The notes under the pieces: generated by a model | What the model saw: the letters and a program-made list of their open reading frames with translations, nothing else | What the model was told of the DNA's origin: nothing | The model's database searches: none | Translations under genes and position numbers: made by a program | Source: Trueperaceae bacterium | GTDB taxonomy: Bacteria > Deinococcota > Deinococci > Deinococcales > Trueperaceae | Length of the DNA stretch: 57,739 nucleotides | Assembly: GCA_011390735.1 (NCBI GenBank) | Contig: JAABRV010000001.1 | Coordinates: 1 to 57,739, forward strand | Direction of reading: 5' to 3' | Shown: positions 1 to 57,739 of the stretch, piece by piece | How positions within the stretch are numbered: the stretch's first letter is position 1 | Layout: each line of letters starts with the position of its first letter

Positions 1-1740
<1,740 letters not shown>

Positions 1741-1745
<5 letters not shown>

Positions 1746-1769
1746 CCCCCGCGGGCGGCGGCGCTAGAC
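1741..1769 (+). promoter_or_regulatory. Candidate promoter for radA (GTGACC-17 nt-TAGACT), overlapping the clpC stop codon
   Basis: Hexamers with 17-nt spacing read directly. The -10 fits the TAnnnT pattern seen at other genes in this window. AGGAG Shine-Dalgarno at 1808-1812 precedes the radA ATG. Confidence 0.3.
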
Positions 1770-1818
1770 TGCGCGCCATGAGGCGTGGCCGCTGCGAGCT
1801 CGGTCCCAGGAGACGACG

Positions 1819-3147
1819 ATGGCGCGGGTGACGACCGTCTACGCCTGCAGCGACTGCGGCGCCCGCAGCCCCGGCCCGCTGGGCCGCTGCCCCCGTTGCG
1901 GCGCCTGGGGCACCGTGGCGCCGCTGGCGCCCGAGGCGACCGAGCGGCGGGCGCCGGCGGCCGTGCCGACGCCCGTGCGGCTCGGCGACCTCAGCGACCT
2001 CGGCGTGGCCCGCGTCCCGAGCGGGCTCGACGAGGTCGACCGCGTGCTGGGCGGCGGCTGGGTGGCGGGCGCGGCGGTGCTGCTGGCGGGCGAGCCGGGC
2101 ATCGGCAAGTCGACGCTGCTGCTGCAGTTGGCCGACGCGGCGGCCCGCGCCGGCCGCCGCACGGTCGTCGTGTGCGGCGAGGAATCGCCGGCGCAGGTCA
2201 AGCTGCGCGCCGGGCGCCTCGGCGTGAGCGGCGACGTCGAGCTGCTGCGCAGCACCGACGCCCACGCCATCGCCGACCACCTCGCGACCGAGGCGCCGGC
2301 GCTGGTGATCGTCGACTCCATCCAGACCCTCACGACCGAGGAGGGCGCCGCCCCCGGCTCGCTCACCCAGGTCCGCGACGCGACCGCCCTGCTGGTCCAG
2401 GCCGCCAAGGCCTCGGGCAGCGCGCTGGTGCTCATCGGGCACGTGACCAAGCAGGGCGCGATCGCCGGACCGAAGGTCGTCGAACACGTCGTGGACGCCA
2501 CCCTCGCGCTGGAGTCGGCGGCCGGCTTCCGCGTCCTGCGGGGGATCAAGAACCGCTTCGGTGCCGCCGGCGAGGTCGGCGTCTTCGAGATGACGAACGG
2601 CGGCCTGCGTCCGGTGGCCAACCCCTCGGACGCGTTCCTGGCGGAACGCCCGCACGGCGTGCCGGGCTCGGTCGTGGTGGCCGCCCTCGAGGGCCAGCGG
2701 GCGCTGCTCGTCGAGGTGCAGGCCCTGGCGTCCGCATCGCCCTACTCGGCGCCGCGACGGGTGGTGCAGGGGCTGGACGCCCGCCGCGTCGACCTGGTGC
2801 TGGCGGTGCTGGAGCGCCGCCTCGACCTGCCCCTCGCCGGGTTGGACGTGTTCGTCAACGTGGCCGGCGGCCTGCGGCTCACCGACCCGGGGGCCGACCT
2901 GGCGGTCGCCGTCGCCGTCGCCTCGGCCGTGACCAACCGGCCCGTGCCCGAGGCGACGGCGGTCTTCGGCGAGGTCGGACTCGCCGGCGAGCTGCGCTCG
3001 GTCGCGCAGGGCGCGCGCCGCGCCGCGGAGGCCGAACGCGCGCGGCACCCGCGGGTCGTGGGGCCGAGCGGGGGCGGCGACGCGGTGACCTGGCACGGCG
3101 CGTCCGACGTCGCGGGCGCCTTCGTGGCGCTCTGGGGCCGGGCGTGA
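1819..3147 (+). CDS. radA: DNA repair protein RadA/Sms
   Basis: N-terminal zinc finger CSDCGARSPGPLGRCPRCGAWG, Walker A GEPGIGKSTLLLQ, KNRFG motif, Lon-protease-like C-terminal domain. AGGAG lies 6 nt upstream of the ATG. Confidence 0.95.
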   Translation: MARVTTVYACSDCGARSPGPLGRCPRCGAWGTVAPLAPEATERRAPAAVPTPVRLGDLSDLGVARVPSGLDEVDRVLGGGWVAGAAVLLAGEPGIGKSTLLLQLADAAARAGRRTVVVCGEESPAQVKLRAGRLGVSGDVELLRSTDAHAIADHLATEAPALVIVDSIQTLTTEEGAAPGSLTQVRDATALLVQAAKASGSALVLIGHVTKQGAIAGPKVVEHVVDATLALESAAGFRVLRGIKNRFGAAGEVGVFEMTNGGLRPVANPSDAFLAERPHGVPGSVVVAALEGQRALLVEVQALASASPYSAPRRVVQGLDARRVDLVLAVLERRLDLPLAGLDVFVNVAGGLRLTDPGADLAVAVAVASAVTNRPVPEATAVFGEVGLAGELRSVAQGARRAAEAERARHPRVVGPSGGGDAVTWHGASDVAGAFVALWGRA

Positions 3148-4241
3148 GGCGCAGCCGCCTGCGGCGCTGGGTGATCGTCGGCCTCACCGTGACGGGCGCC
3201 CTCGGCGGCATCGCGCTGGTGTCGTGGATGCTGCGGCTCGGCTGGCTCGTCGGCCCCAACAACCTCCTCTACCTCTCCACGCTGGGCGCTTTGTTGGGGC
3301 TGCTCGCGGGCCTGCGTCGCGGCCCGGCGATCGCGCGGCGGCTCGACGGCCTCCTCGAACGCGTCGCCGCGGTGCCGCCCGACGCCGTGCTGGCGGCCGG
3401 GACCGGCGCCACCGTCGGGCTGCTGATCACGGTGCTGCTCAACAACGTACTGGCGGTCGTGCCGGGCTTCACCTGGCTGTGGTCGCTGGCGATCGCGGTG
3501 ACGCTGGTCACGGCGTCCGCCTGGTTCCTGGCCGTCAACCGCAGCCTGTTCGCCGGGGCCGGGGCGCGGGCGCCGGGCGTCTTCGACACCCAGATCGGCA
3601 CGGTGCCCGACCGCGGGACGCCGAAGCTCGTGGACACCTCGGCGATCATCGACGGTCGGCTGGTCGAGGTCGCCGAGGCGAACTTCCTCGACGGCCGACT
3701 GCTCGTGCCGCAGTTCGTCCTGCACGAGCTCCAGCGCATCGCGGACGCCGACGACCCGCTCAAGCGGCGGCGCGGTCGCCGGGGCCTGGAGATGCTCGAC
3801 CGGCTCGTCAACCAGGGGCGCGTGCCGACCGAGGTGATCGACGACGACCCGTCGGCCCCCGCCGTCGACGACAAGCTCGTCAAGCTGTGCGTCACCCGCG
3901 GCGCCGACCTGGTGACCACCGACTACAACCTCCACCGGGTCGCCGGCCTGCAGGGGGTGCGGGTGCTCAACCTCCACCAGCTCGCCAACGCGGTCAAGGC
4001 GCCGCACCTCCCCGGCGAGCGGCTCTCGCTCGACATCGCCAAGGAGGGCCGCGAGCCGGGCCAGGGGCTCGCCTACCTCGAGGACGGCACGATGGTCGTG
4101 GTGGAGGGTGCCGCCGGGCGGGTGGGCCGCACGCTGGACGTCGTCGTCACGAGCAGCCTGCAGACCCAGATGGGGCGGATGGTGTTCGCGCGCCTGGCCG
4201 AGCCGGCGCGCCAACCAGGGCCTGCGGGCGACGAGGCTTGA
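3144..4241 (+). CDS. yacL: Membrane-anchored PIN/TRAM domain protein (YacL-like)
   Basis: GTG at 3144 overlaps the radA stop (GTGA). The N-terminus has several hydrophobic helices. PIN region KLVDTSAIIDGR...TTDYNLHRVA, followed by a TRAM-like C-terminus (GERLSLDIAKEGREPGQGLAYLEDGTMVVVEG...). The upstream part of listed ORF 1785..4241 overlaps radA in another frame and was trimmed. Confidence 0.85.
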   Translation: MRRSRLRRWVIVGLTVTGALGGIALVSWMLRLGWLVGPNNLLYLSTLGALLGLLAGLRRGPAIARRLDGLLERVAAVPPDAVLAAGTGATVGLLITVLLNNVLAVVPGFTWLWSLAIAVTLVTASAWFLAVNRSLFAGAGARAPGVFDTQIGTVPDRGTPKLVDTSAIIDGRLVEVAEANFLDGRLLVPQFVLHELQRIADADDPLKRRRGRRGLEMLDRLVNQGRVPTEVIDDDPSAPAVDDKLVKLCVTRGADLVTTDYNLHRVAGLQGVRVLNLHQLANAVKAPHLPGERLSLDIAKEGREPGQGLAYLEDGTMVVVEGAAGRVGRTLDVVVTSSLQTQMGRMVFARLAEPARQPGPAGDEA

Positions 4242-4266
4242 CGCCCCTGTGAGGCGCGCGTAACCT
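4238..4266 (+). promoter_or_regulatory. Candidate promoter for tRNA-Ala (TTGACG-17 nt-TAACCT)
   Basis: The -35 overlaps the yacL stop codon. The -10 ends 14 nt before the mature tRNA 5' end. Confidence 0.4.
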
Positions 4267-4280
4267 GACGCGTGTCACGA

Positions 4281-4356
4281 GGGGCCTTAGCTCAGCTGGG
4301 AGAGCGGTCGCTTTGCAAGCGATAGGTCGCCGGTTCGAGTCCGGCAGGCTCCACCA
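4281..4356 (+). tRNA. tRNA-Ala (anticodon UGC), CCA encoded
   Basis: Cloverleaf read by eye. Acceptor stem GGGGCCT/AGGCTCC carries the G3:U70 alanine identity pair. D-arm is TAGCTCAGCTGGGAGAGC, anticodon loop TTTGCAA, T-arm GCCGGTTCGAGTCCGGC, then ACCA. Confidence 0.97.
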
Positions 4357-4400
4357 TGGGTCGCGCCACGGCGCGCGAGCGGACCTGGCGGTCCGAGCAC

Positions 4401-4432
4401 GAGGGGTCCGAGCCCGAGCGGCCGGACCCCTC
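4401..4432 (+). terminator. Perfect 10-bp stem / 12-nt loop hairpin downstream of tRNA-Ala
   Basis: GAGGGGTCCG (4401-4410) pairs with CGGACCCCTC (4423-4432). No U-tract follows, so terminator function is inferred only. Confidence 0.35.
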
Positions 4433-4512
4433 CGCCTCTCTGCGGGTCCGCCGGTCTCGGCACCCCGCGGCGCCTCGGGACGAATGTCCCGCCGGGGCGT
4501 TCGGAGAGCCCG

Positions 4513-4521
4513 TGGTATCGT
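4513..4521 (+). promoter_or_regulatory. Candidate extended -10 element (TGGTATCGT) for the act operon
   Basis: Same TGnTATCGT form as the element upstream of proA. It would give a leader of about 190 nt. No convincing -35 was seen. Confidence 0.3.
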
Positions 4522-4719
4522 CCTGGACACGTCCGCGTGCCGCTTCGACGCCGCGCGCCGGACATGCTGCCCGCCCCGCGAGCGGGGCGCCGGATCCGCG
4601 AGGAGGTCCCTTCTGCCCACCTTCCTGAGGCCTGCTCCGGTGTCGTCGTGCCGACGCCGATGCCCCGCCGCCGCCACCGCGCGCCACCCCCGCGCGCCCG
4701 CCCACGAGGTCCCGGACTG

Positions 4720-5369
4720 ATGCCGCAGATCTTCCCGCCCAATGCCAACGCGTTCGTCCGCTGGGCGCTCATCGGTGGCGGCCTGTTCGTGGGCCTGTTG
4801 GCCCTCGCGCTGCCGATCTACGCTCGCACCGTCAACAACGCGGTGGGCGTCCCCGTCGCCCAGCCCGTCGACTTCCCGCACAACCTGCACACCGCGCAGC
4901 TCGGCATCGACTGCCGCTTCTGCCACACCTCGGTCGAGGTCGCCGCCTCCGCCAACGTGCCCGCCACCGAGACCTGCATGGGCTGCCACTCGCAGATCCG
5001 CGTCGGCGACCCGATGCTCGCCGGCGTCGCCGCGAGCTGGGAGAGCGGCCTGCCGCTGGAATGGAACCGCGTGCACGACGTGGCCGATTACGTCTACTTC
5101 GACCACAGCGCCCACATCAACAACGGCGTCGGCTGCAGCACCTGCCATGGCCGCGTCGACCAGATGACGGAGATCTGGAAGGAAGCGCCGATGACCATGG
5201 GCTGGTGCCTGGAGTGCCACCGGGCGCCCGAGCGCTTCGTGCGCCCCCGCAGCGAGGTGTTCAACATGGCCTACGTCCCGCCGGCCGACCAGCTGACCCT
5301 CGGGGCCGAGCTCGTCGCCAGCTACCACATCGACACCGACAAGCTCCCGCAGTGCTCGACGTGCCACCG

Positions 5370-5373
<4 letters not shown>
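4720..5373 (+). CDS. actA: Alternative Complex III subunit ActA, pentaheme cytochrome c
   Basis: N-terminal TM helix (FVRWALIGGGLFVGLLALAL) and five CxxCH motifs (CRFCH, CMGCH, CSTCH, CLECH, CSTCH). The upstream part of the listed ORF from 4537 is Arg/Pro-rich and non-protein-like, so the start is set at ATG 4720. Confidence 0.9.
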
Positions 5374-9882
<4,509 letters not shown>

Positions 9883-9886
<4 letters not shown>

Positions 9887-10434
9887 CCACCGCCACCGCC
9901 GGCGCGGCCGCCCCCTTCGGCCTGATCGCCGAGTACGACACCCCGGAGCAGGTGCTCGTCGCCGCCGAGGCCGCGCGCAAGGCCGGCTACACGCGCATGG
10001 ACGCCTACACCCCACACCCCGTCGAAGGGATGGACGATGCCCTCGGGCTCGCGCCGACCAACCTCGGTTTCGTGGTGCTGGCGATGGGCCTGTTCGGCGC
10101 GGCCGCCGGCTACTTCCTGCAGTGGTACTCGGCGACCGTCTTCTACCCGCTGAACATCGGTGGCCGCCCGCTCCACGACTGGCCCACCTACGTCGTCATC
10201 ACCTTCGAGGTCACCGTGCTCCTCGCGGCGTTCACGGCCGGGCTCTTCATGCTCGCCCGCAACGGCCTGCCGCGGCCGTACCACCCCGTCTTCAACACGC
10301 CGGGCTTCGAGCGCGCGACCCGCGACGGCTACTACCTGTGCATCGAGGCCGTCGATCCGCGCTTCGACGAGACCGAGGTCCGCGGCTTCCTCGAGGGCAC
10401 CCAGCCCGTCAGCGTGCACCGGGTGGCGCCATGA
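9883..10434 (+). CDS. actD: ACIII subunit ActD (DUF3341-type)
   Basis: ATGA overlap with actC. N-terminal soluble part FGLIAEYDTPEQVLVAAEAARKAGYTRMDAYTPHP, followed by two TM helices. Confidence 0.85.
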
Positions 10435-11024
10435 CCCGGGCGTTTGGATTCCGCGTGGCCACGCTGTTGGCGATCGTCCTCCTGCTCGCCGGCTGCGGCC
10501 GCAACATGGTGGATCAGCCGAACCTGCGCCCGCTGCAGGGCTCCGAGTTCTTCGCCGACGGCGCCGGCATGCGCCCGCCGCTGGAGGGCACCGTGTCGCG
10601 CCGCGAGGGCGCGGTGGATCCGGTGTTCCTGACGGGTCAGGGTGCGGGCGGGCTCGTCACGGAGCTGCCCGTCGAGCTGACGCTGGAGCTGCTGCAGCGC
10701 GGGCAGGAGCGCTACGACATCTTCTGTTCCGTGTGCCACGGGCACACCGGCGCCGGCGACGGCATGATCGTCAGCCGCGGCTTCCCGGCGCCGACCTCGT
10801 TCCACGACCAGCGGCTGCTCGACGCCTCGGTCGGCTACTACTTCAGCGCGATGACCAACGGCTTCGGTCGCATGTACAGCTACGCCTCGCGCATCTCGCC
10901 CGAGGACCGCTGGGCGATCGCGGGGTACGTCAAGGCGCTGCAGCTGTCGCAGAACGCCACCCTCGACGACGTGCCCACGGACGTCCGCCTCGAACTCGAG
11001 AACAGCGAAGGACGGGTCCGCTGA
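10431..11024 (+). CDS. actE: ACIII subunit ActE, monoheme cytochrome c lipoprotein
   Basis: ATGA overlap with actD. Lipobox LLLAGC. Single CSVCH heme motif. Confidence 0.85.
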   Translation: MTRAFGFRVATLLAIVLLLAGCGRNMVDQPNLRPLQGSEFFADGAGMRPPLEGTVSRREGAVDPVFLTGQGAGGLVTELPVELTLELLQRGQERYDIFCSVCHGHTGAGDGMIVSRGFPAPTSFHDQRLLDASVGYYFSAMTNGFGRMYSYASRISPEDRWAIAGYVKALQLSQNATLDDVPTDVRLELENSEGRVR

Positions 11025-12247
11025 TGGCCGCCGCCCCCACCACCATCGCCACCGCCCGCCCCGCCGTCATCGCGCTCGCGCTCGGCGTGGTCGGCCTCGC
11101 CGCCGGCCTGGCCGGCACCCTCGGCAACGGCGGCCTGCCCGGCGCCGTCCTGATGGGCTTCGTGTTCTGGGTCGGCCTGTCGGTCGGCGGCCTCGGCCTG
11201 CTGCTCATCGACCACATGGCCGGCGGCAGCTGGGGCGCCGTCGTCCGGCGCCCGCTCGAGGCCATGGTCTCGGCGCTCCCGGTCGCGCTGCTCTTCTTCC
11301 TGCCGATCGCCTTCTTCATCCCGCAGCTCTACCCGTGGGCGGACGCCGCCTACGTCGAGGCGCACAAGCTGGTGGCCTGGAAGGCCGGCTACCTCAACGC
11401 CACCTGGTACGTGCTCCGGTCGGTGATCTACTTCGCGCTGTGGCTGCTGGCCGCCTGGATCTACCTGCGCGGCGCGCGCGAGCAGGACGCCGCCGACCTC
11501 GGTCGCGCCGGCCTCATCGGCTACCGCCTGAAGGCCACCGCCGCCGTGTGGTTGGTCGTGTACGTGCTGACGATGACCCTCGCGGTGACGGATTGGACGA
11601 TGTCGCTGACCCCCGAGTGGTGGTCGGGCATCTATGGGCTCATCTTCATGATCGGCCAGACGATCGCCGCCATGTCGCTGGTCATCCTGACCATGGTGTG
11701 GCTGGCCCGCCGCAGCCCGCGCGTCGACGGCCTGCTCACCGAGAAGCGCCTGCAGGACCTCGGCAACTTCCTCATGGCGTTCATCATGTTCTGGGCCTAC
11801 GTCAACGTCAGCCAGCTGATCATCCAGTGGACCAACAACGTCGTCGAGACCAACACCTTCTACGTGCTGCGGCTGTACGAGCAGCCGTGGCAGGGCCTCG
11901 GCGTCTACCTGCTGGTGGCCGGCTTCTTCCTGCCCTTCCTCATCCTCTTCTCGCGCTGGGTGAAGCGTGGCCGGGCCGTCCTGGCCTTCATGGCCGGCTG
12001 GGCGCTGCTCAACCAGGCGCTGCACGTCTACTGGTACGTCGCCCCCGAGATCGGTCGCGCCGGCCTGCCTGGCTTCGGCGACGTCGCGATCTTCCTCGGC
12101 CTCGGCGGTATCTGGTTCGCCGCCTTCCTGCGCAGCCTCGGCGCCCGCTCGGTGGTGCCGGAACGCGATCCCAGGCTGCTGGCGGCGGAGCACGCCCACC
12201 ACGCGACCGAGCCTCACGCTGCCGGACCGGAGGTCCGCCATGTCTGA
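11024..12247 (+). CDS. actF: ACIII subunit ActF (second NrfD-like membrane subunit)
   Basis: TGATG junction with actE. Polytopic membrane protein in the canonical sixth position. Confidence 0.85.
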   Translation: MAAAPTTIATARPAVIALALGVVGLAAGLAGTLGNGGLPGAVLMGFVFWVGLSVGGLGLLLIDHMAGGSWGAVVRRPLEAMVSALPVALLFFLPIAFFIPQLYPWADAAYVEAHKLVAWKAGYLNATWYVLRSVIYFALWLLAAWIYLRGAREQDAADLGRAGLIGYRLKATAAVWLVVYVLTMTLAVTDWTMSLTPEWWSGIYGLIFMIGQTIAAMSLVILTMVWLARRSPRVDGLLTEKRLQDLGNFLMAFIMFWAYVNVSQLIIQWTNNVVETNTFYVLRLYEQPWQGLGVYLLVAGFFLPFLILFSRWVKRGRAVLAFMAGWALLNQALHVYWYVAPEIGRAGLPGFGDVAIFLGLGGIWFAAFLRSLGARSVVPERDPRLLAAEHAHHATEPHAAGPEVRHV

Positions 12248-13016
12248 CCGCCCCAACCCCCGCTACCTGGTGTCGAGCGAGCAGGTGCGCGGCGCCTACT
12301 TCCTCGGCGGCATCGGCGCCGTCGCCCTGATCCTGGGCGTGCTGCTGCTCGCCAGCGCCCGCCCGCAGGGCAACCCCGTGACCGTCGACGACACCCAGTA
12401 CCAGAGCCAGCTGCAGGCGGCCGAGGCCGATCTCACCGGCTTCGAGCTGATCGGCGACGGCGCCCGCATCGACATCGACCACGCGATGCAGCTCGTCGTC
12501 GAACGCGGCGTCGACCTGCCGCTCTACGCGGGCGGCGCGGCCCCGGTGGCCGCATCCGACACCACGGCCGCGCCTGCGGCCCCCGCGGACGCGGATGCCG
12601 AGGTCCTCGCGCAGGCCGACGTCGACGGCGCCGCGCTCTACACCCAGCACTGCATGGCCTGCCACCAGGCGACCGGCGCCGGCATCCCCGGCGCGTTCCC
12701 GCCGATCGCGAACCACGTGGGCGAACTCGTCGCCGCGGACCGCGCCTACCCCGCGAAGCTCGTGTTGTTCGGCATGATGGGCGCGATCGAGGTGCAGGGC
12801 ACGACCTACAACGGCGTCATGCCCGGCCTGGCGGCCGTCCTCTCCGACGCGGACGTCGCCGGCATCCTCAACCACGTGCTGACGGCCTGGGACGACGTCG
12901 AGGTCCTCGGCGACGCGTTCGAGCCCTACGCCGCCGAGGAGGTCGCCGAGTGGCGCGCCACGGCGCTGCAGATGACCGACGTGTACGCGCTCCGGCAGGA
13001 GCTCGGGATCCCCTGA
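12240..13016 (+). CDS. Membrane-anchored class I monoheme cytochrome c, seventh gene of the act operon
   Basis: The ATG overlaps the actF 3' end by 8 nt. One TM helix (AYFLGGIGAVALILGVLLLA), a linker, then CMACH with a distal MPG methionine-ligand region. Confidence 0.8.
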   Translation: MSDRPNPRYLVSSEQVRGAYFLGGIGAVALILGVLLLASARPQGNPVTVDDTQYQSQLQAAEADLTGFELIGDGARIDIDHAMQLVVERGVDLPLYAGGAAPVAASDTTAAPAAPADADAEVLAQADVDGAALYTQHCMACHQATGAGIPGAFPPIANHVGELVAADRAYPAKLVLFGMMGAIEVQGTTYNGVMPGLAAVLSDADVAGILNHVLTAWDDVEVLGDAFEPYAAEEVAEWRATALQMTDVYALRQELGIP

Positions 13017-13060
13017 CGGCCCCACCGGCCCCGCGGCCGGCCCCCACCACGAACGACGAC

Positions 13061-13090
13061 GATCGGGCGGCCCCGTGGGGCCGCCCGATC
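13061..13090 (+). terminator. Strong GC hairpin (13-bp stem, tetraloop) ending the act operon
   Basis: GATCGGGCGGCCC-CGTG-GGGCCGCCCGATC is a perfect palindrome. It lies 45 nt after the cytochrome c stop and is followed by CCTTGCTC. Confidence 0.6.
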
Positions 13091-13219
13091 CCTTGCTCGC
13101 GGGACCACGCCGCTCCCTCACGCAAGCCCGCGACGACGCGCGGTAGGCTGACGGGGTCGCGAGGAAACCAGCCGCAGGAACCGTTCCAGGCGCCCCAAGG
13201 CCGCTCCCCGGAGGCAACC

Positions 13220-16647
<3,428 letters not shown>

Positions 16648-16651
<4 letters not shown>

Positions 16652-17628
16652 CGGACGACGGGCCGGCCGGCCGGGTCTTCGTGACCCGGCCGCTGCCGGC
16701 GGCGTGGCTGGCGCCGCTGCGCGACGCGGGCCTGACGGTCGACGTGCACGAGGCGGAGGACCCGCTTGCGACGGCCGAGCTGCACGCGCGGGTCGCGGGG
16801 GCCGCCGCATTGTGGGTGCAGTTGACCGATCGGGTCGACGCGGCCCTGCTCGACGCCGCAGGCCCCGGGCTGCGGGCGGTGGCCACCTACTCCGTCGGGA
16901 CGAACCACATCGACGCGACGGCCTGCAGGGAGCGCGGTGTCGTGGTGATCCACACCCCCGACGTCCTGACCGACGCCACCGCCGACCTGACGCTGGCGCT
17001 GCTGCTGGCGGCCGCGCGCCGCCTCCCGGAGGGGCAGCGGCTCGTGGCGTCGGGCGGCTGGCGCGGCTGGGCGGCGACGCAGCTGCTCGGCATGGAGCTG
17101 CGGGGCCGCACCCTGGGGGTCGTCGGGCTGGGCCGCATCGGTTCGGCGGTCGCGGCCCGCGCGCGGGCGTTCGGCATGCGCATCGCCTACCACCAGCGCC
17201 ACCCGCGGCCGGAGGCGGCGGCGCCGCTGGAGGCGGACTTCGTCGACGACCTCGACCGCCTGCTGGCGACCAGCGACGTCGTGACGCTGCACCTCCCCCT
17301 CACGCCAGCGACGCGCCACCTGCTCGACGCGCGGCGCCTGGCGCTGCTGCCGGCGCATGCGCTGCTGATCAACGCCGCCCGCGGCCCCCTGGTGGACGAG
17401 GGCGCGCTGGTGGCGGCGCTGCGCGAGGGGCGCCTCGCGGGCGCCGGCCTGGACGTCTACGAGGAGGAGCCCCGGGTGCACCCGGGGCTCCTGGAGCTGC
17501 CGAACGTCGTCCTCGCGCCCCACCTGGGGTCGGCGACCGACACGACCCGCCGGGCGATGGCGGAACTGTGCAGTGCGGGCATCCTCACGGCGCTGGCGGG
17601 GGGGCGGCCGGCGAACGCGCTGGCCTGA
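16648..17628 (+). CDS. D-isomer-specific 2-hydroxyacid dehydrogenase (glyoxylate/hydroxypyruvate reductase-like)
   Basis: ATGA overlap with the pulA stop. NAD fold GVVGLGRIGSAVA. Catalytic region NAARGPLVDE...APHLGSAT. Confidence 0.85.
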
Positions 17629-17639
17629 CCCGCTCGCGC

Positions 17640-19744
<2,105 letters not shown>

Positions 19745-19849
19745 ACCAGGAGACCCGTCCTGGACGCTTCTCGAGACACTTGATCCGGCACCGTTCGCGG
19801 GGCCGGGCCGGTGCCCCGCGCCGGCGCGTCGCGGCGGGTCCGCCGCGGC

Positions 19850-21148
19850 TCAGCCGCGGACCTGCCCGTCGCCGTCGACCAGGTGCTTGACCGTGACCAG
19901 GGCGCGCAGCCCCAGCGGACCGCGGGCGTGCAGCTTCTGCGTGCTGATGCCGATCTCCGCCCCGTAACCGAACTCGAAACCGTCGGTGAAGCGGGTGCTC
20001 GCGTTGACGTAGACGACGGCGGCGTCGACCTCCGCCTGGAAGCGCCGGCCCGCGGCGCGCGAGCGCGTGACGATCGCCTCGGAGTGCTGCGAGCCGTAGC
20101 GGTGCACGTGCGCAATGGCGTCGTCGAGGCCGTCGACCACGCGCACGGCGAGTTCGGGGCCGAGGTACTCGGTCGCCCAGTCCTCCTCGGTCGCCGCGTG
20201 GATGCCCTCGCTCAGGCCGGCGGCGGCGAGGATCTCGCGGCCGCGGTCACACGCGTGCAGGCTCACGCCGTGCTGGCGCAGGGCGCGGGCCGCCGGCGGT
20301 AACCAGTCCCCCGCGGCGTCGCGGTGGACCAGCAGGGTCTCGAGGGCGTTGCAGACGCCGGGACGCCGCACCTTGCCGTCGAGCAGCAGCGCGAGCGCCA
20401 TGTCGCGGTCGCCGTCGTCGTGAAGGTAGAGGTGGCAGTTGCCGACGCCGGTCTCGATGACCGGCACGCGCGCGGTCTCCACCACGTGGCGGATGAGGCC
20501 GGCGCCGCCACGCGGGATGACGAGGTCGACCCGGCCGCGCGCCTGGAGCAGCTCGGTGACGCGGGCGCGGTCGGGGTCGTCGATCAGGGTCAGGGCGTCG
20601 ACCGCCTCCGGCGGCATGCCCGGGGCGGACGCCAGCGCGCCGCGCATGCTGGCCACCAGCGCCCGGTTCGACGCCAGGGCGTCGGCCGAACCGCGCAGGA
20701 CGACGGCCGAGCCGGCGCGGAAGGCGAGGGCGAAGGCGTCGACCGTCACGTTGGGCCGCGACTCGTACACCATGCCGATGACGCCGAAGGGCACCGTCAC
20801 CGAGCGGACCTCGAGGCCGTTCGGCAGGCGCCACCCCTCGAGCACCCGGCCCACCGGATCGGGGAGGTCGGCGACCTGGACGACGGCGTCGGCGATGGCC
20901 GCCAGCCGCTCCGGCGAGAGGGCCAACCGGTCGACCAGCGCGGGCGCGACACCGGCGTCGCGGGCGCGCGCCACGTCTTCCCCGTTCGCGGCGAAAATCC
21001 CGGCCGCGTCGCGACGCAGGGCGTCGGCGACCCGCTGCAGGGCCGCGGGGCGATCGAGCGCCGGCAGCCGGCGCGCGGCGACGCGGGCGCGCCGCAGCGC
21101 GGCGTCGAGATCGAAGGGGGCGGTGGCGGGGCCGACGGCGGAGGCCAT
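19850..21148 (-). CDS. proA: Gamma-glutamyl phosphate reductase
   Basis: Aldehyde dehydrogenase-type ProA sequence (ANGEDVARA..., VIGMVYESRPNVT, catalytic NCH in GVGNCHLY, NASTRFTDGFEFG). Start set at ATG 21148; the upstream part of the listed ORF is Ser/Ala/Arg-rich junk. Confidence 0.93.
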   Translation of the reverse strand: MASAVGPATAPFDLDAALRRARVAARRLPALDRPAALQRVADALRRDAAGIFAANGEDVARARDAGVAPALVDRLALSPERLAAIADAVVQVADLPDPVGRVLEGWRLPNGLEVRSVTVPFGVIGMVYESRPNVTVDAFALAFRAGSAVVLRGSADALASNRALVASMRGALASAPGMPPEAVDALTLIDDPDRARVTELLQARGRVDLVIPRGGAGLIRHVVETARVPVIETGVGNCHLYLHDDGDRDMALALLLDGKVRRPGVCNALETLLVHRDAAGDWLPPAARALRQHGVSLHACDRGREILAAAGLSEGIHAATEEDWATEYLGPELAVRVVDGLDDAIAHVHRYGSQHSEAIVTRSRAAGRRFQAEVDAAVVYVNASTRFTDGFEFGYGAEIGISTQKLHARGPLGLRALVTVKHLVDGDGQVRG

Positions 21149-21154
21149 GGCGCG

Positions 21155-21163
21155 ACGATAGCA
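21155..21163 (-). promoter_or_regulatory. Extended -10 (TGCTATCGT) 6 nt upstream of the proA ATG; leaderless mRNA candidate
   Basis: The minus strand reads TGCTATCGT-cgcgcc-ATG. No Shine-Dalgarno is present. Confidence 0.4.
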
Positions 21164-21236
21164 TGGGCCCAGACGCGCTCCAGGACGCGTCCGGCCCGTC
21201 CCGGCGCGTTCGCGGGGGGCCACCGAGGAGGTCGGC

Positions 21237-21944
21237 ATGGAGAGCCCCATCGTGCTCGTGACCGGTGCCGGCGGTGCGCTGGGGCGCGCCGTGCGGGAGC
21301 GCCTGACGCGCGACGGCGCGCGCTTGGCGCTGCTCGACCGCCGCGCGCCGACCGGCGAGACGAGCGGTCCGGCCGGCGACGCTGCGGCCTCGCAGGCGCC
21401 GTGGGCGGCCGCCGTCGACCTGCTCGACGAGGCGGCCGTCGCGGACGCCGTCGCCCGTGCCGAGAGCGAGCTCGGTCCCGTCCGCGCGGCGCTGCTGCTC
21501 GCGGGCGGGTTCGCGACCGCGCCCGCGGCCGAGACGGACCTTGCGGCGCTGCGTGGGCAGCTCGACCTCAACCTCGCGACCGCGGCGAGCGTGGTGCGGG
21601 CGCTGCTGCCGCGCATGACCGACCGTGGCGAGGGCACGATCGTCGGGATCGCCGCCGGCCAGGCCCGCCGGGGCGGCGCCGGCGCCGCCGCCTACACCGC
21701 GTCGAAGGCCGCCCTGGCCGCCTACCTGCGGGCCGTGGACGAGGAGAACGCTAGCCGCGGGGTGCGCACCGTCACCGTCTTCCCCATGGGCACGCTCGAC
21801 ACCGCCGCCAACCGCGAGGCGATGCCGAAGGCGGACCCGGCCGAGTGGATCGATCCCGCGCGTCTCGCGGAGGTGCTGGCCTTCGCGGTCCGCTTCGGCC
21901 CCCGCGCCCGGCTGCGCGAGGTGGAGGTCCATCCGGACGCCTGA
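21237..21944 (+). CDS. Short-chain dehydrogenase/reductase
   Basis: GGAGG lies 6 nt upstream. TGAGGALG cofactor motif and YTASK catalytic motif. Confidence 0.8.
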   Translation: MESPIVLVTGAGGALGRAVRERLTRDGARLALLDRRAPTGETSGPAGDAAASQAPWAAAVDLLDEAAVADAVARAESELGPVRAALLLAGGFATAPAAETDLAALRGQLDLNLATAASVVRALLPRMTDRGEGTIVGIAAGQARRGGAGAAAYTASKAALAAYLRAVDEENASRGVRTVTVFPMGTLDTAANREAMPKADPAEWIDPARLAEVLAFAVRFGPRARLREVEVHPDA

Positions 21945-21954
21945 CGGGCGCGGC

Positions 21955-23541
21955 TCAACCCCCGACGGCCTCGTCCCCGTGCGTGAAGGTGCCGTCCATG
22001 ACCGTCGCGACCACGGCCAGGTCGGCGAGCCCCGCGACCGGATCGTGGTCCAGCAGGACGACGTCGGCGTCGTAGCCCTCGCGCAGCATGCCGGAACGAC
22101 CCTCCCGCCCGATCGCGAACGCGGCCCCCGTCGTGTAGGCCTGGAGGGCCTCGGGCACGGTGAGGGCCTGGCTCGCCACGAGCGCGACCCCGTCGGCGCC
22201 GAGGCGGTCGACGGCCGCCCGCAGGCCCGCGAGGACGTCGGGCGAGGCCACCGGCGTGTCGCTGCCGAAGGCCAGCGGGACGCCGGCGTCGAGGAGGTCC
22301 CGCGTGCGGTAGGCGCGGTCGATGCGGTCCGGGAGGAGCGAACGCAGCGAGGCGGCGTCGAAGGCCAGGTGGATCGGCTGCATCGAGGCGACGGCGCCGA
22401 GCGCGGCCAGTCGCGGGAGGTCGTCGGCGTGCAGGTGCTGCACGTGCTCGATCCGGGGCCGCAGGCCGGCCGCCCGCCAGGCGGGCTCGGTGGCCTCGAG
22501 CGCGTCGAGGACCGCGCGGTTGGCCGCGTCGCCGATCGCATGGGTGACCGGCGCGAAGCCCGCGCGGGCCGCGAGCGCGTAGCGTTCGCGCAGGACCTCG
22601 GGGCCGTCCGCCGCCATGCCGACGCCCCCCTCACCGTAGGGCTGCAGCATCCACGCCGTGCGGCTGCCGAGCGCGCCGTCGGCGAAGAACTTGACGCCGC
22701 CCACGACGAAGCGGTCGCCGCCATGACCGCCGGCGAGGCCGATCGCCATGGCGTGCTCGAGGTCGGCGTGGGGGATCGTCGCCCACACGCGCAGGGGGTA
22801 GGGCCGCCCGTCCGCCTGGCTCGCCCGGGTCGCGATCGCCCGCCAGTAGGCGGGCGGCTCGGCCGCCATGTGGTGGACCGTGGTGATGCCTCTCGCCGCC
22901 AGGTCGCGCCCGGCGGCGTCGAGCGCGCGTCCCAGCGCCGCGGCGTCCGGCTGGGGCACGACGTCCCACACGAGCCCGAGCGCGGCCTCGAGGAGCAGGC
23001 CGGTCGGCTCCCCGTCCGCGTCGCGGACGATGACGCCGCCGTCGGGGTCGGGCGTCGCCCCGTCGATGCCCGCCCGCGTCAGGGCGTCGGTGTTGGCCCA
23101 GGCGCTGTGATGGTCCTGCGACCTGAGCAGCACCGGGTGACGCGGCGCCACGCGGTCGAGGTCGCGGCGATCGAGGCCGCGCAGCCCCCAGCGCTGCAGG
23201 GCGAAGCCCGCGCCCAGGATCCAGCTCCCCTCCGGCACCCGGGCCGCCGCGTCGGCGACGCGCGTCAGCCCGTCGTGGAGGGTCGCGGCGTCCGCCAGAC
23301 CGACCTGCTCGAGCTCGAGCCCGTGCTGCGTGAGGTGCAGGTGGGCGTCGTGGAAGCCGGGCAGCGCACAGGCCTCGGGCGCGTCGACCACGCGCGTGCG
23401 CGGCCCGCTCCAGGCGAGCACCTCGTCGCGCGTGCCGACCGCCACGAGGCGGCCCGCGCGCCAGGCGAGGCCCTGGGCCAGGGGGCGCAGCGCGTCCATC
23501 GTGCGCACGCGGCCCGCGAGGAGGACGACGTCGGCGGTCAC
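21955..23541 (-). CDS. Metal-dependent amidohydrolase, amidohydrolase-3 (YtcJ-like) family
   Basis: ADVVLLAGRVRTMD N-terminus, HDAHLHL metal motif, C-terminal GSDTPV...DADVVLLD. Start set at GTG 23541; the upstream listed ORF overlaps other genes. Confidence 0.78.
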   Translation of the reverse strand: MTADVVLLAGRVRTMDALRPLAQGLAWRAGRLVAVGTRDEVLAWSGPRTRVVDAPEACALPGFHDAHLHLTQHGLELEQVGLADAATLHDGLTRVADAAARVPEGSWILGAGFALQRWGLRGLDRRDLDRVAPRHPVLLRSQDHHSAWANTDALTRAGIDGATPDPDGGVIVRDADGEPTGLLLEAALGLVWDVVPQPDAAALGRALDAAGRDLAARGITTVHHMAAEPPAYWRAIATRASQADGRPYPLRVWATIPHADLEHAMAIGLAGGHGGDRFVVGGVKFFADGALGSRTAWMLQPYGEGGVGMAADGPEVLRERYALAARAGFAPVTHAIGDAANRAVLDALEATEPAWRAAGLRPRIEHVQHLHADDLPRLAALGAVASMQPIHLAFDAASLRSLLPDRIDRAYRTRDLLDAGVPLAFGSDTPVASPDVLAGLRAAVDRLGADGVALVASQALTVPEALQAYTTGAAFAIGREGRSGMLREGYDADVVLLDHDPVAGLADLAVVATVMDGTFTHGDEAVGG

Positions 23542-23593
23542 GTCAGCACCCGATCCGGTGGTGGGGGCGTCCAGGCAGCAGCATGCCGTGAGG

Positions 23594-23971
23594 CTACCAG
23601 CCCCGGGACCCCGGTCGCCCGCCGGGACCCGGGCCGCCCGCCACCAACTCGACGAGCCGGTCGTGGTCGTCGGGCCAGGCGGGATCGTCGAGCGCGGCCT
23701 TGTTGCGCCGCACCTCGCCGCAGCGTTCGCAGCGGTGCACGATGACCCAGCCCTTCTTGCCGCTGCGCTCGGCCGCCACCGGCACGAGCACCCCGCCGCA
23801 GTCGCTCGCGCGATCCCCGGGCATGACGTCGACGTGCAGCGAGTGCAGGCACGCCGGGCAGTGGTTGCGGCATGAGCCGTTGGCGAGCGGCGGCACCACG
23901 GCGCCACAGACGGCGCACACGAAGCCCTCGTTGCGGCCGACCGCCTGGAAGCGCCGCCCCGCCGGGCTCAT
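23594..23971 (-). CDS. RNHCP-domain zinc-ribbon protein (function unknown)
   Basis: Literal RNHCP motif within FVCAVCGAVVPPLANGSCRNHCPACLHSLHVD, plus a second cysteine pair HRCERCGEV. The ATG overlaps the photolyase stop (ATGA at 23971-23968). Confidence 0.7.
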   Translation of the reverse strand: MSPAGRRFQAVGRNEGFVCAVCGAVVPPLANGSCRNHCPACLHSLHVDVMPGDRASDCGGVLVPVAAERSGKKGWVIVHRCERCGEVRRNKAALDDPAWPDDHDRLVELVAGGPGPGGRPGSRGW

Positions 23972-25449
23972 CCCGTCACCCCCCGCAGCGCCGCCACCCG
24001 GGCCTCGACCTTGCGCACGTACGCCTCCGGGTCCGCCTTGCGCCGCAGGCCCGCCGCGTTCATGTACCGCACGGTCCCGAAGATCGCCCGCTCGGCCCAC
24101 GGCCGATCGTGCAGGCCGAACACCCAGCCGACGCCGGCGTATGAGTTCGGATCGCGGCCGTCGAGCAGGAAGCGGTTGTTCCAGGCGAGCAGCCGCTCGT
24201 AGGCCTGCTCGGGGGTGGCGCTCCACTCGAGCACCTTCTTGCCCCAGTACATGCGCATGTAGTTGTGCTGGTAGCCGGTGACGCGCATCTCGCGCATCGC
24301 GGCGTTCCAGTACGGGTCGTGCGTCGCGCCGTCTTGCAGGGCGTCGTCGTCGTAGAGGTGCTCGCGCGGGTCGTCCGCGTGCGCCGCCAGCGTGCGCCGC
24401 GCCCACGCCGGCAGCGCGGCGTACGTGCCGTAGCCCTCGCTGCGCTCGACGTGGTTGAGCGACAGCTCCCGCCGCACGAGGAGCTCCTCGACGAAGCCGG
24501 CGGCGCCGCGCTCGACGCCCGCGACGTCCCGGGCGACAGCCGGCGCCGCCGCGGCCGCACGGGCCGCCTCGGCGACCGCCCGCACGCCGCGCAGCACCTC
24601 GACCGGCGAGACCTGGCCGAAGTGCAGGTGCATCCCCAGGTAGGAGACCCCGTCGCGCTGGGGTTGGTTGCGGTCGTCGGCGTAACTCGGCAACACGTCG
24701 TCGATCAGTCGCCGCAGCCGCTCCGCGGCGGCGCGCTCGCCCCCCGGGAACATGCCGGAGACCGGCGCGACGCGCTCGTCGACGCCGAGCCGCCCGCGCA
24801 GGCCGACGGGATCCGCCAGCGCCGGGGCGACGTCCTCGAACGGCGCCACCGACGGCGGCTCGCCGGACCAGCGGCGGACGGGGCTCGCGTCGGGCACGGG
24901 ATCGAGGTAGTCCTCGAGCACGCGCCACAGCTTCGGGCGCAGGGTGCGCGCCGCGTACTCGGCCTTGCCGCTGGCGACGTCGACGGGCACCACCGCGTCG
25001 CCCTCGACCTGCACCACCGGACACGCCGCCTCCGCCGCGACCCTGAGGCGCCAGGCCCGCTGATGACGCAGGTACCCGCGATCGACGACGAGCACGGCGG
25101 CCCGGCGGGCCGCGGCGAGCGCCACCTCGGGCGGGTCGCCGAGCCCGACGGCGAAGCCGATGCCCCGCCGGGCGAGCTCGTCGCGCACCTCGCGCAGCCC
25201 CTCGAGCATGAAGGCGTAGGCCCTGGCCGTCGCCTCCGGGTAGGCGGGCGTCAGGCCCAGCACGACCGCCACCGGCCGGTCGAGCAGGGCCGCGACCGCC
25301 AGGGCGTGGGCGAGGGCCGGGTTGGCCCGCGTCCGTTGGGCCTGCTGCATCCACAGGACGACCGGACCCGTCGCCCGCGGGACCCCGTCGGCGAGGACCC
25401 GGACGCGGTCGGGGTGGACGCCGGGTGGCGTGAGCGCGGCATGCGGCAT
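23968..25449 (-). CDS. phr: Class II CPD photolyase (deoxyribodipyrimidine photo-lyase)
   Basis: C-terminal block YMRMYWGKKVLEWSATPEQAY...LLDGRDPNSYAGVGWVFGLHDRPWAERAIFGTVRYMNAAGLRRK is the class II pattern rather than class I. N-terminal VVLWMQQAQR block. Confidence 0.88.
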   Translation of the reverse strand: MPHAALTPPGVHPDRVRVLADGVPRATGPVVLWMQQAQRTRANPALAHALAVAALLDRPVAVVLGLTPAYPEATARAYAFMLEGLREVRDELARRGIGFAVGLGDPPEVALAAARRAAVLVVDRGYLRHQRAWRLRVAAEAACPVVQVEGDAVVPVDVASGKAEYAARTLRPKLWRVLEDYLDPVPDASPVRRWSGEPPSVAPFEDVAPALADPVGLRGRLGVDERVAPVSGMFPGGERAAAERLRRLIDDVLPSYADDRNQPQRDGVSYLGMHLHFGQVSPVEVLRGVRAVAEAARAAAAAPAVARDVAGVERGAAGFVEELLVRRELSLNHVERSEGYGTYAALPAWARRTLAAHADDPREHLYDDDALQDGATHDPYWNAAMREMRVTGYQHNYMRMYWGKKVLEWSATPEQAYERLLAWNNRFLLDGRDPNSYAGVGWVFGLHDRPWAERAIFGTVRYMNAAGLRRKADPEAYVRKVEARVAALRGVTG

Positions 25450-25454
25450 GCCCC

Positions 25455-25460
25455 AGGCTA
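25455..25460 (-). promoter_or_regulatory. -10 box TAGCCT 5 nt upstream of the phr ATG; leaderless mRNA candidate
   Basis: The minus strand reads TAGCCT-ggggc-ATG, with no correctly spaced SD. Confidence 0.35.
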
Positions 25461-25547
25461 CGTCCCGCGGCGCCGCCGCGGCCAGGCCCGCGCGTCATGC
25501 CCGCGGGGGGGCGGCCTATCATGCGGGGGCGGCACGACCGCGCGACC

Positions 25548-27797
<2,250 letters not shown>

Positions 27798-27806
27798 TCT
27801 GGGGCG

Positions 27807-29012
27807 ATGCCACGAACGCCCCCACCCGCCGCCCGCGGACCCCGGGCCGGGCGAGCGGTCCGCCCGGCGCCCGGCATGCGGTGGTTGCCGTGGACGGTGC
27901 TCGCGGCGCTGGCCGCCGCATGGGCCGCCCTGCGGGTGGTGCCCGACGGCTGGATCGACGGGCCCTGGGCCGGCCGCCTGCTGCCCGCGCTGTCGTCGAC
28001 GAGCGCCGCGTGGATCGACGCGTCCCCGCTCTCCCTCACCATCATCGGCACGCTCGCCTGGCTGCTTGCGGTCATCGCGGTGGCCGCGCGCCGCACGCTT
28101 CCCCCCGCGTCGCGCGTGGCCTGGGCGCTGGTGTGGGTCGCGGCGCTGGGCCCGACGTTCGAGTTGGCGTGGGGCCTCGGTTACCGGCGCACCCCGCTGG
28201 AGGCGCATCTCGGGCTGGGCGCGGAGGCGCCGACCGCCGAGCCCACGTGGGCGGTCCTCGACCGGCTGCTGGCGGCCGCGACCGCCAGCGCACCCCCTTC
28301 GAGCGAGGCGGTCGCCCTCGAGGCCGCCTGGCGCGACGACGCGTTCGCCGCCGCCGCGGCCTGCGTCGCGGCGGCCGACGCCTTCGTGCTCGGGCGCGAC
28401 GCGCCGTTGCGGCTCCCCGGACGTCTGCGCGAGCTGCCCGCCGGCCTACTGCTCAGCGGCGGCTTCGCGGGGTTCCAGGCGCCCTGGTGGCGCGAACCGC
28501 ACCTCGACGGCGGCTTGCCGCCGGTCGCGGCGACGCGTACCGCGCTCCACGAGTTGGCGCACGCGGCCGGCTGGGCCCGCGAGGCGGAGACGGACGCGCT
28601 CGCGACGCTGGCGGGGCTCGCCTGCGACGACCCGGACGTCCGCTTCGCCGCCGCGCTGCACGGCCTGCTGCTCGTGCGCGCCGAGCTCGGCCGGGTCGCC
28701 CACGACGACCCCGCCTGGCGTGAGCGACTGAATGGGGCGTGGGCGACCCTGCCCGCCGTGGCGGGAGACGCCTGGGCCGCCGACCGCGCCGCGATCCAGC
28801 GGCACCGCTCGGCCACCGTCGAACGCGCCGCGGGGGCCGTCTACGACGGCTACCTGCGGGCGCAGGGGGTCGAGGCGGGAATCGCGGACTACGGCCGCGC
28901 CGGCGTGCTGCTGGTCAACGCGCTCGCGAACTGCGACGGCGCCGCCGACTCGCCGGCGCCGTGGTGCGCTCAGGCGCCGTCGCCGTCGGCCGCGGGCGGC
29001 GCGAGCAGGTAG
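27807..29012 (+). CDS. DUF3810-like membrane protein with an HExxH zinc-metalloprotease motif
   Basis: N-terminal TM helices. HELAHAAGWAREAETDALATLAGLAC matches the conserved DUF3810 core as I remember it. An alternative start at ATG 27876 is possible. Confidence 0.62.
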   Translation: MPRTPPPAARGPRAGRAVRPAPGMRWLPWTVLAALAAAWAALRVVPDGWIDGPWAGRLLPALSSTSAAWIDASPLSLTIIGTLAWLLAVIAVAARRTLPPASRVAWALVWVAALGPTFELAWGLGYRRTPLEAHLGLGAEAPTAEPTWAVLDRLLAAATASAPPSSEAVALEAAWRDDAFAAAAACVAAADAFVLGRDAPLRLPGRLRELPAGLLLSGGFAGFQAPWWREPHLDGGLPPVAATRTALHELAHAAGWAREAETDALATLAGLACDDPDVRFAAALHGLLLVRAELGRVAHDDPAWRERLNGAWATLPAVAGDAWAADRAAIQRHRSATVERAAGAVYDGYLRAQGVEAGIADYGRAGVLLVNALANCDGAADSPAPWCAQAPSPSAAGGASR

Positions 29013-31210
29013 CCCTGGCCCTCGTCGCAGGCGATCGCCCGCAGGCGGCGGCGCTGCGCCTCGGTCTCGATGCCGCCGGCCACCACCGTGAGCCCGAGCC
29101 CCCGACCGATGGCCACCATGGCCCGCAGCAGTTCGAGGTCGGCCAGGTCGCTGGACCCGGCCGGATCGTCGGGGCCGCCCGGCTCCTCGACGCCGACCGC
29201 GTCCGGGGGCGCGCCCCGGCCGCCCAGGCGCTGCACGAAGCTGCGGTCGATCTTGAGCAGGTCGATGGGTAGCTCACGCAGGCGGGCGAGGTTGGTGTCG
29301 CCGGCGCCGAACTGATCGAGCGCCAGGCGCACGCCGCGCGCGCGGAGCGCCGCCAGCCGTGGGGCGCAGCGCGTCAGGGCGTTGGCATCGGCACCGGCAT
29401 GCAGCTCGAGCTCGAGCATGGCGGGCGGCACGCCCGACCGCTCGAGCGCGCGCAGCACGAAGGGGACCAGGTCGTCGCGCTCGAGCTCCGTGGCGCCCAC
29501 GTTGACGGCGATGCGCGCCGCGCGACCCATGCGGGCGCGCTCGGCGGCGCGCCGCAGCGCGAGCGGCAGGACCCGCTCGAAGAGCTCGCCGCCCAGGTGC
29601 ATCCGCTCGAGCTCCCCGAGGAAGTCGGCGGGCAGCAGCAGCCCGCGTTCGGGGTGCCGCCAGCGCACGAGCGCCTCGAAGCCCGTGATCTCGTCGCCGG
29701 CCAACCGGAAGCGCGGCTGGTAGTGCAGCAGCCATTGGTCGTTCGCGAAGGCGGCGCGCAGCTCCAGCTCGAAGGCACGCCGGGCACGCAGCCGCTCGTC
29801 CAACGCCGGATCGGCGAACGCGAAGCCGCCGCCACCGCTCGCCTGCGCCCGCGCGAGCGCGCCGACGGCGTCGTCGCGCAACGCGTCGAGGCGCAGCGGT
29901 CCGTCGGCGACGACCACGCCGGCGGAGGCCGACAGCTCGACCCGCAGCCGGCCGTCGTCGAAGGGCCGCGACACCCAGGCGAGCAGCTTGTCGACGACCG
30001 GCAGCGCGGCGTCGGCGTCGGGGAGGTCCTCGAGGAGCACCATGAACGCGCCGCGCCCGGCACGCACGAGCGTGTCGCTTCGCCGCAGGGCGCGGCGCAG
30101 CCGCTGGGCGGCCTCTCGCTCGAGCCGCTCGCCGCGCTGGGCGTCGAGGTGCGTCTCGACGAACTCGAAGTGGTCGAGCGACAGCGCCACGAGCGCCGCG
30201 CGCCCGCCCTGCCGCTGGGCGCGGCGGGCCGCCAGGACGAGGCGGTCGGCGAGCACCTCCTCGGTCGGCAACCCGGTGGCGGGGTCGACGCCCGCGAGGG
30301 CGGCGCGCACCGACGACCGCGGAGGCTCGACGACGCGCACCGTCCCGTGGACCGCGAAGAGCCTGGCCTCGGCCGCGACCCAGCTGACCGAGACCGCGTC
30401 CTCGACCAGCCGCTCGTCGCCGCCAGCCAGCCGGATGCGGTAACGGTCGCGGCGGCTCCCCCCAGCCTCGCGCAGCGCGATGCCGCGTTCGGCGACGACC
30501 GCGCGCGCCTCGGGCTCGATCATCTCGACCCAGCCGTCGCGCATGACGTCGCCGCGGTCGCGGCCGAGCACCGCGCCCGTGTCGCCGCTCACCCAGGAGA
30601 GCCGGAAGGTCCCGTGCTCGTCGAACATCGCCCCGTAGGCGAACCACGGGGCGCCGCCGACGCCCGCGGCGCTCTGCTCGCGTTCGACCTGTTCGGCGCC
30701 GTAGGCGTGCACCTGGTCGGTGACGTCGCGCAGGACGGTGACGAGGTGGGCGACGCGTCCACGCTCGTCGCGCACCGGGTGGTGGCGCTGTTCGCACCAG
30801 AAGAGCGAGCCGTCGGCACGGTAGTTGCGCAGCGTCACGCCGATGGCGTTCCCCTCGCGGACCGCCTCGCGCGCCTGGCGAACGGCCTCCTGGTCGGTGT
30901 CGTTGCGTAGCAGGAAGCCGAGCTCGCGCCCGAGGGCGGCCTGCGGCGCGTAGCCGGTGAGCCGCTCGAACCCGGGCTCGACGTGAACCAGGGGCGATCC
31001 GATCCGGCGGAGATCGCTGACGACGAAGACCTCCCCCGCCAGCACCTCGGAGAGCGGCTCGACGATGCTGACGAGGTCGACGTCCTCCGACGCGAAGCCC
31101 GACCACACCCGCTCCCGCAACTGCGCGAGTTGCGCACGTTGCGCACGTTGCGCGGGCTCGCGGGCGGCTCGACGGGGGTCCTTCGGTCCTGTGCGCTCGG
31201 CTTCGGCCAT
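28970..31210 (-). CDS. PAS-PAS-GGDEF(degenerate)-EAL signalling protein, probable c-di-GMP phosphodiesterase
   Basis: LOV-like PAS without the cysteine (GRELGFLLRND). The GGDEF site is replaced by GRGAF. EAL motifs are intact (FEALVRWRH, DQFGAGDTN, GGIETE, QGYLL). The start is uncertain: ATG 31210 was chosen, and GTG 31333 is the longest option. Confidence 0.82.
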   Translation of the reverse strand: MAEAERTGPKDPRRAAREPAQRAQRAQLAQLRERVWSGFASEDVDLVSIVEPLSEVLAGEVFVVSDLRRIGSPLVHVEPGFERLTGYAPQAALGRELGFLLRNDTDQEAVRQAREAVREGNAIGVTLRNYRADGSLFWCEQRHHPVRDERGRVAHLVTVLRDVTDQVHAYGAEQVEREQSAAGVGGAPWFAYGAMFDEHGTFRLSWVSGDTGAVLGRDRGDVMRDGWVEMIEPEARAVVAERGIALREAGGSRRDRYRIRLAGGDERLVEDAVSVSWVAAEARLFAVHGTVRVVEPPRSSVRAALAGVDPATGLPTEEVLADRLVLAARRAQRQGGRAALVALSLDHFEFVETHLDAQRGERLEREAAQRLRRALRRSDTLVRAGRGAFMVLLEDLPDADAALPVVDKLLAWVSRPFDDGRLRVELSASAGVVVADGPLRLDALRDDAVGALARAQASGGGGFAFADPALDERLRARRAFELELRAAFANDQWLLHYQPRFRLAGDEITGFEALVRWRHPERGLLLPADFLGELERMHLGGELFERVLPLALRRAAERARMGRAARIAVNVGATELERDDLVPFVLRALERSGVPPAMLELELHAGADANALTRCAPRLAALRARGVRLALDQFGAGDTNLARLRELPIDLLKIDRSFVQRLGGRGAPPDAVGVEEPGGPDDPAGSSDLADLELLRAMVAIGRGLGLTVVAGGIETEAQRRRLRAIACDEGQGYLLAPPAADGDGA

Positions 31211-31348
31211 GGTCGTTGGGCGCGTGGCGACCACGTCCGATCGATGAGCCCGAGGCTCGCCGTCGTTGGTCCCATGACCCGCGCCGTGACCCTCGGGGCC
31301 TCCCAACCCTTCGGCGATGCGGGTCTTTCCCACGCTCTTCCGCGTCTC

Positions 31349-31358
31349 ACGCTAGCAC
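31349..31358 (-). promoter_or_regulatory. GTGCTAGCGT decamer, a candidate extended -10 facing the EAL gene
   Basis: The minus strand reads TGC-TAGCGT. One of three GTGCTAGCNT copies in the window. Confidence 0.3.
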
Positions 31359-31420
31359 GCGGCCCCGCGGCGGCCACGTGGTGTTGCGCACGCTTCGCGC
31401 CTTCCCATACCCCCCCTAGG

Positions 31421-31426
31421 TATAAT
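31421..31426 (+). promoter_or_regulatory. Perfect TATAAT box upstream of trxB
   Basis: Consensus hexamer in very GC-rich DNA, 53 nt before the trxB GTG. No good -35 was seen. Confidence 0.35.
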
Positions 31427-31451
31427 GCCGAACGGGCGGCGCCGAACGACG

Positions 31452-31461
31452 GTGCTAGCAT
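31452..31461 (+). promoter_or_regulatory. GTGCTAGCAT decamer, a candidate extended -10 for trxB
   Basis: TGC-TAGCAT ends 7 nt before the GGAGG SD (31469-31473) of trxB. Confidence 0.35.
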
Positions 31462-31478
31462 CCCCCTCGGAGGAAACC

Positions 31479-32438
31479 GTGACCCGAGCCACCACCCAGA
31501 CCGACGTCCTGATCATCGGCGGCGGACCCGCCGGCCTCACCGCCGGCATCTACGCCGGCCGCGGACAACTCGACGTCGTCATCGTCGAGAAGGGCCTCCC
31601 CGGCGGGCAGATCGCCCAGACCGAGGAGGTCGAGAACTACCCGGGGTTCGAGACCGCGGTCGCCGGCCCCGAGCTCGCCCAGCGCATGGTGCGCCAGGCC
31701 GAGCGCTTCGGCGCGCGCATCGTCATGGACGAGGTCGGCGGCGTCGCCCGGGAGGGCGAGCGCTTCCGCGTCCGCGGCTACGAGCGCGACTACCTGGCGC
31801 AGGCGGTGATCGTCGCGACGGGCGCGAACCCGCGCCGCCTGGGCGTGCCCGGCGAGGACGAGTTCTACGGCCGCGGCGTGTCGACCTGCGCGACCTGCGA
31901 CGGCTTCTTCTACCGCGGCAAGCAGGTGGTCGTGGTCGGCGGCGGCGACGCCGCGATCGAGGAGGGCACGTTCCTGACGAAGTTCGCCGAGAGCGTGACG
32001 GTGGTCCACCGGCGCGACGAGCTGCGTGCGAACAAGGTCGCCCAGGAGCGCGCCTTCGCCAACCCCAAGATGCACTTCGTGTGGAACACCGTCGTCGAGG
32101 AGATCCTGGGCGCCGACGGCCAGGTCACCGGCGTGCGGACCCGCGACGTCGTCACCGGCGCCGAGGGGCAGATCCTGACGGACGGCGTCTTCGTCTACGT
32201 CGGCCACACCCCGAACACCGAGTACCTGCGCGGTGTCGTGCGCCTCAACGACCACGGCTACGTCGACGTGCGCGACGAGATCTACACCGACGTGGAGGGC
32301 ATCTTCGCCGCCGGCGACGTCGCCGACGAGGTCTACCGCCAGCTGTCGACCTCGGTGGGCGCCGGGACGCGGGCCGCCATGGCCGCCGAGCGCTGGCTCG
32401 CGGCCCGCGGCGAGGCCGCCGCCGTCGCCGTCGGCTGA
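31479..32438 (+). CDS. trxB: Thioredoxin-disulfide reductase
   Basis: GTG start lies 5 nt after GGAGG. FAD motif [12 protein letters not shown], redox-active CATC in [20 protein letters not shown] motif [12 protein letters not shown]. Confidence 0.93.
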
Positions 32439-32480
32439 CGACGCCCGCTCGCGGATGGCTCGGGACGCGAATCGCCCGCG

Positions 32481-33818
32481 TCAGCGCGTCGTGAAGTCGA
32501 CCAGCACGACCTCGGCCCCGTCGCGCACGAGCGCGTAGCGCCCGTCGCTCCACAGCAGGACGCCGGCGATCGCCCGCCAGTCGGCGCCATCGGCGGTGAC
32601 GATGCGGACGAAGCCGGCGTCGTTCTCGAGCGACCACGCCTCCCCGCCCAACGGCGCCTCGGCGGCCGCGTCGAGCCGGACGCGCGTGCCGAGGGTCGCG
32701 TCGGGCCACCAACTCGTGTCGCTGCCCGTCGCCGGGGGCGGGCCCTCCGGCCGGAGGGCCGCCGTGGGATCGCCGAGACCCCGGATGTCGCCGACATCGC
32801 GGCCGCTGCGGTCGGACAGCTCGACGACCACGAGCGCCGGGGGCGGCACGCCGCCCGGCAGGTAGGCGGTCGCCGCGATCGTTTCGGCGTCGATGCCCAG
32901 GCGCGTGCTCACCAGGGCCAAGGTCGCGACGCGGAACGCCTCCCGCACCCCGTCGCCATCCTCCGCCCACCCGGGCGGCCACAGCGAACGGTCTCGCAGC
33001 AGCACCAGGCCCGCCTCGGGCAGGCCCTCCGCCGACGCTGCCTCGGCCATCCCGCCGGCGCCCTCCTGCGCCGAACCGGCCAAGCCCTCGGCGGGCGCCG
33101 GCGGCTCGGCCTCAGCGGCCGGCGGTCCCTCGACCCCCGGCCTTTCCTCGTCGTCCGCCCGTTCCTCGCCGTCCGCCCGTTCCTCGCCGTCCGCCCGTTC
33201 CTCGCCCGCCGGCGCCAGCGTCAGGTCGATGAACGGGACGCCCTGCAGGTCGACGCCGGGCGGCGGCGGCAGTTCGGCCAGCGGCGCCAGGCTCCAGGCC
33301 CGAACGCTGCGCACCTCGGCGCCCTGCACCAGGGTGTACGTCGCCTGCTGCAGCGGGTCGAGGACCTGGCGCCGCACGGCCAGGCCGGCCGGCCAGGGCA
33401 ACACCCGCAGGTCCTGGCCGGCCACCGGATCGTCCCACAGCACGCGCGGCGCCAGCGGCATGATGCCGCCCGGGATCGCCTCGGCGAGCGCGGGGATCGG
33501 TCGCGCGCCGGCGACGTCGGGCATCGCCGCCGCGTAGCGCACGGCGGCCGCCCGGTTGGCGAACGCGCCCACGCGCACCCGGTAGACGTCGCCCTGCCCC
33601 CCCGTCGAGCGCACGACGTACGCCGGGAAACCGTCGCGCAACAGGCTCCGCGAGATGTCGACGGCGGTCGCCTGGTCCGACACCGCGATCACCTGCACGG
33701 TGAAGCTGATCGCCAGGGCGGACGCCGCGCCCGACGCGAGCCAGACGCCGAGCAGCACCCGCAGCGCCCGGCGCGGCCCGAGGCGCCCGGAACGCCGAGC
33801 GGGCGCGACGGCGACCAC
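32481..33818 (-). CDS. Membrane-anchored SPOR-domain protein with an acidic hexapeptide repeat
   Basis: Signal anchor LRVLLGVWLASGAASALA. SPOR fold FTVQVIAVSDQATAVDISRSLLRDGFPAYVV...VYRVRVGAFANRAAA. The GTG start lies 1 nt after the ABC-2 permease stop. Confidence 0.75.
   Translation of the reverse strand: MVAVAPARRSGRLGPRRALRVLLGVWLASGAASALAISFTVQVIAVSDQATAVDISRSLLRDGFPAYVVRSTGGQGDVYRVRVGAFANRAAAVRYAAAMPDVAGARPIPALAEAIPGGIMPLAPRVLWDDPVAGQDLRVLPWPAGLAVRRQVLDPLQQATYTLVQGAEVRSVRAWSLAPLAELPPPPGVDLQGVPFIDLTLAPAGEERADGEERADGEERADDEERPGVEGPPAAEAEPPAPAEGLAGSAQEGAGGMAEAASAEGLPEAGLVLLRDRSLWPPGWAEDGDGVREAFRVATLALVSTRLGIDAETIAATAYLPGGVPPPALVVVELSDRSGRDVGDIRGLGDPTAALRPEGPPPATGSDTSWWPDATLGTRVRLDAAAEAPLGGEAWSLENDAGFVRIVTADGADWRAIAGVLLWSDGRYALVRDGAEVVLVDFTTR
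33153..33206. repeat. Three perfect tandem copies of an 18-nt unit (GTCCGCCCGTTCCTCGCC), coding
   Basis: Read directly. On the coding (minus) strand it encodes (EERADG)x3, followed by a degenerate EERPG copy. Confidence 0.95.
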
Positions 33819-33819
33819 G

Positions 33820-34593
33820 TCAGAAGTCCTTGCGCTCGAACACGATGACCGCGACGGCGGCGAACGCCGCGCAGTAGAACGCGATCAGCGCGACCACCCA
33901 GCCGAGGTCGTTCGCGGGCGCCACGTACGCCGACAGCTGCGAGGTCAGCAGGTACGGCGTCACGCCCGGGAACACCACCAGCAACTCCATGACGATCAGC
34001 GTCGCCAGCGTGGCGAGGGCGCCCGCGGCGGCGTTCATGAACAGCACCGCGAACAGCACGGCCAACAGGGCGATCGGCAGCAGCGCGTAGGCGGCGATCA
34101 GGTAGGCGCGCAGCAGCTCGACCCAGGCGGCGGCCGGCGCCATCGTCCCCGTCCCCAGGAGGCCGGCGGCCCCCAACCCGGTGCCGCCCACGAACGAACC
34201 GAAGCCGAACGGGGCGCCCGCCAGCAGCGACGCCAGCAGGAACCAGCCGAGCGCCAGGAACGGCAGGGCGGAGACGACCAGCAGCTTCGCGAGCAGCCAC
34301 TGCGAGCGCGTGACGGGGCGCAGCAGCACCGTCGGCAACGTCCCGTGCTGGATCTCGATGCCGAGCAGCTCGGCGGCGGCGATCGCCACCAGCAGCGGCA
34401 GCAGGAAGGCCATGCTGGACAGCAGCGACAGCGCCGGCACCTGGAAGCCCGAGACGATGAAGAAGCCGTAGACGTCGAACACCCCTGGGGCGTAGGCCCA
34501 CAACCACGGGAACAGCGCCAGGACCACCAGGCCGAAGCGGACGCTGCTCAGGTGCGCCAGCTTGCCCAGCTCCATCCTGAGGAGCGCGATCAC
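33820..34593 (-). CDS. ABC-2 type transporter permease
   Basis: Six hydrophobic helices. The GTG start overlaps the ATPase stop (GTGA). Confidence 0.75.
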   Translation of the reverse strand: MIALLRMELGKLAHLSSVRFGLVVLALFPWLWAYAPGVFDVYGFFIVSGFQVPALSLLSSMAFLLPLLVAIAAAELLGIEIQHGTLPTVLLRPVTRSQWLLAKLLVVSALPFLALGWFLLASLLAGAPFGFGSFVGGTGLGAAGLLGTGTMAPAAAWVELLRAYLIAAYALLPIALLAVLFAVLFMNAAAGALATLATLIVMELLVVFPGVTPYLLTSQLSAYVAPANDLGWVVALIAFYCAAFAAVAVIVFERKDF

Positions 34594-35603
34594 CGCACGC
34601 CCCCACGCCCGCGGCCGGCGCGGCCGACCCTGGGCGGCGCCGTGTCGATCGCCAGGGCCTCGACCGCCGTGCGCCGCGCGCGTTCGGCCGTCACGCGCTC
34701 GCGGTAGTGCGCCCTGAGATCGAACACGTCGGGGCCGATCTCCAGCAGGTCGATGCCGCCGCCGACGAGGGACGCGGCGAGGCGCTCGGCGCCGGTGCCC
34801 GGGGCGAGCGCGGCCACCAGGTGATCGCCTCGCCGCTGCGCCTCGCGCACCCAGGGCTGCGCACGCAGCAGGGCCACCGCCGCCGGCACGTCGGTGACGC
34901 GGATGCGGAAGCGGGCCCGCCGGTCGCGCAGGTCGACCGCGTCGATCAGCTCGCCCTCCTCCATCAGCCCGACGAGGTGGCAGTACGCCACCACCTCGTC
35001 GAGGTGGTGGGTGGACAGGAGCACGGCGGTGCCCTCCTCGGCCGCCTCCTGCAGCACGCGGTGCACCAGGTGCAGCGACAGCGGGTCCATGCCGCTCGCC
35101 GGTTCGTCGAGGACGAGAATCTCCGGCCGCGTCAGCAGCGCGGCCGCCACGCCCAGCCGCTGGCGCATGCCGAGCGAGTAGATCCCCACCGGCCGGTCGG
35201 CGGCCGCGGTGAGTTCCATGCGGTCCAGCACCTCGCCGATCCGACCCGCGGGCACGCCGCCCGCCAGGCGCGCGTGGAGCCGCAGGTTGCGGCGGCCGCT
35301 GAGGTAGGGGTAGAAGGCCGCCGGGGCCTCGACCACCGCGCCGAGCCGGCGCCGCACCGAGGGGCGCTCGTGCGGGTCCTCGCCGAGCATCCGGACCGTC
35401 CCCGAGGTCGGGAAGGCCAGGCCGGCGACCAGTCGGATCACGGTCGTCTTGCCGGCGCCGTTCGGCCCGACCAGGGCATACACCTCGCCGGGCTGGACGC
35501 GCAGCGACAGGTCGCGAACCACGGGCCGGTGGCCGTACCGCTTGGTCAGGCGGACGGTCTCGATCGCGGGCGTCACACGGTTCGGAACGGCGTCCACGCG
35601 CAC
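34590..35603 (-). CDS. ABC transporter ATP-binding protein (ABC-2/CcmA-type) with a C-terminal extension
   Basis: Walker A GPNGAGKTT, signature YSLGMRQRLG, Walker B LVLDEPASGMD. The GTG start at 35603 is uncertain by a few codons. Confidence 0.88.
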   Translation of the reverse strand: MRVDAVPNRVTPAIETVRLTKRYGHRPVVRDLSLRVQPGEVYALVGPNGAGKTTVIRLVAGLAFPTSGTVRMLGEDPHERPSVRRRLGAVVEAPAAFYPYLSGRRNLRLHARLAGGVPAGRIGEVLDRMELTAAADRPVGIYSLGMRQRLGVAAALLTRPEILVLDEPASGMDPLSLHLVHRVLQEAAEEGTAVLLSTHHLDEVVAYCHLVGLMEEGELIDAVDLRDRRARFRIRVTDVPAAVALLRAQPWVREAQRRGDHLVAALAPGTGAERLAASLVGGGIDLLEIGPDVFDLRAHYRERVTAERARRTAVEALAIDTAPPRVGRAGRGRGGVR

Positions 35604-35652
35604 CTCACCCCCGAGACTACACGGCCGCCGTGAGCGCCGGGCATGCGATGGC

Positions 35653-37143
35653 TCACGCCTCCGCCAACGCGCCGGTCGGCGCCGGCGCGGCCGCGGCCGC
35701 GCCCTCCTCGGCCGCCACCTCCTGCGTGGTCATCGCGTCGAGCACGTGCTCGACGGCCCGTTCGACGGCCCGGTCGAAGTCGGTCGTGTCGACGACGGGC
35801 GAGCCCTCGCGGGCGGCCTGCTCGAGGACGAAGTCCTGGATCATGCGGATCTCCGCGAAGTGCTCGAGGTAGTCGTCGCTCGGGCGCATCCGGTGCGTGC
35901 GCCCCTCGCGGCGGCTGAAGTTCTCGCGGTGGTCGTCCTCGTCGGCGACCGCCAGCACGATCTCGATGACCAACGCACGATCGTCCGGTCGCTGCGGGGA
36001 CAGCCCGGGCACCAGGTGCGTCCCCTCGATGACCAGCGAGGTCGCCTCCTTCACGTTGCGCTCGATGATGGCCTCGATGGCCCGGCTCATCTGCTGCACC
36101 TGCGCCTGGAAGCCCCGGGCGACCCGCTTGCGCTTCGGCTTGGCGTTGGCCACCTCGTGGGGCATCAACTCGGCGCGCCAGGCCGCGTAGCTCGAGGCGT
36201 GCAGGATGGGGCTCAGCTCCGGGCTGATGAGCGAGCGCAGCGCCTGCCGCACGCTGTCGGTGGAGACGACGCGGGGGATGCCGAGCCGGTACCCGAGCTC
36301 CGCCGCCAGGACCGACTTGCCCACGCCGGCCGCGCCCGACACCAGCACGACGACCGGCCGCTCGGCACGGCGCAGCGACCTGAGCAGCGTGTAGCGGCGG
36401 GCGAACTCCTCCCCCGCCTCCTGCTGCAGCAGGCGGCGCACGACGGCCCGCACGCGCTCGCTGTCGACGCGGGGCATCCCCAGGCGCCACAGCTGGTCCT
36501 CGGTGCGGCGCGCCAGTCGGTGCGCCAGCTCCGGGTCGAGACCGATCGCCAGCAGCGACTGCGCGAGCACGCCGCGGGAGAACGGCAGACCGGCGGCGCG
36601 GCCCTCCTCGACGACCACCAGCTCCGCCGCCAGGGCCAGCGTCGCCTCGTAGCGGGCCCGCACGTCGCGACCGAAGCGCGCCTCCAGCGCCGAGGCGACC
36701 CGCTGGTACAGCTCGCGCTCCGGCACCTGCCGGCGGCCGTCGGAGCGCAGGCCCAGTTCGACCTGGCGCACGACGGCGTAGGCCTCCTTGAACGCCAGCC
36801 CGAGCTTCTCGAGGGAGGCCGCCAGCTTGCGGCGACTGAACGGATCACGCCCGCCGGCCTCGTCGACCACCTCGAGCTCGCTGAACGGCGGGGTCTGCCG
36901 CGCCAGCGCCTCGGCCGCCTCGGGCCCGATCTGCTCGGCCACCCAGCGACCCAAGCGCTTCATGAGCTCCCCCAGCTCGACCTGGTGCTCGTGCCGCTGG
37001 CGGTAGTGCTTCTCGGCCTCACGCGCCAGGCGCACGGCGTGCTCCGTCGCCACCCCGGCGGACTGCAGCACTTCGACGATGGGCCCCGTGGCGAACGGGT
37101 AGCGCTTCGCCCCGTCCTGCACGCGCAGATCTCGTCGCTTCAC
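35653..37143 (-). CDS. Three tandem ATP-cone-like modules fused to a P-loop kinase (2-phosphoglycerate-kinase-like architecture)
   Basis: Three units of about 85 aa share the pattern hxVxxxxGxxxPFSRxxLxxSL...A..h...E..L. They are followed by VVLVSGAAGVGKSVLAAELG. Start set at GTG 37143, with GGAGG 7 nt upstream. Confidence 0.72.
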   Translation of the reverse strand: MKRRDLRVQDGAKRYPFATGPIVEVLQSAGVATEHAVRLAREAEKHYRQRHEHQVELGELMKRLGRWVAEQIGPEAAEALARQTPPFSELEVVDEAGGRDPFSRRKLAASLEKLGLAFKEAYAVVRQVELGLRSDGRRQVPERELYQRVASALEARFGRDVRARYEATLALAAELVVVEEGRAAGLPFSRGVLAQSLLAIGLDPELAHRLARRTEDQLWRLGMPRVDSERVRAVVRRLLQQEAGEEFARRYTLLRSLRRAERPVVVLVSGAAGVGKSVLAAELGYRLGIPRVVSTDSVRQALRSLISPELSPILHASSYAAWRAELMPHEVANAKPKRKRVARGFQAQVQQMSRAIEAIIERNVKEATSLVIEGTHLVPGLSPQRPDDRALVIEIVLAVADEDDHRENFSRREGRTHRMRPSDDYLEHFAEIRMIQDFVLEQAAREGSPVVDTTDFDRAVERAVEHVLDAMTTQEVAAEEGAAAAAPAPTGALAEA

Positions 37144-37165
37144 GTCACGGCCTCCAGTACGCACG

Positions 37166-37175
37166 AGGCTAGCAC
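37166..37175 (-). promoter_or_regulatory. GTGCTAGCCT decamer, a candidate extended -10 for the ATP-cone kinase, overlapping the Nudix stop codon
   Basis: The minus strand reads TGC-TAGCCT, 22 nt upstream of GTG 37143. This is the third copy of the decamer. Confidence 0.33.
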
Positions 37176-37753
37176 GGCGCCACCTGACCGCCCACCGGCG
37201 ACAGCCGGTCCAGGAGGTCCTTGACGATGTTCCCGGTCAGCCCCCACACGTCGCGACCCACCACCAGGTAGCGGTGCAGGACGCGCGTCTCGCCCTCGTG
37301 GGCACGCGTCTCGCGCAGCACCGTGGTCTCGCCGAACAGGGCCAGCGGGACGGTGAAGACCTCGGCGACCTCCCCGGGATCGACCGTCAGGTCGGCGGGC
37401 CAGGCCACCCGTGCGACGACCGGCGTGGCGACCAGGCCGAAGGGCGAGGCGCGGTCGTCGAGCAGGCCGATGACGTCGCCCCGATCCACGCGCAGCCCGA
37501 CCTCCTCGTGCGCCTCGCGCAGTGCGGCGGCGATGGCGTCCTCGCCCGGCTCGACCCTTCCGCCGGGGAACGCGATCTGCCCGGCGTGCCGCGAGAGGCC
37601 GGCCGAGCGCACCGTGAACAGCAGCGCGGGGCCCTCGGGGGCGTCCAGCAGCGGCACGAGCACGGCCGCCCGGCCGTAGCCGGGCACATCGAGACCCCGC
37701 GCCGCGGGCTCGGCGAAAGCGCGCCGCACGTCGTCCACGGTCCACGAGCTCAC
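37169..37753 (-). CDS. Nudix hydrolase, CoA pyrophosphatase subfamily
   Basis: Nudix box GGRVEPGEDAIAAALREAHEEVGL, preceded by the CoAse-type LLFTVRSAGLSRHAGQIAFPGG. The GTG overlaps the mazG stop (GTGA). Confidence 0.85.
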   Translation of the reverse strand: MSSWTVDDVRRAFAEPAARGLDVPGYGRAAVLVPLLDAPEGPALLFTVRSAGLSRHAGQIAFPGGRVEPGEDAIAAALREAHEEVGLRVDRGDVIGLLDDRASPFGLVATPVVARVAWPADLTVDPGEVAEVFTVPLALFGETTVLRETRAHEGETRVLHRYLVVGRDVWGLTGNIVKDLLDRLSPVGGQVAPC

Positions 37754-38382
37754 GACGGGTGGCCCACCTCGGTCCCCGCCGCGAGCCGCCGCTCGACGTG
37801 GTCGCGGAGCAGCAGCTCGGGGTCGTGGCCGGCCAGCGTCGCGGCGCGGGCCAGCTCGAGCAGCGCCGCGGCGAGGTCGCCGGGGTCTCTGGAGAGCTCC
37901 CCCAGGCTGCGTGCCGCGAGCGTCTCGTCCGCGGGCCACGCCAGCGCGCGGGCGAGCTCGCCGGCGCGCCGCAGCGCGGGCAGGGAGCGCGGCACGCGGT
38001 CGGCGGCCGTGCGCGGGGTGCCTCCCCGCTCGCTGGCCTTGATCGCCTGCCAGTTGCGCAGGACGTGCTCGGCGTCGTCGACGACCACGTCGCCGAAGAC
38101 GTGGGGGTGGCGCCGCACCAGCTTCTCGACGATGGCGGACTCGACGTCCTCGTACCCGAAGGTGCCGGCCTCCTCGCCGATGACCGCGTGGAACGCGACC
38201 TGCAGCAGGACGTCGCCGAGCTCGTCGGCGACGACCGCGGGATCGCCGTCGGCGATCGCGTCGACCGCCTCCGCGGCCTCCTCGAGCAGGTGCGGGCGAA
38301 GGCTCTCGTGGGTCTGCTCCTGGTCCCACGGGCAGCCGCCGGGGCCGCGCAAACGGCGCATGATCGTCAGCAGGCGTTCCAT
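37750..38382 (-). CDS. mazG: MazG-family nucleoside triphosphate pyrophosphohydrolase
   Basis: CPWDQEQTHESLRPHLLEEAAEAVDAI and DELGDVLLQVAFH motifs. Confidence 0.88.
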   Translation of the reverse strand: MERLLTIMRRLRGPGGCPWDQEQTHESLRPHLLEEAAEAVDAIADGDPAVVADELGDVLLQVAFHAVIGEEAGTFGYEDVESAIVEKLVRRHPHVFGDVVVDDAEHVLRNWQAIKASERGGTPRTAADRVPRSLPALRRAGELARALAWPADETLAARSLGELSRDPGDLAAALLELARAATLAGHDPELLLRDHVERRLAAGTEVGHPS

Positions 38383-38389
38383 GCCGACG

Positions 38390-38395
38390 ATGCTA
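38390..38395 (-). promoter_or_regulatory. -10 box TAGCAT 7 nt upstream of the mazG ATG; leaderless candidate
   Basis: The minus strand reads TAGCAT-cgtcggc-ATG, with no SD. Confidence 0.35.
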
Positions 38396-38424
38396 CCGTC
38401 AGTGGCGCCGCGCGCGTGGGTGGC

Positions 38425-38462
38425 CGCGGACGCTCTGCGTCCGCGGACGCGGAGCGTCCGCG
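38425..38462 (-). terminator. Two overlapping 9-bp GC hairpins between pgeF and mazG
   Basis: CGCGGACGC-tct-GCGTCCGCG, then CGCGGACGC-gga-GCGTCCGCG. The second left arm overlaps the first right arm by 4 nt. Confidence 0.45.
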
Positions 38463-38464
38463 GG

Positions 38465-39232
38465 TCAGCCTGGGGCCCGCACCACCGCCCAGTGGCGTCC
38501 GGTGCGACCCGCGTCGCGCCGGTGCGAGAAGCAGCGATCGGCCGCGCAATGCGTGCAGGTGTCGCTCGCCGCGATCGCGACGGGCGGCAGGCCGGCGGCC
38601 TCGAGTTGGGCCCGCACGGCGCCGGGCACGTCGAGACGCCAGCGCCCGGCGGCGCTCGGGTCGGGCCACGCGACGGCCGCGGGCACCGCCGGATCGGCGC
38701 GCACGGCGGCCACCACCTCCGGACCCACCTGGTAACACGCTCCCTGGATCGCCGGCCCGAGCCACGCCCGCAGGTCCGCCGGGTCGCTGCCGTAGCGGCG
38801 GCCCAGCGCCCGCACGGCGGCGGCCGCGACGCCGGCGGCCACCCCGCGCCAGCCCGCGTGGACGGCCGCCACGGCGCCGCCGCGGGCGTCGAACAGGATG
38901 ACGGGCAGGCAGTCGGCCGCGGACACCGCGAGCAGCCAGCGCGGGTCGTCGCTGATCAGGGCGTCGCCCTCGAGCCCCGTGACGCCGGGGGTGGCCTCGT
39001 GCACCGCGGCGCCGTGCACCTGGTCGATCCGGGCGACGCGCTCCAGCTCGACGCCGAAGGCGCGCGCCACGCGCCGGCGGTTCTCGCCGACGGCGGCCGG
39101 GTCGTCGCCCACCGAGGCGCCGAGGTTGAGGCTGTGCCAGGGTGGCGGGCTGACGCCGCCGGCGCGCGGCGAGAACCCGTGCGCGACCGGCAGCGGTCCG
39201 CGCTCGAAGTCGGCGGGCGTCAGTTCGCCCAT
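38465..39232 (-). CDS. pgeF: YfiH/PgeF (DUF152, laccase-domain) protein
   Basis: HGFSPRAGGVS, IDQVHG, ADCLPV, VHAGWRG and CTHC conserved blocks. Confidence 0.88.
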   Translation of the reverse strand: MGELTPADFERGPLPVAHGFSPRAGGVSPPPWHSLNLGASVGDDPAAVGENRRRVARAFGVELERVARIDQVHGAAVHEATPGVTGLEGDALISDDPRWLLAVSAADCLPVILFDARGGAVAAVHAGWRGVAAGVAAAAVRALGRRYGSDPADLRAWLGPAIQGACYQVGPEVVAAVRADPAVPAAVAWPDPSAAGRWRLDVPGAVRAQLEAAGLPPVAIAASDTCTHCAADRCFSHRRDAGRTGRHWAVVRAPG

Positions 39233-39236
39233 CCGC

Positions 39237-40199
39237 TCAGTAGTTGCGGGCCGTGGCGCGCATGCGGCCGCTGGACTCGAGCCAATCGGTCACGACGCCG
39301 ATGGCGGCCCGGACGGTGGGCGTGATCAGCGGGTCGCCGAAGCTCTCGAGGCGCACGATGACCTCGCCGCCGGCGCGGCGCTGGGCGACGACGAGGAGCT
39401 GCTGCACCAGCTCGGGCTCGTCGACCGTCACGCGGAACCACCAGCGATCGGTCTCGCCGACCGCGCGCGCCGCCTCGTGCACGATGACGTGGCCCTCGGG
39501 CGCCGCGACGACCAGCTTCGCGAACGGAGCGTCCGACGGCCAGCCGCCGTCGAGCAGGGCATGGGGCATGGTGACGTGCCTCCCTAACGGCTCGGGGACC
39601 GGCACGCCGGTGCCGTCGAGCGCGAAGACCTGGTAGTGGAGCGGCTTCCCCTGGGCGCGCCACTTGAGCGCGTACTTCGTCTCGAAGACCTCCGGCGGCG
39701 CGGCCCGCCCGACCCGGGCGGCCACGCCGGAGCGGGCCGCCTCCTCGCGCGCGAACTCGACGTAATCGAGGTGGTCGGAGGCCAGCCGGATCTCGCCGCC
39801 CGGCACCAGGCGGGTCGACGCGAGGCGGAAGAAGGGCACCCGCAGGAGCCGATGCCGCGCGTGGCGCTCCTTGGGCCAGGGGTCGGGGAAGTTCACCGTG
39901 ATCGAAACCAGCGAGGCCGGGGCGAAGAGCTGCCGCACGGCGATCTCGGCCGGCGCCTTGAGGATCCGCACGTTGCCGACGCCCTCGCGCCGCAGTCGCC
40001 GCAGGGCGCGCAGCACGCTGGTGCCGGAGACCTCCAGGCCCACGTGATCGTCGTTCGGCGCGGCGAGCGCGCGCGCCGCCGTGTAGCGGCCGTCGCCGAA
40101 GCCGATCTCGAGGTGCAGCGGCGCCTCCCGATCGAACTCCGTCACCCAGTCGACCGGGTGGGCCACGCGGCGCCACGGCAGCAGGATCGGGCGCGCCAT
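39237..40199 (-). CDS. trmB: tRNA (guanine46-N7)-methyltransferase with a C-terminal extension of about 110 aa
   Basis: LEIGFGDG SAM motif and NFPDPWPKERHARHRL block. At 320 aa it resembles the long Thermus-type TrmB. Confidence 0.9.
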   Translation of the reverse strand: MARPILLPWRRVAHPVDWVTEFDREAPLHLEIGFGDGRYTAARALAAPNDDHVGLEVSGTSVLRALRRLRREGVGNVRILKAPAEIAVRQLFAPASLVSITVNFPDPWPKERHARHRLLRVPFFRLASTRLVPGGEIRLASDHLDYVEFAREEAARSGVAARVGRAAPPEVFETKYALKWRAQGKPLHYQVFALDGTGVPVPEPLGRHVTMPHALLDGGWPSDAPFAKLVVAAPEGHVIVHEAARAVGETDRWWFRVTVDEPELVQQLLVVAQRRAGGEVIVRLESFGDPLITPTVRAAIGVVTDWLESSGRMRATARNY

Positions 40200-41030
40200 T
40201 CAGGCGGGCCCCTCGTCGTCGCCGTGGAACGGGCGCGCCAGCACCGTGTCGTCCACCATCAGGCCCAGGCGGAGGAGGTTGACCCTGGGCACCCACAGGT
40301 AGGCCCCGGCGCCCTCGGACGCGACCACCGGCACCGCGATGGCGCGCCCGTCCGGCAGCTTGAGCGCGACCTCGTCGAAGTCGCCGACGACCTCACGCCA
40401 CGCCCGGGCGATCCCGGCGTCGACGGCCACCCCGCCGACCGGCACGCCGGCGGGCGCGAGCCGCACGACGAGGCGGGCCGTACGCGGCCTGCGGGTGCGG
40501 ATCCGCAGCAGGCCGACGTGGACGAGGCGGGTGACCACCGCCCGGGCCTCCTCCTCGTCCATCGCGAGCTCACGGGCGATGCGGGCCACCGTCCAGTGGC
40601 CGTTGACCAGCGCCAGCACGCGCTGCTCGGGCGACCCCAGCGAGCGTCGTGTGCCGCCCTCGTCGGCGCCGAAGGGCACGGCGTCGCGCTCGACCAGCGG
40701 TGGCTTCTCTCCCGCCCGGCGTGACTCGTCCAGCCGCCGCAGCGCGTCGAGCACGATCGCCTCGGTGCTCGTCTCGACGGTCGTGCGCGGCGCGGGCAGC
40801 CCGGCCGTGAAGGCGAACGCGCCCCGCTCGTCGCCGAACAGCGCGTCGACCGCCGCCGGTCCCTCGAGATCGCCGAACTCGGCGTGCCGCAGCTGGCCGC
40901 GATCGAAGTAGAAGCGGGCCCGGCCCGACGGGTGCTGCACGCTGAGGCGGCCCGTCCGTTTCGAGGCGGCGAGCAGCTGGAACAAGTCCACGAGCGAGAA
41001 GAGACCCAGCGTCCCGGTCACGACCGCCAT
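40200..41030 (-). CDS. DUF4388 (PATAN-like) domain protein with a winged-helix-like middle region
   Basis: GTLGLFSLVDLFQLLAASKRTGRLSV is the DUF4388 N-terminus. LALVNGHWTVARIARELAMDEEEARAVVTRLVHVGLL looks like a wHTH. The stop abuts the trmB ATG with no gap. Confidence 0.7.
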   Translation of the reverse strand: MAVVTGTLGLFSLVDLFQLLAASKRTGRLSVQHPSGRARFYFDRGQLRHAEFGDLEGPAAVDALFGDERGAFAFTAGLPAPRTTVETSTEAIVLDALRRLDESRRAGEKPPLVERDAVPFGADEGGTRRSLGSPEQRVLALVNGHWTVARIARELAMDEEEARAVVTRLVHVGLLRIRTRRPRTARLVVRLAPAGVPVGGVAVDAGIARAWREVVGDFDEVALKLPDGRAIAVPVVASEGAGAYLWVPRVNLLRLGLMVDDTVLARPFHGDDEGPA

Positions 41031-41067
41031 GCTACCAGGGGCGGTGTCCGGCCTCGGACGCGCGCCG

Positions 41068-42084
41068 TCAGGCCACCTCGTCCGGGTGCGGGACGTCGAC
41101 CGCGACCACGTCCTCGTCGGTCGGGCCGGCCGCGATCCCCAGGACGCCGTGCGCCGGCGTCCAGTCGCCCGCGTCGGGCCTGGGCGCGGTGACGGCGGTC
41201 CGCGCCACGACCGTCGACCGCCCCTCGAGTTCGAGCGGCGCGAGGCGCCCGACGAGCATGGGATTGACGCCGTAGCGCAGGTGCACGCGGCCCACCAGGC
41301 CGGCGCGCAGGCCGCGCTCGAGCCACGCCCGACCCTCGTCGATGCCGGGATCGGGCGGCCACGGTCGCGCCCAACTGGCCGCGTTGGCCGACGGTTGGAC
41401 CAGCACCTGGGCACCGAGGCCGTCGAACCGCTCGATCACGTGGTGGTACCAGCCGTCGAGGCAGACGGCGACCGCCACCCGACCCACGGGGGTGGCGACC
41501 ACCGGCAGGTCCTCGAGGCGTCCCCGGGCGAGGCCCACGCGCCGCTCCAGCCCGTCGGTGAGGAACACCTTCGGCGCCCGCGCCACGACGGCGCCGTTGG
41601 GCGCGAAGACCAGGGCCAGGTTGTGCACGCGGGGATCGACGACGTGCAGGCCGCGGGCGGCCTCGTAGGCCACCGTCGGGAAGAAGCCGCTGCCGGCGAC
41701 CAGCGTGGCCCCGGTCGCCCGGGCCGCGCGAACGAACGCCGCCGTCCACATCGCGTACGCGTCGACCGCGAGGTCGGCGTAGGCGGCGTCGCCCCAGCGC
41801 CACCCACGACGCAGCGCCAGCGCCGTCCAGCGCGTGCCGCGTCGCCGGAGCAGCGCCCGGACGGCGGCCCACAGACCGTCCTGCAGCCGCTCCCCGACGC
41901 CGCCCGCCGTGGCCAGCAGCGGCAGCGCCCACAGCTCGGGGAACGCGACGAGCGCCGGGCCCGGCGCCCCGACGACGGCCCGGACCGCCAGCTCCTCCAC
42001 CCGGTCCGAGAAGCGCTCGGCCGAGGCGTAGTCCTCGGCGCGCCACCTCGGCTGCACCGCCGCCAGCCGCACCCTGCTGCCCAT
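41068..42084 (-). CDS. Carbon-nitrogen hydrolase (nitrilase superfamily) protein
   Basis: Putative Glu-Lys-Cys triad contexts VAFPELW, RAPKVFL and VAVCLDGW. Start set at ATG 42084. Confidence 0.72.
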   Translation of the reverse strand: MGSRVRLAAVQPRWRAEDYASAERFSDRVEELAVRAVVGAPGPALVAFPELWALPLLATAGGVGERLQDGLWAAVRALLRRRGTRWTALALRRGWRWGDAAYADLAVDAYAMWTAAFVRAARATGATLVAGSGFFPTVAYEAARGLHVVDPRVHNLALVFAPNGAVVARAPKVFLTDGLERRVGLARGRLEDLPVVATPVGRVAVAVCLDGWYHHVIERFDGLGAQVLVQPSANAASWARPWPPDPGIDEGRAWLERGLRAGLVGRVHLRYGVNPMLVGRLAPLELEGRSTVVARTAVTAPRPDAGDWTPAHGVLGIAAGPTDEDVVAVDVPHPDEVA

Positions 42085-42090
42085 GACGAG

Positions 42091-42096
42091 AGCGTA
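42091..42096 (-). promoter_or_regulatory. -10 box TACGCT 6 nt upstream of the C-N hydrolase ATG; leaderless candidate
   Basis: The minus strand reads TACGCT-ctcgtc-ATG. Confidence 0.35.
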
Positions 42097-42126
42097 CCCG
42101 AGCGCCGGGGCGGCGACGCCGACGGT

Positions 42127-42132
42127 TAGACT
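42127..42132 (+). promoter_or_regulatory. -10 box TAGACT 6 nt upstream of the lptF-like GTG; leaderless candidate
   Basis: TAGACT-cggtgg-GTG. Confidence 0.33.
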
Positions 42133-42138
42133 CGGTGG

Positions 42139-43209
42139 GTGACGCTGCGCCTGGGCCGTTACCTGGTTCGCGAGGTCGCCGGCCTCTACCTGCTCGGTGT
42201 CGCCGCCCTCTGCCTGCTGCTGTCGATCGACCTGCTCAGCGTGATGGCGCGCTTCCTGGTCGAGCACGACGCGGGCGCCCCGGCCATCGCGCGGCTGCTC
42301 GTCTTCAAGCTCCCCTGGTTCCTCCACCTCACGCTGCCGTTGGCGGTGGTCTTCTCGATCCTGGTCGCCAGCGGGCGCCTGGCGAAGGACGCGGAGCTCA
42401 AGGCGGCGTACGCGGGCGGGGTGCCGCCGATCCGCCTGCTCACGCCGCTGATCGGCGTCGGCGCGGTCGTGACGGTCCTCGCGCTGGGGATCAACGGCTG
42501 GCTCGAGCCGTGGGGCGAGGCGGCGTACCAGCGCGAGATCCAGGGCTTCCTCTACGCCCGTCCGCCGGCGGCGACGCAGGTCGACGCCGCCTTCGCGATC
42601 GACGGTGTCGGCACCTTCTTCGCCGCGCGCCTGCGCGCCGACCGCGACGACCCGACGCGCGCCGAGCTCAGCGGGGTGCTGGTCGTGCTCGCCGACGGGC
42701 GCACCGTGACCGCCCCGCGCGGCGCCTGGGACGCGATCACCCGGACGTGGGCGCTCGAGGGCGCCCGCGTGACGGCGCCGGGCGATTCGCAGGGGGAACA
42801 GGAGGCGGGCGCGGTGACCCTCGCCTTCCCCCTCGAGTCGACGCCCGAGCAGGCGCTCATGCGCCCCGCGCTGCAGACGCTGACCCAGCTCGTGGCGCGC
42901 GTGGGCGACCTGCGCGAGGCCGGTGGCGACGTCGCCGAGGCGCGCTTCGCGCTGCACCGGCGGCTGGCCGACGCGTCCAGCGCCGTCGTGTTCGCGCTGG
43001 CGGCGGGCGCGCTGGCGCTGCGCGTGCGTGGCCGCGCCGCCGGCCTCGGCTGGACGATCGCGCTCGTCGTCGGCTTCTGGGCGAGCTGGACGCTGACCGG
43101 CACGCTGTTCGATCGCGGCGTCCTGGGCGCCCTCGGTGCGGCCTGGGCCACCCCCGCCGCGGTCGCCGCGGCCGGCGGGGCCCTCGCCTGGTGGGTCGCG
43201 TCGCGATGA
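42139..43209 (+). CDS. lptF: YjgP/YjgQ-family permease (LptF-like)
   Basis: N-terminus MTLRLGRYLVREV resembles the LptF/G start. Three TM helices, a periplasmic beta-rich insert, then three TM helices. The F versus G label is by gene order only. Confidence 0.78.
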   Translation: MTLRLGRYLVREVAGLYLLGVAALCLLLSIDLLSVMARFLVEHDAGAPAIARLLVFKLPWFLHLTLPLAVVFSILVASGRLAKDAELKAAYAGGVPPIRLLTPLIGVGAVVTVLALGINGWLEPWGEAAYQREIQGFLYARPPAATQVDAAFAIDGVGTFFAARLRADRDDPTRAELSGVLVVLADGRTVTAPRGAWDAITRTWALEGARVTAPGDSQGEQEAGAVTLAFPLESTPEQALMRPALQTLTQLVARVGDLREAGGDVAEARFALHRRLADASSAVVFALAAGALALRVRGRAAGLGWTIALVVGFWASWTLTGTLFDRGVLGALGAAWATPAAVAAAGGALAWWVASR

Positions 43210-44273
43210 ACGTCTGGGGTCGGGCCATCGCGCGCGAGATCGCGCCGCTGTACGTCCTCGGCCTGATGGTGCTGACGCTCCTCCTGCTCCTCTCCTTCCT
43301 GCTCGACGTGCTCGCCGACGTCGTGTCGCGCGGGGTCCCCGCGGGCACGGTGGCGGCCTTCCTGCTGCTCAAACTGCCCAGCGCGGCGGCCGCCGGCCTG
43401 CCGCTGGCGCTCCTGTTCGCGGCGCTGCTGGCGCTCTCGCGCGCGACGCAGGACGGCGAGCTGCGGGCCGCGCTGCAGCTCGGCGTCTCGCCGGTCGCGA
43501 CGGTGCGGCCGATCCTGATCGTCGGCGCCGCGGTCGCGCTGCTCACGCTGGCGAACAACGAGATCCTCGTCCCGTGGGCCGAGCAGCGGGCGCTCGAGGT
43601 CCAGCGCGAGATCCTCCTGCGCAGCCCCGAGACCGTGCTGCGCTCGGGCGCCTTCTTCGAGGACGCGCTCGGTCGCTCGATCTTCCTGCGGCGGGTCACC
43701 GCCGACGGCGAGCTCGAGGGCATCACCGTCATCGCCCCGGGCGGCAGCCAGGGACCGCGACAGCTGATCGAGGCGGCCCGCGGCGTCGCCGATCCGGCGG
43801 CGGGCGTGTGGCGCCTCGAGGACCTGCGCCTGCGCTCCTTCCGCTCCGGCCGCACGGTGATCGACGTGCGCGCCGCGTCCGCCCTCCTGCCGGTCCGCGG
43901 CCTGACCGCGGGGGTGGTGGGCAACGTCGATCTCGTCACCCTGCCGCTGCCCGAGCTGCTGCGCCGCGTGCGCGAGGGCGGGCGCGACACCGCCGCCGAG
44001 CTCACCGCCCTGCACCGCAAGGCCGCCGAGCCCGCGGCGGCGCTGGCGTTCGCGCTGTTCGCGGCGGCCGTCGCCTTCGCCGGCGTCCGCCGCGCCGCCC
44101 CGCTGGGCCTGGTGTCCGTCTTCGTCCTGACGTTCGTGTACTACGCCACTTGGAGCGTCGCCAAGCTGCTGGGGGCCCAGGGCACGGTGCCCGCCGCGGT
44201 GGCCGGTTGGGCGCCGGTCGCGCTGTACGCGGGGGCCGGCGCCGTCCTGCTGCTGCGGGCGGTGCGCCGGTGA
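43206..44273 (+). CDS. lptG: YjgP/YjgQ-family permease (LptG-like)
   Basis: ATGA overlap with the previous gene. Same 3 TM + insert + 3 TM layout. N-terminus RAIAREIAPLYVLGL. Confidence 0.78.
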   Translation: MNVWGRAIAREIAPLYVLGLMVLTLLLLLSFLLDVLADVVSRGVPAGTVAAFLLLKLPSAAAAGLPLALLFAALLALSRATQDGELRAALQLGVSPVATVRPILIVGAAVALLTLANNEILVPWAEQRALEVQREILLRSPETVLRSGAFFEDALGRSIFLRRVTADGELEGITVIAPGGSQGPRQLIEAARGVADPAAGVWRLEDLRLRSFRSGRTVIDVRAASALLPVRGLTAGVVGNVDLVTLPLPELLRRVREGGRDTAAELTALHRKAAEPAAALAFALFAAAVAFAGVRRAAPLGLVSVFVLTFVYYATWSVAKLLGAQGTVPAAVAGWAPVALYAGAGAVLLLRAVRR

Positions 44274-47269
44274 GGGCCGCGGGGTCCGGCGCCGTCCGCG
44301 CCCCCCGCCCGCGGGCGCCCCGGCGGCGCGGGCTGGCCACGCTCGCCCTCGTCGCCCTGCTGTCGTGGTCGGGCGCGCTGGCGGCGACCCTGACGATCGA
44401 CACCGGCGACGACCCGAACGCCAGGCTGGAGCTGCGCCGCACGCGACTCCCCAGCGGCGTCGAGGTCGAGTTGATCGTGTTGACCGGCGAACGCGTCACG
44501 CTGACCGTCGACGACCTCGTGATCGTCGGTGCCCGCATCGAGCTCGACGTCGACGCCCGGCTGGTGCGCGTCGTCGGCCCCGGCAGCTTCACGTCCGGCG
44601 AGGAGCGGCTCGAGGGCGTCGATCTGGAGCTGCGGCTGGACGAGGAACGCGTGCGCGCCGTCGACGCGATCGTCTTCACCAGCGCGATCGACGTCACCGG
44701 CGACCTCGCCGAGCGGCTGCCGGGCCAACTGACCTTCACCGAGGGGCTGGCGTCGCCCTGCTCGCGCTGCTCGCAGGAGGTCCTCGACTACGCCTTCCGA
44801 GCCGCGCGGATGACGCTCTTCCCCGGCGACCGGCTGGTCGGTCACGACGTGGCGGTGCAGGTGCGCGGCGTCACCGTGCTGCGGCTACCCGTGCTGGTCA
44901 TCCCCCTCGCCCAGGGCGACCGGCAGCCGCGCCTGTCGATCGCCAGCGGCACGGCGACCCGCCGCGCCGAGGTGCGCCTGCGCTGGCCCTACGTCGCCGG
45001 GCCCGACGGCCTCGGGACCTTCACGGTCCGCTACCTGGCGGACGTCGACCCGACGGCCGACGGCGGGCCCGCCGGGCGCCTGCTCGGCGGCGCCGTCGAG
45101 GTGAGCTACCTCGGCTTCGAGCTCGATCACCGGCTGTACGACGACGTGGGGAGCGGGACGGCGTTCGTCGCGTACGAGCCGCCCCGCGCGGCCGCGCCGG
45201 CGTCGCCCGGCGCGGCCGCGCGCGAAGCCCGCGACGCCGAGTGGACCGTGCGCCTGGCGTACGCGGCCGAGCAGATCGGCGCCGAGCCCAGCGTGCGCTT
45301 CGAGGTCGCCCGCGACGACGCGCGCACCCCGGGCCGCTGGACCTACGTGACCTCCCTGAGCGTCAGCGATCCCGACGTCGCCGGCGTCGGGCTGCGCGGA
45401 CGGGTCGACAGCCAGGGCTTCATCGACACCGACCCGAGCGTCGACCCGCGCACGGCACCCCCCTACGCCGATCGCCGCACCCCGCGGGTCACGGCCCTGC
45501 AGTTGCGCCTCGACCCCCTCGACCTCACCCGCCTGCAGCTGGGGCAGCTGCGGGTCACGTCGGCCGGTCTGGACCTCGGGTTCTTCGAGGACGCCGCGAA
45601 CCCCGTCAACCGGCGCGCCGCCGCCGCCGGCGTGGTCGCCGACGGGCGGCTGGCGCTCGCGCACCAGGTCACCCTGGCGCCCTGGACGGTGTGGAGCGGC
45701 GGGCGACTCGAGGCCGACAACCGCTTCGAGGGGCGCTACTACGGCTCGGCGGAGCGCGCCGTCCAGTGGCGCAGCCGCGTGGCGTTCGGCCAGGCCTTCG
45801 GCAACTTCGGCAACGCCTCGCTGACGTTCACCCGCGACGTCACGGAGGGCGAGACGCCCTTCCGCTTCGACGCGGCGGTCAACCGGTCGCGCAGCGACCT
45901 CGGCTTCGGGGTCGACCTGCGCCCCGCGCCCTGGCTGAGCCTGCGGAGCGACGGCGGCTACGTCCTCGTCGAGAACCGCCGGCCCGAGACGGTCGGCTGG
46001 GCGCCGCTGACGACCCGGCTGACGCTGTTCGGCAACGTCGCGGGCGTGGACGCGTCGCTCGAGCACCGCTGGCCGATCCGCGAGGAGGAACCGGGCACCC
46101 TGCGCGCCAGCGTCTCGCTCCAGGGCCGCCGCGACGCCGTCGACCTGCGCGTCGGGCTGGAGCACCTGCAGGACCTGCGCGTCGAGCCCGCCGAGCCGCG
46201 CGTGGCGGAGACCTTCACCCGCTTCACCTGGCGCGCCGCCTACGACGGCTGGGTCGCGGTCGACGTGACCGCCACCTACCGGCCCGAACCCGCCGCCGAC
46301 GCGGCGGGGCGCGTCCGCACCGTCGATCCGCTCGATCTCCGGCTCGAGCTGGGGAGCCTGCGCACCGGCGAGGCGCGCCCGGGGTTGCGGCTCCAGGCGC
46401 AGTTCGACGCCGAGCTGGAGCGCTTCGAGCGCCTCGACGTCGACCTGCGGGCCCGTCTCGGCCCCGTCGAGCTGGAGGCCCGCGAGCGCGTGACGCTGCC
46501 CGAGACGCGCGTCACCGAGGCGCGGCTCGCGCTCGCGTGGCAGGGCGTCGCGCGCCTGGAGGCGCGCGGCTTCGAGTGGCTGCCACCGGCGGTGTTCGGC
46601 CACGAGGTCGAACCGCGCGTGCGCCAGCTCAGCGTGCAGCTGCGCGAGGAGCGCGAGCGCGGCGCCGGCCGTTGGGAGCTCGGCTGGCGCACGACGCTCG
46701 ACCCGGCGCTCGTGGAGACGGGCCGGCGCGACACCCGCCTGGACGCCCGCGTCTCGCTGCTGCAGGAGAACTTCGGACCCTGGTTCGTCAGCGTCGAGGG
46801 GCTCGGCGAGTGGGCCCTGGCCGACGACCTGCAGCCCGAGGCCTTCCTGCGGCGCGCCTCGCTGGCCTTCGGCGCCGACGTGGCCGAGCGCTTCGGCGTG
46901 CAGGGCCGGCTGAGCTACCAGGCCAGCTACGACCGGCTGCGCGAGGAGCTGGGCCGCAGCGAGCTGACGATCGGCGAGCTGACGGTGGCCGTGCGGCCGA
47001 CCGACCAGCTCACGGTCGGCGCGCGGATCGAGGACGTGTGGGAGTTCGCCCGCAGCGACCCGGCGCGCTCGCCATGGAACTTCCAGCCCCAGGTGTTCTT
47101 CGTGTGGGACCGCTGCTGCTGGGCCCTGGCGGGCTCGTGGAACGCCGAGACCGGCACCGTTCGCCTGTTGTTGACGGGCCCCGGCGCCGACAACGGGCTC
47201 GAGCAGGTCCTCGACACCGGCTGGACGCTGCCCCGCGTGGGCCTGCGCGAGGACGAGGAGCAACCATGA
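44270..47269 (+). CDS. lptD: LptD/OstA-like giant outer-membrane beta-barrel protein (999 aa)
   Basis: GTGA overlap with the lptG-like gene. Signal peptide LATLALVALLSWSGALA. N-terminal OstA/LptA-like repeating beta pattern, then a long amphipathic beta-strand body. Only four Cys residues: C164/C167 and adjacent C949/C950, an LptD-like arrangement. Confidence 0.65.
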   Translation: MRAAGSGAVRAPRPRAPRRRGLATLALVALLSWSGALAATLTIDTGDDPNARLELRRTRLPSGVEVELIVLTGERVTLTVDDLVIVGARIELDVDARLVRVVGPGSFTSGEERLEGVDLELRLDEERVRAVDAIVFTSAIDVTGDLAERLPGQLTFTEGLASPCSRCSQEVLDYAFRAARMTLFPGDRLVGHDVAVQVRGVTVLRLPVLVIPLAQGDRQPRLSIASGTATRRAEVRLRWPYVAGPDGLGTFTVRYLADVDPTADGGPAGRLLGGAVEVSYLGFELDHRLYDDVGSGTAFVAYEPPRAAAPASPGAAAREARDAEWTVRLAYAAEQIGAEPSVRFEVARDDARTPGRWTYVTSLSVSDPDVAGVGLRGRVDSQGFIDTDPSVDPRTAPPYADRRTPRVTALQLRLDPLDLTRLQLGQLRVTSAGLDLGFFEDAANPVNRRAAAAGVVADGRLALAHQVTLAPWTVWSGGRLEADNRFEGRYYGSAERAVQWRSRVAFGQAFGNFGNASLTFTRDVTEGETPFRFDAAVNRSRSDLGFGVDLRPAPWLSLRSDGGYVLVENRRPETVGWAPLTTRLTLFGNVAGVDASLEHRWPIREEEPGTLRASVSLQGRRDAVDLRVGLEHLQDLRVEPAEPRVAETFTRFTWRAAYDGWVAVDVTATYRPEPAADAAGRVRTVDPLDLRLELGSLRTGEARPGLRLQAQFDAELERFERLDVDLRARLGPVELEARERVTLPETRVTEARLALAWQGVARLEARGFEWLPPAVFGHEVEPRVRQLSVQLREERERGAGRWELGWRTTLDPALVETGRRDTRLDARVSLLQENFGPWFVSVEGLGEWALADDLQPEAFLRRASLAFGADVAERFGVQGRLSYQASYDRLREELGRSELTIGELTVAVRPTDQLTVGARIEDVWEFARSDPARSPWNFQPQVFFVWDRCCWALAGSWNAETGTVRLLLTGPGADNGLEQVLDTGWTLPRVGLREDEEQP

Positions 47270-48468
47270 GACGACTCCTGACGGCGCTGCTCGCCGCCGC
47301 GGCGCTTGCCGGCTGCACCGGCACCTTCACGCCGCCGCTCCCGACGCTGTACCTGGTGTTCGTGGAGGCCGACGGCGGCGACCCCGCCCGCGTCGCGCTG
47401 CTCGACTTCGTCGTCACCGCCAGCGAGCGGCGGCTCGACCTGCTGACCGAGGAGGCCTACCGCTTCGGCACGGACGAAACGCTGATCGCGATCGACGTCA
47501 TGGACCGCGTCGAGCGCCAGGAGGCGTGGGTGCTGACCGCCGCCGGCCCCGCCTCGCGCGCACTGACGCTGCACCGGCTCGATTTGCGCGAGCTTCCCGA
47601 CGTGCCCGGCACCGTCCTGCAGCGGATCGGCGACCCGCTGCCGCTGACGGACGCCGATGGGGCCTGGGACGCGGCCTTCTCCAGCGCCACCGCCGTGCCC
47701 ACGGGCTGCCTGTCGAACCTCGTGGTGGCGCCGGCGGGCGACGCCGTCGCGCTGTGGGACCCGGGCACCGGGGCGCGCTGCGGCGCCGTGGCCGACGCCC
47801 CCGACCCGCGCGTCCACGTGCTCGACCTCGCGACCGCGACCGTGCGCGAGCCGATCGGCGAGGCCCGCGCCCCCGGCGTCCGCGCGGGCGACCCCGAGCT
47901 CGGGCGCTCGAACCGCCTGCTGCTCGTGCGACGCCCGACGGCGGTCGACCCGGACACCGTGCGCGTGACGGAGTTCGGCTTCGACGACGCGACGCCGCCG
48001 CCGCTGGCCGACGGCACCCTGGTCGAGCGGTTCCTCGACGTGGCCGGCGTCCCCGGCGGGTTCGCCGCGCTCCGTCGGACCGACGGCGGCAGCGGGCGCG
48101 AGGTCGTCGTGCACGCGCGGGCGGGCGACGAGCCCGCCGTGCGCGCGATGGCGGACGACGCCACGCGGCTGGTCGTCGACGACAGCGGCGCGCTCGCCAC
48201 CCTGGTGACGACCGGCGGCGGCCGCATCGGCGTCACCTACGCGGACGAGGCCGAGCCGCGCGAGATCTCCTTCACCGCCAGCGACCTGACGATCGACCCG
48301 CTCAACGCCTACGCCTTGGCGGTGCGGCCCGGTGGCGTGTGCGTCGTCGACCTGCTGGTCCCGAGCAGCGCCTCGACCTGCGACCTGCCGATCGACGCCG
48401 TGGTCCGCGACGCGCTCGCCGGCGCCCGCTTCGTCACCTGGACGTTCGCCGAGCCCAGCGCGCCCTGA
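47266..48468 (+). CDS. Lipoprotein of unknown family (400 aa), translationally coupled to the LptD-like gene
   Basis: ATGA overlap. Lipobox in MRRLLTALLAAAALAGC. The remainder is beta-rich, and I recognise no motif. Confidence 0.7.
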   Translation: MRRLLTALLAAAALAGCTGTFTPPLPTLYLVFVEADGGDPARVALLDFVVTASERRLDLLTEEAYRFGTDETLIAIDVMDRVERQEAWVLTAAGPASRALTLHRLDLRELPDVPGTVLQRIGDPLPLTDADGAWDAAFSSATAVPTGCLSNLVVAPAGDAVALWDPGTGARCGAVADAPDPRVHVLDLATATVREPIGEARAPGVRAGDPELGRSNRLLLVRRPTAVDPDTVRVTEFGFDDATPPPLADGTLVERFLDVAGVPGGFAALRRTDGGSGREVVVHARAGDEPAVRAMADDATRLVVDDSGALATLVTTGGGRIGVTYADEAEPREISFTASDLTIDPLNAYALAVRPGGVCVVDLLVPSSASTCDLPIDAVVRDALAGARFVTWTFAEPSAP

Positions 48469-48498
48469 CGGGCGCGGCACGCCCCGACGGGCGCGGCC

Positions 48499-49527
48499 TC
48501 AGCCGCCCGCCAGCCGCGCCAGGCCGTCGGCGATGCGGTCGCGCACGCCGGCGTCGACCATCTTGCGGGCGGTGCCCAGCGCGTTGCGCACCGCCCGGGC
48601 GTCCGCCGAGCCGTGGCCGATGAAGGCGTAGCCGTCGACGCCCAGGAGCGGCTGCGCCCCGTACGTGCCCGGGTCGAGGCGGTCGGCGATCCCGCGGAGC
48701 GCGGGGCGCACGAGGAGGCCCCCGAGCTTGGCCCGCAGCGAGCTGCGCAACGCGTCGCGCACCATGCCGAAGAGCACCTTCGCCTCGCCCTCGGCGAGCT
48801 TGAGCATGACGTTACCGGTGAAGCCGTCGGCGACGACCACGTGGGTGGTGCCGGCCAGCAAATCGCGGCCTTCGACGTTGCCGTGGAAGTTCACGCCGGG
48901 CGTCTCCCTGAGTAGGGCGTGTGCGGCGACGACGAGCTCGTTGCCCTTCCCCTCCTCCTCACCGATCGACATGAGCCCGACGCTCGGGTTCGGGTCGCCG
49001 TAGAAGGCGCGCGCGTAGACGCTCCCCATGACCGCGAACTGCTGCAGCCACGCGGGCTTGCAGTCGGCGTTGGCGCCGGCGTCGATCAAAGCGGTGAAGC
49101 CGGTCTTCGTCGGCACGTTGGCGAGGATCGCCGGCCGCTCGACGCCCGGGAGCCGCCCCAGGACCAGGAGGGCCGCGGCCATCGTCGCGCCAGAATGCCC
49201 CATCGACACGACCGCCGCGGCCTCGCCCGCCTTCACCAGGCGCGTCGCCACGACGATCGAGGCGTCCTTGCGGCGGCGCACGTCGCCGGCGCTGTCCTGC
49301 ATCGCGATGACGTCGCCCGCGTGCACGATGGGCAGCTCGGCGCCACGCGAGCGCAGGGCCTCGCGCAGCCGCGCCTCGTCCCCCACGAGCACCACGCGCT
49401 CGCCCGCGGAGACGGCCCGCAGCGCGCCCTCGATGGCGGCGTCGGGCATGCGGTCGCCCCCCATGGCGTCGAGGGCGATCAGCGGCGGCTGGGACGGTGC
49501 GGGGGCGGCGGCGCTCATGGCGCCCAT
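48499..49527 (-). CDS. plsX: Phosphate acyltransferase PlsX
   Basis: IALDAMGGD N-terminal motif and the GNVMLK region. An alternative leaderless start at ATG 49518 is preceded by TACCAT plus 7 nt. Confidence 0.92.
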   Translation of the reverse strand: MGAMSAAAPAPSQPPLIALDAMGGDRMPDAAIEGALRAVSAGERVVLVGDEARLREALRSRGAELPIVHAGDVIAMQDSAGDVRRRKDASIVVATRLVKAGEAAAVVSMGHSGATMAAALLVLGRLPGVERPAILANVPTKTGFTALIDAGANADCKPAWLQQFAVMGSVYARAFYGDPNPSVGLMSIGEEEGKGNELVVAAHALLRETPGVNFHGNVEGRDLLAGTTHVVVADGFTGNVMLKLAEGEAKVLFGMVRDALRSSLRAKLGGLLVRPALRGIADRLDPGTYGAQPLLGVDGYAFIGHGSADARAVRNALGTARKMVDAGVRDRIADGLARLAGG

Positions 49528-49620
49528 GGTACGTCACCGCCCGCTGCATCGGAATGCCGTCCCCGAGGCGACCCGCAGACAAGGGCTCGCGCACGGGCGG
49601 CGGCCGGCGTCCGGGCTACG

Positions 49621-50568
49621 ATGGCGGGCGTGGACGTGCGCACCTTCGAAGCCCCGGGCGGCGAACGCCTCGACGTCGCCATCGCCCAGGCGCTCGCACT
49701 GTCGCGCACCTACGCCAAGGAGCTGATCGACGAGGGCTACGTCACGCTCGATGGCCGGCCGGTGGGCAAACCCGCCACCAAGCTCGACGGCTCGGAGCTC
49801 GTCTCGGTGCTCCTGCCGCCGCCGCGACCGGTGATGGTCGAGCCCGAGGACCTCGACCTGGCGATCATCTACCAGGACGACGACCTCGCCGCCATCGACA
49901 AGCCCGCCGGCATGACGGCGCACCCGACCGCCACGGTGCGCAGCGGCACCGTCGTCAACGCGCTGCTGGGGCGCATGCGGCTGTCGAAGGAGGCGAACCT
50001 CGATCCCGCCGACGACGCCTACCGGCCCGGCATCGTCCACCGGCTCGACCGGGACACCTCGGGCGTCATGGTGGTCGCGAAGCACGACGAGGCGCACCGG
50101 GCGCTGTCGGCCGCCTTCAAGAAGCGCCTGACCGAGAAGGCGTACGTCGCCATCGCGGTCGGGGAGCTGCCGGACGAGGTGCACGTCGACGCGCCGATCG
50201 GTCGCCACCCGGTCGAGCGCCAGCGCATGACCGTCGGCGGCGGCAACCCGAAGTCGGCGTCGACGATCGTGCGCGCGCTGGCGCGCATCCCGGGCTACAC
50301 GCTGGTGCGGGCGCTGCCCCACAGCGGCCGCACCCACCAGATCCGCGTCCACCTGGCCCACCTCGGGGCGCCCGTCCTGGGCGACACCGTGTACGGCCGC
50401 CCGTCGGGCGTCATCGCCCGCCAGGCCCTGCACGCCCAGCGGCTCACGCTGCCGCACCCGCGCGACCACCACGCCATCACCTTCACCTCGCAGATCCCCG
50501 TCGACATGGTCCACGCCTGGCTGGCGCTGGGCGGCTCATGGCCGGTCGACGGCCTCGAGACGCCCTGA
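49621..50568 (+). CDS. rluD: 23S rRNA pseudouridine synthase, RluD/RluA family
   Basis: S4 domain (ERLDVAIAQAL...YVTLDGRPV) and catalytic HRLDRDTSGVMVVAK. An alternative start at GTG 49630 lies 7 nt after TACGAT. Confidence 0.9.
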   Translation: MAGVDVRTFEAPGGERLDVAIAQALALSRTYAKELIDEGYVTLDGRPVGKPATKLDGSELVSVLLPPPRPVMVEPEDLDLAIIYQDDDLAAIDKPAGMTAHPTATVRSGTVVNALLGRMRLSKEANLDPADDAYRPGIVHRLDRDTSGVMVVAKHDEAHRALSAAFKKRLTEKAYVAIAVGELPDEVHVDAPIGRHPVERQRMTVGGGNPKSASTIVRALARIPGYTLVRALPHSGRTHQIRVHLAHLGAPVLGDTVYGRPSGVIARQALHAQRLTLPHPRDHHAITFTSQIPVDMVHAWLALGGSWPVDGLETP

Positions 50569-50590
50569 TCCCCCGCTCGAGAGGAGCCCC

Positions 50591-52429
50591 ATGACCCGCC
50601 CCGCCCACGACCCCGACGACGTCCGCTGGCGCCTCGACAGCCTCTTCAGCGGCCTGGATGGCGACGACTACCGCGCCGCGCGCGCCGACCTCGACGCCCG
50701 CGTGACCGCCCTCGAGGAGCGCCTCGACCGCGACGGCATCGGCGCGGGACCGCCGCTGCCGGGCGACGCTCCGGCCACGCGACTCGGCGACCTGCTCGAC
50801 GAACTCAACGAGCTGTACCGCAGGCTGTCGAACGTCAGCGTGTTCCTGACGGGGCACACGGCCGTGAACGCCTTCGACGACGCCGCCCAGGCCGAGTCCT
50901 CGACGCTGCGGCGGCTGACGTCACGGCTGGGGCCGATCGACGCGCGCGTGTCGGCCTGGATCGGACGCCTCGACCTCGCAGCCGTCCTCGCGGCCGAGCC
51001 GCGCGCGGCGGCGCACGCCCACCACCTGCGGCGCCAGCAGGTCAAGGCCCGGCACCTGATGAGCGACGACCAGGAGGCGCTGGCGGGCGCGCTCGGGCCC
51101 AGCGGCGGCGACGCCTGGGCGAAGCTGCAGGCCGACCTCGCCGGCAAGGCGACCGTGCACCTCACCCTGCCGGGCCAGGAGGCGAGCGAGGAGGCCGGCC
51201 TCGCCCGCCTGGCGGTGCTGCAGGCGAACCCCGACCGCGCCGTCCGCGCGGCCGCGTACCGCGCGGAGGGCGAGCTGCTCGAGAACCACGCCGTCGCCAT
51301 CGCCGCCGCCATGAACGGCGTCAAGGGCGAGGTGGGCACCCTGGCCGAGCGCCGCGGATGGGCGTCCCCGCTCGACGAGGCGCTCTTCCAGAACGGCATC
51401 ACACCCGCGGCCCTCGCCGCGCTGCGAAGCGCGATGGAGGCCGCGTTCCCGAGCATGCGCCGCTACCTGCGCGCGAAGGCGCGCTTCCTCGGCCTCGAAC
51501 GGCTCGCCTGGTACGACCGCCTGGCGCCCGTGCAGGCCGGCGAGCCGCGCCGCTTCGACTGGGACGAGGCCAAGGCGTTCGTCCGCGCCCGCTTCGCGGG
51601 CTTCTCGCCCAGCCTGGCCGCGCTCGCCGACCGCGCCTTCGACGAGGGCTGGGTCGACGTGCTGCCGCGCAAGGGCAAGCGCAACGGCGCCTTCTGCATG
51701 GGCACCGCGGGCAAGCGCGAGTCGCGCGTCATGCTCAACTTCGGCGGCGGCCTCGACGACGTGTTCACCGTGGCGCACGAGCTGGGGCACGCCTTCCACA
51801 ACGACGCCGCCTACCGCGCCGGGCGCGAACCGCTGCAGCTGAGCACGCCCATGACGCTGGCCGAGACCGCGTCGATCTTCTGCGAGACGCTGGTGACCCA
51901 GGCGATGCTGGCGGAGTCCGACGACGTCACCCGGCTGGCGGTGCTCGAGCAGGACCTGCGCACGGCCACCGCCCTGGTGCTCGACATCGACAGCCGCTTC
52001 CGCTTCGAGCGGGCGGTGTTCGACCGGCGCGCGGAGCGCGACCTGTCGGTCGCCGAGCTCGACGCGCTCATGTTGGCCGCGCAGACCGAGACCTACGGCG
52101 ACGCGCTCGACCCGGACGCGCGGCAGCCGCGCGCCTGGGCGAGCAAGCCGCACTACTACTCCGCGCGGCGCTCGTTCTACAACTTCCCGTACACCTTCGG
52201 CTACCTCTTCGGCCTCGGCATCGCGGCGCGCTACGCGGCGGAGCCCGACGGCTTCGCCCAGCGTTACGAGGCGCTGCTGTCGCGGACGGGCATGGCCAGC
52301 GTGGCCGACCTCGGCCGCGAGTTCGGCATCGAGGTCGAGTCCGAGGGCTTCTGGCGCGACGCCCTGGCGGTGAGCGAGCGACGCGTCGACGACTACGAAC
52401 GGCTGGTCGACGGCCTGACCGGCGCCTGA
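50591..52429 (+). CDS. pepF: Oligoendopeptidase F-like M3B metallopeptidase
   Basis: GAGGAG SD. HEXXH in VAHELGHAFHN. Length and overall pattern fit the M3B family. Confidence 0.88.
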   Translation: MTRPAHDPDDVRWRLDSLFSGLDGDDYRAARADLDARVTALEERLDRDGIGAGPPLPGDAPATRLGDLLDELNELYRRLSNVSVFLTGHTAVNAFDDAAQAESSTLRRLTSRLGPIDARVSAWIGRLDLAAVLAAEPRAAAHAHHLRRQQVKARHLMSDDQEALAGALGPSGGDAWAKLQADLAGKATVHLTLPGQEASEEAGLARLAVLQANPDRAVRAAAYRAEGELLENHAVAIAAAMNGVKGEVGTLAERRGWASPLDEALFQNGITPAALAALRSAMEAAFPSMRRYLRAKARFLGLERLAWYDRLAPVQAGEPRRFDWDEAKAFVRARFAGFSPSLAALADRAFDEGWVDVLPRKGKRNGAFCMGTAGKRESRVMLNFGGGLDDVFTVAHELGHAFHNDAAYRAGREPLQLSTPMTLAETASIFCETLVTQAMLAESDDVTRLAVLEQDLRTATALVLDIDSRFRFERAVFDRRAERDLSVAELDALMLAAQTETYGDALDPDARQPRAWASKPHYYSARRSFYNFPYTFGYLFGLGIAARYAAEPDGFAQRYEALLSRTGMASVADLGREFGIEVESEGFWRDALAVSERRVDDYERLVDGLTGA

Positions 52430-52439
52430 GGAGGGCACG

Positions 52440-53219
52440 ATGGACTACCGGAAGCTGTTCGACCTGACCGACCGTCACGCCCTGGTCATCGGGGCGGGCT
52501 CCGGCATCGGCGCGGCCGTGGCCGAGGGCCTGGCCGACGCCGGCGCCACGGTCGCGTGCGCCGACGTGGCCGCCGCGGCCGCCGAGCGCACCGCGGCGAC
52601 GCTGACCGCCAAGGGCCACGCCGCCAGCGCGCACACCGTCGACATCACCGACGAGGCGGCCGTGGACGCGCTGGTGGCCGCCGTCCCCGGCCTCGACGTG
52701 CTGGTGTGCACGCCCGCCGTCAACGTGCGCAAGCCCCTGCTGGAGACCTCCGCCGCCGAGTTCGACAAGGTGATCGGCCTCAACCTGCGCGGGAGCTTCT
52801 TCGTCATGCGCGCCGCCGGCCGGCGCATGGCGGCGCAGGGCCGCGGCTCGATCATCCTCTTCTCGAGCATCCGGGCTCTGACCGTCGAACCGGGCCAGGG
52901 CGTGTACGCGGCCACCAAGGCCGGCACGCTGCAGATGATCCGCGCGCTGGCCGCGGAGCTGGGTCCGGCGGGCGTACGCGCGAACGCGATCGCGCCCGGC
53001 GTCGTCGAGACGCCCCTGACCGAACCGATCAAGGCGAAGCCCGAGTGGTACGCCGCGTACGCCGAGAAGTCCGCCCTGAAGCGCTGGGCCCAGCCGAGCG
53101 AGATGGTGGGGCCCGCGATCTACCTGGCGTCGGACGCGGCCTCGTTCGTGACCGGCACCCTGACGATCGTCGACGGCGGCTGGACGGCGGTCGACGGCCG
53201 CTTCACGCCGCCGCTGTGA
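52440..53219 (+). CDS. Short-chain dehydrogenase/reductase (FabG/gluconate-5-DH-like)
   Basis: GGAGGG SD. GAGSGIG cofactor motif and YAATKAG catalytic motif. Confidence 0.85.
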   Translation: MDYRKLFDLTDRHALVIGAGSGIGAAVAEGLADAGATVACADVAAAAAERTAATLTAKGHAASAHTVDITDEAAVDALVAAVPGLDVLVCTPAVNVRKPLLETSAAEFDKVIGLNLRGSFFVMRAAGRRMAAQGRGSIILFSSIRALTVEPGQGVYAATKAGTLQMIRALAAELGPAGVRANAIAPGVVETPLTEPIKAKPEWYAAYAEKSALKRWAQPSEMVGPAIYLASDAASFVTGTLTIVDGGWTAVDGRFTPPL

Positions 53220-54541
53220 GCGGCCCGACCGCGGCCGGCCCCGGCGCCACCCCCGAGGTCGACGCGCTGGCGGCCCGCGTCCGCGACGCCGTCGACGCCG
53301 AGGCGGTGCTGCGCCGCACCGTGGAACTGGTGCGCATCCGCAGCGTGTGGGACCCGGAGACCGGCGCCGACGAGGCCGCCGCCGCGGCGTACGTCGCCGA
53401 CGAGTTGCGCGCGCTCTCGCTGAACGTGACGGTCGACGAGGTCGCCCCGGGGCGCCCGAACGTGATCGCCGACTGGACGGGCGCAGCCTTCGAGCCGGGG
53501 GTGCACCGCACGCTGATGTTCGAGGGGCACACCGACGTGGTCACCGAGGGCGACCGCTCCCGCTGGTCGCGCGACCCCTACGGCGCCGATCTCGAGCCCG
53601 ATCCCGTCGGCGGCACGCGCCTCTACGGCCGCGGCAGCGCCGACATGAAGGCCGGCGTGGCGGCGGCCATCGAGGCCGTCGCGGCGCTGCGACGGGCGGC
53701 GCCCGACCTGCCCGGCCGCGTGCGGCTCGGCATCGTCGTCGACGAGGAGGGCATGATGCTGGGCATCAAGCGCTTCGTCGCCGGCGGCTGGGGCGACGAG
53801 GTCGACGGCGCGATCGTGTGTGAGCCCGAGGAGCTCGAGCTGTGCCTGCACCAGAAGGGCGCGATGCGGCTGCACGCGCACGTTCGCGGCGTGATGGCCC
53901 ATGGCGCCATGCCCTACGCCGGCGTGAACCCCATCGCGGGCCTCCAGCGCCTCCTGGCCGCCGTCGAGGCCCTGCAGGACGAGGAGCAGGCGCGGCTCGG
54001 CGCGCACCCCTTCCTGGGCTTCCCGTGGCTGACGCCGACGATCGTGCGCTCTCCCGTCGCCGGCGAGGCCCAGCTCAACGTCATGCCCGACACCGCGTAC
54101 GCGGCCCTCGACGTGCGCACCGTCCCCGGCCAGTCGCACGAGATGCTCTACGAACGCCTGCGAGCCGAGGCGGACCGGGTCCAGGCCGGCATGCCGAACC
54201 TCGCGATCGAGCTCGATTGGTTCGAGAGCCGCCCGTGGACCGAGACCGCCGACGACGACCCACTGGTGCGGGCGCTCGAGGCGGCGTACCCGACCGCCGT
54301 GGGCGGCCCGCCCCGTTACGGCGGCGTGCCCGGCGCCACCGACGGCACCTTCCTGCACGCGGCGGGCGTGCCGATCGTCACCGTCGGCCCCGGCGACCGC
54401 ACGATCCCGCACCAGGTGGACGAGTTCGTGCGGGTCGATGAGGTCGTCCGGGCGGCCAGGCTGTACGCCGAGGCCGCCGTCCGGTACCTTATGGCCACCC
54501 CACCGGTCGACGGGCCGCGCGCCGCGCGCCTCCGCCGCTGA
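53216..54541 (+). CDS. M20-family metallopeptidase/deacylase (ArgE/DapE/ACY1-like)
   Basis: GTGA overlap with the SDR. Metal-site contexts FEGHTDVV, GRGSADMKAG and VVDEEG. Confidence 0.85.
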   Translation: MSGPTAAGPGATPEVDALAARVRDAVDAEAVLRRTVELVRIRSVWDPETGADEAAAAAYVADELRALSLNVTVDEVAPGRPNVIADWTGAAFEPGVHRTLMFEGHTDVVTEGDRSRWSRDPYGADLEPDPVGGTRLYGRGSADMKAGVAAAIEAVAALRRAAPDLPGRVRLGIVVDEEGMMLGIKRFVAGGWGDEVDGAIVCEPEELELCLHQKGAMRLHAHVRGVMAHGAMPYAGVNPIAGLQRLLAAVEALQDEEQARLGAHPFLGFPWLTPTIVRSPVAGEAQLNVMPDTAYAALDVRTVPGQSHEMLYERLRAEADRVQAGMPNLAIELDWFESRPWTETADDDPLVRALEAAYPTAVGGPPRYGGVPGATDGTFLHAAGVPIVTVGPGDRTIPHQVDEFVRVDEVVRAARLYAEAAVRYLMATPPVDGPRAARLRR

Positions 54542-54569
54542 CCCGACGACCGAGCCCCAGGAGGCCCAC

Positions 54570-56075
54570 ATGACGCGCCCGCAACGCTGGCTCATCGCCG
54601 CCCTCTCCGCCACCCTGCTCCTCGGCTCGACCGTCGCCCAGGACCCGGCGCCCGTGAGGGGCGGCACCGTCACCGTCGCGATCTCCGCCGACCCGCCCGG
54701 CTGGGACCCCACCCTGTCGACCTCGCAGGAGATCGCGCGGGTGACCTACGGCAACGTCTACGAGGGACTCGTGCGCTTCGACCGCGACGGCGCGATCGTG
54801 CCCGCGCTGGCGACCGCCTGGCAGGTCTCCTCGGACGGCCTGGCCTGGACCTTCACGCTGCGCGAGGGCGTGCGCTTTCACGACGGCAGCCCGCTGACCG
54901 TCGACGACGTGCTCGCCAAGTTCGAACGCGCCCGCGACCCGGACAGCGGGCACGTGAACGCCGGCTACTACGCCGCGGTGGTCGACGTGCGCGCGCCCGA
55001 CGAGCGCACGATCGTGTTCGAGCTCGACACCCCCAGCCGTAGCCTGCTCTACAACCTCGCGCGACCCGACGCGATCATCTACCCGCAGGCCGTGGCCGAG
55101 ACCCAGCGCAGCCAGCCGGTCGGCACCGGGCCGTTCGTGTTCGCCCGCTACGTCGAGGGCAGCGAGGTCCGTCTCGAGCGCTTCGACGGCTACTGGAACC
55201 CCGAGCTGCCCTACCTCGACGGCGCCACCTTCCGCATCATCGGCGACGCCAACGCGCGCGTAGCGGCGCTGCAGGCCGGCGACGTCGACTACATCGGGGC
55301 CGCCATCCCGCCAGAACAGGTGCGCGTGCTGCAGGCGAACCCCGCGCTGAAGGTCGCCTCGGGCACGGCCACGGCCGAGATCACGGTGGCGATGAACAAC
55401 GCCCGCGCGCCCTTCGACGACCCGCGCGTGCGCCAGGCGATCAGCCACGCCATCGACAAGGACGTCATCGTGCAGGGCGCCTTCTTCGGGCTGGGCACCG
55501 TCATCGGGACCCACATGAGCCCCTCCGAGGCCTACTACGTCGACCTGACCGGCACCTACCCCTACGACCCGGAACGCGCCCGCGCGCTGCTCGCCGACGC
55601 CGGCCACGCCGACGGGCTCACCTTCGACTTCGAACTGCCCGAGCCCTACGCCATCGAGCGGCGCACCGGCGAGATCATCGCTCAGCAGCTGCGTGAGGTG
55701 GGCATCGACGTCAACCTCTCGGTCGTCGAGTGGGGCACCTGGATCCAGCGGATCTTCCTCGCCGCCGACTACGACATGACGATCATCGGCCACTCGGAGC
55801 CGCGCGACATCAACATCTACGCCAACCCGAACTACTACTACCAGTACGACAACCCGCGCGTCGCCGAGCTGCTCGCGCAGGCCGAGGCCGCCCCCACGGC
55901 CGAGGCCGAGACCGCCGCCTACCAGGAGATCGCCCGCGTCATCGCCGAGGACGCCGTCAACGTGTGGGTGTTCAGCCCCGCCAACACGGTCGCCGTGCGC
56001 GCCGACGTCTACGGTTTCTGGGTCGACCAGCCCACCCCGGCCCTCGACCTGACGCAGGTGTACCGGGCGCCGTGA
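54570..56075 (+). CDS. ABC peptide/nickel-type substrate-binding protein (family 5)
   Basis: AGGAGG SD. Signal peptide LIAALSATLLLGSTVAQ. Typical family-5 SBP blocks (VTVAISADPPGWDP, GTGPFVFARY). Confidence 0.88.
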   Translation: MTRPQRWLIAALSATLLLGSTVAQDPAPVRGGTVTVAISADPPGWDPTLSTSQEIARVTYGNVYEGLVRFDRDGAIVPALATAWQVSSDGLAWTFTLREGVRFHDGSPLTVDDVLAKFERARDPDSGHVNAGYYAAVVDVRAPDERTIVFELDTPSRSLLYNLARPDAIIYPQAVAETQRSQPVGTGPFVFARYVEGSEVRLERFDGYWNPELPYLDGATFRIIGDANARVAALQAGDVDYIGAAIPPEQVRVLQANPALKVASGTATAEITVAMNNARAPFDDPRVRQAISHAIDKDVIVQGAFFGLGTVIGTHMSPSEAYYVDLTGTYPYDPERARALLADAGHADGLTFDFELPEPYAIERRTGEIIAQQLREVGIDVNLSVVEWGTWIQRIFLAADYDMTIIGHSEPRDINIYANPNYYYQYDNPRVAELLAQAEAAPTAEAETAAYQEIARVIAEDAVNVWVFSPANTVAVRADVYGFWVDQPTPALDLTQVYRAP

Positions 56076-56124
56076 TGCCCGTGTGTGCTCGCCGAGCGCG
56101 CGCGCTCGGTGAGCACCATGCCCC

Positions 56125-57069
56125 ATGACCCGCTTCCTCGCCCGCCGCCTCCTCACCACGCTCGTGAGCCTCGTGCTCGCGAGCGTGGTCGTGTTCGGCG
56201 CGGTCCTGGCGGTGCCGGGTGACCCAGCGGCCGTCATCCTGGGGATGAACGCCGCTCCGGAGGCGCTGGCCGCCGTGCGCGAGCAGCTGGGGCTCGACGT
56301 TCCCGCCCCCCGGCGCTACCTGCGGTGGCTCGGGGGCGTGCTGCGCGGCGACCTCGGCGAGTCGATCCAGTACCAGCGGCCGGTGGCGCGGCTCATCGGC
56401 GACCGGCTGGGGGTCTCCGTGCCGCTCACGCTGGCGGCCGCGCTGCTGGCGACGCTCCTCGCCGTACCGGTCGGGATCGCCAGCGCCCTGAAGCGCGGCA
56501 CCGCGTGGGACCCGCTGCTCGTGCTGGCGTCGCAGGTGGGCGCGGCGGTCCCGTCGTTCTGGCTGGGGCTGCTGCTGATCCTCGTGTTCGCCGTCGGGCT
56601 GGGGTGGCTGCCGTCGGGCGGCTTCCCCGGCTGGGACGTCAGCGTGATCCGCTCGCTGCGGGCGTTGGTGCTGCCGGTCCTGGCGCTCGGCCTGGGCCAG
56701 GCGGCCGTCATGACGCGCATGACGCGCGCCGCCATGCTCGACGTGCTATCGCAGGACTTCGTGCGCACGGCCCGCGCCAAGGGGCTCGCGCGCCGCTCGG
56801 TGGTCGGGAAGCACGCCCTACGCAACGCGCTGGTCACGCTCGTGACGGTGCTGGGCTTGACGCTGGTCAACGTGTTCGTGGGCGCCATCGTCATCGAGCA
56901 GGTGTTCTCGCTGCCCGGCATCGGGCGACTGGCGCTCACCGCCATCGGCAACCGAGACTACCCGCTGGTGCAGGGGGTGGTGCTGCTCTATGCCAGCGCC
57001 ATCGTCCTCATGTCGTTCCTGGTCGACCTCTCCTACGGCTGGCTCGACCCGCGGATCCGCTACGCATGA
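56125..57069 (+). CDS. ABC peptide transporter permease (DppB/OppB-like)
   Basis: Six TM helices and an EAA-like loop (VRTARAKGL). Confidence 0.9.
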   Translation: MTRFLARRLLTTLVSLVLASVVVFGAVLAVPGDPAAVILGMNAAPEALAAVREQLGLDVPAPRRYLRWLGGVLRGDLGESIQYQRPVARLIGDRLGVSVPLTLAAALLATLLAVPVGIASALKRGTAWDPLLVLASQVGAAVPSFWLGLLLILVFAVGLGWLPSGGFPGWDVSVIRSLRALVLPVLALGLGQAAVMTRMTRAAMLDVLSQDFVRTARAKGLARRSVVGKHALRNALVTLVTVLGLTLVNVFVGAIVIEQVFSLPGIGRLALTAIGNRDYPLVQGVVLLYASAIVLMSFLVDLSYGWLDPRIRYA

Positions 57070-57739
57070 GGCGCCGGCGGCCCCCGCTCAACCTGGCCCT
57101 CGGCGGCGTCCTCGTCGGACTCGTCGTGTTGGCCGCGTTGACGTCCTTCGTGTGGCTGCCGCACGACCCGCAGCGGCTCGACTTCACCGCGCAGATGTCG
57201 GGTCCCAGCGCGACGCACTGGTTCGGCACCGACCACTTCGGCCGCGACCTGTTCTCACGGGTGCTGGTGGGCGCGCGCGCCACCCTGCTGGTGGGCGCGA
57301 TCGCCGTCGGCATCGCGCTGTCGCTGGGCACCCTGCTGGGCGCGGTGGCCGGCTGGGCCGGTGGCTGGGCCGACGAGGCGATCATGCGCCTGGTCGACGT
57401 GTTGTACGCCTTCCCCGCCATCCTCATGGCCCTGCTGCTGGCGGCCGTCTTCGAGCCGGGCACGGTGACCGCCATGGTCGCCATCGGTCTGGCGACCGTG
57501 CCGATCTTCGCGCGCCTCATGCGCTCCTCGGTCGTGGCCCTGCGCGAGCGCGACTACGTCGAGGCGGGTCGCGCCCTCGGCGCCCGCGGCCCCCGTCTGC
57601 TGCGGGTGCACGTGCTCCCGGGCGCCGCCTCGCCGCTGGTGGTGCAGGCGTCCCTCTCGCTGGCGGTGGCGGTGCTGGCGGAGGCCGCCCTGTCGTTCCT
57701 GGGGCTGGGCACGCCCCCCGACGTGCCCTCCTGGGGCAA
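57066..57739 (+). CDS. ABC peptide transporter permease (DppC/OppC-like); 3' end cut by the window edge
   Basis: ATGA overlap with the previous permease. The frame stays open to the window end (MRRRRPPLNLALGG...HWFGTDHFGRDLFSRV...YVEAGRALGA). It is absent from the ORF track because no stop lies inside the window. Confidence 0.88.
   Translation, partial: MRRRRPPLNLALGGVLVGLVVLAALTSFVWLPHDPQRLDFTAQMSGPSATHWFGTDHFGRDLFSRVLVGARATLLVGAIAVGIALSLGTLLGAVAGWAGGWADEAIMRLVDVLYAFPAILMALLLAAVFEPGTVTAMVAIGLATVPIFARLMRSSVVALRERDYVEAGRALGARGPRLLRVHVLPGAASPLVVQASLSLAVAVLAEAALSFLGLGTPPDVPSWG

Follow-up and report, generated by a model that had tools for sequence, protein, structure and literature searches.

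The systems closest to the locus analysed here are the LptDE translocon of E. coli and Shigella, the atypical LptD proteins of Terrabacteria and an LptD-like protein of Borrelia burgdorferi. In the E. coli/Shigella structures (4q35, 4rhb and 8h1r), LptD joins an N-terminal beta-jellyroll to a large C-terminal barrel of 26 strands and has a dedicated lipoprotein partner, LptE, of about 20 kDa; the N-domain cysteines of E. coli LptD stand at positions 31 and 173, and its gene adjoins surA. The atypical LptD proteins of Terrabacteria include those of diderm Firmicutes (Acetonema longum F7NLY8/F7NII2), the cyanobacterial DUF3769-type proteins and the fused LptF/G-LptA-LptD of Thermotoga. They are divergent in sequence, lack LptE, have barrels of non-canonical size and are often encoded beside an LptF/G gene, whose product is a single homodimeric permease. 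The third system, described in a preprint on Borrelia LptD, is BB0838, which is LptD-like, is predicted to form an enlarged barrel and lacks LptE, in a diderm regarded as LPS-free. Its gene is unlinked to lptFG, lptCAB are identified, surface lipoproteins are the demonstrated cargo and no propeller partner is described. The same preprint cites an earlier report of LptD homologues in Deinococcus and Thermus (Putker 2015), and orthologues of the protein described below already carry the name LptD in UniRef; LptD in Deinococcota is thus not first seen here.

The locus consists of four overlapping genes forming one operon (positions 42139-48468, + strand) in a window of 57.7 kb, by which we mean the whole stretch of DNA that was analysed. 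Its host, suspected in a preliminary description of this DNA to be a Deinococcota relative, is indeed a member of that phylum and is placed in the uncultured Trueperaceae. The operon is a real, conserved variant of an Lpt-type machine, with a very divergent LptD and a new propeller lipoprotein as its putative partner. Taken as a whole, we think it probable that it encodes both membrane ends of an Lpt-type lipid exporter together with a propeller partner, and that the cargo is related to lipid A.

Organization and conservation of the operon

Gene 1 (42139..43209, +) encodes an LptF-like permease of 356 amino acids and gene 2 (43206..44273, +) an LptG-like permease of 355 amino acids. They are followed by gene 3 (44270..47269, +), coding for a divergent LptD-type protein of 999 amino acids, and by gene 4 (47266..48468, +), coding for a propeller lipoprotein of 400 amino acids. 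Each start codon (ATG for genes 2 and 4, GTG for gene 3) overlaps the stop codon of the preceding gene by 4 nt, in ATGA at 43206-43209, GTGA at 44270-44273 and ATGA at 47266-47269; the start of gene 4 is also preceded by a Shine-Dalgarno sequence, GAGGAG. A -10 promoter box, TAGACT (42127..42132, +), ends 6 nt upstream of the GTG start of gene 1. Of 64 related loci, 55 have a TA(T/G/C)ACT hexamer, mostly within GGTATACT, at this spacing from the start of lptF. A -35 box is lacking, which explains why a sigma-70 consensus scan returned no match. The four genes form a conserved, translationally coupled and apparently leaderless unit. The preliminary description had reported these four same-strand genes, their overlaps and the position of TAGACT, all of which were confirmed on re-reading the sequence, and its proposal of a single coupled unit behind a leaderless promoter gains support from the fixed distance between -10 box and start codon in those 55 loci.

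Among Trueperaceae relatives, the LptD-like gene is immediately preceded by lptF and lptG in 64 of 65 loci and followed by a lipoprotein ORF with a CTGT motif in 55 of 59, with the exact 4-nt overlap in 33. These counts refer to independent species-level loci, and with such recurrence the four-gene arrangement is beyond chance. Marinithermus and a Thermales-like MAG have the same four overlapping genes. Conservation of the order across Deinococcota, which the preliminary description had left to be examined, was found for lptF-lptG-lptD-lipoprotein in Trueperaceae and Thermales and not in Deinococcus, where the order is SpoIID-lptD-lipoprotein. The LptD-lipoprotein pair itself is retained in Deinococcus and Deinobacterium; in Trueperaceae, Thermales and Deinococcales alike the lipoprotein gene is coupled to the LptD-like gene, mostly by the 4-nt overlap, even where lptFG has relocated. 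Here lptD shares an operon with lptFG, in contrast to E. coli, where it adjoins surA. The plsX gene adjoins the operon in Trueperaceae and lies nearby in Marinithermus.

Pfam scans of the approximately 49 ORFs called in the window revealed no LptB, LptA/LptC (OstA) or Lpx domain, in agreement with the absence of lptB, lptC and lptA noted in the preliminary description. The only two ABC ATPases in the window are of the DrrA/ABC-2 type and of the ABC-F type, and the former scores 110.9 bits with the LptB model, below its cut-off of 240. The preliminary description had also suggested that the system could be a minimal exporter, a claim that cannot be upheld because LptF/G depend on an ATPase, which is necessarily encoded outside the window.

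Genes 1 and 2 encode LptF/LptG-type permeases

Both products match PF03739 (LptF_LptG) from end to end, gene 1 with an E-value of 2.6e-57 (residues 7-351 against positions 1-352 of the 353-position profile) and gene 2 with 1.2e-64 over its full length, which bears out their first assignment as YjgP/YjgQ (LptF/G-type) permeases. By this profile evidence they are members of the LptF/LptG family, which comprises six-TM permeases with a beta-jellyroll insert in the periplasm. With the NCBIfam models, gene 1 scores 95.9 bits for LptF and 93.6 for LptG, and gene 2 scores 144.8 for LptG and 138.4 for LptF. All four values fall short of the equivalog cut-offs by which LptF is told from LptG (TIGR04407/TIGR04408; 230 and 240 bits), so that the labels used here for the two genes follow only from the order of the genes and a slight margin in score. 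Having two LptF/G paralogues distinguishes Deinococcota from the atypical Terrabacteria systems, in which a single homodimeric LptF/G is found.

Gene 3 encodes a divergent LptD-type protein

The sequence of gene 3 found no match in Pfam or NCBIfam at a threshold of E <= 0.1, LptD_N (PF03968), LptD (PF04453) and LptD_2 included, and a profile search of PDB sequences returned nothing at E <= 10; its identity with E. coli LptD is about 11%. Its assignment comes from structure and from family profiles. The AlphaFold2 (AF2) model (pLDDT 87.6) shows an all-beta body after an N-terminal signal-like helix, and when it was searched with Foldseek against the PDB the top 35 matches were all LptD (E-values 3.6e-16 to 2.5e-5), the E. 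coli/Shigella LptDE structures being matched at about 4e-16 and barrel-only LptD structures at about 1e-6. The TM-scores of these matches are low (0.2-0.33), denoting a poor global fit, as would be expected if the barrel is larger and the domains are freely oriented.

A profile of the gene 3 family searched against 1.8 billion proteins retrieved orthologues in Deinococcus, Deinobacterium and Marinithermus, and in its remote tier 27 of 34 proteins carry Pfam LptD_N, three PF04453 LptD and two LptD_2. Aligned by hhalign with the LptD_N-bearing remote group, the gene 3 family gave a probability of 100% and an E-value of 2.3e-56 over 563 columns; with E. coli LptD alone the match was weak (probability 12.5%, E 2e-3). 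The remote homologues adjoin LptC, LptA-like, LptB-like and Lpx genes, i.e. they sit in clusters for LPS synthesis and transport: one such locus (L088) reads LpxD - LptF/G - homologue - LptC - ABC ATPase - LpxC and another (L089) LptD_N - ABC ATPase - SlpA - homologue. From the model and the profile comparisons, we regard the gene 3 product as a genuine, very divergent LptD homologue of the Terrabacteria type. The LptD-like character first proposed for this protein is therefore supported by the Foldseek and hhalign results, and of the LptD/OstA profile checks that had been suggested, the direct Pfam comparison was negative while the family-profile and structural comparisons were positive. From the atypical LptD proteins of Terrabacteria, to which the hhalign match at 2.3e-56 connects it, the Deinococcota branch differs in being about 200-300 residues longer, in its CxxC...CC signature and in its own conserved propeller lipoprotein.

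The predicted domain layout resembles that of E. coli/Shigella LptD, which likewise begins with a signal peptide. Residues 1-38 (44270..44383, +) form a signal peptide with an Arg-rich n-region and a hydrophobic core, for which ALA-A is the putative cleavage site; in the AF2 model residues 18-37 are helical and residues 1-17 have a pLDDT below 50. There follows an N-terminal OstA/LptD_N-like beta-jellyroll (residues ~41-212; 44390..44905, +), modelled with twelve long strands, which aligns to the LptD_N-bearing group and to residues 67-228 of E. coli LptD; the Foldseek list also includes LptC 6mit_C. The signal peptide of the preliminary description thus stands, and its OstA/LptA-like N-terminus does so by structure and profile-profile alignment, not by direct Pfam match. 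The remainder (residues ~221-985; 44930..47224, +) is a predicted beta-barrel body, for which DSSP of the AF2 model gives about 40 strands, a count read from secondary structure only. This two-domain, all-beta architecture, jellyroll then barrel, is predicted with high confidence, and with some 40 modelled strands past the jellyroll as opposed to the 26 of E. coli LptD, the barrel is probably larger than the canonical one.

Exactly four cysteines occur in the 999 residues. C164 and C167 form a CxxC motif at the end of the jellyroll (44759..44770, +), and C949 and C950, 50 residues short of the C terminus, form a CC pair within a conserved WDRCCWAL motif (47114..47119, +). Across Deinococcota, C164 and C950 are invariant and C167 and C949 are at least 90% conserved. 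In the alignment C164 falls on C173 of E. coli LptD, a cysteine that likewise ends the jellyroll, and both proteins have an adjacent CC pair some 50-60 residues before their end, C724/C725 of E. coli matching C949/C950 in position. All four cysteines had been thought to be placed as in E. coli LptD, which holds only in part: the C-terminal pair corresponds, whereas the N-domain pair is here a CxxC where E. coli has C173, with C31 of E. coli lying far from the latter.

Gene 4 encodes a beta-propeller lipoprotein

Gene 4 carries a lipobox, LAGC (Cys17), giving a mature N-terminus C-T-G-T (47305..47325, +), a feature read from the translation and from orthologues; almost every syntenic orthologue, those of Deinococcus, Deinobacterium and Marinithermus among them, has C-[TS]-G-[TS] after the lipobox. 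Apart from a weak lipobox model, no Pfam or NCBIfam family matched the protein, and no catalytic family was among the matches. Its AF2 model (pLDDT 88.2, pTM 0.88) is all-beta and has the form of a 7-bladed beta-propeller, for which Foldseek returned propellers only (lactonases, Sec12, RACK1 and other generic ones). Homologues lie 3' of the LptD-like genes in Marinithermus, Deinobacterium and the Thermales-like MAG, and jackhmmer supports homology of the lipoproteins with E-values of 3e-44, 7e-29 and 1e-25. We are confident, on the basis of the modelled fold, that gene 4 encodes a Deinococcota-specific 7-bladed beta-propeller lipoprotein.

An identity as LptE (PF04390) was considered and rejected: the protein has no LptE family match, is not modelled with the two-layer alpha/beta fold of about 20 kDa, and recovered no LptE in Foldseek. 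The early view of gene 4 as a 400-aa lipoprotein of no nameable family therefore remains valid, whereas its reading as an LptE-type protein does not, the product being a propeller of 40 kDa. BamB is an outer-membrane-anchored beta-propeller lipoprotein and an accessory subunit of BAM. It belongs to the same fold class but has eight blades built of PQQ-like repeats and attaches to the POTRA domains of BamA, while gene 4 has about seven blades, no repeat-family match and a linkage to LptD.

Proposed mechanism and cargo

We propose that transcription would start at the conserved leaderless promoter and that the 4-nt overlaps would couple translation, helping subunit stoichiometry. The products of genes 1 and 2 would form the LptF/LptG permease, presumably driven by an LptB-type ATPase encoded elsewhere, and that of gene 3 the LptD-type translocon in the outer membrane, where the CxxC motif and the C-terminal CC pair would most likely make interdomain disulfides that lock the jellyroll to the barrel, as in E. 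coli. The gene 4 product is most likely a lipoprotein that the translocon requires as a partner. It may take part in assembly, plug the barrel or serve as an adaptor in the periplasm. It is no LptE homologue; its gene stands at the genomic position of LptE and is linked with the LptD gene throughout the phylum.

As regards the cargo, published HMM data (Antunes et al. 2016, PMC5007114, Supplementary file 2) record LpxA, LpxC and LpxD in both Truepera radiovictrix and Marinithermus hydrothermalis, where no LpxB was found; for Trueperaceae this evidence concerns the type species of another genus rather than the MAG studied. The assumption of the preliminary description that the host lineage has no classical lipid A is contradicted for Trueperaceae by the T. 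radiovictrix entries. Because lpxA, lpxC and lpxD are reported in T. radiovictrix and Marinithermus, a lipid-A-related glycolipid would most likely be the cargo in Trueperaceae, and since lpxB is missing from both lists this lipid may depart from the usual form. The LptD-lipoprotein pair is retained in Deinococcus, yet D. deserti, the sole Deinococcus genome in the same table, is without LpxA-D; lipid A is therefore not the universal cargo of this protein family.

The last point also speaks for the alternative that the preliminary description had put forward, an uncharacterised envelope-lipid exporter. Its cargo would have no relation to lipid A and would be a glycolipid or phosphoglycolipid like the glyco(phospho)lipids characteristic of Deinococcus and Thermus. 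We consider this alternative unlikely for this operon. It would accommodate the pair in Deinobacterium as well, the LptD orthologues that the Borrelia preprint reports from D. radiodurans, T. thermophilus and T. maritima, all LPS-free, the proximity of plsX, and the possibility that, with LpxB not found, the product in Truepera and Marinithermus differs from classical lipid A. However, Truepera and Marinithermus carry lpxA, lpxC and lpxD alongside the complete four-gene operon (PMC5007114), and the remote relatives of gene 3 sit within lpx/lpt clusters, both of which point to the lipid-A-related cargo that we favour. A broader idea, tentative though not implausible, is that of a Deinococcota Lpt translocon in which an LptD barrel of ~35-40 strands would be plugged or gated by a propeller lipoprotein replacing LptE, shared by lpx-positive (Truepera, Marinithermus) and lpx-negative (Deinococcus, Thermus) lineages; if true, it would be a general exporter of outer-leaflet amphiphiles, and a cargo switch could be traced inside one phylum.

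It is more doubtful still that gene 4 stands outside the translocon and encodes a periplasmic propeller lipoprotein with a separate function, such as catalysis or binding, that shares no more than the transcript with its neighbours. Its fold does resemble lactonases, Sec12, RACK1 and generic propellers rather than LptE, and the lengths of the lipoproteins (329, 382, 358, 370, 372 and 400 aa) do not scale with those of the barrel proteins (838, 832, 968, 907, 927 and 999 aa). Yet the pair persists in Trueperaceae, Thermales and Deinococcales, mostly with its 4-nt overlap and even where lptFG lies elsewhere, the Pfam and NCBIfam searches detected no catalytic family, and BamB, likewise a propeller lipoprotein and a subunit of a different outer-membrane barrel machine, offers an analogy for the partner role proposed here.

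Finally, export or flipping of surface lipoproteins, with gene 4 as cargo or surface-exposed subunit, appears very improbable. In its favour, the Borrelia preprint reports that BB0838 is needed for lipoprotein surface display, E. coli LptDE is reported to carry lipoproteins such as YifL/LptM (8h1r; PMC12065857), and the invariant N-terminal Cys-Thr-Gly-Thr of the gene 4 orthologues might serve as a signal for sorting or tethering. Against it, the strict coupling of one specific lipoprotein gene to the LptD-like gene agrees better with a subunit than with cargo in general, and lpx genes occur in Trueperaceae (PMC5007114).

Organization of the operon and its promoter

Genes 1 to 4 lie on the forward strand, in a window with a G+C content of about 75%, and their boundaries were taken from the ORF listing and from direct reading of the sequence: gene 1 (42139-43209, 356 aa) and gene 3 (44270-47269, 999 aa) begin with GTG, and gene 2 (43206-44273) and gene 4 (47266-48468) encode proteins of 355 and 400 aa. 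The start/stop overlaps that join genes 1/2, 2/3 and 3/4 (ATGA, GTGA and ATGA) are located exactly where the preliminary description had placed them, and a GAGGAG Shine-Dalgarno sequence stands upstream of gene 4. A divergent carbon-nitrogen hydrolase gene (41068-42084) is found upstream, with 54 bp between it and gene 1. The plsX gene (48499-49527, reverse strand) is convergent, 30 bp past gene 4. In the spacer between the two stop codons (30 bp, 48466-48498), GACGGGCGCGGC occurs twice as a 12-nt direct repeat, and a short GC hairpin (GGGCG-CGGCA-CGCCC) is present without a T-run; a terminator scan, which included this spacer, returned no canonical terminator.

The TAGACT hexamer previously proposed as the element of a leaderless promoter was confirmed at 42127-42132, with 6 nt between its end and the start codon of gene 1. 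A generic sigma-70 consensus scan gave no promoter, and comparative conservation was used as evidence in place of such a scan. When the 45 nt upstream of lptF were aligned for 64 loci, a TA(T/G/C)ACT hexamer, mostly embedded in GGTATACT, was found to end 6 nt before the GTG in 55 of them; it also occurs in most of the others, slightly shifted in the registration used. As this -10 box is conserved while the surrounding, very GC-rich spacers are otherwise unalignable, the comparison supports a putative leaderless transcript for the operon. Leaderless mRNAs are common in Deinococcus.

Genes 1 and 2 encode LptF/LptG-family permeases

The Pfam LptF_LptG profile matches gene 1 (2.6e-57) and gene 2 (1.2e-64) over its entire length, so that both products are assigned by sequence to the LptF/LptG family. 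Both fall short of the cut-offs of the NCBIfam LptF and LptG equivalog models, and it is mainly from gene order that the individual F and G labels derive.

Gene 3 encodes a divergent LptD

Neither Pfam nor NCBIfam scans assigned gene 3 to a family, and its family profile, searched against all PDB sequences, gave no match even at E = 10. A word-indexed search retrieved 72 homologues, all unnamed or annotated as "hypothetical protein [Trueperaceae bacterium]", and none of them carries a Pfam domain. The structure of the protein was modeled with AlphaFold2 from 47 homologues (mean pLDDT 87.6), and the model comprises a signal-like helix followed by 12 long strands (residues ~41-212) and then by about 40 more strands. 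In a Foldseek search against the PDB, the top 35 matches to this model were all LptD chains, with E values of 3.6e-16 to 7e-13 for full-length LptD and about 1e-6 for barrel-only structures, and the N-terminal domain matched LptC (6mit_C). The TM-scores to LptD were low (0.2-0.33), which is consistent with gene 3 having a larger barrel and another orientation of its domains.

An exhaustive HMM search with the family profile against 1.84 billion representatives retrieved 517 proteins. After the Trueperaceae came a tier of 820-1060 aa proteins from Deinococcus, Deinobacterium and Marinithermus (identified by exact look-up), which bear the UniRef name "LPS-assembly protein LptD" and are mostly hypothetical at NCBI. 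A remote tier (E 1e-10 to 1e-20) consists mostly of proteins of about 700 aa; among the 34 tested with Pfam, 27 contain LptD_N, three PF04453 LptD (best 3e-23), two LptD_2 and four DUF3769. When the Deinococcota family was compared with this remote tier profile to profile, the probability was 100% (E 2.3e-56) over 563 columns, which take in the jellyroll and a large part of the barrel. The two remote-tier members located on contigs both lie within LPS clusters: the first (L088) in the order OmpH - OmpH - LpxD - ... - LptF/G - homologue - LptC - ... - ABC ATPase - LpxC, the second (L089) in the order LptD_N protein - ABC ATPase - ... - SLH/SlpA-type tether - homologue. The null results of the direct scans, which taken alone speak against the LptD assignment made in the preliminary description, are thus overruled by the structural and profile-profile evidence. 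We conclude that gene 3 is a member of a Terrabacteria-type LptD lineage missed by standard models, and that homology to Lpt proteins holds for three of the four products of the operon.

One remote-tier member is an 1100-aa fusion with LptF/G: this protein, P0207, from Bacillota MAGs, joins in one polypeptide an LptF/LptG permease domain and a region that is LptD_N-like and is matched by the gene 3 profile; a similar fused Lpt protein has been reported from Thermotoga maritima (PMC10160955).

Conservation of the cysteines

Gene 3 contains exactly four cysteines (residues 164, 167, 949 and 950). C164 and C950 are invariant across the Trueperaceae, Deinococcus and Thermales sequences, in which C167 and C949 reach at least 90% conservation. 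Remote-tier proteins with LptD_N likewise have an invariant cysteine at the equivalent N-domain position and another near the C terminus. In E. coli LptD, the N-domain cysteines bond to the adjacent C724/C725 pair. The E. coli-like placement previously claimed for gene 3 holds for its CC pair and only approximately for its N-terminal pair, since gene 3 has a CxxC at one site whereas E. coli LptD has two distant cysteines. Alignment of the gene 3 family with E. coli LptD alone (hhalign) was weak (E 2e-3) and was used solely for the register of C164, which falls on C173; the PVLxLPxLVxPL...RQPR segment falls on the E. coli junction motif. At the sequence level, the pattern is consistent with the disulfide arrangement of E. 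coli LptD (see also PMC10567701).

Conservation of gene order in the Deinococcota

Scanning a single genome from each GTDB species gave 159 confirmed relatives, and the best 80 loci were analysed (alignment A6, the smaller alignment of the gene 3 family); nearly all of these best 80 of 159 that are named to family are Trueperaceae, and the Deinococcus and Thermales contexts were examined one locus at a time. Among the best 80, lptF and lptG are directly upstream of the LptD-like gene (tblastn) at 64 of the 65 loci with enough upstream sequence, and at 55 of 59 loci the next downstream ORF encodes a 380-450-aa lipoprotein with C-[TS]-G-[TS] past the lipobox. Coupling is conserved as well, the lipoprotein start overlapping the LptD stop by exactly 4 nt at 33 of these 55 loci, and two of the four loci that lack a full downstream lipoprotein have truncated copies with the same N-terminus. 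Outside the Trueperaceae, Marinithermus hydrothermalis has LptF - LptG - an 838-aa homologue - a 329-aa lipoprotein, with 4-nt overlaps throughout, and a Thermales-like MAG has the same four-gene order, so that the order of the window operon proves to be conserved in relatives. In Deinococcus proteolyticus, D. cavernae and Deinobacterium chartae, the order is SpoIID - homologue - a 358-372-aa lipoprotein, and lptFG are not adjacent; a protein search with LptG gave only Trueperaceae among the matches listed, with no Deinococcus LptF/G.

Homology of the downstream lipoproteins to gene 4 was detected with jackhmmer for Deinobacterium (3e-44), Marinithermus (7e-29) and the Thermales-like MAG (1e-25); it was marginal for D. 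cavernae and was not detected by this method for D. proteolyticus. All those outside the Trueperaceae, these two included, start with ...C-T-G-T. Given this homology or shared start, the LptD-lipoprotein pair is phylum-wide, its four-gene form being common to Trueperaceae and Thermales.

Several features of the surroundings were also recorded. The SpoIID-domain gene, of a peptidoglycan-remodelling family, precedes the LptD-like gene at L082 of D. proteolyticus (6736-8004), L085 of Deinobacterium (4752-5951) and L087 of D. cavernae (4661-6004), overlapping it by 4 nt at two of the three; this neighbour may link translocon assembly to passage through a thick cell wall. The plsX gene is convergent downstream of the operon at most Trueperaceae loci and lies 3.4 kb downstream in Marinithermus (L083:13938-14921); plsY-like and phospholipase-D/cardiolipin-synthase-like genes are upstream in D. 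proteolyticus (L082:745-4050). A glyoxalase gene and then a VanZ-like gene, a pair absent from the window, come directly past the propeller lipoprotein gene in Marinithermus (L083:11508-12225) and Deinobacterium (L085:9911-10677), forming a second conserved piece of context. A DUF4388/PatA_N-domain gene (40200-41030, reverse strand) is located two genes upstream of the operon, and the LptD-like gene of D. proteolyticus has a PatA_N gene (L082:1-525) about 7.5 kb upstream. At L040 a histidine-phosphatase-like ORF takes the place of the lipoprotein gene, and the match at L080 (Deinococcales bacterium ABC2.109) is only partial, at 30% identity, and is flanked neither by lptFG upstream nor by a CTGT lipoprotein gene downstream.

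Gene 4 encodes a propeller lipoprotein

The N-terminus of gene 4, MRRLLTALLAAAALAGC, contains a lipobox with Cys17. The protein was modeled as a seven-bladed beta-propeller (pLDDT 88.2, pTM 0.88), which establishes its fold, and its top PDB matches are generic propellers, namely Sec12, a Desulfotomaculum protein of unknown function, 6-phosphogluconolactonase and RACK1. Because of this fold, and because LptE is absent from the structural matches in the PDB, gene 4 is not an LptE homologue. Co-variation of barrel and lipoprotein lengths, as expected of a fitting plug, was rejected, the lengths being uncorrelated. By a geometric estimate, a barrel of about 40 strands could in principle hold a propeller ~45-50 Å across. 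We found no description of a propeller lipoprotein partner of LptD in the literature searched; in gene 4 the phylum has a concrete candidate for the function of the missing LptE.

Putative cargo and mechanism

Pfam scans of the approximately 49 ORFs called in the whole window gave no LptB, OstA/LptA/LptC or Lpx domain, in agreement with the earlier statement that lptB, lptA and lptC are absent from it. Of two ABC ATPases, that at 34590-35603 was rejected as LptB, being DrrA-like with an ABC-2 permease as its partner, and that at 25521-27794 is an ABC-F protein.

The premise that the host lineage is free of lipid A is altered by the literature: Supplementary file 2 of Antunes et al. 2016 (PMC5007114) lists LpxA, LpxC and LpxD, with no LpxB, in Truepera radiovictrix and Marinithermus hydrothermalis, all four of LpxA-D in Meiothermus ruber, and none in Deinococcus deserti, and the same study concluded that an LPS outer membrane was already present in the phylum's ancestor. 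Since the lineages with the four-gene operon are reported to have early lipid-A genes, a lipid-A-related glycolipid is the most economical cargo, and probably the actual one in Trueperaceae. Deinococcus keeps the LptD-lipoprotein pair, and the tabulated genome of that genus, D. deserti, is without lpx genes; another amphiphile would therefore be handled there. Precedents for other cargo exist in the Borrelia LptD homologue, which flips lipoproteins, and there is also the precedent of the Thermotoga fused Lpt protein.

In the mechanism that we propose, an unlinked LptB dimer would power LptFG, and the lipid would be extracted from the inner membrane and would reach the LptD-like N-domain by way of jellyroll domains, among which LptA/LptC-like bridge proteins may or may not be included. 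Its insertion into the outer leaflet would follow, through the LptD-like barrel. The conserved cysteines of the CxxC and CC motifs would form interdomain disulfides, and the propeller lipoprotein would help assembly or gate the barrel.

LptD in the Deinococcota

A large survey (PMC8871954) stated that lptD and lptE never occur in Deinococcus-Thermus; other studies list LptD orthologues there, among them Putker et al. 2015, as cited in a preprint on the Borrelia LptD homologue, with orthologues in D. radiodurans and T. thermophilus, and Tran et al. 2010 described D. radiodurans as being without lptC and lptE. Atypical LptD proteins that have no LptE and depart from the canonical number of strands have been described in Acetonema longum, and a large survey of barrels recovered LptD-like proteins, of differing sizes, from most phyla. 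Our data contradict the statement of Leonard et al. as regards lptD, and show that Deinococcota have a real, profile-invisible LptD, whose gene is joined to lptFG in two of three lineages and has the new propeller lipoprotein gene behind it in each of them. The locus is a recognisable Lpt system that differs by its lipoprotein subunit, enlarged barrel and fused operon. The earlier observation of a divergent four-gene Lpt operon stands; its interpretation does so in part, without the LptE-type lipoprotein and the lipid-A-free premise.

The main points are the new lipoprotein partner and the correction of the view that Deinococcota lack LptD. How deep-branching atypical diderms build their outer membrane continues to be debated, and the gene 3 family, used as an HMM, could correct the presence/absence matrices employed in arguments on outer-membrane evolution. 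Thermus thermophilus and Deinococcus radiodurans are genetically tractable and offer a test of Lpt cargo where lipid A is reduced or absent.

Other features of the window

An alternative complex III-type operon (4720-13016, forward strand) encodes a multihaem cytochrome c, a 1032-aa Fe-S subunit, NrfD-like and ActD proteins and cytochrome c subunits, and includes a 407-aa ORF (11024-12244) with no match in Pfam or NCBIfam. A 425-aa protein with a SPOR domain, which binds septal peptidoglycan, and with no NCBIfam match is encoded at 32481-33758 (reverse strand), beside an ABC-2 transporter pair (33820-35603).
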